The position numbers and the translations under genes were made by a program. The notes under the pieces are model-generated. The model worked only from the letters and a program-made list of their open reading frames with translations, made no database searches and was not told where the DNA came from. DNA of 64,000 nt from Ostreococcus lucimarinus (Eukaryota): NCBI GenBank assembly GCA_000092065.1, contig CP000584.1; one strand, written 5' to 3'. Positions 1 to 64,000 of the stretch are shown in pieces. The stretch's first letter is position 1. The number at the start of each line of letters is the position of its first letter.

Positions 1-157
1 CCCTAAACCCTAAACCCTAAACCCTAAACCCTAAACCCTAAACCCTAAACCCTAAACCCTAAACCCTAAACCCTAAACCCTAAACCCTAAACCCTAAACC
101 CTAAACCCTAAACCCTAAACCCTAAACCCTAAACCCTAAACCGAAACCCTAAACCCT
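1..157. repeat. Telomeric repeat array (CCCTAAA)n: about 20 perfect copies, then degenerate copies (ccgaaac, ccctacg) at the centromere-proximal end
   Basis: Seen directly: perfect 7-bp period from base 1 to about 143, then variants. The C-rich strand is written 5'->3' at the left end, as expected for a chromosome start. The TTTAGGG type is the plant/chlorophyte telomere repeat. Confidence 0.95.
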
Positions 158-742
158 ACGCATGAGGGAGGGAGGCGCTTCGGGAGAAGTGCCGTAACCG
201 ACCGACTAGCTAAGTCATTTATTACACCTACTCCTAGTCTCTCTAAACCGTACTAAACCCTAAAAAGTCACTAGCATTCGCATCCTTCCTGTGCACCTTC
301 ACGACACCCTACGGCCATCACTCGTCGACCAGCACGGCACCGCAGACTTCCCCCTCGACGCTCCGGACGTCTCCGGACTCTTGCGTCAAAGTTCCTTCTG
401 CAGTGTTCGTGTTGGACGACAAACGACCAGTCGTAGTTTGTCCTCTGTGAAAATAACGGAACCCCAAGCACTCCTCTTGCGTGACACACAGTCGATTTGA
501 GTGGAAAGCCTGCGGCGGATCCGTTATGCCGCAAGCTTTCTCACACAAATTTCTTCGTTGCCATCTCGAAACCCAGCACGACGCGCGCCGTGAATCGTCG
601 TCTTTGAGAAAAAATTGAATTGAATTGAATTGAATATATTCTGTTGTCGCTTAATCGAGATACTGTTGTGAGCTCGCCCTCGAAATGTGTGCGCGCGTCG
701 ACGAGCGCGATGCGTCTCGAACGTCGCTCGTCGCGAGCGCGC

Positions 743-2026
743 TCATCGCTGAACGATGATGATTTGCGGCTCTTGTGGCGGAAACCCGACGGGCGCGCTG
801 TGGGTGGGGATGCCGAGGCGCGCGCGGAGCCTATCGTCGGCGAGGCGGCGACGCCTAACGCAGAGCGCGACCGCGACGATGATGGACGCGACGACACCAA
901 CGACGACACCGGCAATTTCAGCGTGCGTAAACGTTCTTGCATTCGACAACGGAGCTGCGTCGCATGCCGTGTCCGTACCCAAGCGGAGGTCGCCCGCGGC
1001 GTTGGTCGTCCCGGCGGGGCACGACACGCACGCGTTGGCGACGACGCGCTGGTCGGCGAGACACATGCGGATAGACCATGCCGAGGGTGGACCATCAGTG
1101 GATGTACTGGCATCGTTGCGTTCGTACTTTGAATTCCAGGCGGTTGCGCCATTAAACATCCACGCGGCGTCTGTCACCGCCGCCGTGTTCCAAGCAGAGA
1201 CGTCTTGGTTGAAGGCTACGGCGTTATCGAACATGCGTGTCATGGTCGTCACCTTCGCCGTGTTCCAAGCAGAGACGTCCTGGTTGAAGGCTGTGGCGTT
1301 ATAGAACATGCGTTCCATTGTCGTCACCTCCGCCGTGTTCCAAGCAGAGATGTCTTGGTTGAAGGCTGTGGCTTTGTAGAACATGGAGTTCATTGTCGTC
1401 ACCGCCGCCGTGTTCCAAGCAGAGATGTCTTGGTTGAAGGCTGCGGCGTCATAGAACATGGCTTGCATTGTCGTCACCGCCGCCGTGTTCCAAGCAGAGA
1501 TGTCTTGGTTGAAGGCTATGGCGTTCCCGAACATGGCGAACATTGTCGTCACCGCCGCCGTGTTCCAAGCAGAGATGTCTTGGTTGAAGGCTGCGGCGTT
1601 ATGGAACATGCGTTCCATATTCGTCACCGCCGCCGTGTTCCAAGCAGAGATGTCTTGGTTGAAGGCTGTGGCGAACGCGAACATGTACGCCATCGTCGTC
1701 ACCTCCGCCGTGTTCCAAGCAGAGATGCTTTGGTTGAAGGCTGCGGCGCCATAGAACATGCCGTCCATTCTCGTCACCTGCGACGTATTCCACGACCCGA
1801 TTGCGATACCGTTCCCTTCCTTGCAGTCCACGGACGACGACGAGCAGTCGCACGCACCCGTCGCATCAGCCGCGAGACAGTTAGTGATAGCGGTCCCGAG
1901 ATTAGCACCATCCGCCGGGAAAGGAGCCGCCCGAGCGCGCAGCGGCGCGATCGAGATCGCGACGAGCGCCCCCACGAGCGCCGCGACGAGGGCTTGACGG
2001 CCATCGCCTCGTCGCGCCCGCTTCAT
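743..2026 (-). CDS. Subtelomeric type-I membrane protein with about 10 tandem DUF285-type repeats (motif AFNQDISAWNTAAVTxMxxMFxxA). N-terminal signal peptide, C-terminal TM helix and a short basic tail.
   Basis: ATG verified at 2024-2026 on the minus strand. The hydrophobic N-terminus MKRARRGDGRQALVAALVGALVAISIA fits a signal peptide. Repeated 27-aa units match the DUF285 (PF03382) consensus F..A..FNQDIS.W(N/D)(T/V)S.VT.M..MF. A TM segment (IAGVVVGVVASIIVAVALCV) is followed by RRRR. Confidence 0.7.
   Translation of the reverse strand: MKRARRGDGRQALVAALVGALVAISIAPLRARAAPFPADGANLGTAITNCLAADATGACDCSSSSVDCKEGNGIAIGSWNTSQVTRMDGMFYGAAAFNQSISAWNTAEVTTMAYMFAFATAFNQDISAWNTAAVTNMERMFHNAAAFNQDISAWNTAAVTTMFAMFGNAIAFNQDISAWNTAAVTTMQAMFYDAAAFNQDISAWNTAAVTTMNSMFYKATAFNQDISAWNTAEVTTMERMFYNATAFNQDVSAWNTAKVTTMTRMFDNAVAFNQDVSAWNTAAVTDAAWMFNGATAWNSKYERNDASTSTDGPPSAWSIRMCLADQRVVANACVSCPAGTTNAAGDLRLGTDTACDAAPLSNARTFTHAEIAGVVVGVVASIIVAVALCVRRRRLADDRLRARLGIPTHSAPVGFPPQEPQIIIVQR
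990..1800. repeat. 81-bp tandem repeat array inside the DUF285 gene. The core, about 1176-1745, is roughly 7 copies that are nearly identical at the DNA level; flanking copies are more diverged.
   Basis: Seen directly: gccgccgtgttccaagcagaga(c/t)gtcttggttgaaggct... recurs at 1176, 1257, 1338, 1419, 1500, 1581 and 1662 with only a few substitutions. Confidence 0.85.
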
Positions 2027-2579
2027 CCTGCCGCGGACGACGTGCTCGAGGCGCGAGACCGTCGTCGGCTTCGAGAGAACCTTCGTAAACGTATCGACGC
2101 CACGCGTCCGATCGCGTGCGTCTGGCGCGACGCGTCGTCGCCGACGGCGTCCGCGCGCGACGCGATCGACGCAGACAAGAAGACGATGACGCGTTCGCGT
2201 CGGCGTGTCGGGCCGACGCTGAGAGGCGAGCCGAGAAGTCGCGAGGTCTCGCCGCGATCACCCACCGCTCGCGCGCCGCGGTGTCCCGTCCCGTCGCCTT
2301 TTGTCGCGGCACGTGGATAACGTTTGTCAAAGGGGACTTGAAGAGTGCCGAACTGGCCAAATAGAGCCAACTTTTCGTGGCTGCTTAGTTCTTAATATAT
2401 GGCTAAATCCAGCCTTGATTTTTTTGAAAGTGAAAGAGTGAGTGAGTGAGCGGTCGAATTTGGATACAAGTTTCTTGACTTCCTATCAATGTTTTCCATT
2501 TTGATGATTTCATTGATGAGATTTGTTCTTTCTTTTTTACTATTCGCCATGCCTACGTTGAATTTCTATGTTCTATGTT

Positions 2580-3947
2580 TCAGCTACCGCCCCTCTTCCC
2601 CGCCCTCATTTTCCCGCCGGTCACTCGACCTTTCACGGCCGACGCGGCGGGTTCGCCACTCACGAGTCGGTCGAGCGCCACGCCTTCGCGGTGGAGTTTG
2701 CGACGTTCCTTTGCGCGATCACGGTAGCTCATGACGACTTTTACGTCCTCCTTCAAGACGGACGGTTCTGGCTTCGGCGCCGAGGATAACGTGGCGACGA
2801 CGGGCCGGCGCTCTGTCTCTTCTTTCGGCGGCGATTCGACTACGCTCTTCGATCCAACTTGGGTGTACTCCTGCGTAGTTTCGTTCCATGAGTACCACGC
2901 GTTCGTGATCGCATTGAAAAACAGCCCCGTGTTCGCATCGTACAAAATTCCAGTCGTTTTGTGTCGATAGTACCCGGTGGCTTTGTCGAAGGTGTAATCG
3001 CTTTCGGAAGCGGCGGTCGTCATCGCAGACGCGGCGGTGGCCTGTAGAATAGCAACCTGAGCCGCCGCGCTCACCGGTGTCGCTAGTTTCTGAGACAGCT
3101 TTGATATGGAAAACTCCACCGAAAGCGCGCCGTTCGTCCAATCGCCTTCCCGAAACGCCGTCCCATCGAGCAAATCCTTCACCACTCGAGCCTGCTCTAT
3201 CGACGTGCAATCAACGAACGCAAATCCTTTGCGAAACCCAGTCTCCCTCTCGACGGGCATTTGTATCGAGCGAACAAAAAGCGTTTTGTCGATTGCACTC
3301 ACCTTTTTCGCCAGTTCTTCCTCCGTCGCGTCGCTTGGGATGTTTCGTATGAAGAGTACGGGCGTCGGATGCTTATCGGCGGCAGCGCGGTCAACCTCAT
3401 CTGTCCTATACTTCTTGTCAGCTTCATCTTGCGTGAAGCACTGAAAACACGCCGACCTGCGCGCGAAGTTGAAACTGCCGCAACTTGCGCAGTCCCAATC
3501 TCTCGCAGTCGCTGGCGCCGACGTCGATGCTGTAGCGCTCGAACGGCGCGCGTCTTCGCGCGCAGCGCGTACAGGCTCGTATTGCGGTCGAACGCGATCG
3601 CGATCGGCGTCACACACGTCGTACTGGTCGCGACCACCTCCAAATCGCGGCGGTCCATCGTAATAAGGATCTCGTCGAGGCGGCGAGCGTCTCTGCGAGC
3701 GTCGTTCGTAATAGGGGTCTCGCCGAGGCGGTGGTCGCCGAGGCGGCGACCGTCGATCGTGATAAGGATCTCGCCGAGGCGGCGAACGCGCATAATCATA
3801 GTCATAGCCTTTGTCGTATCCGCTCCTTTCATAGTCTCGCTGTCTGTACTCCCGGCGGTACTCGTCGCGTTCGTCGTTGAAATCGCGTCCCGGGGCACCG
3901 AATCTCGCTCGCTCGTGACGATCGTCTTCGCCGAATCGCCGCTTCAT
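2580..3947 (-). CDS. RBM5/RBM10-like (plant SUA-like) RNA-binding protein. It has an RD/RS-rich region, a RanBP2-type zinc finger (W.C..C...N......C..C), an RRM and an OCRE-like aromatic domain.
   Basis: First in-frame ATG (MKRRFGEDD) verified at 3945-3947. The long ORF listed by the track starts on TTG at 4145. Domains recognised by motif: WDCASCGSFNFARRSACFQC (RanBP2 ZnF), LFIRNIP...KGFAFV (RRM RNP motifs), YTFDKATGYYRHKTTGILYDANTGLFFNAITNAWYSW (OCRE-like). The N-terminal RRM1, C2H2 and G-patch of canonical RBM5 were not found, so the gene model may be incomplete. Confidence 0.5.
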   Translation of the reverse strand: MKRRFGEDDRHERARFGAPGRDFNDERDEYRREYRQRDYERSGYDKGYDYDYARSPPRRDPYHDRRSPPRRPPPRRDPYYERRSQRRSPPRRDPYYDGPPRFGGGRDQYDVCDADRDRVRPQYEPVRAAREDARRSSATASTSAPATARDWDCASCGSFNFARRSACFQCFTQDEADKKYRTDEVDRAAADKHPTPVLFIRNIPSDATEEELAKKVSAIDKTLFVRSIQMPVERETGFRKGFAFVDCTSIEQARVVKDLLDGTAFREGDWTNGALSVEFSISKLSQKLATPVSAAAQVAILQATAASAMTTAASESDYTFDKATGYYRHKTTGILYDANTGLFFNAITNAWYSWNETTQEYTQVGSKSVVESPPKEETERRPVVATLSSAPKPEPSVLKEDVKVVMSYRDRAKERRKLHREGVALDRLVSGEPAASAVKGRVTGGKMRAGKRGGS

Positions 3948-4272
3948 CGCTCGGTACGACGATGTTCCTTCCTGAGTGTCACACCTGCCTCGCGTCATCG
4001 CGCATCGTGCGTTAAAATGATCGTCAGCGCCTTGACACAACCTATCGACGACGACAGTACCCCGATTGTCGTCGTCAAGAAGTACTGCGCATCTCGTCAG
4101 CGCGCTCGCTCTCGAAACGTCGCGACGGGATGAAATACGAACCAAGCCACCGAGTGCGCGTTGTCAAACGTCTTCGAGCGCTGGGTCAGGCAAGCAGCGC
4201 TAGCCGCGTCCAAACCTACCGGCGTGGTATGCCGCGTCATTTCGCGGAGGGGGTCCGCGCGGTCCGACGACG

Positions 4273-5358
4273 ATGTCGCACTCGAGCACACGCGTGCTCG
4301 CTTCGGCGTCAACGCCTCGTCGACGACGTCTAGTCAAACTCGCGAGACGAAGCACGCGAAGCTTCGCGTCGACTTCGTCGAGCGGAAGCCGTAACTCGGA
4401 CGTTGACGCGTCGGTTGTAACCCCAACCGAAGCGCGCTACGTCGAGCGCGGAGGCGGGGCGGAGACGCGTGCGAACGCGAGCGGTGTCGCCGCACCGACG
4501 ATGGTGTCCTACGTCGTCGCGCGCGGCGATAGCTTGTTTTCGATTGCCGCGTCGCACGGCGTCTCAACAGACGACCTCGTCGAAGCGAACGCACTCGGTC
4601 TTCGACGATCTATAGAGGTCGGTCAGTCGCTTCACGTGCCGGTGAATATTGATCGTGCATCGTTCGCCGTTAGAGCAAAGTTGCGCGCCACAGATGGCCG
4701 TGTGGGCACGACGCCGGCTACGCGAAAGCTGTTTCTTCGAGACGTTTGGTCACCACAGCGGTCTTCACACTCGACGATGACATTCGGGTCGACGACCGGT
4801 AAGGCTTTACCATCGCTACAAGTGTTCGGCGCTGCTAGTTTCGTCGTCGCTATCATGCTGACATTAGTTTCTCGGAAGCCGAGCCGAGCGGTACAGAAGA
4901 CGTACGACGACGAACGACAGATGGCAGCGACGGTATCGGCGCCAGTCCCCGAGTCCGACGCGTTAACGGACGGCGGTGACGTCGTAGTTGATGAGATAAC
5001 TGAGACGATTGAAATACGATCGGCTTCTGGGAAAACGAAACAGATTTCGATGCCAGAACCAAGCGATGAAGAAGACAGCAACGATGACGGGCCGCGTTGG
5101 GTTGGCGAAGTCAACCCACCTGACAAAAAAGGTGTTACCCCCACACTGCCAAAATCGGCGAAGAAGGTTGACGTCGCGAGACTTGAAATGCGAGCCAATA
5201 GGCGAGCTCAAAGCTCTGCGCGACGATTGCAGAGGTCCTCTTCTCGCACGGCGATTCGACAAGAGGGCCACGGTGCAAGCGCGCTACCAGCGCTCGTAGG
5301 TGGCATCATCTTCGATCTGCAATCGACTATAGAGCGTTTGCGCAGTAAAGTGAAATAG
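4273..5358 (+). CDS. LysM domain-containing single-pass membrane protein
   Basis: ATG verified at 4273. LysM motif YVVARGDSLFSIAASHGVSTDDLVEANAL...GQSLHVP. A later hydrophobic helix LPSLQVFGAASFVVAIMLTLV is followed by an acidic/basic tail. Confidence 0.55.
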   Translation: MSHSSTRVLASASTPRRRRLVKLARRSTRSFASTSSSGSRNSDVDASVVTPTEARYVERGGGAETRANASGVAAPTMVSYVVARGDSLFSIAASHGVSTDDLVEANALGLRRSIEVGQSLHVPVNIDRASFAVRAKLRATDGRVGTTPATRKLFLRDVWSPQRSSHSTMTFGSTTGKALPSLQVFGAASFVVAIMLTLVSRKPSRAVQKTYDDERQMAATVSAPVPESDALTDGGDVVVDEITETIEIRSASGKTKQISMPEPSDEEDSNDDGPRWVGEVNPPDKKGVTPTLPKSAKKVDVARLEMRANRRAQSSARRLQRSSSRTAIRQEGHGASALPALVGGIIFDLQSTIERLRSKVK

Positions 5359-5401
5359 AACCGAAAGATGACTTGCTGAATGATGTGATCCATTTAGAAA
5401 T

Positions 5402-6118
5402 TTAACACGCCTCTCCGCGCTTGGGGACCCATTCGAACATCCAAACATCGCCAAAATCGAATCGCGCTCTTTCGTCGAATAGCTCGTCGATGAATTCAAA
5501 AAATTGCGCGTCGTGAATCAAGTTTTCGCGAAAGTGGTACGCAAAGACCACGACCCCGCTACGTTTCGAGCACAGTACCTCTAAGGTGTTCGCCAACGCC
5601 TTTAAAATGTTCCGGGGTTGGTGGTACAGTACATCCGAACATAGAACAGTGTCAAACACTTCGCCCTGCCACTCATCGAGCTCGCCCCACGCGCACGCGC
5701 GCACGGTAACATCGGCCTCCTTTCCTTGTGCAACGTTTACTTCAACGTTCTTTTCGAGTAGCTCCAACTCGCTCGGTAAATCAGTGAGAACTACGCTCGA
5801 CGGACCCAACCTCGCCGAGACGAGTCCTGGTAGCCCAGTTCCCGCACCAACTTCCACGACGCTTCGTCCAGCGAGCAAGCGCTTGGCGTGATCGATCAAG
5901 AACTCGCACATTACGGGAGCGGTATCCCACACCCATCGCGCCGTTGCGTCGACCTTTACTTCACCGATGTTTTGATGCACTGTGACGGGACTTCGCCATG
6001 GCGGCGGGAGCGCGAACGAAACCGTGGCTGCGCGACGGTCGACGCCACTGAACGAGTGTGAACCACAAGCACCACGTCGGTTACACTCAGATTCGCTCGA
6101 GTTCGGCGACGCCTCCAT
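5402..6118 (-). CDS. Class I SAM-dependent protein-lysine methyltransferase (Methyltransf_16 / METTL21-FAM86-like)
   Basis: ATG verified at 6116-6118. Motifs WVWDTAPVMCEFL, VVEVGAGTGLPGLV (motif I), VLTDLP (motif II), CAWGE and DVLY match the PF10294 pattern. Confidence 0.6.
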   Translation of the reverse strand: MEASPNSSESECNRRGACGSHSFSGVDRRAATVSFALPPPWRSPVTVHQNIGEVKVDATARWVWDTAPVMCEFLIDHAKRLLAGRSVVEVGAGTGLPGLVSARLGPSSVVLTDLPSELELLEKNVEVNVAQGKEADVTVRACAWGELDEWQGEVFDTVLCSDVLYHQPRNILKALANTLEVLCSKRSGVVVFAYHFRENLIHDAQFFEFIDELFDERARFDFGDVWMFEWVPKRGEAC

Positions 6119-6299
6119 CCGTCGTCGTCACCATACGCGCTGAGGAATGTAACGTCAAACGTCGAAGACTCCAGGTACTTTTCCTTTTTACAAGGTGGTG
6201 GAAAAATGACTTCGCGGTCTCATCGACGCCGCAGACGCGCGCGCGGTGCGTCGCGACCGACGAATCGCTCGCGAACGCGATCGATCTAACGCGTGAGAC

Positions 6300-8093
6300 A
6301 TGGTGTCTTACGCGCGCGCGCACGATCGGCGCGCACCCGCGATCGGCGGCGCCGTCAAGCCCGTGCGCGAGGGCGAGCGCGAATACGGGCGCGTCGTCAC
6401 GCTCAAGGAAAGCTTTGGATTCATACGATGCGGGGCGAGAGTGGAGGACCCGTCGCAGGGCGATCGCCGCGCGAGAGGTGGACCGCCGCGCGAGGCGCAG
6501 GTGTTCTTCCACGCGAGCGAGTTCCATCGCGAGCTGGCGAACCGAGACAAACCGGCGCTCGATCCTGGGGACCTCGTGAGCTTTGTGTGCGGACCGAGCC
6601 CGAACAGGGACGGACTCAACGCGTTTGACGTTCAAAAGTGCGACGACGTGGACGTGGCGTGGCGCATGGTGAGCGAGAACGTCATCGGGGCGGTGTCGAG
6701 GACGTTGAGAGGGAAAATGAAACGCGACGCCTACGGCGGGCGCGTGGCGTACCAAGCGTACGACGAAGGCGACGCGAGAGCGTCAACGGAAGAAGAGTCA
6801 GAATCCCGACGCGATGCAGAATCGAAACTTGAGCAAGATGACGAGAGCGCCGTGGACATGGACGCCATGAAGGACGAAATCGAGTTTACCGGAGCCGATC
6901 TCGCCGAGGCGTGTCGGCTGTCAAAGCTCAGGCAAGGCGTCAAGGTGAAGTTCACGCTTTCGTTCGATCCGTACTCGCGCGCCATGCGCGCGTCAGATAT
7001 TCGCGAAGCGTTCCCACAGTCAGATAACTCGGCGGAAGCCGCCACGGGCGTGGACAGCAATGATTGGAATAGAGAAAAAGCCCCGCTGGCGGAGGACGAG
7101 TTTGGTGTGATTAGCATAATCAAGTCCAGTTATGGATTTATCAAGTGTTGTTCTAGACCGAAAGATTTGTTCTTTCATTTTAGTGAATTAAACGAAGACG
7201 TGGATGCGGCGCGAACGGGACAGGAGGTGAGTTTTCAGGTAACCACGGAGCCTAGGACTGGAAAAGTCGTCGCGGCCGGCGTGAGATTCGCGCCGAAAGG
7301 CAGCGCGGTTTTCGCGACGGTCGACGACAGACCGTGTCGTGGGGTTTGCACGACGAAGCTGATGTTCACAAAAGGGTTCCCTTCCAAGGACGGCGATCGA
7401 TCGACTCCTAAGGGCGTGGTAGAAGAAATGACGGGTCGAGATGGAGAAACGAAAAAATTTGCATTTGATCGTAGTGGGCTGCTCGACGCTCGGCAAAACC
7501 CTCGAGAAGGAGAATTGGTACAGTTTTGCGTGCAAACGGACAAGCGAACAAACGTCGCGTCGGCGTGCAAAGTGCAAATCATGCGTTTCACTGGCAAGGT
7601 GACGTCGACGAAGAGCGACGGCTTGTACGGTTTCGTCGAGCACGTCGATCAAGGTACGGGCGTTCAAGGCAAGGCTTTCGTGCACGGGGCTGAGGTGGAG
7701 GGTCAATCCAAGCTTAACGTCGGCGATGAGCTCGAGTATGCGCTTCAAGTTGGACGGAAAGCAGATGAATTTGCAGCCAAGCGCGTGAAAGTCGTCGTCG
7801 CGGCGCCCGTAGATCCAAACGCGGCGCCAAGTCGCCCTGATTCGCCTCGCGTCAACCGAGACAATCAGTTCTCGGGCTCGCAGTTCAAAATCACCAAGGG
7901 CCCCGACGGCACTCGCGGCTTTGAAATGGGGCGCGGAAAAGGTTTAGCGGAGAAAGCAGCCGCAAACTTTTCACAACTGAAGATTGAAGCTCAATCTTTT
8001 GTCCCTCTCCCTCTCGGCGGCGCCGAAAACGGCGACGAGAGTCCCGGCGACGCCGTGAGCGTCAAAGCGAGTGCGGTCGAGGACGCGCCGTAG
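6300..8093 (+). CDS. Multi-cold-shock-domain RNA-binding protein (CSDE1/UNR-like), with at least four CSD-like units
   Basis: ATG verified at 6300. Repeated CSD signatures: GRVVTLKESFGFIRC, GVISIIKSSYGFIKC...FFHFSEL, FTGKVTSTKSDGLYGFVEH...AFVHGAEV. Confidence 0.55.
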   Translation: MVSYARAHDRRAPAIGGAVKPVREGEREYGRVVTLKESFGFIRCGARVEDPSQGDRRARGGPPREAQVFFHASEFHRELANRDKPALDPGDLVSFVCGPSPNRDGLNAFDVQKCDDVDVAWRMVSENVIGAVSRTLRGKMKRDAYGGRVAYQAYDEGDARASTEEESESRRDAESKLEQDDESAVDMDAMKDEIEFTGADLAEACRLSKLRQGVKVKFTLSFDPYSRAMRASDIREAFPQSDNSAEAATGVDSNDWNREKAPLAEDEFGVISIIKSSYGFIKCCSRPKDLFFHFSELNEDVDAARTGQEVSFQVTTEPRTGKVVAAGVRFAPKGSAVFATVDDRPCRGVCTTKLMFTKGFPSKDGDRSTPKGVVEEMTGRDGETKKFAFDRSGLLDARQNPREGELVQFCVQTDKRTNVASACKVQIMRFTGKVTSTKSDGLYGFVEHVDQGTGVQGKAFVHGAEVEGQSKLNVGDELEYALQVGRKADEFAAKRVKVVVAAPVDPNAAPSRPDSPRVNRDNQFSGSQFKITKGPDGTRGFEMGRGKGLAEKAAANFSQLKIEAQSFVPLPLGGAENGDESPGDAVSVKASAVEDAP

Positions 8094-8289
8094 AGGTGGA
8101 TTTCGTAGAGGTGGATTTGCGTAGATGAATTTTTAATACTACCCTTCCATCATACGACGCGCGTTTGTCGTCGTTCGAGCGCGATAGACCCGACTGACAG
8201 CACCACACCTGTGTTGTGCGTTATCCAGACTGCCGGACTGCGGGACGTCGACGTCATACAACGACCCGGCGCGAGACGAGCCGCGCGCG

Positions 8290-9216
8290 ATGACGTTCAC
8301 GACGACGACGAGGCACGCGACGATGACAACCGTGGCGTCGACGGCGATGAAGTCGACGAGCAAGACGACTCGCGTCGCGCATCGTCGTGCGGCGACGACG
8401 ATCGCAGCGACGACGCGAACGATCGCTCCGCGCGTCCACTCGCGACGACACGGGCTCGTCGCGTCACCGAACGTTGAGCGACGACGCGCGAGCGTGCGCG
8501 TGAGCGCGAGCGCGGATGGTGCGGAAAGCATGACTCGTGTGTGCGCGTTGGAAGAGCTCCCACGCGGGGATCGCAAGCTCGTTCGAGCGCTCGGCAAGAG
8601 CATTTTGATGTTTTGGTATCGCGACACCGTGTTCGCTATCGAATCTCGCTCGCCGGCCGAAGGAGCGTACAGCGAAGGTTTCGAAAAGGCACGTCTCACG
8701 CAAGATGCCTGCATCGAGTGCCCGACGACGAAGAGTAAATTTGATTTGAAGACGGGCGAGATCAAGGAGTGGTATCCGGAAAACCCGGTGTTGAAAGCGT
8801 TGACGCCGCAAGACACGTGCCGCCCGATGGAGGTGTTCCCGGTGGAGGTCAGAGATGATGGTATTTATCTTGACGCCAAGAATGGCTCGCTCGGCCCGGG
8901 TTTCGTTGCCCCGATCGGTTTGGGTGGTTCGAACACGTCTTTGGAGAACAACAACGTCTTCGCCGTCGAGACGCCGATGTACGTGGAGGGTGAAGGTATC
9001 GGCGGCTCCATGGCATCCGGAGGTGACAGCTCTGGTAAGATGGACGCAAGCCAACTCGGCGGCGCGATTGCGGTCGCCGGCGTCGTCGCAGTCGCCGGTA
9101 CGGGAGCGTGCCTTTACTTTGAGAACTTTTATGCGTTGGCCGCGCTGTGGATCGCCGGCTTTGCCGCGGCAGCCGGCGTGGCGTTGAAGACCACGGGCGC
9201 GCTCGACGAGGAGTAG
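8290..9216 (+). CDS. PSB33/TEF5-like chloroplast protein. Rieske-like domain lacking the 2Fe-2S Cys/His ligands, plus a C-terminal double TM anchor. Predicted transit peptide.
   Basis: ATG verified at 8290. The Ser/Thr/Arg-rich N-terminus looks like a transit peptide. The Rieske-fold region CALEELPRGDRKLV...CIECPTTKSKFDLKTGE has no CxH/CxxH boxes. C-terminal hydrophobic helices (AIAVAGVVAVAGTGACLYF / ALAALWIAGFAAAAGVAL) match PSB33 architecture. Confidence 0.45.
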   Translation: MTFTTTTRHATMTTVASTAMKSTSKTTRVAHRRAATTIAATTRTIAPRVHSRRHGLVASPNVERRRASVRVSASADGAESMTRVCALEELPRGDRKLVRALGKSILMFWYRDTVFAIESRSPAEGAYSEGFEKARLTQDACIECPTTKSKFDLKTGEIKEWYPENPVLKALTPQDTCRPMEVFPVEVRDDGIYLDAKNGSLGPGFVAPIGLGGSNTSLENNNVFAVETPMYVEGEGIGGSMASGGDSSGKMDASQLGGAIAVAGVVAVAGTGACLYFENFYALAALWIAGFAAAAGVALKTTGALDEE

Positions 9217-9271
9217 ATCGCATTACCCATACTATTGTCGTCCTGCCCTCTTCATCTCTAATAGCCCGAGA

Positions 9272-9276
9272 ATGTA
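9272..9276 (+). terminator. TGTAA polyadenylation signal 56 nt downstream of the PSB33-like stop
   Basis: Seen directly (atgtaaaaatc). TGTAA is the chlorophyte poly(A) signal, by established knowledge. Similar motifs follow other plus-strand genes, e.g. 14214-14218, 43532-43536 and 55166-55170. Confidence 0.4.
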
Positions 9277-9344
9277 AAAATCTGTCCCGCGACCCACTGT
9301 GCTGCGCTCCGCCTCCGCCATCTTCAAACTGCGACACCGACGCC

Positions 9345-10034
9345 ATGGCCTCCGCGACGAACACGCAGTACGTCTGGTACGGCTCGTTCGGTAGCAACCT
9401 CAACAGCGAGAGATTCGCGTGTTATTTAAGAGGTGGCAAAGTCGCAGGAATGTCCATTCAACAACCTGGCGCACGAGACACGCACGTCCCTTTTCGAATT
9501 CCGCCGACGAGCGATTGCCCGACGGCCAGCATGGTCGTGCCACATCGAATGTTCTTCGCCAAGGTATCGCCGTGGTGGAGCAACGGTGGAGTCGCGTTCT
9601 TGGACTGCGAAAAAAAGGAAGAAAACGAGGAGCTTCACACCCACCTGCGTTTGTGGCGGATTTCGTTAGAGCAATTCTCTGACGTTTTCGCGCAGGAGAA
9701 CGGTTTACATCCTGCCGAATTCCACGAAAGATTTACCAAGGAAGAGGTTTTAGCCATGGCTGAGCGAGGAGGTGGAGATCATCGGATCGGCAACGGATCG
9801 TGGTACGGTTACGTCAAGGCACTCGGCGCGTTCACAGAGGCCGGCGCTGTGGAGCCAATACTAACGTTTACTTTGCCGCCTGTTGAACTGGAAGCGATCA
9901 GAAGTGGCGTTGTGGATGAAGTTAATCCGCCGAGTATGGGGTATCACGACGTTATCGCTCGAGGTCTCGTTGAGTTGGGCCTAGAGGCGACGGAGGCCGA
10001 TGCGTACTTGCGAGCAAGATACTCTCTGCGTTGA
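9345..10034 (+). CDS. AIG2/gamma-glutamyl-cyclotransferase-like fold protein (tentative)
   Basis: First ATG (MASATNTQYVWYGSFGSNLNSERF) is at 9345. The ORF listed from 9147 overlaps the upstream gene and is unlikely to be real. The YGS(F)GSNL motif resembles the GGCT/AIG2-like signature YGSNL. Otherwise the assignment is weak. Confidence 0.3.
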   Translation: MASATNTQYVWYGSFGSNLNSERFACYLRGGKVAGMSIQQPGARDTHVPFRIPPTSDCPTASMVVPHRMFFAKVSPWWSNGGVAFLDCEKKEENEELHTHLRLWRISLEQFSDVFAQENGLHPAEFHERFTKEEVLAMAERGGGDHRIGNGSWYGYVKALGAFTEAGAVEPILTFTLPPVELEAIRSGVVDEVNPPSMGYHDVIARGLVELGLEATEADAYLRARYSLR

Positions 10035-10169
10035 CGGGAGGACGTTTATATTCTAGCCCGCACGGACACGCTGGTGGAGACCCGAACGAGCTGCTAGCTG
10101 TGGTAGAATGAATTTCAAGAATGATGTATTGAACAGAATAGCTCTTTCCTAATGCGCGCACGCTGCCAA

Positions 10170-13100
10170 TTACTTGCCCATTTGAGCCGCGACTTCAGCG
10201 GCGAAGTCTTCGTTGCGCTTTTCGATGCCTTCACCGAGGTTGAAGCGTTCAAAGCGACGGATGGAGATCTTCTCACCAATCTCCGCGGTCGCAGTCTTCA
10301 CGAGATCTTCGACGGTCACGTCCGTGTTCTTGATGAAATCCTTGGTGATGAGCGCCTTCTCGTTCACCAACTTTTCGATGCGGCCGTTGACGATCTTTTC
10401 GCGAATGTTCTCCGGCTTGGACAAGAGGTCCTCCTTCTGCATCTCGATGTCGCGTTCGCGCGCAACCATTTCTTGGTCGGCGTCGGACGGGCTGATGTAC
10501 TCAACTTCCGGGCACGCAGCGACTTGCATGGCGAGATCTTGCGCGAGCTCCTTGAATCTGTCACCGCGAGCGACAAAGTCGGTCTCGCAGTTGAGCTCGA
10601 GCAAGACGCCGATGCGCGAGCCCGCATGGATGTAAGAGACGACGGCGCCCTCGGCGGCGATGCGGCTCGCCTTCTTGTCCGCAGACGCCATACCCTTCTT
10701 GCGCAACCACGCCGTGGCTTCCTCGACGCTGTTGTTGTTCTGCGCGAGCGCCTTCTTGCAATCCATCATACCGCAGCCGGTGGAGTCGCGAAGCTGCTTC
10801 ACGAGCTTGGCGTCAACCTTGACAGACGGCGCGTCTTCTTCCTTCTTCTCCTCTTTCTTTTCTTCTTTCGGTTCCGCAGCCGGAGCGGCAGCCTTCACTT
10901 GCGTTTGCGCGGCAACTTCAGCGGCGAAGTCGTCAACACGCTTCTCGATGCCTTCACCGAGGTTGAAGCGCGCGAAGCGACGGATGGAGATCTTCTCACC
11001 AATCTCCGCGGTCGCAGTCTTCACGAGATCTTCGACGGTCACGTCCGTGTTCTTGATGAAATCCTTGGTGATGAGCGCCTTCTCGTTCACCAACTTTTCG
11101 ATGCGGCCGTTGACGATCTTTTCGCGAATGTTCTCCGGCTTGGACAAGAGGTCCTCCTTCTGCATCTCGATGTCGCGTTCGCGCGCAACCATTTCTTGGT
11201 CGGCGTCGGACGGGCTGATGTACTCAACTTCCGGGCACGCAGCGACTTGCATGGCGAGATCTTGCGCGAGCTCCTTGAATCTGTCACCGCGAGCGACAAA
11301 GTCGGTCTCGCAGTTGAGCTCGAGCAAGACGCCGATGCGCGAGCCCGCGTGGATGTAAGAGACGACGGCGCCCTCGGCGGCGATGCGGCTCGCCTTCTTG
11401 TCCGCAGACGCCATACCCTTCTTGCGCAACCACGCCGTGGCTTCGGCGATGTCACCGTTGTTTTCTTGAAGCGCCTTCTTGCAATCCATCATACCGCAGC
11501 CGGTGGAGTCGCGAAGCTGCTTCACCGTGGCGGCGGAGATGCCGCCAGCGGCGGCGGCGGCGGGCTTCTTTTCTTCAACCGGAGCCGCGGCGGCGACGGC
11601 AGCCGGAGCGGCGGGAGCCGGAGCAGCCTGTAGATTTAAAGTAGGTGAGTAAAAGGGTTCCAAAATAAATAGCACTAGGTTATTACAACGGCGGATGAGA
11701 TAACTCAAGCCGCGACGTTGCTTATGAACTCACCTCTTTCGGAGCCTCAGCAGCGGGAGCGGCAGCCGGGGCGGAAGAGCCGGCCGGAAACATGTCCGCG
11801 GAGATACCCTTGCTCTTGAGCGCAAACTCCATCGCACTTACGGCACCGTCGAAAGCAGCGGACGCTTCAGCGTTCATTTCAGACAACTGCGTGAATCAAA
11901 GCGAAAGGGCGACGAATGGTCAGTTTCTCAACGCGGCGCGCTCTTCAAAAATAATCAGAAAGTGATACGACTCGAGAAAAACATGATTCGAGCGGTGGTG
12001 ACGCAATCGAACGAATACGTACATCGAGCTTTTCCTTCATGGAAAGCTTGACCTTGGCGCCATCGATGCCAATGATGGTGACGGTGACCTTTTCGCCAAC
12101 CTTGCAGAAGTCTTCAACCTTGACGTTGAAGTCGTCAGAGAGCTCGGTGACGTGCACCAAACCTTCGACACCCTCGGCAACTTGAACGAAAGCACCGAAT
12201 GGTTGAATGGACATGACTTCGCCCTCAACCTTCGTGCCCTTCTTCAAGCCCTTCACCGCTTGTGCCTTGGCGTCTTGAGCCTTTTTGTATTCTTGTCGCG
12301 CCGCAAACTTGGCTTCTTGCTCAGACTTGGCAGCCGCGAGCTCTTCCTCCGTCGGCGGCTTCTTCATCGTCAAAGAAATCTTGTTTTCCTTGATTTCCTT
12401 GATCCAAACCTTGACTTCTTGGTCTTCAGACACGACAGACGCGACGCTTTCGACGAAGCCATCTTGAAGTTCGGAGATGTGCACCAAGCCGTCGTTCTTG
12501 GCGCCGAAGTCCACAAAGCAACCGTAGTCTTGGATGCGCTTCACCTTACCGGAAAACTCGGCGCCGACAACCACCGCGGAATCTTCGACGGTGACGTTCT
12601 TGCGCGGGAATCGACGGCGTGGCTTCTTGTCCGAGTCCCCGACGGCGGATTCGGCGCCGGTGGCGGGTTCGCTCACGGCGGCGACAACGCCCGAGCGTCG
12701 CGCGACGACGACGCACGTTTGGGATCTGTTTCGCACGCCACGTTTTACCGTCAGTCGGTGTTTCGCGTTTTCGAAAATAATCGTCGTCGTCCAGTCGATC
12801 GACGCTCGCGCGCGAGGACGCTCCAAAGTCTCGCGCCCGTCGTCCTCGCTCTGGATAAAATGCACAGGGTCTCGACTGGGGTCAAAAGCGAGCCGCGCAT
12901 TCGACGCACCTCGACGACACGCGAGCGGCGTGCGCGGAAACGATCGAGCGAGCGGCGAACTATTCGAAAGAAATGATTCGTCTTCACGGTCAGTCCATCG
13001 CTCGCGCGCGTTCACCCGCGCGCGCTTCGCTTCGCGTCGGCGCCGTCCCGCCGCCGGATGACGTCGCGATAAGCCTCCGCCGTCGGTCGGGGTCGCCGTC

Positions 13101-13198
13101 GCCGTCCGCGCGGCGCGCGCCGTCCGCGCGGCGCGCGCGTCGCGAGCGCATCGAAAAATTAATCTACGCACCGCCGCGCTGCTTGAAGAGGTAGCCAT
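10170..13198 (-). CDS. PETs: Chloroplast PETs polyprotein gene: PSRP-7 (two S1 domains) fused to tandem duplicated EF-Ts. Three exons: complement 12023..13198, 11734..11886 and 10170..11627.
   Basis: S1 motifs: [21 protein letters not shown]...GLVHISEL and [20 protein letters not shown]...GLVHVTEL. Two EF-Ts units: [19 protein letters not shown]...[13 protein letters not shown] twice. The first ATG of the S1 ORF ([12 protein letters not shown], transit-peptide-like) was verified at 13196-13198. Both introns were inferred by hand and keep a single frame: GTACGT...CACGCAG and GTGAGT...TCTACAG. PSRP-7 and EF-Ts encoded as one polyprotein is established for Chlamydomonas and plants. Confidence 0.65.
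10190..11370. repeat. Intragenic direct duplication. Two copies of about 450 nt, offset by 717 bp, nearly identical in DNA, each encoding an EF-Ts module.
   Basis: The antisense ORFs 10213..10635 and 10930..11358 translate to identical peptides. The two EF-Ts protein copies are identical over about 170 aa. Confidence 0.85.
11628..11733 (-). other. Intron, 106 nt (gtgagttcat...atctacag), joining the linker exon to the EF-Ts exon of PETs
   Basis: Seen: canonical GTGAGT donor and pyrimidine-rich CAG acceptor. Locally AT-rich. Splicing restores a continuous frame into the EF-Ts ORF. Confidence 0.55.
11887..12022 (-). other. Intron, 136 nt (gtacgtattcg...ttgattcacgcag), between the S1-domain exon and the linker exon of PETs
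   Basis: Seen: GTACGT donor directly after the ...KEKLD codons, CACGCAG acceptor. The 153-nt middle exon (LSEMNAEAS...APKE) stays in frame. Inferred, not experimentally supported. Confidence 0.45.
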
Positions 13199-13488
13199 GA
13201 TCGCGTCGTGTACGAACGCGTCGGCGAATGACGCGCGTGCGGTGCGGTTCGCGGTTCGGTACGGCCTGACGGTCGTCCGGGTGTGCGCGGTGAAAAAAAC
13301 CACACCAACTGGGGGGGGGGTCGGTGGCGGGTGCGAACTCGCCATCGAGACACACGCCACCAGACGTGTTCGACGGGCGCCGGACGACGGACGACGGAGT
13401 TTTGCGGCAGCGTGCGCGTGCGCGCCGGCACACGGCGACGAACGACGCGCGCGTTCCGTGCGCGAAGACGGGAAGCGATCGAAACGCG

Positions 13489-14148
13489 ATGGTTCTCGCG
13501 CGCGCGCTCGAACGCGGATTCGCGAGCGCGACATCGGCGCGACGCGGTGACGCCGACGCGGACGGCGTCGACGTCGTCGACCGCGCGCGACGGGCGGTGT
13601 GCGAACTGAACGAAGCCGCGCGTGCGGGCGCGCGCGAGCTCGCCACGGCCACGGCTGCGTTTGTGGCGGTGAAAGCCGCGAGCGTTCGCGGTGGCGACGG
13701 ACGCGGGACGCGGGTGATTCGAGGACGCGCGCGCTGCGACGCGAACGTCGTGCGGTGCGACCCACGATTGCGAGGTAAATTTCTCGCAGCCATGATACCT
13801 GGGGACAGCGCCGTGGAAAGCGTGATCACGAGCGGTATCTTCTCCACGCTGAACATTTACAACACACTGATCATCGGTCGATTGATCTTGACGTGGTTCC
13901 CGAACCCGCCGAGGCAGATCATGTATCCTCTCGCGACGATTTGCGACCCGTACTTGAACTTGTTCAGAGGGATCATCCCGCCGTTGGGCGGGATCGACTT
14001 GTCACCGATTCTCGCATTCACCGTGCTCAACGTGTTCCAAGGCACCGCCGCCGCGTTGCCGTGCGAATACGACGAAGCCACGGGCGAGGTGCGCATGCCC
14101 GAAAAGCGAAGCCGCGCAAAGAAGGACGTCAAGATTTCGCGCAAGTGA
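13489..14148 (+). CDS. YGGT-family (Ycf19/YlmG-like) membrane protein with a predicted transit peptide
   Basis: ATG verified at 13489 (MVLARALERGF). An alternative ATG lies at 13792. The C-terminal region RLILTWFPNPP...DPYLNLFRGIIPPLGGIDLSPILAF matches the YGGT signature (W.P......DP.L...R...P..GG.D.SP). TGTAA at 14214. Confidence 0.5.
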   Translation: MVLARALERGFASATSARRGDADADGVDVVDRARRAVCELNEAARAGARELATATAAFVAVKAASVRGGDGRGTRVIRGRARCDANVVRCDPRLRGKFLAAMIPGDSAVESVITSGIFSTLNIYNTLIIGRLILTWFPNPPRQIMYPLATICDPYLNLFRGIIPPLGGIDLSPILAFTVLNVFQGTAAALPCEYDEATGEVRMPEKRSRAKKDVKISRK

Positions 14149-14301
14149 GCGCATAGAACGAACTTGCAGCGCGTAGATGGTGCATAGATCGCTAATATCT
14201 CGTGTGTAATATAGTACAAGTGGGTTTCTCTAACAGCAAACCGCGGGCATCTATTGATGTGATGTATGTGTCTCTACGTCGGCGGGCGCGTTTCCTCCTT
14301 T

Positions 14302-15183
14302 TCATTTTCGCGGATAATCGTCGAACCATTTGTGTTGCATCGCGTGCTTGGCGCTGATCCGCTTTTCCGGTGTGTATTGCAGCATTTGACGCAATAGGTC
14401 CACACCGTCCTCGTCTAGTGCCGGGCACAGCGACTCCCAAGGTTTCGCGGGCCACTGCGGAAAGTTTGGCTGATAATCGGGAAGTTCTTGGGCCTCGGGC
14501 CACAGAGTCTCGTTCGGAGTGCCCAAAATTTTGAAAATCTTGAACAGCTCGTCGATTTCAGAATCTCCCGGAAACAATGGTTTGCCGTTGATCATTTCGG
14601 CGAATATGCATCCAATGCTCCACACGTCGACCGGCGTGGAGTAGTGACGCACGCCGAGGAGGATCTCCGGCGCTCGGTACCACAGCGTCACCACTTCGTG
14701 CGTGTACGCACGCACGGGAATCCCAAACGCGCGAGCCAAACCAAAGTCGGCAAGTTTTAAAACGTTGTGTGTCGTGTCAATCAACAAGTTCTGCGGCTTC
14801 AAGTCGCGATGTAAGACTCGGTGCGAGTGACAAAACGCGATGCCTGCGCATATCTGATACACATATCCTTTCACCACCATTCGATCGTTTGAGATGTGAG
14901 GCGAGGAGTCCATGTGTTTTTTAAGATCCAAATCTAAGTACTCAAACACCAAGTATAACTTCGTCTCCTCGTGAATCACCTCGAGCAACGACACCACGTT
15001 TTCGTGTCGAAGCTCTTTCAGGAGGGAGATCTCTCGAATCGCCGTCGACGGCACCCCTTCTTCGTCTTGGTCGAGTCGTATGCGTTTCAACGCCACCATG
15101 GTGTCGTCGCGCAAATTCTTCGCCTTGTACACCACACCATACGTCCCTTCACCAATCTTCAAAACCTTTTCGTAGTTCTCCAT
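14302..15183 (-). CDS. CDKA: Cyclin-dependent kinase A (CDC2 homolog) with a canonical PSTAIRE helix
   Basis: ATG verified at 15181-15183 ([21 protein letters not shown]). [33 protein letters not shown] and WYRAPE are all present. Length is 293 aa. The ORF listed from 15384 is upstream extension, likely UTR. Confidence 0.85.
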
Positions 15184-15530
15184 GAAGACGAAGACGGCGA
15201 CGACTCGATGCGAAGGCGAACGATGTCTCCGGAACGACGACGACGCGCTTCTGTCGGACGTTTGCGACGAAGACGACGACGAAGACGACGCACGATTCAC
15301 GTTGAACACCGAACCGCTCTCGCCGTCCTCGCTCGATCGCCGGCGGTCGACGACGCGCGCGGTTGTGCCGCGCTTCGTCTCCATCGACCAGAGGAATCAG
15401 CAATAGCCCGTCGGCCTGACGTCGGCGCGCGCAAACGCAAACGCCTTGGGGTCTAGACGATTTCGTGACATTAAAAGCAATTGATAGTGGAGTACTCGAT
15501 AAGCAGTCGTGCGTCGTTACGGCTATGAAT

Positions 15531-16868
15531 CTACTCGTCCAGCGAGCGGTGCGATCGAGCGCCGTCATGCTCCGGTCGCGAGACGACATCATTCTTCAAT
15601 AGGGACATCTTGAGCAGCGCGGCGCGAGTTTCTGTCTCAAAACGCTCGCCATCGGCGATGACTTGCTCAACGACCTTTACTCGAGGGTTTTCCTTTAGGG
15701 CGTGCAAGGTACATTCGCTCGCATCGATTTTGGCTCGAATTTTATCCTCCTCGATCAAACGCGCGAGCTCGTCTTGCACTTTTTCTGCCGTGGTGTTGAA
15801 CGCCTGTGCCATCACGCACAAGTCCACCGTGACGTATGGTTCGACGTACTGGATGAGAGCTCGATCCCGTATGCGCTTGTACAGCGCGTCGATGTGCGCA
15901 CCGAGATGAATGTCCAAGGTGAGCGCTTCGCGCATGCCATCTAGCGTGGCGAAGCACGACGTGTACTTCGAGTTGTAAAAATCATTCACCACCTCTCGAA
16001 TGTCTGATGCCGTCTCTAAGTGAGCGCGAAACGCTCCTTTCTGATTGTTCAAAACTAAATCGCGCAGCTCTTCTCGGTTAAAGCTCGCGAGCGCGCACAA
16101 CGTCCCGTACGTCGCCACATCCCTCGCCGCGCACACGTTGGCGTAATGAGTTCCTATCTCGACGTTTATTTCTGTAAACTTGATCGCCGCCTCTCGAAAT
16201 CTTCCCATTCGAAGCGCTGCTATTCCACAAGCGCACGCCAATTTGGCTTGATCGGTACGCACGCTGGCGTCTTCGTCCATGTTTTGCAGAGCTGCCGTGG
16301 CTTTGTTCGCGTGCACGTTGACGTGCGCAAAGTTTCCCATTTCGAGCGACACCGACACGACGCTCAGACACATGAACACGACGTGCTTGGGCGTGGAGCA
16401 GTAATCCCGCGTTCTCATGTAACACTCCAACGCCTTTTTCAACTCACCTCGATCGTAATAGTGATCGCCGAGCTCTACGTACTGCATGCGTAGGTTCTCC
16501 TTGACGCGCTCCGTCAACAAGTCCGTGAGCCCAGTTTCGAGTTTGTCCAATTCCCCGTCCGCGCGTCTCGCGTTTTCTTCCAACCACGCCTTGGTGAACC
16601 CGACGACGCTTGCGTCCACCTCGCGCTTCTTCGCGATCGCCATCGCTCGCTCGTACGCGCACCCATTCGACGTCGTCGGCTTCAAACTAAACGCATCGAC
16701 CCGGCCCTCGAGCGCGCGCTTGGCGTGACGCAGCGCCTCGGTGACGACGCCGACGTCGCGCGCGTGATCGGCGACGTAGAGCAAGCGATCGACGATGGCG
16801 TTTCCGGTGTACTGAGAGAAAATACCATCGAAATCGATCGCGGGCGCCGTCGAGGACGTCGCCGCCAT
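15531..16868 (-). CDS. CSN1: COP9 signalosome subunit 1 (CSN1/GPS1-like; PCI domain)
   Basis: ATG verified at 16866-16868. IDFDGIFSQYTGNAIVDRLLYVADH and ELGDHYYDRGELKKALECYMRTRDYCSTPKHVVFMCLSVV match the conserved CSN1 N-terminal and TPR-like region. The C-terminal region is PCI-like. Confidence 0.6.
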   Translation of the reverse strand: MAATSSTAPAIDFDGIFSQYTGNAIVDRLLYVADHARDVGVVTEALRHAKRALEGRVDAFSLKPTTSNGCAYERAMAIAKKREVDASVVGFTKAWLEENARRADGELDKLETGLTDLLTERVKENLRMQYVELGDHYYDRGELKKALECYMRTRDYCSTPKHVVFMCLSVVSVSLEMGNFAHVNVHANKATAALQNMDEDASVRTDQAKLACACGIAALRMGRFREAAIKFTEINVEIGTHYANVCAARDVATYGTLCALASFNREELRDLVLNNQKGAFRAHLETASDIREVVNDFYNSKYTSCFATLDGMREALTLDIHLGAHIDALYKRIRDRALIQYVEPYVTVDLCVMAQAFNTTAEKVQDELARLIEEDKIRAKIDASECTLHALKENPRVKVVEQVIADGERFETETRAALLKMSLLKNDVVSRPEHDGARSHRSLDE

Positions 16869-17050
16869 GACGCTCTGCGCGAGGCGACGACGAGTGCGGT
16901 AGTTGAAGTTGGACGCGGCGGCGCGAGTGTCGCGACTGCGTATTAAAATGTGATTATGTGTGTTCAACGAGCGCGAGCGACGCCGAGCCGCCGTGCGACG
17001 CTTTCATCGCCCAGACGGTGCACGCCGTGTGTGCGAGGGTGCGCGGAGAA

Positions 17051-17614
17051 TTATTGCTCGCGCTTGGCGCGCGCCTCGGCGGCGACGCGCGCCGCCCACG
17101 AGCGCGTGTCTTCGTCCACGTTGGCCCTCTTCAACCCGGTGGCTTTGTAGTTGCGGGACATGATCAAACCGACGGACGACGAGTTGGTCGTCATCGCCGC
17201 TTCGGCTTGCGCGGAGGTCGTTTCCGCGGTGTCGAGCCAGCCGCGCATGGAGCTCCCCCAGGATTCGTCGCGAACGCCCTTGAGCACGGTGTACGTCGTG
17301 GCGAGCACAACGTCGCCGACGTTAACCTTACCCTTCGCGTTTCCTCCCGGGCGAATCGTTTTCACCCGAGGTCGATCGTCCGGGCCGGCTTCGAGGAGCA
17401 AACCGAGTTGGATGTTTGACTGCGAGCAGTCGAGCTCAACCTTGTACGTATCCGCGTCGAGCGGGTACTTCGCGAGCATGTCGCCCTCGTTGTGCTCGGT
17501 GAACGCGCGCGTGACGGTGGACGCGCGACGAGTCGTGCTCGTGCCCGAGCGTCGGAGCGCGCGCGTGGCGTTGGCTCGAGTGCACGAGACTTGGGTAGCG
17601 TTGGCGGTGTACAT
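17051..17614 (-). CDS. Small PDZ-domain protein with a transit-peptide-like N-terminus
   Basis: ATG verified at 17612-17614. The core ...KVELDCSQSNIQLGLLLEAGPDDRPRVKTIRPGGNAKGKVNVGDVVLATT... has a PDZ-like GLGF-type loop and beta strands. Good codon bias. Confidence 0.4.
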   Translation of the reverse strand: MYTANATQVSCTRANATRALRRSGTSTTRRASTVTRAFTEHNEGDMLAKYPLDADTYKVELDCSQSNIQLGLLLEAGPDDRPRVKTIRPGGNAKGKVNVGDVVLATTYTVLKGVRDESWGSSMRGWLDTAETTSAQAEAAMTTNSSSVGLIMSRNYKATGLKRANVDEDTRSWAARVAAEARAKREQ

Positions 17615-18322
17615 GAATGCAAGCGGTTGCGCGCGGAAAACGTGAAGTGAAAGCTGCGCGCGAGAGGGGTGGATTCTTCGTCAGTCCCAGCGCTCGCGCT
17701 TCGCTCCGTACCGCGCCGCGCGCGCGCGCGCGCGTCCAAGCGTCCCGCCCTCGCGAACGACCTCGTCTCGTTCGATCGTTCGAGCCTTTCTCACGCTCCA
17801 CGGCGCGCGCGCGTCGACCGCACGCCGCGCGATCGTCTCGATCGCGCGCGCGTCGCGAGGCGCCCAGCTTTTCCTTCGCCTCGACCGAACGCGACGCGCG
17901 CGAAGCGATGGTCGACGACGCGTCGCGCGCACGCGAGTCGTTCAGATCGTGCGCGCGCCTCCACTCCCCGACTCGCTCGACGACGCACCTCGACGCGTTC
18001 GCGACGACGTGTGCGGACGCGCGCGCGCGCATTGGATGGACGGATAAAATAACCAACCACCGACGTGGATGGGTCGTTATTTTATCCGAAATGTCCGAAT
18101 GTACGTATATTACTACTTTTACATCGATGTATGTGTATTTATGACTCGTCAACCCAACGCTGACGCGACGCGACGCGATCGCCCCAGGGGGGCCTGGCGG
18201 CGCGACGACGTCGACGGCTAACGCACAACTCCCGATCGGGTATTATGAAAGAGAAGAGATGCTCCGACGTGCGATGATGGAGTAGAAAAGAACTAGTATT
18301 GTTGAGTAAAAGCGTGATACAA

Positions 18323-19789
18323 TCAGTCCTGTCGTTGATGCGATCCAAGCGGCCAGTCGAGAAGCGCCATGCGCGCGCGAAATCCTCGTTCGTACGATCC
18401 CATGATAGTTTCTCGAGTTCCGCCCTCATTCGTGCCCCCAAGCGTGGCCTCTCCACGCTGGGCTTTCTGTGCTTCGACTGGATACTTGAGCTTGGCGTCG
18501 CAAAAGTCAAAAGTACCATCTTTGGGCGTGTGCCAGCAGTCGCACACGACGCTGTTGTCCGTGATGCCATACCCGCCTTCCCAAGCCGTGGGAACGAATC
18601 CTTCGTACGATTTGCTGTGCTTGCAGCCGAGTTGGTTGAACTTACTCGTATCATCCATCATACTCACGATGCGCGAATCGACTTCGCGAACGTCTTCGTC
18701 ATCCTCGACGTCGTACCAATCAGGCACGTAACCGCCGAGAGCCCCTTTCGGCACCTTGAGATTGCCCGCAATGTAGCAGTTCAAGTTGAGGCACACCTTG
18801 GGATCATCGCAACGTGTGATGCAATGTCTCGATAGCCAAGCGTCAATCATGTCCGCAAATTCAGCTTCTTTGATGAACTTCATGATCTTCTTCGCGCCTT
18901 TACGTGACATCATGTAAGAAGGCGTCCCAGCCCAGTTGCACGCCTTGTCGAACTTGTAGAGATAGACGTCGTTTCCGTTGATCAACCTCGAGTCCATCGT
19001 CGGATCCCACAAGCCTTTCGCCGCGGATTTGAAGCGCTTGATGAGCTGACCGTTTGAATGGTCGTCCGGTTTCAACCACACGATGTCGAAATCGTCCGGT
19101 ACGTGCTCACGGAGCTTGGGATAATCGAGCGGATGCACCGCATTCAAGGTGGCGCCGTCAGACTCCCACAGCACAAACGTGTCGTCGTCCGAGTCGATGA
19201 CGCGGTTCCAGACCGCCATGTGGGTGAGCAGACAACCGGTGTGATGACTCAACTGCGAGCCGCACGCACGTCCGCAGTCGTCGGGGTTATCGAACGCCGC
19301 GCCGCCGACGAAAGCAATCTTTTCCAGGGAGTCTGGATCGATTCTCGACGTCGCGGCGACGGCCACTTCGTGCGTCTCCGGCCAGCGAGACGGGAACGTC
19401 GCTTGCTGGAAGTTGATGACGCGTCCTATTTCGTGTTCGCTCATCCCCGATTGGGTCTTCAACAGTCCACTCAACCACGCGTACGCCTTCGCGATTTTCG
19501 TCGCGTCCTCCGAGCCCTTCTTGCCGTCGCCCATGATGTAAATCGGGAGCGTCAACTTTGGCGCGCTCCCCAGCGACGGCAACGCCGTCGCGCGCGAGTT
19601 CACGCTCGCTCCTAAACAAATCAACGCCAAGCCGAACAGCGCGCCCACGAGCGCCTTACGCGCGCCCGCGTTCGAGCTCGCGACCGCCCCGTCGGCGTCA
19701 ACACCGTGCTCGACGTCTTCGCGCGCGAGCAAGCTCGCGCGCTCGCCCGCGCGCGTCGTCACGCGCGCGCCGTCGTCTTCGCGCGTCAT
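18323..19789 (-). CDS. Type II membrane glycosyltransferase, GT25-like (LOS/collagen galactosyltransferase family), with a Cys-rich C-terminal region
   Basis: ATG verified at 19787-19789 (MTREDDG). A single TM (LVGALFGLALICLGASV) follows a disordered N-terminus. GCLLTHMAVWNRV....DDTFVLWESD resembles the GT25 motif GC.LSH...W......ILEDD. The ORF listed from 20323 adds a low-complexity extension that is probably not coding. Confidence 0.4.
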   Translation of the reverse strand: MTREDDGARVTTRAGERASLLAREDVEHGVDADGAVASSNAGARKALVGALFGLALICLGASVNSRATALPSLGSAPKLTLPIYIMGDGKKGSEDATKIAKAYAWLSGLLKTQSGMSEHEIGRVINFQQATFPSRWPETHEVAVAATSRIDPDSLEKIAFVGGAAFDNPDDCGRACGSQLSHHTGCLLTHMAVWNRVIDSDDDTFVLWESDGATLNAVHPLDYPKLREHVPDDFDIVWLKPDDHSNGQLIKRFKSAAKGLWDPTMDSRLINGNDVYLYKFDKACNWAGTPSYMMSRKGAKKIMKFIKEAEFADMIDAWLSRHCITRCDDPKVCLNLNCYIAGNLKVPKGALGGYVPDWYDVEDDEDVREVDSRIVSMMDDTSKFNQLGCKHSKSYEGFVPTAWEGGYGITDNSVVCDCWHTPKDGTFDFCDAKLKYPVEAQKAQRGEATLGGTNEGGTRETIMGSYERGFRARMALLDWPLGSHQRQD

Positions 19790-20003
19790 CGCGCGGTGCG
19801 TTTCGCTTCGTATCCGTCGACGCGCTCGACGATCACGGGTCGTCGGACCGCGCCGCGAGGTGCCGACAGATCGTCTCGTCGACGCGAGGGTGTTGAGCTC
19901 GGTCGGTCCCGCGACCGGCGCGCGCGCGCGAGTGCGCGACGCGACGCGTCGCGTGGGATCGACGACGGCGACGGCGACGGCGACGGCGAACGAGGACGCG
20001 ACG

Positions 20004-20852
20004 ATGGCGTCTTTGAGCTCGAGGACGCCCGCCGCGCGCGGCGCGATCGCGCGCGGCGTCGCGCGCGCGCGCGACCGCGCGGGGCGTTCGACGTCTCGCG
20101 CGCGCGGCGCCTTCGCGAACGGTGACGGCGCGCCGGACGAACTGCTGCGACCGGTGTCGGACGCGGCGTTGGATGGGACGATGACGGTCGACGTCACGTT
20201 GCTCGCGCCCGTCGCGGCGCTGGGCGTCGGGTACGGGGCGATTCGAGCGGCGCTGTACAGCAAACTGCAGTTCGCCGTCGCGGAGCAGTTGGCGTCGCGC
20301 GTGCCGGCGGAGGCGGTGGTCATCGAGCTCGGCGTGGATACTAAGAATTTGTACTATTATCCAAAGTCCACGAAATTGGTCGTGTGCGTGGCGCCGGATG
20401 TTAACACAGAACTGGTGAATCGAATAGCCATCGAGACGTCGACGCCTGTGCTGCCGCGGTCGGCGCCCATCGCCGGCAGCGGCGAGGGGGATTTGTTTTG
20501 GGGTCAGGCGCGTGAAAGTGCGGACGCAGTGGTCACCACTGGATGTTTAGCGAAGATGACGACGGAGTCAGTGCGTACCGTCGCGCGCAAGGCGGCGCAA
20601 GTGTTACGCCCGGGAGGTCGGTTCTTGTTCGTCGAACCGGCCAACGGCGAACGAGGGCAGTCGCTTTTCGACGCCATCGAAGCCACGAATGCGTTTGAGA
20701 CGCCGATTGCTTTCGATGAGAGCTGGGCTACGCTACCTTTATTCCCGCACGCCATCGGCGTGGCGATTAAGAAGGATCGTACGTCGGCGGCGGATGCGAA
20801 GGGCGAAGGGAAGAAGATTTCAAACTTGCGCTCGCGGCGGAGGAATACTTAG
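20004..20852 (+). CDS. Methyltransferase-like (class I SAM MTase fold) protein with a degenerate motif I; transit-peptide-like N-terminus
   Basis: ATG at 20004 (MASLSSRTP). VVIELGVDTKNLYYYP...LVVCVAPDV...LRPGGRFLFVEP resembles the Methyltransf_11 layout, but the GxGxG motif is degenerate. Confidence 0.35.
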   Translation: MASLSSRTPAARGAIARGVARARDRAGRSTSRARGAFANGDGAPDELLRPVSDAALDGTMTVDVTLLAPVAALGVGYGAIRAALYSKLQFAVAEQLASRVPAEAVVIELGVDTKNLYYYPKSTKLVVCVAPDVNTELVNRIAIETSTPVLPRSAPIAGSGEGDLFWGQARESADAVVTTGCLAKMTTESVRTVARKAAQVLRPGGRFLFVEPANGERGQSLFDAIEATNAFETPIAFDESWATLPLFPHAIGVAIKKDRTSAADAKGEGKKISNLRSRRRNT

Positions 20853-20938
20853 TGGCGCACATCGGCATAATATGGCGCCGATGTGGAGTAGATTAGTCAT
20901 ACATCATACATTTCATTGATAATACGCAATGTGAAGAA

Positions 20939-23323
20939 TTAAGATCGTCTCGTGCGGCGGCTCGATCGCGTCGGAGGCGCCTCCGTAGTATCGGCGGCTT
21001 TGCGCTTCGGCGCGTCTGTCGCGGTATCCTTTGCCGGATCCGGGCAGGACGCACACGTCCACGGACCTTTCGGCGTTCGCGTGAGTTTAGGCTTCAAACA
21101 CTTGAGGTGGAACATAACTGCGCACGCGTCGCACGTCAAAGTTTTGCACTTGTCGACGACGGAGCAAACAGAGCAGCAGGCTGTCGCCGACTTCTTTTCC
21201 TCCTCCATCGTGGGCTTGCATAACTCGACCTTTTGAGCGGTCTTTTGCGGTGTTGGCTCGTTGATGTTGATGTTCAGCACCACTTTGGGTGTTTTTGGCG
21301 TCGCTTCCTTCACGTTAATTTGCATCGCAACCCTGGGCGTCTTTTGAGGTTGCGGCGTTGCCTCCTTCACGTTAATTTGCATCGCAACCTTGGGCGTCTT
21401 CGCCTCCTCTGGATTATGCTGCACGCACACATCTTCTCTCGTGTTCATGAGTTCCAGGTACATCTCTTTCAAAGCCGCGCTACGTTTACGCTCTTTGAGC
21501 AGCGCCCGACGGCTGAGCGCCAGTGCACGATGCAGTTGCTGCATGCGCATGCTCAAGCCGTTCGCCGTACTCTTGCCTTCGCGACGTTTGCGCTTTTTGC
21601 ATTTGACGATGACAGACTTGGCTGGAGATGGCATCGCACGAGACGTAATTGATGGCACTTCCACTTCGTCGTCACCTTCGTCGTCGTCCGGAACGTCGGC
21701 TAACATCAGGTCTGTACGCAACCATTCATCCACTCGCTTTGTCGTGCTCGGCGGCGTCGGCAACAGCGCGAGTGCACCGTCAAGTTCACCCGCAACGTTC
21801 ACGTCTTCTTCTGCCGCAGCTTCGAGCGCTTCGACAGCGCGAATGATGGCATCACATCTGGCATCATCTTGTTCGAAAAATCCACGCAGAGCTTGTGGCA
21901 TCGAGCCCGGAGTGTTGCGGAACAAATTGAACCCGTCCAAGTTGAATTCGACGCCTGGAGATTGCGCGACGTTCGCAACTGGTGTGTTGTGGGGAGCCGG
22001 AGGGCGCTTGAACTCAGAGCTTGGCGTGGCGACAAAGTCCATGCGATCCATCAAGTTGCTTGATTGATCGAGTGGCGTGATCGCGGCGACACTCGCCGTC
22101 TGATCGACGTCTTCGTCAAAGTCAGATCCGCCGATGGTGCCCATCGGTGTGAACTCCATACCGGGCGAAGCTGTGTATTTTTGACGCGGCGTGTCATTAC
22201 GCTGCATTTGACTACCACTTCGCGTAAAGCTCGCTTCAGGGGTTTCGTTTTCTTCACCATCTTCAACCGCTTTGAAGGAAATGCTCGAACGTCGTTTCTT
22301 CGCCGGCGACTGGTTTGATTCCGGAGCCGGCAACGCGAGCAGCACCTCCGGAGCTGGCAAGCGTTTGGTCGCGCTTTCCGGCGACTTTGACGGAGTACGT
22401 CGCTGTCGAGGCGACCGAGGGGCATTCAGAGCCAACGGAGCGATTCTGCCACACAGCTCAACCCTGCCGTTGTGCGGAGCGATCCATTTTATCGCTTCGA
22501 GCTCCTCCGCGCCGGCGAAAGAAATCGAACGTCTTCGAATCGTGCTCGGACGAACAGCGAGTCGATTTTCTGGTGCCTTTAGCGCACTTTTTGCCGGCGA
22601 CTTCGGAGTCATCGCGACGTTCTCTCCGGGCGTTCCACAGAGTTCATCATCGAAATCGCGTCCCATGAGCGTGGTGTCAATCGGCTTTGGCGTCGACGCC
22701 TTTGCGGGCGACTTCTTCGTTGACGCGTCGCCCTTGGTCTCCGACATCTTCAGCGCGGAAACTTGCTTCAAAATATCTCGCGAAGGCATCGGTGTTCCGG
22801 TGAGTTTGCCTAAATTCATAGATCGTCGCGGCGTAGACCTGCGCTGCGTTGGCGGCGCTTCGTTTTCGTCGCTTCCCCCTGGAGACGCCGGACTTTTCAT
22901 CGACGCGTTCGACGACCCCTTGATCGGCGACACGCTCATCGGGGTGTTCCCACCGTTTTCTCTCAACGGCGATCGCGCGATCGAATCCGCGAGCTGTTCG
23001 AAAATAAACGTCGCCTCTTCCTCGCTCGACAACTGTATTCCGACGACGTCTCCGTGTCGCAGCGTCACCGCCGTCTCCACGTCCAAAATCGTATCGTTCA
23101 ACGACACCGGATTCAGTTTGCTCATATTCTTCAGCACCATCTTGCCGTCCACGACTTGAAACACAGCGTGTCGTCGGCTCACCGCGGCCTCGACGAATCG
23201 CACGTCCACGCCGTGTTGACGACCGATGACGAATGGCGCGTCGCGAAGAATCCCATGCGTCGCCAGTGGCGTCGCGTCGTCGTCGGCGCCGGCGACGCGC
23301 TTTAACTGCGCGACGATGGACAT
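20939..23323 (-). CDS. Nuclear protein with an N-terminal FHA domain and a C-terminal PHD finger. The central region is disordered, S/P/K-rich and contains 19-aa tandem repeats.
   Basis: ATG verified at 23321-23323 (MSIVAQLKR). FHA motifs: FVIGRQHGVDVRF..VSRRHAVF...NPVSLND...GDVVGI. PHD: CSVCSVVDKCKTLTCDACAVMFHLKCL.....WTCASC. Repeat: KTPRVAMQINVKEATPQPQ, about 2.5 copies. Confidence 0.55.
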   Translation of the reverse strand: MSIVAQLKRVAGADDDATPLATHGILRDAPFVIGRQHGVDVRFVEAAVSRRHAVFQVVDGKMVLKNMSKLNPVSLNDTILDVETAVTLRHGDVVGIQLSSEEEATFIFEQLADSIARSPLRENGGNTPMSVSPIKGSSNASMKSPASPGGSDENEAPPTQRRSTPRRSMNLGKLTGTPMPSRDILKQVSALKMSETKGDASTKKSPAKASTPKPIDTTLMGRDFDDELCGTPGENVAMTPKSPAKSALKAPENRLAVRPSTIRRRSISFAGAEELEAIKWIAPHNGRVELCGRIAPLALNAPRSPRQRRTPSKSPESATKRLPAPEVLLALPAPESNQSPAKKRRSSISFKAVEDGEENETPEASFTRSGSQMQRNDTPRQKYTASPGMEFTPMGTIGGSDFDEDVDQTASVAAITPLDQSSNLMDRMDFVATPSSEFKRPPAPHNTPVANVAQSPGVEFNLDGFNLFRNTPGSMPQALRGFFEQDDARCDAIIRAVEALEAAAEEDVNVAGELDGALALLPTPPSTTKRVDEWLRTDLMLADVPDDDEGDDEVEVPSITSRAMPSPAKSVIVKCKKRKRREGKSTANGLSMRMQQLHRALALSRRALLKERKRSAALKEMYLELMNTREDVCVQHNPEEAKTPKVAMQINVKEATPQPQKTPRVAMQINVKEATPKTPKVVLNININEPTPQKTAQKVELCKPTMEEEKKSATACCSVCSVVDKCKTLTCDACAVMFHLKCLKPKLTRTPKGPWTCASCPDPAKDTATDAPKRKAADTTEAPPTRSSRRTRRS
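21290..21420. repeat. 57-bp tandem repeat, about 2.3 copies, inside the FHA-PHD gene
   Basis: Seen: ccttcacgttaatttgcatcgcaacc(c/t)tgggcgtctt... recurs with a 57-bp period. Confidence 0.7.
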
Positions 23324-23534
23324 GTGGTATTCACAACGACTTCGTTCTTCGCTCGACGCTGAACGCGCGGTGAAACTGCGGACGCGCGACGGCGAATGAG
23401 GCGACGGCGCCACCGAGCGCCTCGTTCCCCCTTCGAAAAAGTCGATTCGTTTCGGTGAAAATAAAACAACAAACGAGCCACAGAGTCTATCTCGAAGCGA
23501 GCGCTAATTACCTAATTACAACAACTAAATGAAA

Positions 23535-24884
23535 CTAAGACCGACGGTTGCACAACCCACACGATTTTGCGCACGCCGCGGATTGGGAATCGCGCGCCGA
23601 GTCAGCGGTCGTCATGAACTCTGGGTTCAGCTCGCACCAACCTTGTGACGCCCACTTCGCGCACTCGTCCCAATCGTCGACACACGGCTCCTCGTCGGTG
23701 CGACGGCTTAGTTTGGGCATGGGGATCTCTTCCTGATAATTCCCATCGAATTTACCCACGCGAATCCACTTCACCGCGGTCCATTTTTGACCCTCGATCA
23801 CCGGACAGGCGCCGTGAAGCGAGCCTCGATCGAGCACGCCGTCTTGCGTCATCGAAAAGAATAAGATGGCGTCTCCACGAACGCTCTTGACCGGAATGCC
23901 CTTTTTGGCGCAATCTGTGTGCTCGATGTGCGACGCGAACGGATTCTCAGGCTCGTCCGCTTCGAAAGATTGCGGGAGCTTGGCGTTGGGGAATGTCGTC
24001 TCGCCGCCCTTGTCCGTGTCCACGAGATAGATCAGCATCGTCGCCAAGCGTTGACCTCCACGTTTCGGCGCCGGATTCACCTTGTCGTGAAAATAGTCAA
24101 AATGAGGATCGTACTTTTGCCCAACATCGTAACGTAAAATCTGCATGCCTTCGCCGTTGTCGACGGGCGTACCGCTCAAGCGCGCTATTCGCTCCTCGAT
24201 GGCTTTGACGATTTTATCTTGTCCTTTGCGTAGAAACATGCCCGCGCTCGTACGGATGTCCGAAGGCACCGAATCGCCTGCCTCACCGACCACTGTCGAT
24301 GGAGCTAATTCTCTCTTCGCCAGCTTCATCAAGTGATCGCACTCTTCCGCGCTGAGAAAGTTTCGCAACAAGTACGCCTTTGGCTGCGTAGCGCTCAACA
24401 CCAAAGGTGGAGTTTCCGGGAACCCTGGCAGGGCGTTCAACAGCGCCGCGCGTCCGTACAAGCTCAAAGGACGCGTGCCGTTCGCAGCGTCGAAACGAAT
24501 CGTGTTCGCGAGTGCTAGATCGTCCATCGGTCCTATCCTTCGCGCGCGCCCAGAGCGCACCGCGCTCGGTCTCGCGTTGACAAAGCCATCTTGGCGCACC
24601 AACAGCGCGCGCGTGACGTAAAGCGTGATCAACAAGCACGCGCCTAAGGCGTAATCGATGCCGCTTTGCTTCGCGAGCGCCAAACCGCGCTTTGATCGCC
24701 GTTTTGAACCTTTCCCATTCGCGTAATCTTCACCCTCGCCGAACGACGCGCGTCGCCGCGTCAGGGCGTCCCACAGCGCTGAAGTCTCGCGGAATCGCGC
24801 GCGAGACTTACTCGGCGTCCCCGCGAGCGAGGCCGTGGTCGTCGGCAGCATGACGCGCGCGCTGATCTCGCGGCTCGCTCGCAT
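23535..24884 (-). CDS. Prolyl 4-hydroxylase alpha-like 2OG-Fe(II) oxygenase with an N-terminal membrane anchor and a C-terminal ShK toxin-like domain
   Basis: ATG verified at 24882-24884. HFDYFHD...RLATMLIYLVDTDKGGETTFP matches the P4H H.D and R motifs. The C-terminal CVDDWDECAKWASQGWCELNP...CAKSCGLC is a six-Cys ShKT pattern common on plant and algal P4Hs. Confidence 0.7.
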   Translation of the reverse strand: MRASREISARVMLPTTTASLAGTPSKSRARFRETSALWDALTRRRASFGEGEDYANGKGSKRRSKRGLALAKQSGIDYALGACLLITLYVTRALLVRQDGFVNARPSAVRSGRARRIGPMDDLALANTIRFDAANGTRPLSLYGRAALLNALPGFPETPPLVLSATQPKAYLLRNFLSAEECDHLMKLAKRELAPSTVVGEAGDSVPSDIRTSAGMFLRKGQDKIVKAIEERIARLSGTPVDNGEGMQILRYDVGQKYDPHFDYFHDKVNPAPKRGGQRLATMLIYLVDTDKGGETTFPNAKLPQSFEADEPENPFASHIEHTDCAKKGIPVKSVRGDAILFFSMTQDGVLDRGSLHGACPVIEGQKWTAVKWIRVGKFDGNYQEEIPMPKLSRRTDEEPCVDDWDECAKWASQGWCELNPEFMTTADSARDSQSAACAKSCGLCNRRS

Positions 24885-24963
24885 TTTAGTTTCAAGGCGC
24901 CGAGCGCGTTTAGTTCGGTCTACGAAATGTGTCGCGCATTACAAGGTTCGGGTCGGCGCCGCG

Positions 24964-25428
24964 CTAGCCTTCGATTTCGTCCTCACCGACGTCGATGGTA
25001 TCTCCGTCGATCTCGACGTCTTCGCCCACGTCTTTCTCGCCTTGCGCCTGCTCCCGCTGCCACTTGTCGTGTGCGTCGACTTCCTGTTCGATTCTGCGCC
25101 ACGCGAGCTCTTCGGGCTTCTCCCACGTCGTCTCCTGCGTCTCCTTGTGAATGTAATACACCCGTCCCGCGCTCGCGTCGTCCTCGCTCACCACCGCGTG
25201 CCACGCGCTGTGTTTCGGGCTGTCGTACGTCGATTCCCCGGTGTCGGCATCGACCCAATACGGTCGACCGGTGTCATCCAGGTGCGTCGCCAAACTTTCC
25301 GGGTCGTCCCAGCGGGACTCGCGCGTGACGTCGTTGTAGTAAAAGACGTGCGTGTCCACGGCGCGCGCGATGGCGGCGGCGGCGAGCGCGACGCACGCGC
25401 AAAGAGCGAGACGGACTCGGGACACCAT
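24964..25428 (-). CDS. Small protein with an N-terminal hydrophobic signal or anchor, followed by three WW-like domains and an acidic tail
   Basis: ATG verified at 25426-25428 (MVSRVRLALCACVALAAAAIARA). WW-like units: HVFYYNDVTRESRWDDP, GRPYWVDADTGESTYDSP, GRVYYIHKETQETTWEKP. Confidence 0.4.
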   Translation of the reverse strand: MVSRVRLALCACVALAAAAIARAVDTHVFYYNDVTRESRWDDPESLATHLDDTGRPYWVDADTGESTYDSPKHSAWHAVVSEDDASAGRVYYIHKETQETTWEKPEELAWRRIEQEVDAHDKWQREQAQGEKDVGEDVEIDGDTIDVGEDEIEG

Positions 25429-25534
25429 GACGCCGCGATGTGCGGTTTCAGCATTAGTGTTCAGGCGACAGGCGAGGGAACGGAAATTACACTGTAGAAA
25501 TACAATCAATCGTTTGCCGCGATGCGGACGTTAG

Positions 25535-26947
25535 TTAGAGAAACTCCCAATCGTGAAATTCGTCGTCTTTGAGCGCGCGACCGCGCGCGGTGGACGGGGA
25601 AGACGCGCGAGCGTCGAACGCCTTCGCCTCGGTCGCCGAGCGAACGTCGAGGACTGGCGCCGTGGCGTTCGCTTCCGCGAGCGCTTTGACGCTCGCGAAG
25701 AGGGAGTCTAAATCATCGCCATCGCGGCAATAAAACCCGAGCGCGAGCGTTGGGTCGAGCAGCTCGCCGCGCATCTGCAACGGGGTCGAGCAATAGTAAG
25801 AATCGAAATCTACGGCTTCGGCGAACGAATTCGCCGGCTGCACTGTGTGAGGATCGAGGTAAAAGAAGACGTCGTCCGAGTGTCCAACCAAGTACAGCGA
25901 CGCGTTTGGACGACCACCAATGACACCTATGGACTGTTTGAAGGCGATTATCGATCGAAGCTGCGAAATATAGCGAGTGTTGATGTTTCTTCCCACGCCG
26001 AGAACGAGCGGGACGAAAAGCAGCAACGCCTTGCCGACGTCCGCACTCTTCGCTCGCAACTCGCCATCATCGATCGTCGGCACACCACCGGCGCTGTCAT
26101 CTTCGTTTTGGCCGCCCACGACGTGCACGGCAATTTGATTACGAAGATCGCCGTTCGCCTCGATCAACGCCGAGAACGCGCGACACATCACACTCGGCTC
26201 AAACCATCGTCCCGGCGGCGCGCCCCACGCCGTGGTCGTTTCACATACGCTATGAATAGAAAACGGCGCGCTCGCGTCGTCGATAAACATGCTCAGAACA
26301 TCTTCCTGCGCGTCACATCCCGCGTTCGTGCGCTGAATTTCGGGTATTCGTAATCTTCGCACCACGCCACCCAGAAACGATGTCGGAGATTCGTCGCTCG
26401 AGTCAAGCTCGTCGCCAGCGCCCTCACGATCGACACTTTCATCGTCTTCTTTTGCCTTCACCTGTCGACGCCAGTGTCTTCCTCTTGTATGTATGCTCAA
26501 CGCATTTGCTACCATCATCTGCGCGCTTCTGAGCGTGCATCCCCACCCCGCGTCCGTCCTCCACTTCGTTCTTCCCAACGCTTCGAACCCGCGTCGATAC
26601 GTCATCCAACATCTCGACCCCCAATCGCGTTCCCACGCCCTTCTCGCGTCGTCATACTTCTCAGCATTACATTCGTCGTCTTTGCTCCAGTACGTCACGC
26701 CGAGCATCACTAACTCGGCGAGTCGAGGCAAATCGTCCGCGCTCGTCCCGCTCACCAACTGACGAAGCGCGCGCACTCTCGGGTGATGGGCCAAAGAGGC
26801 CCGTCCGACGCGCACGATTCGCCCGAACGTCTCTGCGAGAGGTTCGCGATGACTATCACTCGAGTCATCGTCTGCGGCATCGCGCCTGTCATCGCGCGTG
26901 CGCTTACCATCGCTCGTCGACGTCTCACCATCGTCTCGACGTCGCAT
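25535..26947 (-). CDS. ATG4: Autophagy cysteine protease ATG4 (peptidase C54)
   Basis: ATG verified at 26945-26947. Catalytic-Cys context DAGWGCTLRSAQMMVANAL. His context FFYLDPHTVQ. An Asp (DDGEL) lies upstream. Length and layout are typical. Confidence 0.75.
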   Translation of the reverse strand: MRRRDDGETSTSDGKRTRDDRRDAADDDSSDSHREPLAETFGRIVRVGRASLAHHPRVRALRQLVSGTSADDLPRLAELVMLGVTYWSKDDECNAEKYDDARRAWERDWGSRCWMTYRRGFEALGRTKWRTDAGWGCTLRSAQMMVANALSIHTRGRHWRRQVKAKEDDESVDREGAGDELDSSDESPTSFLGGVVRRLRIPEIQRTNAGCDAQEDVLSMFIDDASAPFSIHSVCETTTAWGAPPGRWFEPSVMCRAFSALIEANGDLRNQIAVHVVGGQNEDDSAGGVPTIDDGELRAKSADVGKALLLFVPLVLGVGRNINTRYISQLRSIIAFKQSIGVIGGRPNASLYLVGHSDDVFFYLDPHTVQPANSFAEAVDFDSYYCSTPLQMRGELLDPTLALGFYCRDGDDLDSLFASVKALAEANATAPVLDVRSATEAKAFDARASSPSTARGRALKDDEFHDWEFL

Positions 26948-26957
26948 CGTTCACGAC

Positions 26958-27023
26958 GACGACGAGCGACGAGCGACGAGCGACGAGCGACGAGCGACGA
27001 GCGACGAGCGACGAGCGACGAGC
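26958..27023. repeat. Heptanucleotide microsatellite (GAGCGAC)n, about 9 copies, in the ATG4 5' flank
   Basis: Seen directly. Confidence 0.8.
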
Positions 27024-27200
27024 CACAAGTTTGAATGAAACGCTTGCGCGTCGACGCCGGTGACGAATCAAAGCGCCGTCGAGCGCCGTCGAGTGACATC
27101 GGGATTGGTGGCGACGCGCGCCACGCGTCCAACGCTAGATGAAACTAACTTTCAACGCTAAAACTAAAGGCCTAGGACTCATCGCGAAGCCTACTTAAAC

Positions 27201-28538
27201 TCATCGCGAGGTGAACAAAGGCTGGGACATGACGATCGTGATCGCGCCCGTGATCACGGACCACGCGCACGCGAAGTAGCCGATGTTGGTGAAGAGCGCG
27301 GCGGCGACGATGGATATCGGCGACGCGTCGCTGGCGCTCGTCCAACCACACGACCAAGCGCCGATGCCGCAAGAGAGCAACAGCAGCGCGGGTGCGGCGA
27401 CTTGGAGCAAAACCTTTCCGACGAGATGGTTCGTCACGTCGAGCTTTCTCGAGACGATGAAGTGCTCGCGTTCGGTGAGTCGTTCGCGGTCGGTTCCTTC
27501 CTTGACTTCGTACCATGCAATCAATCCGCCGTCCAAGAACGCTTGCGTCAGCGGTTGCATCGACGCGAACATACATAACCCAGCGATGATGAACGATATG
27601 CTCTGTGCGTCGCGAGCGCTCTGATCGCTCCATCGCAATGGCTCGGCTAACATCGAGGGCGCGCTGACGACGAGCGTCAGGAGCGGCGCCGCAAAGGTGG
27701 TGTGAAGCACAAACCTTCGCCACAGTGGCGTCGAAGACGTCCCCGCGTACGTTGCCGCCCACTCGGGGATATTTGTCGCGGTTAAATAACTCTTCGTCAT
27801 GCGCACCGCGCTCGAAAGCGTGAGCGCGGCGATCAGAGCGCCGACGACGGCGTGCGCCAACCCCGCGTGCAGCGTCGAAGCGCGCGCCGTCGCGCCGCCG
27901 CGCGCCAAGGCCTCGTTCACCGCATCCGCTGACTCCACGTGCCGAAAATCGACGACCGTGGTCGGTAATAAAAACACCGCGAACGTCGACGCCATCCACG
28001 CCGCGAATCCGACGCCGCACGCCACTCGCCGCTCGCCGCTCGGCGTCGTCTCTCTATTCGCGTACGCCGCCACGAGCGACGCGCACGCCGTGACGACGCC
28101 CGCCGCCGCGAGCACCGGCGTCAGCGCATCGTCTGGCGCGTTCGCGCACGCTCGCAGCGCCCACGCTCCGACGCTCTCGCACGCGACCAAAAAGCCCAAA
28201 AAGCAACACGCGTCCGCCTCCGCGAACGACGCCCTCCGTCGCAAGCTCTCGAACGCCAGGTCCACGCTCGCCACCGCCGATCGCGCGAACGCGTCCGCCT
28301 CTTTCTTCTCTCGTCGCTCTCGCGCGCGTCGCCGCCGTCGCGACCCACCGTCGTCGTTCGCATCCGCACCGCCGTCTCGCGCGGCGTCGCCGCCGTCGTC
28401 GTCGTCGTCGACGCGCGGGACGTAAAAGTATCGCAACGGCTGCGCGCACGCGCGCGTGCACGCGTCGAGCGCGCCGCCGTGCGTGATCGCCGCGCACGCG
28501 AACGTCCACGCGATCAGCGTCGACAGCGCCGACCGCAT
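27201..28538 (-). CDS. Polytopic membrane protein of unknown family: signal-like N-terminus, an acidic/basic loop, then 7 or more TM helices
   Basis: ATG verified at 28536-28538. Multiple hydrophobic helices. No family motif recognised by eye. Confidence 0.35.
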   Translation of the reverse strand: MRSALSTLIAWTFACAAITHGGALDACTRACAQPLRYFYVPRVDDDDDGGDAARDGGADANDDGGSRRRRRARERREKKEADAFARSAVASVDLAFESLRRRASFAEADACCFLGFLVACESVGAWALRACANAPDDALTPVLAAAGVVTACASLVAAYANRETTPSGERRVACGVGFAAWMASTFAVFLLPTTVVDFRHVESADAVNEALARGGATARASTLHAGLAHAVVGALIAALTLSSAVRMTKSYLTATNIPEWAATYAGTSSTPLWRRFVLHTTFAAPLLTLVVSAPSMLAEPLRWSDQSARDAQSISFIIAGLCMFASMQPLTQAFLDGGLIAWYEVKEGTDRERLTEREHFIVSRKLDVTNHLVGKVLLQVAAPALLLLSCGIGAWSCGWTSASDASPISIVAAALFTNIGYFACAWSVITGAITIVMSQPLFTSR

Positions 28539-28664
28539 GCGGACGCGACGCGAAGTGCCGACCGACCGACCGACCGACCGACAGACCGACCGCGTTCGTT
28601 GGATTGCGCGATACGGTTGTCGTAGGATCGCGTCGTCGGGGCGTCTTCACGACGCGACGCGACG

Positions 28665-30380
28665 ATGCGCGGCGCGATGCGCGCGCGTGGAATCGCGCCC
28701 GACGCCGCCGCGCGTCCGACGCCGCGCGCGCGCGTCGGATGTCGACGAACGACGGCGCGATGCGTCGAACGACGCACGCGCGGCGAACGATCGATGACGC
28801 TCGTGTGCGTCGGAGACGACGCGCGCGCGCGACGATGCGCGCGCGCGCGAGCGGGCGCGGCGGGAGAAGGGGCGCGGAGCGACGACGGGAGCGAACGCTC
28901 GCCGGATGATTTGAAAAAGAAGCTGTCGAAAAAGCTCGAGAGCGTCAAGGCGACGTCGATGGCGAAGTTCTCGGGATCGTCGAGCGATTTCGATGAACAC
29001 GACGACGATGAGTTGGTCGCGGGGGTGCTGACGAAAAAGGCGACGAAGAATGTGATGTTGCTCGTCGCGCTCGTCGCGGCGGTGGCGTCGGTGACGTACC
29101 TCGTGACGATGGTTTCCATGAACGCCGAACGCGGGTTGGCCGACGTGCTGTACACGCTCGTGTTCGACGACGTGTGGGCGAACATCGCGATTACGGTTTT
29201 GGTTTTGTACACGGGAGCGATTAAAAAGGCGGTAGAATTCGCGCTGACGACGACGGCGACCTTTGTGCGACCGACGCGCGTGAACATGCTTTGGTGGGTT
29301 TCTCTGTTTTGCCTGCGATCCATCAAGCACGTGACCAACATCATCCGAAATACGTTCGTTTGGAGCCTCGGGAACCAGATTTGGTCTTTGATTCCGCTCG
29401 GGATCGATTTGATCAAGTTTGACCCCGAAACTACCGCCGATGGTGTCGATCACGTGCACTCGCTCTTGACGACGATGTTCGACGCGAACAACGACGGCGT
29501 CGTCACCACGACTGAGGTGCAAATGTGGTTCGTCGCCAAGACTTTGCGGTTGCTGTGGTGCTTCTACTTTCTCGATCTCAGCCGATGGTTTATGTCGTTG
29601 AAAGCGGCGCCGACAATACAAGAGATGAGAACTCGAGGATCGAGTTACGACCGCGAAGACTTTTTGTCGCAAGCGCTTCGACACCACTACGCAGGTTTGA
29701 GAGGCGATCGAGGCGTGTCCTGGGATTCTCAAGCTCGAAGCGCGCTTATCGACAAAGCGTTAACCGTGGCGACGTATCTTTTGACCTCTTATTGGTGCTT
29801 GAGCGCGCTTGGGGTGAACATGACTGGTCTTCTCGCCGTCGGCGGGGTCTCGGGTATCGCCGTCGGTTTCGCGGCGCAAAAACTCGTCAGCAACTGCATC
29901 GGCGGTATCTTAATTTTCGTCACTCAGCCTTTCGTCGAAGGCGATCACGTGCAATTCGGAAGCATTGATGGACGCGTCGAAATGGTCGGATGGCACTCCA
30001 CGCGGATAGCATCCATCGACGATGGATATTCTTACATCGTCCCGAATACAGATGTTCTCGGCTCGGCGTTGAAGAATATTTCGCGACGCGAGTACGTGCC
30101 CATCAAGCTTGCGATTCCCTTCCCTGATTACGTCAAGTCCAAGACTTCGATGGAAACGTACGTAGCAGACGTCAAAAAGATTGTATTTGATAAAGTTGAC
30201 GACTGGAGCGTGCGCTCGCCCGTCGTCAACATGGAATTTGACGGGCTAACGCCAAAGATTCGCATCAAGGCGTTCATCGACGGATCCAAGGAAAAGAACA
30301 AAGCGTCTGATCTGGAGGTGCAGTTGATGGGAGCAATCGTCGAGAAAATGCAGCCGTCGAGTAGCGGTAGTGCAGCCTAG
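28665..30380 (+). CDS. MscS-like mechanosensitive ion channel (MSL family)
   Basis: ATG verified at 28665. Alternative internal ATGs (e.g. 28794) are possible. The conserved MscS pore and beta-domain region GGVSGIAVGFAAQKLVSNCIGGILIFVTQPFVEGDHVQFGSIDGRVEMVGWHSTRI..DGYSYIVPNTDV is present. Confidence 0.7.
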   Translation: MRGAMRARGIAPDAAARPTPRARVGCRRTTARCVERRTRGERSMTLVCVGDDARARRCARARAGAAGEGARSDDGSERSPDDLKKKLSKKLESVKATSMAKFSGSSSDFDEHDDDELVAGVLTKKATKNVMLLVALVAAVASVTYLVTMVSMNAERGLADVLYTLVFDDVWANIAITVLVLYTGAIKKAVEFALTTTATFVRPTRVNMLWWVSLFCLRSIKHVTNIIRNTFVWSLGNQIWSLIPLGIDLIKFDPETTADGVDHVHSLLTTMFDANNDGVVTTTEVQMWFVAKTLRLLWCFYFLDLSRWFMSLKAAPTIQEMRTRGSSYDREDFLSQALRHHYAGLRGDRGVSWDSQARSALIDKALTVATYLLTSYWCLSALGVNMTGLLAVGGVSGIAVGFAAQKLVSNCIGGILIFVTQPFVEGDHVQFGSIDGRVEMVGWHSTRIASIDDGYSYIVPNTDVLGSALKNISRREYVPIKLAIPFPDYVKSKTSMETYVADVKKIVFDKVDDWSVRSPVVNMEFDGLTPKIRIKAFIDGSKEKNKASDLEVQLMGAIVEKMQPSSSGSAA

Positions 30381-30579
30381 AAGAGTCGACCAGGAGACTG
30401 TCTCGCCGTGTGTACGGTTGTCGGAGCAGCCATGCGACGGCGGCGTCCGCGTCGCTATATCAGAAGAGTCGCTTTACGTATTCCAAAACTAATATGAAGA
30501 ATCCTTGTACTAGTCCGCCTCCGTCGTAATACCCCCGAGTACGCCCCGACGCGAGTACGTGCTAAAAGAGCTCGGAGAC

Positions 30580-32034
30580 TTAGAGCTTGCTCGAACCGAC
30601 GCCGAACACGGCGGCGCGCACTTGCGCCGCCGCGCGCGCGCCCGTCTCCATCGCCCCCTGCAAGCACGGGTTAACCCCAGTGTGCGTCGCTTCACCGGCA
30701 AAGAATAAAGTGTCAGATATAGACGCAGCTAATAGCGTCCTCGAATTTCCTGCGTTCACCGTTGGGTGCGTGTACGCGCCCTGCACCAATCGCTCGCGCG
30801 ACCAGCTGACAATTTTCTTCGTCGTCACGTGTTCTTTGCACGGAACGTTGAAAATCATATCAAGTTGCTCGATCGCTCGGTCAAAAACCACCTTTTCTTC
30901 CATTTTGTCAATCTCGTTCGCCAAATCACCGGCGATAAAGAACGTCACCAATCCCACAGTTTGCGCGATTCGCTCCGCTTCCTCGCTCGTCTTCGCCTCT
31001 CTCGCTAGGGGTGATTTCGGATACTCTGTGATCCAAAATTCGGGTAAGAAACAGTTTGTACAGACAACGTCAAACATGTCGCTCGGCCAGAGAATTTTGT
31101 TGAAACCGATGAAAATCTTCGCCGCGTTTCCCATCGCTATGGCTTCCGCCGCTCGCGTCTTCGCCGCCGGCAGCCTCGGAATAAATTCTACTCGATTCTT
31201 CGCGTTTCCTCCGCGAAGGGCGGTAATGGGTAGGCTCACGATGCATTTTCGCGCGGTGATGACATCTTTCCCACCTCGACGCACGACGCGCACGAGTCCA
31301 GGTTGTGAGTAATCCACGCGTTCAATCTCCCAGTTCAATCGCACGTCCAAGCCGTCGGCGAGCGCGAGCGCCACCTCTCGCAATGGACGATCCAGCACCA
31401 AGTACTTTTCCCCATAAATCCACCCCTTCTTCTCCTCGATGAGTTCGCGCATTCCCAACTTCCCGAGCGACGCGCAAAAGTCATTCGCATAGATATTTTC
31501 CGCCAATTTAATCACGCGCTCGGGCGCCGCCACCGTCTTCGTCAACCACTCCAACGCCGTGACGTCTTTATCTCCATCACCCGGCGCCCCTGGGAGATTA
31601 TCAAACAGCTCGTGCACCAGCTTCACGTCCGCATTCGTCGTTTCCGCCTGTTCAGCGCTCAACAGCGCTTTATCGTCGCCTAAATAGTACCGATCCGGCC
31701 ACTCCTTCTCCGCGCACGCGAACCCGCAGTGGTCCACGAATCGCTTCAGCACGCTATTTTCATCGCCGTGCAAGAACTCTGGTCCGAGATTCACGTCCCA
31801 CGGCGCGACATCGCGCGTGACTTTAACCCTTCCGCCCACCTCGCTCGACGCCTCGAGCACGACGCACCGCAGCGCCTCGAAATCGCGCCGTCTCGTCGCC
31901 TCGCCGCCGCTCGCCCCCGGACGCGTCGGCGCGTCCGGCGTCGCCATCGCGCAGCACCGCGCGGCGTACAGACCGGCGAACCCGGCGCCGAGGACGACGA
32001 CGTCGTGTATCGCGCCATCGCTCGCGCCGTCCAT
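30580..32034 (-). CDS. FAD-dependent amine oxidase (polyamine oxidase-like flavoprotein)
   Basis: First ATG at 32032-32034 ([25 protein letters not shown], a dinucleotide-binding GxGxxG). The listed start at 32040 is GTG. The C-terminal [10 protein letters not shown] is the typical amine-oxidase FAD motif. Confidence 0.65.
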
Positions 32035-32173
32035 CGTCACCGCGCGCCGTCGCGCGTCGCCCTCTGCGGCCCACTCGCGGACGCGTTTCGACGTCGAGTC
32101 GAGTCGTCACGTCGTCACACGCGCGCGACGACGTCGGGCGCGCGTCGCGCCTCGATCGCGCGCGCGCGCGATA

Positions 32174-33118
32174 ATGGGCGCGTGCAAGCGCGCGCTCGCG
32201 CGCGCGTGCGCCGACGCCGAGCGCGCGTGCGACGCTGCGCTGCGCTGCGCCGGACCGCCGTTGTTCGCGTTCGGCGTGGCGTTGGTGCTCGGCATCGCGC
32301 GCGAGACCGTGGACGCGACCGCGCGCGAACTGCGCCGACGCGCGCGAGAACGACTGGCGAACGTCGTGGCGGCGTGCGCGACGGCGTGCGCGGTGAACGC
32401 GCTGTTTAATCACGCGATGTGCGCGTGGACAAAGCCGGGGACGCCGAAGGATGAACGCGCGAGACGAGCGATGGAACGGCGAGCGAACGAGACGCGACGC
32501 GAGGATGGCGGCGAAACGGGGAATGGATTGCGAGAAGCGATCGAACGCGGGAGATTTTGCGAGACGTGCGATACGGTGAAGCCGGATCTGTGTCATCATT
32601 GCTCGGTGTGCAAGCGATGCGTGCTGAAGATGGACCATCACTGTCCGTGGGTGATGAACTGCGTGGGGGCGAGGAATTATAGGTACTTTTTTAACTTTAT
32701 AGCCTACGCCTGGGTCGGGTGCGCGTTCGCCACGATCGGAGGGGCGTTCGTGCTGTTCGGGGCGAACGAGGTCGGGCCGACGGATGCGGAGACGCTGCGA
32801 CGGGTGATTTTCGTCACCGTCATGGCGACGGCGGTGCTGTGCGCGCTGGGATTCATGGTGTATTGGCAAGCGTATCTCGCCCTCACGGGGCAGACGACGA
32901 TCGATTATTATAATTGGATGGATTTGAAGCAGGCGATGAAGGCGCGCGGGCTGACGCCGCCGATGAGACCGCCGTTCGATCAGGGCGCGGCGAAGAACTG
33001 GCAAGAGGCGTTCGACGAGCGCGGCAAGTTTTGGTTCCTGACCTGGGCCGCGCCTCGATTTCGCGCGCACTCGGGGTCGGGGGTGTATTACGAAGCCTAC
33101 GGACCCCGTCAGCTTTAG
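32174..33118 (+). CDS. DHHC-type protein S-acyltransferase (zDHHC palmitoyltransferase)
   Basis: ATG verified at 32174 (MGACKRALA). The ORF listed from 31817 starts on GTG and overlaps the amine oxidase. [47 protein letters not shown] is a canonical DHHC-CRD. Four TM helices. Confidence 0.8.
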
Positions 33119-33186
33119 GTCATAGATAGTCTTGGTTGGTGTATAGTATAACGCAAGCGTGGCAAGGCAAATTTTTTACAAATCGT

Positions 33187-34164
33187 CTACTTTCGCGTCA
33201 GCGTGATGCCGATATTCTCACGCAGTTCCGCTTCGCTGACCTCGTCGTAGTCCGTGGCTTGAATTTCGACCGCAATCCCCGACAATCGCGACTTGAAGAA
33301 GTCTTTCGTCGAGGCGTACAGCATTTTATTCTTCAATCGCGCCGAATCGGGATTCCACACGACGAAGACGAGCTTACTGAACTCGCAGTCGTCCGCGTTC
33401 ACGTACTTATAATCGTAAATCGCGTATCGGCATTCACTCTCCGGTAATGCGGCGATAAAATCGTCGTAATCTCCCGAGACTTCGCCCGTGGCTGCCGTCA
33501 ACACCGAACCTTCGTTCTCCTCGACTCGAAACGTTGCCCATTGCAAACCGTTCGAGCGCATCTTTACTTTGTTAAACACCGACAAGCAATCTTCAGCCAC
33601 GGCGACGCCGCTCATGCTCTTCGCCTCCACCGCCGGCGCGCTCTTCGCCGTCGACGCAGCCGCAGGCGGCGCGGGCGGCGGCGCGGGCGGCGGCGCGGGC
33701 GGCGCCGCCGGAGCTCGAGGCGCGGGCGGCGCCGCCTTGACGCTCGCATCCTCGCCGCTCGCCGACGCGCGTTCCCCGTCCTGTACCTTTAAAGCTCGCT
33801 CCGCGTCCTCAATCTTCGTCATGAACGTCGGTTGCGCCGCCACGCTCGTCTTCACGTTGAACTTTTGCGTCGTCTCTCGCAACACCGTCGCGTCTTCAGC
33901 CGCGTCGAATCCCCGTTCCCCATCTCCGCGCAGTGCCTCGTCCAACAACTTTTGCACGTGCGCGGAAACATCCGCGGTACCGTTCTTGATCGCTTCCAGC
34001 ATCGCTCGTCGCACGCACTCCACGTCGTGCGCGCGCAGAACGCCAGATTGGTTCGCCTGGGCGATCCTGTGGGTGAACAGAAACCATCCTTTCGCGGCGT
34101 CGTAATCGCCCTGCGCGATCAAGCCGCGGTCGAGGGCGGCCTTGACTTGTTCCAACGAGTCCAT
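33187..34164 (-). CDS. ADF-H (cofilin/ADF-like) domain protein with a roughly 180-aa N-terminal extension and a proline-rich (PPAPPPAPPPAPP) linker
   Basis: ATG verified at 34162-34164. The C-terminal 140 aa match the ADF-H fold: ...CRYAIYDY...KLVFVVWNPDSARLKNKMLYASTKDFFK. TGTAA sits just after the stop, with plus-strand ttaca at 33176-33180. Confidence 0.55.
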   Translation of the reverse strand: MDSLEQVKAALDRGLIAQGDYDAAKGWFLFTHRIAQANQSGVLRAHDVECVRRAMLEAIKNGTADVSAHVQKLLDEALRGDGERGFDAAEDATVLRETTQKFNVKTSVAAQPTFMTKIEDAERALKVQDGERASASGEDASVKAAPPAPRAPAAPPAPPPAPPPAPPAAASTAKSAPAVEAKSMSGVAVAEDCLSVFNKVKMRSNGLQWATFRVEENEGSVLTAATGEVSGDYDDFIAALPESECRYAIYDYKYVNADDCEFSKLVFVVWNPDSARLKNKMLYASTKDFFKSRLSGIAVEIQATDYDEVSEAELRENIGITLTRK

Positions 34165-34335
34165 GTTCGCGTCTCGTTCGCGGTCGCGGCGCGCGGTCGC
34201 GAACGCGCGACGACGTGTGACGCGCGGATGCGACGTCGTTTGAAAAGACTGTTGGCGTCGGTTGCGCCGAGGACGCGACGCGAAGGACGCGAGCGACGCG
34301 AATCGTCATGATAAATACAACGAACGAATGCGAGA

Positions 34336-35253
34336 CTAATACTGCGCGATACCGACGGCGATGAAATCGGCACACGCGTCTTCTAAGTCGTCTAAGACGG
34401 CGCGCGCGTCGTCGCGCGCGCCGAAATAGCCGCGGAGGTGCGCGGCGAACTCTAAAGCGACGGATTCGCGCGTCTTCGCCGCTTCTTCGCGACGCTTCGC
34501 GGGCGTCGACGGTGCCGCGGGCGTCGTCGAACCCTCGCCCGTCGATGGCGACGCACTCGGTTGTGATTCTAGTTTCATCGCCTTGACGACCGCGGATAAT
34601 TCCTCGCCCCCCCGCGGCGGCGGCTTGGCGACGAAGTTGTGCAATCGCCGCGCGCACATCAATACGCACTCGTTTTCGTACGCCTCGACGAGTGCGCGCG
34701 GGTCCGCGATCGTGCCCACGGCCGCACATCCAGTGCAATCCTCTACTAGCGCTAACAGTGCCGTGGCGTCGATGCGCGTCGCGTCTTGTGCGATTAACTT
34801 ATCGAAATCGATCGACGCTCGCAGCGCCTCGTTCCCGGCGTCCTCGAGCGCGCGCCACTCCGTCACAAATTTCCGACTCAACTGCGCCTCTTCCGCCGTC
34901 AAGTGCGCGCTGAGCGCGCGCATATCTCTCAACAACCCCACTCTCAGCGCTTCGCACCCCTTGACGCATCGCAACACCGCCTCTTTCGCGTCCTCCGCGC
35001 CGTTTCGCTTCGCCGACCGCGCCGCGGCCAGCGCCTTCTCGAGCTGTAATCTCAGCGCCGCGCACTCGCGTTGAAACCTCGCCTGCGTCGACGCCAACCG
35101 CTCCACGGCGTCGCTGCGATCATCGAGCCACGTCTCGACGATCGCGCTCGTCTTATCCGCCACCGCGATCGCCCGCGCGACGAATTCCATTTGCAACGAC
35201 CCCGCGTGTCGTCGCATCGCTCGCGCGCATTCGCGCGCCGCGCGCTCCGTCAT
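34336..35253 (-). CDS. Hypothetical alpha-helical, coiled-coil-like protein with no recognisable family
   Basis: ATG at 35251-35253 (MTERAAREC). The longer listed ORF to 35739 is low-complexity and would overlap the divergent ANK gene. Coding status is supported only by ORF length and codon bias. Confidence 0.25.
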   Translation of the reverse strand: MTERAARECARAMRRHAGSLQMEFVARAIAVADKTSAIVETWLDDRSDAVERLASTQARFQRECAALRLQLEKALAAARSAKRNGAEDAKEAVLRCVKGCEALRVGLLRDMRALSAHLTAEEAQLSRKFVTEWRALEDAGNEALRASIDFDKLIAQDATRIDATALLALVEDCTGCAAVGTIADPRALVEAYENECVLMCARRLHNFVAKPPPRGGEELSAVVKAMKLESQPSASPSTGEGSTTPAAPSTPAKRREEAAKTRESVALEFAAHLRGYFGARDDARAVLDDLEDACADFIAVGIAQY

Positions 35254-35435
35254 CCACGTCTCTCGCGCGTCCGCGACGCCCGCGCGCGACGCCGAACGGC
35301 GCGCGCGACGACGGCTCCGACGCCGAACGGCGCTGGACGCTGTGGCTCCGCGACGCCGTGTCGAGCGACAACGCGGCGTCGATCGCGTACCTGAGCGCGC
35401 TGAAGACGGCGAACGGACGAGGCGCGGTGTCGTGC

Positions 35436-36134
35436 ATGCGCGCGGCGCGGACGCGCGCGACGTTTGAGGCGCTGTGCGAGTGCCTGGCGGCGTGCGCGAC
35501 GCGCGAGGATAGAGCGACGACGGATTTCGTGGACGAGTACACCGGGTACGACGTCGCGTGTTGGGCGGCGAAACGCGGCGCCGGGGACAGCATTCGCGCG
35601 CTGTGTCGAGGCGCGGCGTCGACGTCGGCGTCGGCGTCGACGTCGGCGTCGGCGGCGATGTGCGCCGTCGTCGGCGCCTCGCAAGCGCTCGCGCCGACGC
35701 AGCTGAGCAAGGCGAGTCTCGGGAACGGAAGTCGTTCACCGGACGACGCGGACGTGATCACGGAAACGCGCGCGCGATATGAGGACGCGTTGTCCGCGGC
35801 GCTATCGCTTCGTCCCGGCGAAATCGATGCGATCGACGCCGTCACGGGTTGGACGCCTCTGACGTTTGCGTCTCGCCGCGCGCCGACGCTCGGCACGACG
35901 TTTATGAGCATATTGCTCGAAGCCGGCGCCGACGTCAACGCGCCAGACGCGCGCGGAATGACGCCTCTCATGCACGCAGCGGCCGGCGATTCGCTCGACG
36001 CCGCGCGTCTGCTCCGCTCGGCGCGTCGAGCCGACGTCTCGCCTCGCGACCGCGACGGCTTCTCCGCCGCCATGCACGCCGCGTACCGCAATCCATCGAA
36101 CGTCGCGTTATTAGCCATTCTAGCCGATTCTTAG
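35436..36134 (+). CDS. Ankyrin-repeat protein, about 3 ANK repeats
   Basis: First ATG at 35436. The listed start at 35358 is GTG. ANK consensus stretches: GWTPLTFAS...LLEAGADVNAPDARGMTPLMHAAAGDSLDAARLL... Confidence 0.35.
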   Translation: MRAARTRATFEALCECLAACATREDRATTDFVDEYTGYDVACWAAKRGAGDSIRALCRGAASTSASASTSASAAMCAVVGASQALAPTQLSKASLGNGSRSPDDADVITETRARYEDALSAALSLRPGEIDAIDAVTGWTPLTFASRRAPTLGTTFMSILLEAGADVNAPDARGMTPLMHAAAGDSLDAARLLRSARRADVSPRDRDGFSAAMHAAYRNPSNVALLAILADS

Positions 36135-36336
36135 TCCACGTAGTCCGCCGATTTTCGGGCGATTCGCTCGGTCGTCGAAGAGTCGGTCCGCCGCGCGCGT
36201 CCCGGGCGCGGGTCCCGGGCGCGTCCCGGGCGGGTCCCAGGCGTCGTCATCGTCCGATCGCCTCACACCGCGTCGCGTCGACGCGCTCGACGACGCGCGC
36301 TCGATCGTTGAACGCGGTCGACGTCACCGCGATTCG

Positions 36337-37245
36337 ATGGCCGCGAGCGCGTCCCGCGCGCTTCGCGCGGCGCCGCGCGCGCCGCGCGCGTCCCGCGCCC
36401 GCCGTAACCCTGAACGCGGCGCCGCGTCTCGCGCCGTGGCGACGCGCGCGAGCGTGTCCGAGGCGTTCAAGGCGGTGCTGGACGATGGCAAGCGAGCGTT
36501 CATTCCGTTCATCTGCGCGGGCGATCCCGATCTGGAGAGCACGAAGAAGGCGCTGAAGATTTTGGACGACGCGGGCGCGGATGTCATCGAGCTCGGCGTG
36601 CCGTACAGCGACCCGTTGGCGGACGGACCGGTGATTCAGGCGGCGGCGACGCGGGCGTTGGAGAACGGGGCGACGTTGAATAAGGTGATCGATTTAGTGC
36701 GAGAGATGACGCCGCAGATTAAGGCGCCGATCGTGATGTTTACGTATTACAATCCGATTTATCAACGCGGAGTGGATAAATTTTGCGCCGACATCGCCGC
36801 GGCTGGGGCGAAGGGATTGCTCGTGCCGGATATTCCGTTGGAGGAGACGTACGATGTGAGCGAGATCGCGAGTAAGCACGGCATAGAGCTCGTTCTGCTT
36901 TCCACGCCCACGACGCCGGTGGAACGGGCGAAGAAGATTGCGCAGGCGACGAAGGGGTTCGTCTACCTCGTCTCCGTCACGGGCGTCACCGGCGTGCAAT
37001 CGAACGTGGCGACGCGCGTGGAGCAATTGGTGGAGGAGTTGAGAAGCGTGACGGATAAGCCCATCGCGGTCGGGTTCGGGGTGAGCGAGGCAAAGCACGC
37101 GAAGCAAATCGTGGATTGGGGCGCCGACGGCGTCATCGTCGGTTCCGCGCTCGTGCGCGCGCTCGGCGAAGCCAAGACGCCCGAGGAAGGTCTCGCCGCG
37201 CTCAAGGCCAAGGCTGAGGAAATCCGCGGTGGCGCCACGCTCTGA
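36337..37245 (+). CDS. TSA: Tryptophan synthase alpha chain, plastid-targeted
   Basis: ATG verified at 36337. A transit-peptide-like N-terminus precedes the conserved TrpA core: FIPFICAGDPDLEST...ADVIELGVPYSDPLADGPVIQ...MFTYYNPI...GLLVPDIPLEE...GFVYLVSVTGVTG. Confidence 0.85.
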   Translation: MAASASRALRAAPRAPRASRARRNPERGAASRAVATRASVSEAFKAVLDDGKRAFIPFICAGDPDLESTKKALKILDDAGADVIELGVPYSDPLADGPVIQAAATRALENGATLNKVIDLVREMTPQIKAPIVMFTYYNPIYQRGVDKFCADIAAAGAKGLLVPDIPLEETYDVSEIASKHGIELVLLSTPTTPVERAKKIAQATKGFVYLVSVTGVTGVQSNVATRVEQLVEELRSVTDKPIAVGFGVSEAKHAKQIVDWGADGVIVGSALVRALGEAKTPEEGLAALKAKAEEIRGGATL

Positions 37246-37386
37246 GAAAGCGTCTTCACGCGGCGCGAGAGCGACGAACGACCTAGGTAGCGGTGGACAT
37301 TTTAATCTATTAACAACGCTCGAGCGCGCCCGCGAAGCGACCCCGCGAAGCGCGTTCAAAGCTCCGAGCCTCAGACGCGCGTCCGA

Positions 37387-37788
37387 CTAAGAAATCTTCT
37401 CCAGATACGCCGCAATCTTTCTGTCGTTCTCCGACAGCGCGCTCGGATCTCGCAACGCCTTGTCCCCGCTCTCCCACCGCAGGTAATCACCAAAATTTTT
37501 CTTGTAGTAGTCGTCCAACCGCTCTTGCTTTCGTTCCTCGCGCTTCTCCTCGCTCCGCGCCCGCAGGCGCTCGACGAACTCGGAGTTGGTCTCATTCGCC
37601 TCGAGCGCCACGCTCGCGGGCGCGGTCGAGGTGAGCGCGACGACGGTCGCCGCGAGCGCGCCGATCGCGACCCGCGCGGGGTGTCGTCGCTCGCGCGACT
37701 CGGCGCTGGACGCCGCGCGACGCCGCGCGGACGCCGACGTCGCGGGATCGACGCGCGCGGCGCGCGGCGCGCGAACGAGCGCGGGCAT
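37387..37788 (-). CDS. Small hypothetical protein with a bipartite-looking presequence (basic region plus hydrophobic AxA-like segment); possibly thylakoid-lumenal
   Basis: First ATG at 37786-37788 (MPALVRAP). The listed start at 37872 is GTG. A hydrophobic stretch VAIGALAATVVALTSTAPASVA is followed by a charged roughly 75-aa domain. No family recognised. Confidence 0.25.
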   Translation of the reverse strand: MPALVRAPRAARVDPATSASARRRAASSAESRERRHPARVAIGALAATVVALTSTAPASVALEANETNSEFVERLRARSEEKREERKQERLDDYYKKNFGDYLRWESGDKALRDPSALSENDRKIAAYLEKIS

Positions 37789-37998
37789 CGGCGCGCGAAT
37801 TCGGGCGCTCGAGAATTTCGCGACGGCGCGTGACGCGTTCGAGCGCGGCGCGCGCGCGTCGCGCGACGCCACCAGGGTTTAAAGCGTCTCCGTTCGTCTA
37901 GCCTCGGGGGTTAAAAATTGCAACACCGACGACGAGGCGCGCCTCGTCGTCGTTTCGTTTCGCGTAATCTTCGTCGTCATCGTCGCCCTCGTCGTCGT

Positions 37999-38587
37999 CT
38001 ACGCGCCCATGTTCAGCGACATCAACTCGGCGAGCGTCTTCGTCTCGCGCAGGCGCGTGAGCTCGCCGCGGTGCGCTCGCTCCGTCTTACGAATCGACAC
38101 CGCGCCCCAGAGAAACGACGCGATCTGCGCGCGTTTCGACGCATCGTTCACCGTCAGTCGTCGCGAATGATTCGCCCGATTCGCCCGATTCGCCCCTCGT
38201 CGTCTCCCGTCGCCCCTCGCGTCGTCTCTTCGTAAACCTCGCTCGATCTCGCGCGCGGGGTCGCGTTCGCGTTCGCGTCACGATTCGCCCCGCCCGTCGC
38301 TTTCGTCGTCGCATCGCGCGAATCGCCATTCGTCCTCCCCTTCGCGCGTCTTTCGCGGTCGCGTTTCGATTCGCCCTCGACGCGTCGTTCGTTCGCCTCG
38401 CCCCACGCACCAGACACAGCAAAAACACCGTCGGCCCGTACCCCCACTTGCTCTCTCCCGGCGGCGGGTCCACGGCGTACACGACGCCGTCGATGATGAA
38501 CATCATCAGCGCCCACGCCGTCATGAACCACACGTTCGCGTTGCGTCCGATGAACGTGCTCTTCTCGAGCTCTTCCTTCGTCACCAT
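37999..38587 (-). CDS. Putative DPM2-like small two-TM ER protein (dolichol-phosphate mannosyltransferase regulatory subunit). Two exons: complement 38411..38587 and 37999..38124.
   Basis: ATG verified at 38585-38587, followed by good GC3 codon bias (MVTKEELEKSTFIGRNANVWFMTAWALMMFIIDGVVYAV...). FMTAWALMMFIID resembles the DPM2 motif YYTAWVILLPFID. A GTGCGT donor sits after ...FLLCL at 38410. A CGCGCAG acceptor at 38125 yields ...IASFLWGAVSIRKTER... and a TAG at 37999-38001. The spliced product is 100 aa. The intron was inferred by hand. Unspliced read-through (166 aa) cannot be excluded. Confidence 0.35.
38125..38410 (-). other. Putative 286-nt intron of the DPM2-like gene (GTGCGT...CGCGCAG)
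   Basis: Inferred from the donor and acceptor motifs and from DPM2-like protein length. The intron has no in-frame stop, so support is moderate. Confidence 0.3.
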
Positions 38588-38879
38588 GACGTGCGATGTC
38601 GTCGGCGCGCAGTGCCGGGTCGACGGCGGTCGACCTTTCGCGGCGGTCGGGGGTGAGGTGCGCGATCCGGGACGGGGATTTTTATGAAAACGACAGCCCG
38701 ATCGGTGTTTTGAGAACACCGTCGATCGCGACGCCGTCGATCGCGCGACGCCGTCGATCGCGATCGCGTCGATCGAGATCGCGCGATCGCGATCGATCGC
38801 GCGTCGACGCCGGCGTCGACGTCCATCCACGCGGCCGCCCATCCATTCGTCGGCGCGACGATTCGACGAGCGCGCGTCG

Positions 38880-39370
38880 CACACGTCGACGACGACGTCG
38901 ACGACGACGGCGATGCCGACGGCGACGACGACGACGGCGTCGGCGACGGACGGGACGGCGGCGAAACGACGCGAGGGGGCGAAGACGACGAAGAAGACGA
39001 CGGGGAAGGCGACGACGACGGGGCAGGCGACGACGGCGCGTCGCGACGACGACGCGACGACGACGGCGACGACGACGACGGCGACGGCGACGGCGACGAC
39101 GACGAAGAAGAAGACGCGAAACGGCGCGAAGAGGGACGGTGGCGTCGGTGGGGACGCGGTGAAGACGGATTGGGCGAACGACGCGATGGGCGACGATCCG
39201 CGCGTCGAGGCGAAGGCGAAGGCGAACGCGCCGGCGAAGAACGGGAAGAAGACGCGCGGGAAGACGACGGCGACGGCGGCGACGACGACGCCGAAGAAGA
39301 AGGAGGCGAACGGGACGACGACGACGACGACGACGACGGGGATGGTGAAGAAGGCGCGAACGCCGCGAGC
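38880..39370. repeat. GAC/GGC/GAAG-rich low-complexity trinucleotide tract encoding the Thr/Ala/Lys-rich N-terminus of the KH protein
   Basis: Seen directly: runs of gacgacgacggcgacg. Confidence 0.7.
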
Positions 39371-40394
39371 GGAGCGAGGGGCGCCTCGCGCGGCGGCGCC
39401 GGCGGCGAAATCGGCGACGCCGACGCGCGCGCCCGCGGTGGGACCGCCGATGACGATCACGCGGGGGGAGAGCGTGCAGAAGTGGTCGAACTCGACCACG
39501 CGCGCGGCTTTGCGCGTGGAGGCGTCGATTCGGGATTGGATTCGCGCCGACGGCGGGCGCGAGCTCGCGCGCGAGCTGCAAGAGGCGCTCTCCTGCGGCG
39601 ACGGTCACGTGACGATGCAGGTGTGCGAAGAAAGCGGGTCAGGCGCGCTTTTCGTGGGCTTACACTGCGGCGAAGCAAAGTTTGCGCACGCCCTGCAACG
39701 CGTGCACGCTCTGGTGGAAGTGAAGCTCGACGACTGCGTGCGCATTCGTCGACGCACGGGCGTGGCGGATATGCTGGAAAACGAACGAATGAAAATCCAG
39801 GCGGAAATCGACGCCGGACTTCGTTGCGAATTCACGCTCGGGTACAAGGCGATGCAAGACTTGCTGCTCGACGGCGGCGATAAGCTGAATCAAGTCAAGG
39901 AGGTGTGCGACGTCGAGCGCGTCGTCGTCGATCCTCGAAAGCGCACGATTCGCATCGTCGGCGCGGACGCCGCCGAAGTGTCTCGAGCGAGAGACATGCT
40001 CGAAGTCGCGTACGAAAGCATCGAAGACGTGCCAGAGTTGGCGTTGCGCATGATCATCGGTAAAGGTGGCGCCAAAGTGAACGACATTCAGCAGCGTACC
40101 GGAGCAAACATCAAGGTGGACTGGGACAAAAGCGCCGTCTTCATTCGCGGACCGCCGTCGGCGGTCAAGTCGGCGATGATTCTCGTCAAGTCGTGCATCA
40201 AGACGTACGAAGTGGAACATGTCGAAGTGACGTACGACCAACTCGACGAAGTTCGCGGCGAGCTCGCGCGTTTGGACATGGAATGGGGCGGAAGCCCGGT
40301 GCACTACGTCCAAGGCGGTCGCGGCGGCGGTCGCGGCGGCGGTCGCGGCGGCGGTCGCGGTCGTCGAAACGATCGTTCCTCCACGGCGGCGTAA
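38913..40394 (+). CDS. RNA-binding protein with KH domain(s) and a C-terminal RGG box. Long T/A/K-rich low-complexity N-terminus.
   Basis: ATG verified at 38913. KH GXXG loop in LRMIIGKGGAKVNDIQQRTGANIKVD. C-terminal GGRGGGRGGGRGGGRGRR. The N-terminal 150 aa are encoded by GAC/GGC-rich trinucleotide repeats. Confidence 0.5.
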   Translation: MPTATTTTASATDGTAAKRREGAKTTKKTTGKATTTGQATTARRDDDATTTATTTTATATATTTKKKTRNGAKRDGGVGGDAVKTDWANDAMGDDPRVEAKAKANAPAKNGKKTRGKTTATAATTTPKKKEANGTTTTTTTTGMVKKARTPRAERGAPRAAAPAAKSATPTRAPAVGPPMTITRGESVQKWSNSTTRAALRVEASIRDWIRADGGRELARELQEALSCGDGHVTMQVCEESGSGALFVGLHCGEAKFAHALQRVHALVEVKLDDCVRIRRRTGVADMLENERMKIQAEIDAGLRCEFTLGYKAMQDLLLDGGDKLNQVKEVCDVERVVVDPRKRTIRIVGADAAEVSRARDMLEVAYESIEDVPELALRMIIGKGGAKVNDIQQRTGANIKVDWDKSAVFIRGPPSAVKSAMILVKSCIKTYEVEHVEVTYDQLDEVRGELARLDMEWGGSPVHYVQGGRGGGRGGGRGGGRGRRNDRSSTAA

Positions 40395-40410
40395 CAAATA
40401 TCATTGTGTT

Positions 40411-40424
40411 ACCCTAAACCCTAA
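40411..40424. repeat. Interstitial telomere-like motif, two tandem CCCTAAA units (ccctaaaccctaaa), in a 3' intergenic region
   Basis: Seen directly, 17 nt after the KH-protein stop codon. It is identical to the terminal telomere repeat unit. Confidence 0.6.
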
Positions 40425-40477
40425 ATATCCGGTTATTGTGTAATCTATGCCTTATTAATGCCCGCTAAAGTCTAAAT

Positions 40478-41170
40478 CTAAGCCAGAATCGTCGCCCCGA
40501 CACCCTTGCGAAGCCGCAAAGCCGCGCGCCTCTTGCGCTTATAGTCTTCCCGCCACGCGTCTCTCTCTTCGTGCCATCGCTCCAACATCTCCTTTTCCTC
40601 GGGCGCCTTCCACGCGCGCGCGATGGCATCGATACCTGAACTTTCATCGATCCCCAAAACCGCCGCCGCGCTCACCTTTTCGCGCACATCGCGAACGACT
40701 TTCCGACGTTTTTTCCGTCTCGCCGGCGCTTCGTTCGCGGCGTCGCGCTTCGTGACCCCATCTCGGTCCCGCGCGCCATCGCCGCGCCGCGCGGTCTCGT
40801 CTCCCTCCCTCATCATCGTCGTCGTCGTCGTCGTCATCCGTGCGCCATCTTCTCCCTTCCGCGCATCCGAACCGCCGAACAACGACCACGTCGCCGTCTC
40901 CGGCTCGAACCCGCGCGCGAAGTCAAACCCGTCCGCCGTCGTCACGTGTTTGTCGCTTCGCGCGTACGACGCGCGAATCGCGTCGACGTCCACATCGCTC
41001 GCGGCGTCATCGCTCGCGTCCGCGTCGCCGTCCGCGTCTCGATCGCGCGTCCGAACGAGCGCCTTCACGTCGCCGCCGCCGACGAAGTGTTTTCCAATGT
41101 CCACCGCGCGCAGCGGTTTGCTCGTCCTCGCGGGCGCCTTGGACGCGCGCGCGGATTTCGGGGCGCGCAT
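40478..41170 (-). CDS. Basic/acidic low-complexity protein, possibly a nucleolar or rRNA-processing factor; family uncertain
   Basis: ATG verified at 41168-41170. The KKRRK-type basic C-terminal half fits a nuclear localisation signal. No confident domain. Confidence 0.3.
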   Translation of the reverse strand: MRAPKSARASKAPARTSKPLRAVDIGKHFVGGGDVKALVRTRDRDADGDADASDDAASDVDVDAIRASYARSDKHVTTADGFDFARGFEPETATWSLFGGSDARKGEDGARMTTTTTTMMREGDETARRGDGARDRDGVTKRDAANEAPARRKKRRKVVRDVREKVSAAAVLGIDESSGIDAIARAWKAPEEKEMLERWHEERDAWREDYKRKRRAALRLRKGVGATILA

Positions 41171-41304
41171 GACGCGCGCGCGTCGCTCGCGCGCGCGCGC
41201 CGGTCGCCGTCGCGTCGCGTCGCGTCGCTTCGCGTCGCGCGGTTCGGAGTGACGCGGTCGGGCCGCGACGGCGTCACTCGGCGACGCGCGAGCGACGCGC
41301 GAAA

Positions 41305-43485
41305 ATGTCCGAGGCGTCGATCGCGCGCGCGTTTCTCGAGGCGAGCGACGCCGCGGCGGCGCTCGCGGCGCGCGCGCGACGGCGCGTGGACGCGCCCGCG
41401 GGCGGCGCGAGCGACGGTTCGCCCGGCTCGGTCAGCGCGTCGATGGACGCCGAGGTAGACGCGTACGTCGCGCGAGTCAAGGCGCACGCGAAACTCAAGG
41501 CGTGCGTGGACGCGATGACGCACGCGCAGCGGTGGGAAGACGCGAACGAGGCGTTGAAGGCGCTGGAGATTGATTTGGCGAGGCGAATTGAATCGACTTT
41601 TAAAGCGTTGGCGCGGGGGACGCGAGAGCTCGAGGACGCGCTCGTGGACGCCAAGGCGACGCCGGACGTGTTCATTGATTTCACGCCGCGCGGTACGGTC
41701 GAGCGCGGTCGACGCGGGCGGGAGATTTGGAACGAAAATATTCTCGCGGCGACGCGAGAGCCGCGAGACGAAAATAGCGACGAAGCGATGGAGGCGTCGA
41801 GCGACGACGCGATCGAGGCCTTCGGAGGCGATGAAAACGACGGCATGGAACGTAAACTCACAGATGATGAAGCTGTGGAGCATGAACCGTCGCCTAGGTT
41901 GGGTCGTCGGCTCTCGGCCGAGGACGCCGCGATGCGAATCCAAGCCGTTTTTCGTGGGTTCCGCTCTCGTTCCAGGACAAACATCGAAGCCAGGCGTGAA
42001 CTCGAGCATCTCGGGATGATTGCGAGCGCGAAGCACTCACAAAGAAAGTTCAACGATTTTAGCGAGTTAAAGCGGCGGAACGAGTTGCGTTCACGCAGCG
42101 CAAAGCAGCTCGCGGATCTCGAGGCAAACATTCGGCGGGATTTGCTCTCTTCGCGACGCGAGAGCATCAAAGACGAAATTAAAGCGGTGCGAGAGGCGCA
42201 AGCGCTCGATATCATTATCACAGACGATAACGCGCATGCCACAGCGATCACCTCGAACGACGAGGACGTCCCCACGCGATTGTGTCGCGCGGTGGAAAAG
42301 TATCGTCGGCGCTGGGCCGATTGCTCGCAGGTGAGTTTGAACGCCTTCGACATCGATCACGTGCGATCGAGTGTGTTGCAGGAAGTCACGAATGCGCTGA
42401 GAGCTGAAATCGAGGACGAAGCTCGCGCGCTGGAGGCGCAAAATAAAAAGACGAAAGTTGGAAAGAAGAAGAAGGGTTCGGCTGAGGCGCCTGGCGCGAA
42501 AAAGTCATCCTCGACGAAGAGTAAAGCGGCGCCGTCGAAGAAATCCAAAGGCGCAATCAAGCAACAAAGACAGCGAGGGATGGAAACGATCGATCCTGAT
42601 CTCTTAAAAACATTCGCGAGATTGCAGATGGTCGAGCCGACGCCACTCGATGGCCGTCTTGATGACTATCTCGGCACCGGCGGCGAACGGCGTAAAGGAC
42701 ACGAAGATTCCACAATGCTCGAGGTCGCTCAGCTTCGCCATGTTCTCGCGGTGTCGGTGGCGATTCCACTCACATCGCAACGTGTGCATGAGCTCGCGCC
42801 GCACATGAAGTGCGTGCTCTTGGAGGGATTAGCGGCGAGCGGCAAGTCGTACCTCGCGCGTCTGTGCGCCGCCGAATCCGGATGCGCGCTGTTCAATCTC
42901 TCGCCCGATCGACTCGCCCGCGCCGAGGCGAGCGGAGAAAACCCCAAATCACTGATGAAATACGTCTTCCAAGCCGCGAAGACGATCGCCCCGAGCGTGA
43001 TTTTCATTCGAGATGTCGACGCGTACTTTCCCGAGAAGAGCAAAAAAACGAAAGCAACCGACGCGGAGTGCGCTCGCAAGCTTCGAAAAGACTTGATGAA
43101 GGAAATCAAAGCGCTGAAACCAGGCTCGCGCGTCACTGTCGTATGTACGCGAACGATCGCGAACGACGTGGCATCGTCGAGCGACCCAAAAGGTTTCGAA
43201 AAGATGTTCAATCTTCGCCTCGAGGCGCCGCCGCCGGATTACGGCGGTCGTCGGCGAATCCTGGCCAAAGCCTTGGAGGCGATATCGGTCGATCCGGTCG
43301 ATCCAACGCGTCGACGCACGGGCGACGACGCGAGCGCCACGCTTGCGTGCTACGCCACCGCGGGCATGACCACCGGCGCGCTCTTCGCGCTCGTTCAAAA
43401 CGCCCGCGACGACGTGAGATCTTCCCGAGATCCTTGGCGAGCGCTCCTTCGCCGCGTCGAATCCGACGCCGCGTCGAAACATTGA
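41305..43485 (+). CDS. IQ motif plus C-terminal AAA ATPase domain protein (IQCA1/DRC11-like axonemal nexin-dynein regulatory complex subunit)
   Basis: ATG verified at 41305. IQ motif AAMRIQAVFRGFRSRSR. A P-loop-like GLAASGKS lies in ...CVLLEGLAASGKSYLARLCAAESGCALFNL...VIFIRDVDAYF, then a second region with a Walker B-like IFIRDVD. This architecture matches IQCA1 by established knowledge. Confidence 0.45.
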   Translation: MSEASIARAFLEASDAAAALAARARRRVDAPAGGASDGSPGSVSASMDAEVDAYVARVKAHAKLKACVDAMTHAQRWEDANEALKALEIDLARRIESTFKALARGTRELEDALVDAKATPDVFIDFTPRGTVERGRRGREIWNENILAATREPRDENSDEAMEASSDDAIEAFGGDENDGMERKLTDDEAVEHEPSPRLGRRLSAEDAAMRIQAVFRGFRSRSRTNIEARRELEHLGMIASAKHSQRKFNDFSELKRRNELRSRSAKQLADLEANIRRDLLSSRRESIKDEIKAVREAQALDIIITDDNAHATAITSNDEDVPTRLCRAVEKYRRRWADCSQVSLNAFDIDHVRSSVLQEVTNALRAEIEDEARALEAQNKKTKVGKKKKGSAEAPGAKKSSSTKSKAAPSKKSKGAIKQQRQRGMETIDPDLLKTFARLQMVEPTPLDGRLDDYLGTGGERRKGHEDSTMLEVAQLRHVLAVSVAIPLTSQRVHELAPHMKCVLLEGLAASGKSYLARLCAAESGCALFNLSPDRLARAEASGENPKSLMKYVFQAAKTIAPSVIFIRDVDAYFPEKSKKTKATDAECARKLRKDLMKEIKALKPGSRVTVVCTRTIANDVASSSDPKGFEKMFNLRLEAPPPDYGGRRRILAKALEAISVDPVDPTRRRTGDDASATLACYATAGMTTGALFALVQNARDDVRSSRDPWRALLRRVESDAASKH

Positions 43486-43671
43486 CAAGTAATGTAGGTA
43501 ATATTGAACAAGCGAGCAATTTCAAGGGTAATGTAATCTAATGTAACGTAACTAAAGTTCCGCCCCCTCGCGGCGATAAAATGTCTAAATTTTTGGCTTC
43601 GCGGCGTCGTCCGCGTCGCGCGTAATCGCGCCGCCGGAACGCCGCCTTCGCCGTCGACGCGCCGTCGCTCC

Positions 43672-44082
43672 TCACACCCACGGCTGATCGCGATCCTCCA
43701 ATAACTCTTCAATCACCACCGACGCGATCGTCGCCACGCACGCCACGCCCAGCGCCGTCCCCACGCTCTGTCCTCGCCAGTGAAAGAACCCCGCGCACAG
43801 CACCGCGCCCGTCCCGCTCGACAACCAATCGTACGACGCCATCTTCCGCATCGTCGCGTTCGCATCGAACGCCTTCGCCCCGTCGCTCCCGCGCGCGTTC
43901 GCATCGAGCGTCTTCGCTCGATCTTCGCCCTCGCGCGCGTCCCTCTCGCCCGCGCGCGCGTCGTCATCGCGTCGCCGCGCCGAGATACGCATCGTCCCCG
44001 CGCGACGCGATCGCGTCGTCGCGCGCGCCGACGCGACCGCGCGCGGCGCGCGCACCGCGCGCGCGGGCGTCGACAACATCAT
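43672..44082 (-). CDS. Small hypothetical protein with an N-terminal presequence-like region and a C-terminal glycine-zipper-like TM segment
   Basis: Tandem ATGs at 44077-44082 (MMLSTPARA). The C-terminal hydrophobic part is SSGTGAVLCAGFFHWRGQSVGTALGVACVATIASVV. Weak. Confidence 0.2.
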   Translation of the reverse strand: MMLSTPARAVRAPRAVASARATTRSRRAGTMRISARRRDDDARAGERDAREGEDRAKTLDANARGSDGAKAFDANATMRKMASYDWLSSGTGAVLCAGFFHWRGQSVGTALGVACVATIASVVIEELLEDRDQPWV

Positions 44083-44348
44083 TCGAGCGCTCGTTCGGCG
44101 CGCGCGTCGTTCGGCGGCTCGCGCGCGCGTTCGGCGTCGCGAAGTGCGCGCGCGATTCGTAACCGTCCGTCCCGAGGTGACTTTTTCGTCGCGACGTCCG
44201 GGGAACGAATCGAAACGCGCGCCGCACACGCGCGCGATCGCGCGATTGCGCGCGTCGCGAGCGGGCGTCGATGACGAAAAATGCGACGCGCCCGGCGACG
44301 ACGCGATCGCGCGACGTGACGCGTCGCGCGACGCGCGCGCGGCGCGCG

Positions 44349-45092
44349 ATGATGACGGTCGCGATGACGGTCGCGGTGGCGGTGATGACGCGCGGCGCGC
44401 GCGGGGACGGCGACGAGGGCGCGAAGAGGGGCGCGATAGAGATGCGAGCGGATGATTTAGAAGACTACCTCGCGCGGGCGCCGATCGAGGTGACGATCGC
44501 GACGAAGTTTTACGCGCCTTGGTGCGGGCACTGCAAGACGCTGGCGCCGCTGTGGGACGACTTCGCCCGACGCGGGGCGAACGAAAACATCATCGCGCTG
44601 TCCGTCGACGCCAGTGGGGCGAACGCGAAGGCACTGAACGCGAAGTTCAACGTTCAGGGGTTCCCGACGCTGTTTTTCTTCAAGGGCGGCGCGGCGTACG
44701 AGTACTCGGGCAAGCGCGCCGTCGACGACCTCGTCGACTTCGCGCGCTCGCCCTCCAAATTCGCCCTCGGTCGCGCCTACGCCGTCGACGACGCCACCAA
44801 CGCCTTGGTTTTCGCCAAACCACCGTTCCGCGTGCTCCTCCGCGACGTCTCTCGCGGCATCGCTCGCGATTACGCCCGCGTCGTCGGCAAACATCCCCAG
44901 CTCCTCGTCGCCGTCTTCGTCCTCGGCGTCTGGCTCGGCGCGTGCGCCGTCGGCGCCGCTTTCTTCTTCACCGGCGACTACGCCGCCGCGAAGCAATGGC
45001 GCGAGTTCATCGCTCGCAACGCCGACGCCATTCGCGCCGCGAACGCCGCCGCCGCCGCCGACGACGCCTCCAAAGGCAAAAAAACCAACTAG
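44349..45092 (+). CDS. Thioredoxin-related transmembrane protein (PDI/TMX-like): signal peptide, one thioredoxin domain with a CGHC active site, and a C-terminal TM helix
   Basis: FYAPWCGHCKTLAPLWDDFA...NVQGFPTLFFFKGG. C-terminal LLVAVFVLGVWLGACAVGAAFFF. The start was chosen at the MM preceding the hydrophobic signal; the listed ATG at 44271 is the alternative. Confidence 0.6.
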   Translation: MMTVAMTVAVAVMTRGARGDGDEGAKRGAIEMRADDLEDYLARAPIEVTIATKFYAPWCGHCKTLAPLWDDFARRGANENIIALSVDASGANAKALNAKFNVQGFPTLFFFKGGAAYEYSGKRAVDDLVDFARSPSKFALGRAYAVDDATNALVFAKPPFRVLLRDVSRGIARDYARVVGKHPQLLVAVFVLGVWLGACAVGAAFFFTGDYAAAKQWREFIARNADAIRAANAAAAADDASKGKKTN

Positions 45093-46068
45093 TCAGCAGT
45101 GCAATCCAATCGCCCCGGGCGAAAATATCTGTTTCGCGCCGGACGTATCTTTTTCCCGGGCGCGGAACGGCGCCGTGAAACCTCTGATGGCGTTCGCGCG
45201 CGCTCGAATATGCGACTATGACCCCCCGATCGCGATAAATGCGCGCCCGCGTAAGCGCGCCTCCGTCGCCCGCGCCCGCGCGGTTGGTCGCGCGCGGCCG
45301 CGTCGACGCGAGCCCGCGACGCGCGCGACGCGACGTCCGCATCGGCGCGAGCGCACGTCCGCGCGACGCCGCGCGAATCGACGCGCGCCGTCGCGTCGGA
45401 CCGCGCGGCGTCGCGACCGCGCGCGCACTCTTCGGCGCCACCGCGGCATCGGTTGAAAACAATTCGCGATACGGCGCGACGACGATCGGCGTCGAATTGC
45501 GAGGTGCGCGAGATGCGAAAGCGCGCGCGCGCGACGACGATCGATGCGACGATATTTATGCGCGCGAACGCGCGGTCGACGGCGCGCGAACGCGCGATGG
45601 GACGATGCGCGGCGCGATCGAATGGGACGGCTCCGGCGCCGCGGATGCGAGCCGGAGGTGACGCGCGATCGCTCGAGGCGGTGCGACGACGGCGCGCGAC
45701 CGCGGGCGCGGGGCGCCGAGGGCGGCGATGGGGGAGGGAATATGCGGGGAACGGCGCGGCGCGCGGGGGGGGGGCGCGCGGACGCTGAGACGCGCGCGGA
45801 CGGCGGCGGGACGCGCGCGCGCGGGACGCGCGGGAGATATCGCGCGCGCGCGACGCGCGGGACGGGGTCCGGAGAGAGCGGGCGTCGCGCGCCGACGCGG
45901 TGCGCGGTGATGGATGGTCGATGAGTGCGCTCGCGCGCGCGTCGTGCGTCGCGGGCGGCGATGGCGCGAAGAACGAGGCGAAGAGAGACTGACGAAGGCG
46001 CGACGCGGACAGGGTGGCTCGCCGCAGAAGCGAAGTTCGCGGAATTCCGACGGTGAGACGCGCGTGCG

Positions 46069-47739
46069 ATGTCGTTGAGTACGTCTCCCGTGCTCGCGGC
46101 CGCGGCCTCGAACGATCTCGCCCAGGTGCGATGGTTGCTCGAGCGGGAAAACGTGCCGGTTGATTTCATGGGCGACTGGTACGCCGAGCCGCGAAACGGC
46201 GGGAAAGGCTTGGAGCGACAGCGGCGAACGCCGTGCATGGTGGCTGCCTCGCACGGGTCGCTGGAGGTTTTGTTGTATGTGTTACAGATGGGCGCTGACC
46301 CGAATATGCGGAGCGAGGACGATGAGCGGTGCACGGCGATGCACTGCGCAGCGGCGGGGGGGGCGGCGTTGAGCACCGACGCCATCAAGACGCTGCTGTT
46401 GTTCGGGGCGGATAGGAACGCGCGAGACACGTATGGGCGCGTTCCCGCGGATTGTCTCCCCGGAACGACGAGCGAGGCGAATTTTAATGGTTCAGACGCA
46501 GGTGGTTCGAGCTCGGGCGGGAGCGCGAGCACGGGAGGGAACGGGCGAGGGCACGGCGGTCCTGGTTCGGGCGCCGCGGTGAACTCGCAGGGGGTGGTTT
46601 TGCAAGATCCGGACGACGACACGCTGATGAGCGACGAATTCAGAATGTACGAATTTAAGATTCGAAGGTGCTCGCGGACGAGGGCGCACGATTGGACGGA
46701 GTGTCCGTACACGCATCCGGGCGAGAAGGCGCGCCGACGCGATCCGAGGAGGTTCAACTACTGCGGCACGGCGTGTCCGGAATTCCGCAAAGGCTCGTGC
46801 CCGCAAGGCGACGTCTGCGAATACGCGCACGGCGTCTTCGAGTGCTGGCTGCACCCATCGAGATATCGCACGCAATTATGCAAGGATGGCGCGGCGTGCG
46901 ATCGTCGCGCGTGCTTCTTCGCGCACCACACGTCGCAGCTTCGAGTACCGACGGATGCGTACGGGAACCCGACTGGCAACCTGTCGCCGAACACGCCGTC
47001 GCCCACAGGGAGTGGGTCGCCGCAGAATGGCTCGCCGAGACAATCGAGCGCATCGCTCGATTGGTCCATGGCGCGCAATAGCGAGAGCGATAGCACGCAT
47101 AACATGGCTGCGGCGATGCTCAAGGGCAACGCGATGATGGGCGCCGGCGCCGGCGCGTTCGCCGCCAACGGCGCCGTTCCGGGCATGTCGTTCCCACCAC
47201 TTCCTCGTGTGGACTCCATGTTGCTTCAGTCACAGTACGGACAACAACAGTCGCAGCAACAGCACGGACAATCGCCGACGATGCCGCAACAGCAGCTCCA
47301 CCAGCAACAGATGATGGCCAACTACGTGTCGTCAATGTCGGGGATGTCGGGCGTCACCGGCGATCTTCAGGGTGCGATGCAGGGCGCATTCCCGCTCGGT
47401 TACAGCTCGATGATGCAAGGAAATGGAATGTTCAATCAAGCGGATCCATCTTTACAGGCGCATCAGATGTTACCGCAGCAGCAGACTTCCGCGGCGTACA
47501 TGGCGGGCGGAAACGTTGGTGGTGTGGGCGCGGGATTAAAGTCGGTCCAAAGTCAGAGCAGTGGAAGCGGAGGATCCACGATCTCGGAACAACAAGGATT
47601 GTACGCGGGCGCCAAACTATTTACTTTACCACCGAACGGTGTGCGGCAGGCACACATGCGTCGCAACTCTTCCTCGTTTCAGCACCTTGGTATGATCGAA
47701 GGCGTGTTGGACGGGACGGATGGAGAGCTTCGCCAATAA
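46069..47739 (+). CDS. Ankyrin-repeat plus tandem CCCH zinc-finger protein (plant OXS2/AtC3H-like), with a Gln-rich C-terminus
   Basis: ATG verified at 46069. ANK repeats: [16 protein letters not shown]...[27 protein letters not shown]: C.....C.YAHG..E...HP, plus C......C....C.FAHH. A poly-Q/M low-complexity tail follows. Confidence 0.6.
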
Positions 47740-48158
47740 TCAAGCAAATCAATAATTCAAAGAGCAAAGACGCGCGTCTTACAGCTCTAGCACGCAGATT
47801 AAGTGTATTCTAGCCAAATTGCGTCGGTTTGAACGAAACAGTTCTCACCGAACAGGTTTATCCTTGAAATCGGCCGGCGGTCTCCGGTAATTATTATTCC
47901 AAGCAGCCGGATCAAGCCACTGAAGTATTCTCAATGTGAGCTGGGTACACCATTTGTACTCTCGCACGACAACGGCCGACTTCATGATAAACCTCCTGTA
48001 CTCTTTTATCCGCAGGATATTCGCATTTACAATCACACATACGCACCGCACCGCACATATTCTCTTCGTTAACATTTCATCTTCTTCACATCCATCATGT
48101 AATTGATATCGGAACGAATTGATTGATCAGTATTTCATTTTATTTTACATCGACGCGA

Positions 48159-49640
48159 TCAAGTTTTCGAAAACGTAGGTTGACCGATCGCGAAGCGCAG
48201 GCGTTCGAACATTCGCCCTTCGGGATCGACGGTGCGAGCGGCGCTAATCACCGGCGGAATGGGTAGGTACACGTAGTGGCCGGAGCACATACCCACGGTC
48301 ACCGCACTCAAACCCGCAAAAGCGGCGTGCACGGCATTCTGCCCTAAAATAGAACAGTAAACGGCATCCGATGCATTCGTTCGGCACGCGCGAACCATGT
48401 ACGTGGGATCGATGTACTTGATGTCGCATTCGGGTTTCGCGTCCTTGAGCTTTTGCTGCAAGTACTTGGCGAAATTTTGTAAGATTGGATTGCCACTCGC
48501 GTCTGTCTCACCAATCATGCCGAGCTGCTCTTGCCCGGCGCCTTCGGCGACGACGACGACGGCGTGGTTTTGGCGTTCGACGACACGCTTGATGTGCGCC
48601 AACACGCCTCCGTCACCTTCTAGCGGGCAATCGATCTCGGGGATAAGACATACGTCTGTGTTCCCAGAAGCTAATGCCGCGTGCATCGCGATGAAACCCG
48701 ACTGACGACCCATGAGTCGAACCAATCCGACGCCGTTGTCCGCGCTTCGCGCTTCGATGTTCGCCGACCGAATCGCCTTGACGGCTTCGTCGACGGCGGT
48801 TTGGAAACCAAAAGTTCTGTCGAGGAGCAAAATATCGTTGTCGATCGTCTTCGGCACTCCGATCACGCTCGTCGTCAAACCCTTCTCGCGACAGAGCTTA
48901 TCGATGGCTAACGCCCCCGCGTGCGAGCCGTTCCCGCCGATGACAAACAAAAAATCGATACCCATGTCTTCGATTTTTTGCACGATGGCCGGCATATCTG
49001 CCCCGCCTCGACTCGATCCTAGCATGCTCCCACCCGTGATTTGAATGTCTTCCACCATTTCGCTCGTGAGCTTCATGGGCGCCTCCAACGGATTCGCGTC
49101 CGCGGCTTCGTCGCCGAAGAAGCCTCGAAAGCCGTACTTGATGCCCAAAATCTCTTCGCATCCGTAATCCTCCAACGTCGTCGTGATGCTACGTATGACG
49201 TCGTTCAAGCCTGGGCAGAGCCCACCGCACGTCACGATCGCCGCTTTCACGCGTTTCGGGTCGTAATATATCTCCTCTCGCGCCCCCGCTCGAACCGCGC
49301 GTTCGTCGCTAAACGCCGTGTCCTCGCCTCCCACGTAACTCGTCCTCAGCGGGTTCAGCGACACGCTGTCGCGGTTATCGATGAATCTCTGGCCTAAACC
49401 AAACTCCCAAAGCGATCCACCCTCGGCGAACGGGCTCGGACGCTTCTCCAGGCCGTACATCTCACCGACGTGGGTCGGAACGAAATCGCTCATCACCGCG
49501 GGCGAAAACAGCGTCTTCGGGTCGTAATCCGGGCGCGGCGTGGCGCGCGGCGGTCGCGGGACTCGGCGACGGGCGACGCGCGCGCATCGCGGCGACGCGA
49601 TGGCGCGCGCGGTGGGAACGGCGCGAACCCGCGCGGGCAT
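48159..49640 (-). CDS. PFK: ATP-dependent 6-phosphofructokinase (plant-type PFK) with a transit-peptide-like N-terminus
   Basis: ATG verified at 49638-49640. Motifs: VTCGGLCPGLNDVIR, LFVIGGNGSHAGA, GVPKTIDNDI. Confidence 0.8.
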   Translation of the reverse strand: MPARVRAVPTARAIASPRCARVARRRVPRPPRATPRPDYDPKTLFSPAVMSDFVPTHVGEMYGLEKRPSPFAEGGSLWEFGLGQRFIDNRDSVSLNPLRTSYVGGEDTAFSDERAVRAGAREEIYYDPKRVKAAIVTCGGLCPGLNDVIRSITTTLEDYGCEEILGIKYGFRGFFGDEAADANPLEAPMKLTSEMVEDIQITGGSMLGSSRGGADMPAIVQKIEDMGIDFLFVIGGNGSHAGALAIDKLCREKGLTTSVIGVPKTIDNDILLLDRTFGFQTAVDEAVKAIRSANIEARSADNGVGLVRLMGRQSGFIAMHAALASGNTDVCLIPEIDCPLEGDGGVLAHIKRVVERQNHAVVVVAEGAGQEQLGMIGETDASGNPILQNFAKYLQQKLKDAKPECDIKYIDPTYMVRACRTNASDAVYCSILGQNAVHAAFAGLSAVTVGMCSGHYVYLPIPPVISAARTVDPEGRMFERLRFAIGQPTFSKT

Positions 49641-49859
49641 GCGAAGCGCGCGCTGCTCAGAGTGAAGACGCCGTCGGCGAGGACAAAACGCGCCAACGCA
49701 CGCGTCGGAGTTCGCGCGCGTGGAGACGCGCGAGGGAAAGATGGTTAAGGTTTACGCGCGCTATGTATTTCTGAGCTAGTATTACGTCGATTGTGGCTGA
49801 CTATACGGTGGATCGCGCGAGCGTCGGGCGCGCGCTCGGCCGCTCCGCTCGTCCGAAAC

Positions 49860-50615
49860 TCACACGAGTTCAGCCTTGGGCGGATCGGTGTGGAGGAGAT
49901 CTTTGAACATGGAGTACTTGGCCAAAAGAATCGCGCCGCGCTTCAAGTCGACGGAATCTGTGTTGCCGTCGTCGTCTTCGCCCGTCACGAAATTCACGAC
50001 GTCTTCGCGAAAACGAAAAAACACAAACGAATCCGTCTTCGGCTTGGAAATCATCGCCGACCCCTCCTCCTCGTCCGTGGCGAACTTCGTGGCGAACTCC
50101 TTCACGGCGTCGCGATAACCGTCGGGTAGTTCCTTCAAAACGTTCTCGTAATGTTCCGACACGGCGATCGCGTACTTGCGGACGTACTTTTGCTCCGCCT
50201 CGCTCAACCGCTCGCTCAACCGCTCTTGCCCCTCCTCCGTCCGTAAGAAATAAAACGCGTGCGCCTCAATCTTCCGCAGCCTCGTCCGCGCGTACTCCCT
50301 CAACAAATATTTGATCCGATTCACCTCGACCCACATGACGTTATCCATCAACTTTTCGCTCGCGTCCTCCGCGCCTCCGCCTCGCTCCGCGCGCGTCTCC
50401 GCCCTTCGCGTCAGCGCTCGCTCCTGCGCCTCCACCGCCGTCTTCACCGCCTCCACGAGCGCGTCCTCTCGCGTCATCATCTCCGGCGCCAACCTTTCGC
50501 GCACCCACGCGCGCTTCAGTCGCATCACCGGGCTCGTCACCGGTTCGAACGCCTCGTCCAAGTTTAAATTTCGCATCCGTCGCGCATCCTCCTCCTCGTC
50601 GTCCTCGTCGCTCAT
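49860..50615 (-). CDS. SLD5: GINS complex subunit SLD5
   Basis: ATG verified at 50613-50615 (MSDEDDEEED). RAWVRERLAPEMM and EVNRIKYLLREYARTRLRKIE match conserved SLD5 motifs. 251 aa. The listed 510-aa ORF is an Arg-rich upstream extension and probably non-coding. Confidence 0.6.
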   Translation of the reverse strand: MSDEDDEEEDARRMRNLNLDEAFEPVTSPVMRLKRAWVRERLAPEMMTREDALVEAVKTAVEAQERALTRRAETRAERGGGAEDASEKLMDNVMWVEVNRIKYLLREYARTRLRKIEAHAFYFLRTEEGQERLSERLSEAEQKYVRKYAIAVSEHYENVLKELPDGYRDAVKEFATKFATDEEEGSAMISKPKTDSFVFFRFREDVVNFVTGEDDDGNTDSVDLKRGAILLAKYSMFKDLLHTDPPKAELV

Positions 50616-50966
50616 CGTCCGCGGTTCGTCCTCGTCGTCGCTCGCGCGCGTCGGCGCGTGGTCGTACCCATCGTCATCGCTCGCGTCGCGCGACATGTCC
50701 GCCGGTCCGTCGCGCGCCGTCGTCTCGCGCGTCCTCGTCCTCGTCCTCGTCCTCGTCGTCGTCGTCGCGATGTCGCGATGTCGCGATGTCGCGCCCGTAA
50801 GCGCCATCGACGGCGCACCCACGACGGGAATTTCGTCGATTTCGTCGTCGACGATGGCGTTCGCGCGCGTCTCCGTACGACGAAATCGCGCGAGACGCGA
50901 CGAAAGCGGTCGCGCGCGCGCGCCGCGCCGCGCCTCCGCGGCGTCACCTCGCGACGTCGACGCCGC
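50616..50966. promoter_or_regulatory. Roughly 350-bp head-to-head intergenic region shared by SLD5 (minus) and IleRS (plus); putative bidirectional promoter
   Basis: Inferred from the gene arrangement. No motif was verified. Confidence 0.3.
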
Positions 50967-53900
50967 ATGCTCGCGACGACGCGCTTCGTCGAGCGCGCGA
51001 TGATGCAGCGGTGCGCGACGCGACGGGCGACGACGACGCGATCGGCGACGCGCGCGCGCGCCGCGACGACGACGCGATGGACGACGACGCGCGCGACGAC
51101 GACGAAGACGACGACGACGACGACGACGACGACGCGATGGACGACGACGACGACGACGACGACGACGCGACGGGGCGCGACGGTCGCGGGACGCGCGCGG
51201 GGCGAAGGCGGTGACGGTAAGGGAAAGAAGGAGAAGAACGCGTACGGCGCGACGGTGCGATTGCCGCAGACGACGTTCGAGATGCGGGCGAACAGCGTGC
51301 AAAAGGAACCTAAAATGCAGGCGTGGTGGGCCGAGCGCGGGGTGTACGAGCGGTTGCGAGCGAGGGAGGACGGGGCGGCGTTCACGCTGCACGATGGACC
51401 GCCGTACGCGAACGGGGATTTACACATCGGACACGCGTTGAATAAGATTTTGAAGGATTTCGTGAATCGGTGGGAGATGATGAACGGGAAGCGCGTGCGA
51501 TACGTGCCGGGATGGGACTGTCACGGGTTACCGATCGAGTTGAAGGTTTTGCAGAACATGGACGCGGAGGCGCGGAAGGCGCTGACGCCGATTAAACTGA
51601 GGTATAAGGCGAAAGCGTTCGCGATGAAAACGGTGGCCAGTCAGCGGGAGCAGTTTAAGAGGTATGGGATTTGGGCGGATTGGGACGAGCCGTACATGAC
51701 GCTGCTGCCCGAGTACGAGGCGGCGCAGTTGGAGGTGTTCGGGAAGATGTTTCTCAACGGGCACATTTATCGCGGGGAAAAACCCGTGCACTGGTCGCCT
51801 TCGAGCATGACGGCGCTCGCGGAGGCGGAGCTGGAGTACCCCGAAGGCCACGTATCGCAGAGTATTTACGTCCAATTTCCGGTGAGCGACGTTCCCGAGT
51901 CGACGCCGAGCGAGCTCAAGGCGCTTCTCGACGGCGCGTCTTTGGCGGTTTGGACCACGACGCCGTGGACCATGCCCGCAAACGCCGCGGTGGCGGTGAA
52001 CGCCAAGCTCGATTACTCCGTCTGTCGAGTGGAATCGACGGGAGCGACGCTCGTCGTCGCCGAAGGTTTACGCGAAGCCGTGGCGAGCAAGTTGGAAACC
52101 ACGCTCACGACGCTGGGCACGTTCAAGGGTCAAGACTTCGAGAACGTGCAATATCAGCACCCGTTCTACGAACGCAAGTCTCCAGTGATTATCGGTGGGG
52201 AGTACATCACCACCGAAGCCGGTACCGGTCTGGTGCACACCGCGCCGGGGCACGGGCAAGACGATTACATCTCCGGCATGAAGTATGGCTTGCCGTTGTA
52301 CTCTCCGGTGGATAACGCCGGTTTGTTCACGGCCGAAGCGGGGAGTGATTTAGAGGGGAAAGATGTTTTAGGCGATGGCAACGTTTTGTGCATCGAAAAG
52401 TTGACCTCTGCTGGGGCGTTGCTCAAGCAAGAGGCGTACAATCACAAGTACCCGTACGACTGGCGCACGAAAAAGCCGACGATTTTCCGCGCCACCGAGC
52501 AGTGGTTCGCTTCTGTTGAGGGCTTCCGTGAGAAGGCTTTGAGCGAGTTAGATAAGTTGGAGTTCATTCCGGAATCTGGTTCGAAGCGCATGCGACCGAT
52601 GGTGAGTGGGCGCGCGGACTGGTGCATCTCGCGCCAGCGCGCGTGGGGTGTGCCGATTCCGGCGTTTTACCACAAGGACACGAATGAGGTTTTGATGGAC
52701 GAATCCATCATCACGCACTTCACTGAAATCGTTCGCACACGAGGGACCGATGCGTGGTGGGAATTAGAAGTCGAGGACTTGTTGCCCGAGCAACACAAGG
52801 CCAAGGCGAATGATTACGTGCGCGGTTCGGACACGATGGACGTGTGGTTTGACTCCGGCAGCTCTTGGGCGGGCGTCGTGCAATCTCGCGGTCTTTCGTT
52901 CCCGGCGGATATGTATTTAGAAGGTAGCGATCAGCACCGAGGATGGTTCCAGTCGAGTTTACTCACCGGTGTCGCGTCCACCGGTCAAGCGCCGTACAAG
53001 AAGATTTTGACACACGGCTTCGTGCTCGACGAAAAAGGATACAAGATGTCAAAGTCCTTGGGGAACGTCATCGACCCGCGAACGGTGATCGAGGGAGGAA
53101 AGAACCAAAAGACAGAGCCTGGATATGGCGCCGATACCTTACGACTGTGGGTGGCGAGCACGGATTACACGGGTGATGTGAGCATCGGTATGAACATCAT
53201 CAAGCAAACGAGCGAGGCGTACCGCAAACTCAGAGGAACGATTCGCTTCTTGATGGGCGTGTTGGACGATTTCAAGCCAACCGAGGGCGTGGCGTACGAG
53301 TCGCTGCCGGCGTTCGAGAAGTACATTCTTAGCCGCCTGGATGCGACGATGCAGGAGATCGAGACGTCGTACAAGTCGCACGAGTACAGCCGCGTCGTCG
53401 CGGCCATCACCTCCTTCACCACGTTCCTGTCCAACGTGTACTTGGACGTGAGCAAGGACAAGTTGTACATTGGCGAACAGAACGACATCAAGCGCCGGGC
53501 GTGTCAAACCGTGGTTTCGGCCATCGTCGAGCGATTGATCGCCGCCATCGCCCCGCTCACCCCGCACATGGCTGAAGAGGCGTTTCAAGCGTTGCCTTAC
53601 GACAAACCCGGCGACGCCATCTCCGTCTTCATCGCCGGATGGCCGTCGAGACCCAGTACCTGGGCCTCGATCGATGCCGATGAGGTCAAGTTCTGGGATT
53701 CCTTCTTGGAGATTCGCGACACGGTGAACAAGGTGCTCGAAGATTCTCGTAACGCCAAACTCCTCGGCGCGTCGCTCGAAGCCAAGATCACCCTGCACTG
53801 CTCCGACGCCGATTTCGTCGCCAGGCTCAACCGCGAAGAAATCGCGCGAGACTTGCGTTACCTTTTCATCGTCAGTCAAGTCGAAGTCGTGACATCAAGT

Positions 53901-54131
53901 GACGCCGCCACCGCGGGATGCGACTTTAAATCCATCGTCGACGTCCCCGGCGCCGGCACCGTCTCCGTCGGCGTCGCGCGCGCCTCCGGAGCCAAGTGCG
54001 CTCGATGCTGGAACTTTTCCAACCTCGTCGGCGTCGACGCCAAGCACGCCACCCTGTGCGAACGATGCGTCCCGATCGTCAACGCCTCGCATCCCGATTT
54101 AGTCGTCGCCGCGCCCGCACCCGCGTCATGA
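50967..54131 (+). CDS. IARS: Isoleucyl-tRNA synthetase, bacterial/organellar type, with a long low-complexity (Thr/Arg-rich) presequence
   Basis: ATG verified at 50967. The mature N-terminus LPQTTFEMRANSVQKEPKMQAWW resembles bacterial LPETGFPMRG..REP..W. HIGH motif: PYANGDLHIGHALN. KMSKS motif: KMSKSLGNVIDP. C-terminal Zn-binding CARCWNFS...CERC. Confidence 0.85.
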   Translation: MLATTRFVERAMMQRCATRRATTTRSATRARAATTTRWTTTRATTTKTTTTTTTTTRWTTTTTTTTTRRGATVAGRARGEGGDGKGKKEKNAYGATVRLPQTTFEMRANSVQKEPKMQAWWAERGVYERLRAREDGAAFTLHDGPPYANGDLHIGHALNKILKDFVNRWEMMNGKRVRYVPGWDCHGLPIELKVLQNMDAEARKALTPIKLRYKAKAFAMKTVASQREQFKRYGIWADWDEPYMTLLPEYEAAQLEVFGKMFLNGHIYRGEKPVHWSPSSMTALAEAELEYPEGHVSQSIYVQFPVSDVPESTPSELKALLDGASLAVWTTTPWTMPANAAVAVNAKLDYSVCRVESTGATLVVAEGLREAVASKLETTLTTLGTFKGQDFENVQYQHPFYERKSPVIIGGEYITTEAGTGLVHTAPGHGQDDYISGMKYGLPLYSPVDNAGLFTAEAGSDLEGKDVLGDGNVLCIEKLTSAGALLKQEAYNHKYPYDWRTKKPTIFRATEQWFASVEGFREKALSELDKLEFIPESGSKRMRPMVSGRADWCISRQRAWGVPIPAFYHKDTNEVLMDESIITHFTEIVRTRGTDAWWELEVEDLLPEQHKAKANDYVRGSDTMDVWFDSGSSWAGVVQSRGLSFPADMYLEGSDQHRGWFQSSLLTGVASTGQAPYKKILTHGFVLDEKGYKMSKSLGNVIDPRTVIEGGKNQKTEPGYGADTLRLWVASTDYTGDVSIGMNIIKQTSEAYRKLRGTIRFLMGVLDDFKPTEGVAYESLPAFEKYILSRLDATMQEIETSYKSHEYSRVVAAITSFTTFLSNVYLDVSKDKLYIGEQNDIKRRACQTVVSAIVERLIAAIAPLTPHMAEEAFQALPYDKPGDAISVFIAGWPSRPSTWASIDADEVKFWDSFLEIRDTVNKVLEDSRNAKLLGASLEAKITLHCSDADFVARLNREEIARDLRYLFIVSQVEVVTSSDAATAGCDFKSIVDVPGAGTVSVGVARASGAKCARCWNFSNLVGVDAKHATLCERCVPIVNASHPDLVVAAPAPAS
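51003..51180. repeat. (GAC)n/(GACGAC)n-rich trinucleotide tract within the IleRS presequence-coding region
   Basis: Seen directly. It translates as poly-T/R on the sense frame, and as poly-D on the antisense ORF 51011..51214. Confidence 0.7.
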
Positions 54132-54281
54132 GCGCCTAGCCGTTTCATCCATTCGTAAGCATTCTTTCCCTCGGTCATTCGAGCGCGCTCGCCGCTCGCC
54201 GCTCGCCGCTCGCGGCGCCATCGGTCGCGTCATCGCTCGCATCGCGCGCCGCACACCGCACCGCCGGGTCCCGCGAGCGCG

Positions 54282-55139
54282 ATGCCCCGCCCTCGCGCGT
54301 CTCAAACGCCGTCGTTCGCGCTCGAATTCGCGTCCTCCTTCGTCGTCTGCGCCGCGCTCGCGACGCTCGACGTCCAAGCGACGCTCGCGCGAAAATATCT
54401 CGGCCCGATCCTCGAACGGGTCGGCGCGCGCGCGCTCGCGGACGATGACGCCGCGGTGACGCTGGCGCTGCTGTTCGTGAACCTCGCGATCGTGTTCTCG
54501 CCGTCGTATCAGGCGCTGACGCGAGGGGCGACGAACAATCCGACGGCGTACGCGCTGAAGGGGATGTTGGGCGACACGGGAGCGGCGCGGGCGTGCGCGA
54601 ACGCGTGCGCGGCGGTGCTGGCGCACGTCTGCGCGCTGAAGGCGGTGATGGTGGTGATGCGAACGCACCCAGAGTATCTGCCGGGTAAGGGCGCGATCGC
54701 GCCGATCGTGCCGACGGGGACGACGGCGTCGGCGGCGGCGGCGGAGACAGCCGTGGTCGCGGCTAATTTTTTATTCTTCGGTTTGGCCGAACGCGCGTTC
54801 GCCGCGGCGCTGATCCCGACGCTCGTGAGCGGGTTTTACGTGATGACGATGATGATCGAAGGGTGCAGGTACTCGTGCGGGTACATGAACCCGTCGACGG
54901 TGATCGCCAGTCACGCGTTGGCGGGCGACTTGAAATCGCGAGAAGCCTTTGAAGCCATCGCGCCGTACGTCATCGGCGGTATCGCCGGCTCCGTCATCGT
55001 CGCCATCGCGGCGAAAGTGCTCGTTCCCGAACCAAAGAGCGCGAAGCGCGCGCGCGCGCAATCAAAGGCGGTGGTGCGATCGATTTCAAAGGCGCGAGCG
55101 GGAGGCGCGGCGACGCGCAAAGGCGCAAAGCAAAAGTAG
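54282..55139 (+). CDS. SIP-type (small basic intrinsic protein) aquaporin / MIP family, with NPT and NPS in place of the NPA boxes
   Basis: ATG verified at 54282. Six hydrophobic helices. First box TRGATNNPTAYAL, second GYMNPSTVIASHAL. Plant SIPs are known for NPT/NPC/NPL first motifs. TGTAA at 55166. Confidence 0.5.
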   Translation: MPRPRASQTPSFALEFASSFVVCAALATLDVQATLARKYLGPILERVGARALADDDAAVTLALLFVNLAIVFSPSYQALTRGATNNPTAYALKGMLGDTGAARACANACAAVLAHVCALKAVMVVMRTHPEYLPGKGAIAPIVPTGTTASAAAAETAVVAANFLFFGLAERAFAAALIPTLVSGFYVMTMMIEGCRYSCGYMNPSTVIASHALAGDLKSREAFEAIAPYVIGGIAGSVIVAIAAKVLVPEPKSAKRARAQSKAVVRSISKARAGGAATRKGAKQK

Positions 55140-55330
55140 CGCGCTCATCATTCGAGCGTCCTGAATGTAACAAAAAGCGCGCACGCGAGAGCGTACGAGC
55201 CACCATCGTCGTCATCGTCGTCGTCGTCGCGAGTGTCGATCACGAGGTCTCTTCAACTCATACTGTTTGTTTTAAAAGAAAATTTTACGCGTTCGATGTC
55301 GCGTCGAAGTCGTCGCGAGTCAAAGACTCT

Positions 55331-55972
55331 TTACACGAGTTCCGGCAGGTCCTCCTCGTCGCCCTCTTCCACCGACTCCAGCGTCGACCCCGCCTTGGTA
55401 GTTTCTTCGGCTTTCATGCTCGCGATGAGCTCTTGGAGCTTGGCCATGTCCGGTTCGCCCGCGCCGCCGCCCGCGCCGCCGCCCGCGCCGCCGCCCGCGC
55501 CCCCCCCCATGCCAGCCATGAGTTGCGAGAAATCCATCCCTCCCGGCATCCCACCGCCGCCCACGCCACCCGGCATCCCACCACCGCCGCCCATCATGCT
55601 CTGCATGTCGAATCCGCTCGTATCGATGTCTCCCGCGTCGTCGTCCTCGTCCGCCCAGCGATCGAAATCGACGTGCAGATTCGCCGGTTTCTTCTCCCCC
55701 TCTCGCAGCAACCGCTCCCACCACTTCGCCTCCTCCTTGATCAGCACGCAAAACACCTGTCGCTCCGTCACCGCGTACGTCGACTTCTCCTTCGACACGT
55801 CCGCGAACAGCGCGATGCGTTCCTCGTACGTCGCGCCGGCCGCCGTCGCGCGAAACGTAAACTCCCGCGCCTCGATCGTCACCTCCGCGTCCTTCGCGTC
55901 CGGGAGTTCGATCGTGAGGTACACCTTATCCTCGCGCTCGCACCACTTCATCCGCGGGTGCAGCGTCGCCAT
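55331..55972 (-). CDS. p23/Sba1-type HSP90 co-chaperone (CS domain) with a Gly/Met-rich MGG repeat region and an acidic tail
   Basis: ATG verified at 55970-55972 (MATLHPRMKW). CS domain: WCEREDKVYLTIELPDAKDAEVTIE...FTFRA...YEERIALFADV. Then MMGGGGGMPGGVGGGGMPGG and a terminal EEGDEEDLPELV. Plant p23s share the MGG repeats. Confidence 0.7.
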   Translation of the reverse strand: MATLHPRMKWCEREDKVYLTIELPDAKDAEVTIEAREFTFRATAAGATYEERIALFADVSKEKSTYAVTERQVFCVLIKEEAKWWERLLREGEKKPANLHVDFDRWADEDDDAGDIDTSGFDMQSMMGGGGGMPGGVGGGGMPGGMDFSQLMAGMGGGAGGGAGGGAGGGAGEPDMAKLQELIASMKAEETTKAGSTLESVEEGDEEDLPELV

Positions 55973-56540
55973 GGTCGTCGGCGACGCGCGCGCGATGGAA
56001 CGGCGTCCGAGATCGCCGACGCCCGCGGATCGAACCCAGGCGCACACGGACCATCGGAGACGACCACACGAACCACACGGACCGTCGCGTCGTCGACGCG
56101 ACGCGCGGCGCGAATCGTCGCGACGACGAAGACGCGACAGACGGCGACGACGCGCGACGAGCGGCGACGGCGAACGTCCGACGCGCGACGACGCGACGCG
56201 CGACCGCGACGAGGCGCGCGGCGTCGAAGCGACGACGCACGACGCGGAACGAATCGACGAAACGACGCGACGACGCGACCGACGCGCGGGCGAAGGCGAC
56301 GCGCGGGCGAAGGCGACGGCGATGACGACGATCGAGGCGAAGGAGATCGAGGCGCTGACGATCGCGAGCATGGCGACGCGAGACGCGGTGCGCGAGCGAC
56401 GCGATGAGCGAGAGAAACGCGAGCGATGGCGACGGATGACGCGAATGCGAAATCAAGACGTTTAAATTGAACGGGACGCGCGCGGGGCGGCGAGGGAGGG
56501 GGCGAACGAGAGACTGACGGGACGATGGCGATGGAAACAG

Positions 56541-57620
56541 GTGTACGAGACGCTGCGAATCGATGGTGATCCGAATGAGGTCGGACACGTGATACACACG
56601 GGCGCGTCGGGGGCGTCGAGGGAGATTAGCTACGAGACGGTGCGCGTCGTCGGACACGGGTCCTTCGGCGTGGTGTATCAGGCGAGGTGTCGCGAGAACG
56701 ACGAGGAGGTGGCGATCAAGAAGGTGTTGCAAGATAAGAGGTTTAAAAATCGTGAGTTGCAAATCATGAAGGCGGTCGATCACACGAACGTGGTGAAGTT
56801 GATACATAGCTTTTATCACACGACGGAGGAGGACGAGGTGTATTTGAATTTGGTTTTAGAATTCGTCCCCGATACCGTTTACAGAATCGGTAAGCACTAC
56901 CACAAGAATAACCAGCGCATGCCGGGGTTACTGGTGAAATTGTACACGTATCAAATGGCGCGCGCGTTGGCGAGCGTGCACAAGCTGGGGATTTGTCACC
57001 GCGACATCAAGCCACAAAATTTACTCGTGGATACGAAGACGCACGTGTTGAAAATTTGCGACTTTGGTAGCGCGAAGATTTTAGCACCGACGGAGCCGAA
57101 CATCTCTTACATCTGTTCGAGATACTACCGCGCACCCGAATTGATATTCGGCGCCGTGCACTACACGACGGCGATTGATATTTGGAGCACCGGCTGCGTC
57201 ATGGCGGAGATGTTGCTCGGGTCCCCGTTGTTCCCGGGCGATAGCGGCGTCGATCAGCTCGTGGAAATCATCAAAGTTTTGGGAACTCCCACGAAGGAGC
57301 AAATAATGCACATGAATCCGGGCTACACCGAGTTTACGTTTCCTCAACTCAAGCCCCACTCGTGGTCGAAAGTCTTCTCGAAGAATGTCGACCCGCTGGC
57401 GCTCGATTTGATTTCAAAAATTTTAGTGTACGTACCAGAGAGCCGTTTCGACTGTATGACAATGTGTGCGCATGAATACTTCGACGAGCTTCGCGACGAG
57501 GCGACAACGTTACCGGACGGCAGTCCGCTGCCGCCGTTGTTCAACTTTTCAGACGGCGAACTGGAATCGCTCAGCGACGAGTTGAAGAAGAAACTCGTGC
57601 CGGCGCACTCGCGCAAATAA
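56541..57620 (+). CDS. GSK3: Glycogen synthase kinase 3 (shaggy-like kinase), 5' end unresolved
   Basis: Conserved [10 protein letters not shown]...[20 protein letters not shown]...[17 protein letters not shown]...[14 protein letters not shown]...[17 protein letters not shown]. The listed start at 56541 is GTG, not ATG. There is no in-frame ATG between the upstream stop (56463) and the kinase domain. The acceptor-like ggaaacag|GTG at 56540 suggests a short upstream exon. Confidence 0.75.
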
Positions 57621-57772
57621 ACGACAAGACGATGAATATTTATTTATTGCGTTCGAGTCGCATTGTTGTACACTAACGCACGCCGCGTCGCGCGGCGTGA
57701 AATAGAAATAGTCGTCTTCTGAATAACATCTTCCGCGATTACCTAAAAATTTTACCGTAGCGCGCGCCGTGT

Positions 57773-58582
57773 TTAGACTTCGAACGGGGTGAAATCCGGT
57801 TGGTCGAACAGTTGCGCCTTGTCCACGCAAGACAACACCTTCCCATTCGCCTTTTCCTTCAACACGCACTTGATGACCAAATCCGCGACGTCTTCGCGAT
57901 GAATAGCGCCGCAGATGCTCTTGTCCTCGGTGAGCACCGCCGTCCCCGTCGCCGGTTCGCTCTTCAAGCCACCCGGTCGCACAATCACGTACGCCATCCC
58001 CGTCTTCGCGCTCACCACCTTCAAGTGCTCTTCAGCCTTCGCCTTCTCGATCAACACCGGCTTCAACGCGTCGAACACATTCGGCGGCGGCGCGTCCGCG
58101 CTATCGCCCGTTCCGATGCTCGTCACGAGCACAAACTTCCCGACGCCCTTCGCCGCCGCCGCATCGATCAGCGCGATGTTCGCCTCGCTATCCGCCCGAG
58201 GCTCCGCGGGCGTCCCTCCGATCGTGCTCACGACCGCGTCGTACTCATCGCTCTGGTTCATCGCCTTTTCGACATCCTTCGCGTTCAGCGCGTCGCCCTT
58301 CACCAGAAACCCTCCCACGGATTCGATCTCCTTGCGATTCGTCTCGTGCCTTTGCAGCACCGTGGCCCACGTCCCCTTCTCCGTGAGCTGCCGGAACACG
58401 TCCATGGCGACGCCGTTTCCGCCGCACACCAAGACGGAGATGTTATCGGGCTCGAGATCGCCCGCGCGCGCGACGATCGCGCGACGCGAGGTTTGGATAG
58501 CGATCGGCGCTTTGCGCGCGGATTTCATCGCGCGCGCGCGGACGGCGACGGCGACGACGCTCGAGACGGCGACGGTGGACAT
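57773..58582 (-). CDS. NAD(P)-binding atypical SDR (NmrA/HSCARG/TIC62-like Rossmann protein) with a transit-peptide-like N-terminus
   Basis: First ATG at 58580-58582 (MSTVAVSS). The listed start at 58792 is GTG. Glycine-rich loop VLVCGGNGVAM, then VVSTIGGT...KFVLVTSIG. Confidence 0.55.
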   Translation of the reverse strand: MSTVAVSSVVAVAVRARAMKSARKAPIAIQTSRRAIVARAGDLEPDNISVLVCGGNGVAMDVFRQLTEKGTWATVLQRHETNRKEIESVGGFLVKGDALNAKDVEKAMNQSDEYDAVVSTIGGTPAEPRADSEANIALIDAAAAKGVGKFVLVTSIGTGDSADAPPPNVFDALKPVLIEKAKAEEHLKVVSAKTGMAYVIVRPGGLKSEPATGTAVLTEDKSICGAIHREDVADLVIKCVLKEKANGKVLSCVDKAQLFDQPDFTPFEV

Positions 58583-58805
58583 CGTGAGCGCTGTGCGCGA
58601 GCGGTGAGCGGTGGCGTCGCGACGACGAGTTGTGCGGCGCGCGCGAGGGCGATGGGCTTTATCCACTCTGAGAGTAACCGCCGCCGACGCGCGAGGAGAT
58701 TTTTTCGAGCCGCGGGTCCGGAGACGATGACGCGTCGAACGACGGGCGCGCGGCGCGACGGGCGAATCGGATGAAAATATCGTGAGTGACACGGCGCGAT
58801 CGAGG

Positions 58806-61189
58806 CTAGTGCATGCGGGTGACGCGACGACCCTCGGCGCGTTCGGCGACGTCGCCGCGTTGCGTCATCACGAGCAAGGCGCGGGTGACGGCCCATTCGT
58901 TGACGCCGATGCGGGACAGATCGTCGATGAGGTGACGCTTGGACATGGTGGCGCCGATAGCGAGCTTTTGACGGATCTGCGTTTCGACGACTTGGAGCTC
59001 TTCGCGCTGTTCGGCGCTGAGGACGACCATATCGGCGACGCCCGAACGCGCGGCGTCGATGGTGGACACTTCGAACAAGCGCAACGCCTCTTGCACGTGC
59101 TCTTCGGTGACGGTGGATTGAAGGCACATCTTAGCCAACGATTCAGAGATTCGCACGATGGCTTCGAGTTGACGGACGGTGATCGGGACCGCGGCGTGGC
59201 CACCCGTGCGCTTGCGCTCGCGCATTTCCTCGCGATACTTGACGTACGAATCCTCTAACATGCGCATCGCCCGCTCACCCACGCGCGGCTTGCACATCGC
59301 TCGAGCGTACTCGATGTAGCGTTTCAAGAACTGACGTTCCTTTTCTTGCTGCGGATCTGCCGCGAGCGCGAGCTCATCGCCACCGCCGGCGTGAATATTC
59401 AACACGTGATCCGCGATTTGCATGTCGCGCTCGTACACTCGTTCGTCTCTGACGATGAAAATCATGTCGAAACGGGATAAAATAGTCGTTTGCAAATCGA
59501 TGTTCTCTTGTGCCGTTTTCAAATCGTCGTACCGCCCACTTGGAGGGTTCGCCGCGGCGAGCACGGCGGTTCGACTGTTGAGCATAGTCGTGATGCCCGC
59601 CTTGGCGATGGAAATCGTTTGCTGCTCCATGGCTTCGTGGATAGCGACACGATCTTCGTCGCGCATCTTATCAAACTCATCAATGCACACGCACCCGCCG
59701 TCTGCGAGTACCATGGCACCCCCCTCGAGATAGAACTCACCATTGCTGTCTCGAATCACCGACGCCGTGAGACCGGCGGCGGACGAACCTTTACCCGACG
59801 TGTACACGCACACTGGCGCCGTTCGTTCGACAAATTTCAAGAACTGCGACTTGGCAGTGGAAGGATCACCGAGCAAAAGCACATTAACATCGCCTCTTCG
59901 CGCTGTGCCATCCGGGTGCTCCTTGCGCGTGCCCGAGAAGAGCAAGCACGTCACCGCCGCTTTGATGTCGTCGCTCCCAAAAATCGCCGGCGCCACGCGA
60001 CTGCGAAGATCTTTCACAACGTCCTTAAACGGGCGATGGGCAAAGGTTTTGAACTCAGTATGCTCGGCATCAGTGAAATGTGCGTCGCCTCTAGCACCTT
60101 CCGTCTCTTCATCGATGCCTACGACTCGCAAATAGGCGTGCTGCACGGCGACTTTCCCTCCGCCGCGGTCGCGCTTGCTACTTCCACCTGCGTTCGTCGT
60201 CTCGTATACGCCCATGAGCTTCACGCGCGTGCCTGGAACGACCGATAAAACCATTGTACGTTCGACTAATACGGTCATGTTCCGCGGCATCTCCCCCGCC
60301 GGCACACACTCTGGGTTCTCTTGCAATTTCATATTCTGTTGGTCGATGAACGAACTCTTCTCCGGAACGATGCGATACGGATCCGTCCCGCACGGATTCG
60401 CCTCCTGCCCAACCTGTGTATCCCTACCAACCTGCGCTGAACAAAACCGAGGAACGTTCGCCCCGCTGTACCCTGCACCAAGATGAACCGAGATCGTGCT
60501 CTTGCACTTCTGACACTCGAGCGCCATATGCTTTGCCTTGGTTCTCGCCTTTGACGTCGCGATGACGATACCGGGTACGTACACCAACGTCCCCACATCG
60601 CTCGAATTCAAAGTCCTCAACGGGCGCGGAATCTCTTTCGACGTAAGTTTCACTTGCACGCTCGCCCGTCCCGGCGCCCGATCTCTCGACGCGCGATCCT
60701 CCTCCTCTAAGTACGCGTCCCCATCCGCCGCCGCCAACGCGTCGCTCGGTCGCAAGCTCTCCAACACGTCCTGCACCGCCTCCTCCAATATCGGCAAGTA
60801 ATCGTTCGGTTCCATTCGCATCGCTCGCGCTAATTCCGCATCGTGCGCGATCAAATCATCAAAGCATATCTTCAAATCCTTCGGCGTCGTCGCGCGATCG
60901 AGTTCATCTCTGTATTTGAGTCGCCCGTCCGGCGCGCTCGCGTCTGGTGCGCTTCGAAAGTTTCGCAAAAAGTCCACAAACTTCGCCCGCGCTTGGCTCG
61001 GCGTCACACCTCGCGCGCGCCGCGCTTCGAGATCGGCGTCGACGACCGGTTCGGCATCGGCGTCGTCGTAGACGTAATCTTCACCTTCGGCTGCGCGCGA
61101 AAATTTTGAAATCGTCAGTCGTCGAGTCGTCGCGCGCGTCGGTAGAGCGCGGTTTCGGGGCGATCGAGCGCGCGCGACGCACCGTCCAT
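58806..61189 (-). CDS. MCM5: DNA replication licensing factor MCM5. Two exons: complement 61183..61189 (the ATGGACG micro-exon) and 58806..61090.
   Basis: MCM box: IDEFDKMRDEDRVAIHEAMEQQTISIAKAGITTMLNSRTAVLAAANP. Walker A: GDPSTAKSQ. The N-terminus (M)DAEGEDYVYDD...AKFVDFLRNFR...LKYRDEL aligns to the MCM5 N-terminus (FKEFLRQYR...KYRDEL). The listed start at 61007 is GTG. The only consistent start is ATG at 61187-61189, followed by a GTGCGT donor and a CGCGCAG acceptor at 61091-61093. This 92-nt intron keeps the frame. Confidence 0.8.
61091..61182 (-). other. 92-nt intron separating the 7-nt initiator micro-exon of MCM5 from the main exon
   Basis: Seen: ATGGACG|gtgcgtcgcgcg...ttttcgcgcgcag|CCGAAGGTGAAGAT. 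The splice gives M-D-A-E-G-E-D-Y-V-Y-D-D. Confidence 0.55.
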
Positions 61190-61380
61190 GCTCGCGCGCG
61201 CGTGCGTGCGCGTGCGCGGCGAGGCGATCGACGCGCGAGGCGCGATGTGGTGCGAAGTGTCTATTTTGAATCAGCGCTTTTGACAGCTGGGAGAGAGATT
61301 CAAAGAGAGCGCGCGCCCGGACGGGCTAGAAATTAAGATATTTTATTCGGTGCTGCGAGACTGATCTAACGGTCGCAGTG

Positions 61381-63612
61381 CTAGTTTTGATTGATGCTCG
61401 CGCCACCGAGGGGCGAGAGCGGTGGACGCGCGGATTTGGCGCCGTCGACGCTCGGTCGACGACTTCGGAGCGCTTCGTCGCGGTTGAAACTAAAGGCGCT
61501 CGGCGTCACGGGCTCGGCGAGTAAAACGCGCGCGGACTCGCGCGCGGGAGTTTGTCCAGTCGGTACGTCCTCTCGAACCGCGGTTGAGAGCTCGGAGCTG
61601 AATTGCTCGCGGATGGACGTCAGGTCGCGAACGTGCTTGGACATGAAGTCGGCGACGCCGCGTTCAGACGTCGCGGCGACGGTGTTCGCCAAGTCTGAGA
61701 AAGCCGCGCGATCGCTCGCGAGGGACTGGTTCAACGAATCCACAGTTTCATCGCAACCGCGTCGAGAAGCGACGACTGCTGCCACTGCGTGCTCAGCGGT
61801 CGCTTCGGCCCCAGTGCGCAGCTCGTTTGCGGCTTCCATCAACATGTCTGCCTGCTTCAACATGCTCGCGCGCGCGTACTCGCTCGCCTTGCGCGCAGAC
61901 TGCTCGACGGAGCGTTGCATGTTCGCCACAGATTCCTTCAGTGCGTTCACTTCGTTTTCTTTGCGAACCATAAAATCATCTAAAACCGTCTTCATGTGTG
62001 ATCGCGACTCGCGTTCGACTTCCTGAATTCCCGCCAAGTTTCTCTCGAGCGCCTCCAACCTATCGCACATGGACGTACTCAACTCGCGAATCGCGTCCGC
62101 GTTCGAGTGCATCACACTTTCCTTGCGATTAATCTTCTCAAACAATGCCGTGGCTTCGTCTTTCGCCGCGAGTAAATCCTTCGCCATGGCGCTCGTCGCC
62201 GTGGACAAGTCGTCGTGAGTTTTTTCAAACGCGTCGAGCAAGTACTCCTTCTCGCGCACGTTCTTTTTCGCCCCACTCAACTCCACCGACGTGGTGCGCA
62301 AGTTGTCTTTAGTCTCCCCGAGCTCGACTTCAGTCTCCGCGTGTTGTTCTTTAAGCTGTAAGAAGTTCTTCTTCGTCTTGTCAAACATACGCGTCATCTT
62401 GTCGTGCTCAGCTTTCATCGACGCCAACTCGCGTTCGAGCTCCTCTGCGCGACGCCTCGTCGTCGTATGTTCGCTCTGCTCGGCGTCGTAGTTTGCCTTT
62501 GACATATAGACCCCGTTTTTCTCTCGCGTCGCCAACAAGTCGGCCTGCAAATGCTCAATGCAGCGTTGCATCTCGTTCAAAAAGTCACTCTTCGACTTCT
62601 TGCCATTCACTACGGGAGAGTTTTTAATGTTCTTCGCCCGATGCGCATACTCGAGCGTACTCAACGTTTCCTCCACCGAGTGCGAAGCCGGGGACACGGT
62701 GGCGATGATGCACGTGCGCGATTTTCCGCCCAACGCGTCACGCAGTAATCTCGTGAGCTTACTGTCCCGATACGGTATGTGCACCGACTTGTCGACCAGC
62801 GCCGTGATGACACGTCCGAGCGCGACGAGCGACGTGTTAATCGCCCCAGCCTCCTTCGCACGCTTGTCCTTGGCACCAGATCGCGAAATGTTTTCGCTTC
62901 CGGCCAAATCTACTAGATTCAGCTTGCCAGTACGCACGAACTCTTCGCCATCGGGCGACACATCGGTCCAGTGAACTGTGACGCTGAATACGCTGTGCGA
63001 CCGACTCGAGTGCGCGTTTATATCCGTCGCCTCGGTTTTTCGAAGCGCGTTCCCACGATTCAGCACCGCAAACGCCTCCTCCGTGGAACCGACGTAGACT
63101 TCTTCTAGACCTTTCACGACGACACCATTCTTACCATCCTCCATCAACGCGTGCTCGGTCGCATTCGTCCCGTCCGTCGACGCGCCGAGCAAGTCGGTGA
63201 TTTTCTCGTTGTACAGCTCGAGGTACGTCACCTTGACGCTGTGTTCCAATTCCTTACTCTTGAGATGTTCGAATATGTGCGACATCGCCCGCGGAATCAC
63301 CCCCGCTTCGCTGCTCAAGACATCGCACTCCGCATCGTGCGCCCCGCTCATCGTGTGCGTCTTCCCCGTCCCCGTCTGCCCGTACGCGAACACGGTGCAG
63401 TTCATCCCCTCGAGCACGTCCTTCACCATCGGTCTCACCGCGGAATCATACACCCGTTCCTGCGTCGACTGCGTCCCAAAAACGTCATCAAACGCAAATT
63501 CCTTACTCTCTGACGTCTCTCGCTTCCCTCCGTTCGTCGTCGACGTCCCCGCGCCGCCCCGCGCCACCGCCATCGTGCGCGCGTGCTCGTCCACCGTAAT
63601 CACTTCCGGCAC
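61381..63612 (-). CDS. Kinesin-5 (Eg5/BimC-like) motor protein with an N-terminal motor and a long coiled-coil stalk. The 5' end is not resolved within the ORF.
   Basis: P-loop: GQTGTGKTHTMSG. Switch I: SSRSHSVFSVTVH. Switch II: LVDLAGSE. The neck LEYAHRAKNIKNSPVVN is typical of kinesin-5. The listed start at 63612 is GTG. The upstream in-frame sequence ...AINDARRPLNANERAEKVPEVITV continues the motor domain but reaches a stop without an ATG, so a 5' micro-exon (acceptor cgcgcag near 63630) or an upstream start must exist. Confidence 0.7.
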   Translation of the reverse strand: MPEVITVDEHARTMAVARGGAGTSTTNGGKRETSESKEFAFDDVFGTQSTQERVYDSAVRPMVKDVLEGMNCTVFAYGQTGTGKTHTMSGAHDAECDVLSSEAGVIPRAMSHIFEHLKSKELEHSVKVTYLELYNEKITDLLGASTDGTNATEHALMEDGKNGVVVKGLEEVYVGSTEEAFAVLNRGNALRKTEATDINAHSSRSHSVFSVTVHWTDVSPDGEEFVRTGKLNLVDLAGSENISRSGAKDKRAKEAGAINTSLVALGRVITALVDKSVHIPYRDSKLTRLLRDALGGKSRTCIIATVSPASHSVEETLSTLEYAHRAKNIKNSPVVNGKKSKSDFLNEMQRCIEHLQADLLATREKNGVYMSKANYDAEQSEHTTTRRRAEELERELASMKAEHDKMTRMFDKTKKNFLQLKEQHAETEVELGETKDNLRTTSVELSGAKKNVREKEYLLDAFEKTHDDLSTATSAMAKDLLAAKDEATALFEKINRKESVMHSNADAIRELSTSMCDRLEALERNLAGIQEVERESRSHMKTVLDDFMVRKENEVNALKESVANMQRSVEQSARKASEYARASMLKQADMLMEAANELRTGAEATAEHAVAAVVASRRGCDETVDSLNQSLASDRAAFSDLANTVAATSERGVADFMSKHVRDLTSIREQFSSELSTAVREDVPTGQTPARESARVLLAEPVTPSAFSFNRDEALRSRRPSVDGAKSARPPLSPLGGASINQN

Positions 63613-64000
63613 TTTCTCCGCGCGTTCGTTCGCGTTCAGCGGCCTGCGCGCGTCGTTTATCGCGTCGTCAGTCTCATCATCGCTCGTCTCGATCGATCGC
63701 GATCGCGCGCGCGTCCTCCGCGCCTCCTTCGCTCGCGTTCGCGCGTCGCGCGTCGCCGTCGCTCAACGACTGCATTTGAAATTCGCGTCGACATCTTCCT
63801 CGCGCGCGTCGCATCGCGTTCGTCACCGCGCGCACCTGCATCGCAGAACGACGCTGACGCGCACGGTCGAGCCCGGTCGCCGCGCGCGATCGCCCGCGTC
63901 GGGCCGTCGCGACGCCATTCGCGTCGTCGTGTGCGGCGCGACTCCTTCCCCCGCGCGATAAAAGAGAGTTCGGACATTCGGCGTCGTAGAGCGTACGAAA

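Follow-up and report, generated by a model that had tools for sequence, protein, structure and literature searches.

Polyproteins of elongation factor Ts (PETs, or PSRP-7/EF-Ts polyproteins) are known from Chlamydomonas reinhardtii, Arabidopsis (EMB2726) and rice (OsAL7), in which, according to two reports citing Beligni et al. 2004 (PMC8343077, PMC12156993), one nuclear gene encodes a chloroplast protein that carries a pair of S1 domains in its N-terminal part and a pair of EF-Ts modules in its C-terminal part. A plastid-targeted protein made of two EF-Ts monomers and a linker has been described in Euglena gracilis and E. longa (PMC6242988). Moreover, gene conversion has been discussed for translational GTPase genes that are present as duplicates (PMC1780047), and ribosomal protein genes have been treated as a case of parallel concerted evolution (PMC6993855). 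The literature searched yielded no account of EF-Ts or PETs modules evolving in concert or undergoing gene conversion, nor of these processes in Ostreococcus. Since both the PETs layout and the conversion of translation genes are known, and the literature searched gave no account of concerted evolution of the modules, the locus reported here is a new case of an established process in a gene family that is itself known, well supported and unlikely to surprise the specialist.

The window analysed is a stretch of 64,000 nucleotides of Ostreococcus lucimarinus DNA (contig CP000584.1). As judged from domain content and homology, the gene considered here is the O. lucimarinus CCE9901 orthologue of nuclear PETs, a predicted chloroplast polyprotein in which two EF-Ts modules come after two S1 domains, and in this it resembles the PETs of Chlamydomonas, Arabidopsis and rice. 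Land-plant proteins annotated as "Polyprotein of EF-Ts, chloroplastic" were among the database hits at 56-61% identity; however, the two modules of land-plant PETs share 70-80% identity and cluster according to position, whereas those of O. lucimarinus are 94% identical overall and match at 469 of 470 nucleotides in the core. The tandem EF-Ts of Euglena (hit P0064) likewise has two modules, but these are 74% identical, and the hit gave no S1-domain match. Bacterial tufA/tufB and fungal ribosomal-protein paralogues offer the closest parallel in evolutionary behaviour, as they are near-identical within a genome, diverge between species and carry mosaic tracts; in PETs, in contrast, donor and acceptor are the halves of a single ORF, only 723 bp apart, and a crossover between them would alter how many modules an essential protein contains.

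Gene model and module type

All parts of the predicted gene lie on the minus strand. Its three predicted exons join in frame through GT..AG introns, which places the S1 and EF-Ts parts in one ORF. The exon encoding the two S1 RNA-binding domains (the PSRP-7 part) was delimited with Pfam and spans 12023..12720, its upstream limit being provisional. The middle exon (11734..11886, 51 codons), supported by splice sites, frame and colinearity, leads from the S1 part to the EF-Ts part and has one intron on either side (11887-12022 and 11628-11733). The last exon is predicted at 10170..11627 from its ORF, a checked AG acceptor and frame, and Pfam matches; it comprises, from 5' to 3', an Ala/Pro-rich linker, EF-Ts module 1, a second linker, EF-Ts module 2 and the stop codon (10170-10172). 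Both modules were bounded by phmmer and are 213 codons long: module 1 (10902..11540) consists of a UBA-like EF-Tu-binding domain and a core/dimerisation domain, and module 2 (10179..10817), which was also matched by Pfam, is followed by Gly-Lys and the stop. The 28-codon linker between them (10818..10901), delimited by sequence and repeat search, is Ala/Pro-rich and then Lys/Glu-rich, and resembles the linker preceding module 1 (11566-11604) with 74% identity. In the protein, Pfam places two S1 domains (PF00575, E 7.4e-26) in the N-terminal part, and two EF_TS domains (PF00889, E 6.2e-56) together with two EF-Ts_N/UBA-like domains in the C-terminal part. The spliced model, with the middle exon included, is colinear both with a transcript-derived protein of Mantoniella antarctica (896 aa) and with a protein of Bathycoccus prasinos (831 aa).

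The alignment of one module with the 196-aa EF-Ts of Thermus thermophilus (1AIP_C, E 1.7e-47) runs over its full length, residues 6-195 of the latter pairing with residues 5-195 of the module. The module is thus of the short, Thermus/cyanobacterial type and has no counterpart of the core subdomains that are duplicated in E. coli EF-Ts. The region of both modules was modelled with AF2 (mean pLDDT 73.8, pTM 0.54); confidence was acceptable within each module, and each module core in the model matches the 1TFE dimerization domain with a TM score of 0.82 and an rmsd of 2.7 Å. In the same model, for which pTM was 0.54, Foldseek matches to E. coli EF-Ts spanning both modules were obtained only at an rmsd of 13-14 Å. 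The short EF-Ts of Thermus has one module per chain and forms a homodimer between chains; in O. lucimarinus two such modules are fused in one chain. Since the model leaves the arrangement of the modules relative to each other unsettled, their pairing in cis is something that we only infer.

Repeat geometry and the age of the duplication

An earlier note on this DNA, made from the sequence alone, had described a near-identical duplication of the EF-Ts module within the gene, with an offset of 717 bp and a span of 10190-11370. The near-identity is borne out, with one mismatch in 470 nucleotides, but the geometry had to be revised, as both an offset scan and alignment give 723 bp (241 codons) and the repeat covers 10181-11525, part of copy B having been lost from the narrower span. 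When 10100-10900 was compared with the sequence at every offset from 700 to 739, identity reached 82.6% at 723 and stayed at 20-33% at all other offsets. A repeat search of the window returned the pair 10181-10480 / 10904-11203 at 96% identity and the same spacing, and base-by-base comparison defined copy A as 10181-10802 and copy B as 10904-11525. The two plus-strand ORFs lying antisense to the repeat (10213-10635 and 10660-11358) do share their C-terminal ~139 residues bar one, as had been noticed, which is a trivial consequence of the identity of the underlying DNA. We rejected such antisense ORFs as genes (for example 10152-11633, 493 aa); they are unsupported and a by-product of the GC-rich coding strand.

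The similarity is distributed very unevenly along the modules, which differ at 38 of 639 nucleotides. The homogenised tract corresponds to module nt 97-566 and lies at 10252..10721 in module 2 and at 10975..11444 in module 1 (both on the minus strand), where it is defined by alignment, dS and a permutation test. Its only mismatch (10626 / 11349) is a synonymous His codon, CAT/CAC, and the longest perfect run, 10252-10625, is 374 nt. A second perfect block of 56 nt, the translation of which takes in 19 residues, is found at 10747..10802 with its partner at 11470-11525. Between the two blocks there is a patch of 25 nt with 14 mismatches, encoding a UBA-like helix/loop that reads AQNNNSVEE in module 2 (10722..10746, minus strand) and QENNGDIAE in module 1 (11445-11469, minus strand); module translations and a segment tree show that its sequence is specific to the module position and kept in sister clades; we refer to it as the conversion-resistant patch. 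At the 3' ends of the modules, the last ~70 nt (10181-10251 / 10904-10974) contain 12 mismatches. When the 38 module differences were placed at random, a run of at least 374 nt was obtained in none of 200,000 placements (maximum 219), and with third codon positions alone such a run was likewise never reached in 200,000 permutations. Chance cannot explain the long direct repeat.

The two-module layout itself is widespread. Among the 120 best hits, every full-length homologue that was checked has two modules; these homologues come from Mamiellophyceae, Picochlorum, Chlorella, Pedinophyceae, Closterium, moss, angiosperms, Euglena and chlorarachniophytes, and the hits contained no Chlamydomonas sequence. 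Single-module orthologues, which the earlier note took as a possible sign of mis-assembly, thus did not occur in this species set. The duplication is therefore ancient, and it is common to the green lineage and to algae with secondary green plastids.

In spite of this age, the cores do not behave as old paralogues. We compared the DNA of nine related loci by Nei-Gojobori distances calculated for segments of the module. In the core (codons 36-190), dS between the two copies of one gene was 0-0.03 in the window and in loci L001, L004, L011, L005, L006 and L008, and dS between species was 0.41-1.18. The value for the window is 0.03, and the synonymous comparison of the copies that the earlier note had proposed places the single core difference at a silent site. 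In the first 35 codons of the window modules, in contrast, within-gene dS was 0.39 and dN 0.24, and in this segment dN between orthologous modules (module 1 with module 1, module 2 with module 2) was lower than that between paralogous ones. Neighbour-joining trees of the segments are discordant in the same way. Module nt 1-96 group by position, forming one clade of first modules (m1) and one of second modules (m2) across the Ostreococcus-like clades, whereas nt 97-566 group strictly by species. As the m1 and m2 clades span the Ostreococcus clades, the duplication predates their splits. In the tree of nt 1-96 the first module of L006 is placed with the second modules, pointing to an additional conversion in that lineage.

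The same pattern extends beyond Ostreococcus. In the tree of whole modules, the first module pairs with the second by species in almost all green algae, whereas in angiosperms and chlorarachniophytes first modules group with first and second with second. In many algal homologues whose identity to the query is no more than 60-72%, the two modules are 85-99.5% identical to each other. Between-module identity was 90% in the transcript-derived Mantoniella protein and 97% in the Bathycoccus protein. Within land-plant proteins it was 70-80% at the amino-acid level, in agreement with the earlier statement that plant modules are diverged. It may also be observed that within-gene homogenisation of a similar degree, 85-99.5%, is seen in most green algae.

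Regarding the material, the related loci are metagenome contigs, the repeats of which could have been partly homogenised by assembly; species-specific differences among the loci speak against this, and the Mantoniella and Bathycoccus proteins agree with the picture obtained from the contigs. Regarding base composition, GC3 was 0.83 in the converted core and 0.77 and 0.65 in the flanks, and the higher value in the core is compatible with GC-biased conversion.

Routes to homogenisation of the cores

We interpret these data as an old duplication whose cores are kept near-identical by recurrent intragenic gene conversion in the PETs gene of O. lucimarinus, a reading to which we assign a probability of about 0.9. 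Gene conversion, and indeed ongoing gene conversion, was one of the two explanations offered in the earlier note, and it is the one strongly supported by homogenisation at synonymous sites, position-specific flanks, discordant segment trees and tract ends that are specific to the lineage. In the process that we propose, the central part of one module would be repeatedly overwritten by the other, both in O. lucimarinus and, independently, in the majority of green algae, through non-reciprocal homologous recombination between direct repeats 723 bp apart within one exon; as a result of such repeated overwriting the two cores would evolve in concert. The most plausible setting would be ectopic conversion within the gene during double-strand-break repair, resolved without crossover. 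The module ends, the linkers and the 25-nt UBA-like patch lie outside the usual tract and retain old, position-specific sequence, and the densely mismatched patch and the linkers would form the usual limits of the tract.

Differences among closely related loci record individual events. Counted in module nucleotides, the 3' end of the identical run falls at nt 522-566 in the window, L001 and L004, at nt 596 in L006, at nt 626 in L008 and at nt 637 in L011 and L005. Between the close relatives L008 and L009, the first module of L009 alone differs at 30 sites (nt 179-396) and its second module alone at 11 sites (nt 333-523), and the two copies in L008 are identical. These single-copy patches of opposite assignment in L009, taken together with the identical copies of L008, show discrete tracts and indicate that L008 was overwritten in both directions. 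On a shorter scale, a strain represented by L001-L003 (99.45% identical) shows nine differences from the window. A single SNP between the window and L001 is shared by the two copies, at 10305 and its counterpart 11028, and it is alone in supporting conversion after these two strains separated, the three other SNPs in the tract being confined to a single copy; the window's one tract mismatch (10626) is missing from the L001-L003 strain.

Homogenisation could in principle also be brought about by cycles of unequal crossing-over, in which the gene passes from two modules to one or three and back. Hybrid one-module contigs could be intermediates of such cycles, as could a metatranscriptome protein fragment (P0001) that contains parts of three modules, and the identity that runs up to the module end in L011 and L005 is what a crossover would leave behind. 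Unequal crossing-over, however, makes the copies alike over the whole stretch to one side of the junction, the linker included, whereas most lineages keep both module ends position-specific and have a tract that is internal and patchy; further, L008 and L009 show two separate internal tracts of opposite directions. We therefore consider it improbable that such cycles are the main cause, although they may contribute. For the tracts that reach the module end, those of L011 and L005, conversion in the strict sense cannot formally be separated from them.

Another explanation dispenses with DNA exchange altogether and ascribes the identity of the cores to extreme purifying selection that acts on codons or on mRNA. 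In its favour, the gene is essential in plants and expressed at a high level (PMC8343077, PMC12156993), and the GC3 of its core is high (0.83). Yet core synonymous sites do change between species (dS 0.41-1.18), and they do so jointly in the two copies; 41 core differences are tolerated in L009, whereas its close relative L008 has none; and tract ends vary by lineage. Selection in place of exchange is thus very unlikely. The other explanation put forward in the earlier note, recent duplication, here taken as a tandem duplication of one EF-Ts module confined to the O. lucimarinus lineage, is hardly credible either, since the single difference in the 470-nt tract looks young only when taken alone, and against it stand the two modules of all full-length homologues checked, those of land plants, euglenids and chlorarachniophytes among them, the age of the module flanks (dS 0.39 at the N-terminal and 0.56 at the C-terminal end) and the split of the N-terminal 96 nt into m1 and m2 clades across the Ostreococcus clades.

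Considering recurrent conversion as the preferred reading, the question arises whether the resulting homogeneity is itself of use. As a module of the Thermus type works as a homodimer, identical cores within one chain would keep the interface self-complementary, which makes this a candidate benefit. It is conceivable, if rather doubtful, that across most green algae homogeneity is kept by selection, with identical cores preserving a symmetric pseudo-homodimer interface that loads two EF-Tu, with the unconverted UBA-like patch representing a functional asymmetry, and with real one-module alleles segregating in natural Ostreococcus.

For the study of evolution, PETs offers a clean case, in multiple lineages and over long time spans, of conversion between the halves of one ORF. 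With a 5' boundary that recurs and 3' boundaries that vary, it could serve for estimating rates of ectopic conversion and tract lengths in picoeukaryotes. For phylogenetics, the tree of modules is not to be taken as a record of repeated independent duplications.

Module number in public assemblies

The exact ORF of the window (P0121, 501 aa) is present on 57 public contigs, one of which is 931,964 bp long, and three metagenome contigs have the matching 723-bp structure. In at least 24 metagenome contigs, from the same species and with the same synteny, the ORF is instead 260 aa long (501 minus 241), corresponding to an exact deletion of 723 bp relative to the window. One-module contigs came from JGI metagenomes 3300048001, 3300048447, 3300007263, 3300006617 and 3300048507. 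At diagnostic sites these one-module contigs are of the module 1 type up to nt 96 and of the module 2 type from nt 523. The sister clade likewise has forms of 199 aa and 439 aa. The simplest reading of the one-module contigs is short-read collapse of a repeat of more than 400 nt, and the warning in the earlier note that the locus is prone to assembly collapse was well founded, given these single-module contigs in public metagenome assemblies; alternatively, they may represent a real deletion allele that arose by unequal crossover.

The same contigs provide the one argument for the converse error, namely that the assembly of the reference expanded a single module into two, since they come from the same species and the junction of their 723-bp deletion lies inside the identical tract. 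Such a hybrid is, however, the expected product of a perfect repeat of 426-470 nt collapsed in short-read assemblies. Further, the two copies in the window differ at 38 of 639 nt, have their own, position-specific ends and are separated by a distinct linker, so that each is backed by unique sequence. The identical two-module ORF recurs on the 57 contigs, near-identical ORFs occur on more, and every related species has two modules, as do the transcript-derived proteins. An artefact of this kind is accordingly most improbable. Since the two-module ORF is the same on 57 public contigs, mis-assembly of the window in general is unlikely, the copy number resting on the reference and on concordant independent assemblies.

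For annotation and assembly, the PETs gene of O. lucimarinus is an essential chloroplast translation gene with a perfect internal repeat of 374-470 nt. Short-read assemblies collapse or break this repeat, and public metagenomes of the same species commonly contain ORFs that have a single module or are fragments; gene models, copy-number calls and variant calls at this locus need long reads. As a minor observation on the same window, the neighbouring ORF at 6300-8093 (597 aa) is exactly XP_001417116.1 of O. lucimarinus CCE9901.

Divergence and base composition of the EF-Ts cores

The plastid polyprotein gene PETs, with both of its EF-Ts modules, was also found on L008 and L009, two related contigs from Mamiellophyceae, in each case at positions 1501-2985. 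Despite the close kinship of these contigs, the contrast between their cores is sharp: the two cores of L008 are identical (0/465 nt different), while those of L009 differ at 41 of 465 nt, with the differences grouped in two blocks. Judged from sequence comparison, the two blocks of L009 point to conversion having run both ways in the lineage of L008. In the window gene, the GC3 of the converted core (10975-11444 and 10252-10721) is 0.83, slightly higher than the values of 0.77 and 0.65 at the module ends that escaped conversion, and this small excess would be compatible with GC-biased gene conversion.

At a larger scale, the window has a local GC maximum at 44001-46000 (0.716 vs. approximately 0.59 over much of the window), and the stretch from 34000 to 42000 is likewise GC-rich (0.65-0.67).

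Variation in module number

A one-module version of the gene, encoding 260 aa, is present on at least 24 public metagenome contigs from the same species as the window. This version, located at 2501-3283 on L012-L015 and at 1570-2352 on L016 (five of these contigs) and the counterpart of window 10181-11525, corresponds to an exact 723-bp deletion, the junction of which falls inside the identical tract. The one-module contigs may represent either assembly collapse or a genuine allele generated by unequal crossover. Further, P0001, a 519-aa MERC metatranscriptome protein from a relative approximately 68% identical to the query, carries an incomplete EF-Ts module, a complete one and a second incomplete one; it could be either a three-module variant or a repeat expanded by assembly.

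Linkers, 5' end and antisense ORFs

Linkers of Ala/Pro followed by a Lys/Glu-rich part (repeat family D2) precede module 2 (10855-10893) and module 1 (11566-11604), and a third lies where the middle exon ends (11729-11767). Since the three are 67-74% alike, the originally duplicated unit probably took in the linker.

In the region of the PETs 5' end (12700-13300, minus strand), no in-frame ATG was found near the transit-peptide-like stretch ahead of the first S1 domain, which makes one more short exon upstream likely. Divergent from PETs, a plus-strand YggT/CCB3-like gene begins at about 13324. Also on the plus strand, a 493-aa ORF (10152-11633), accompanied by several shorter ones, runs antisense to the EF-Ts exon; no coding evidence was seen for any of these, and such ORFs are typical of GC-rich, codon-biased genes.
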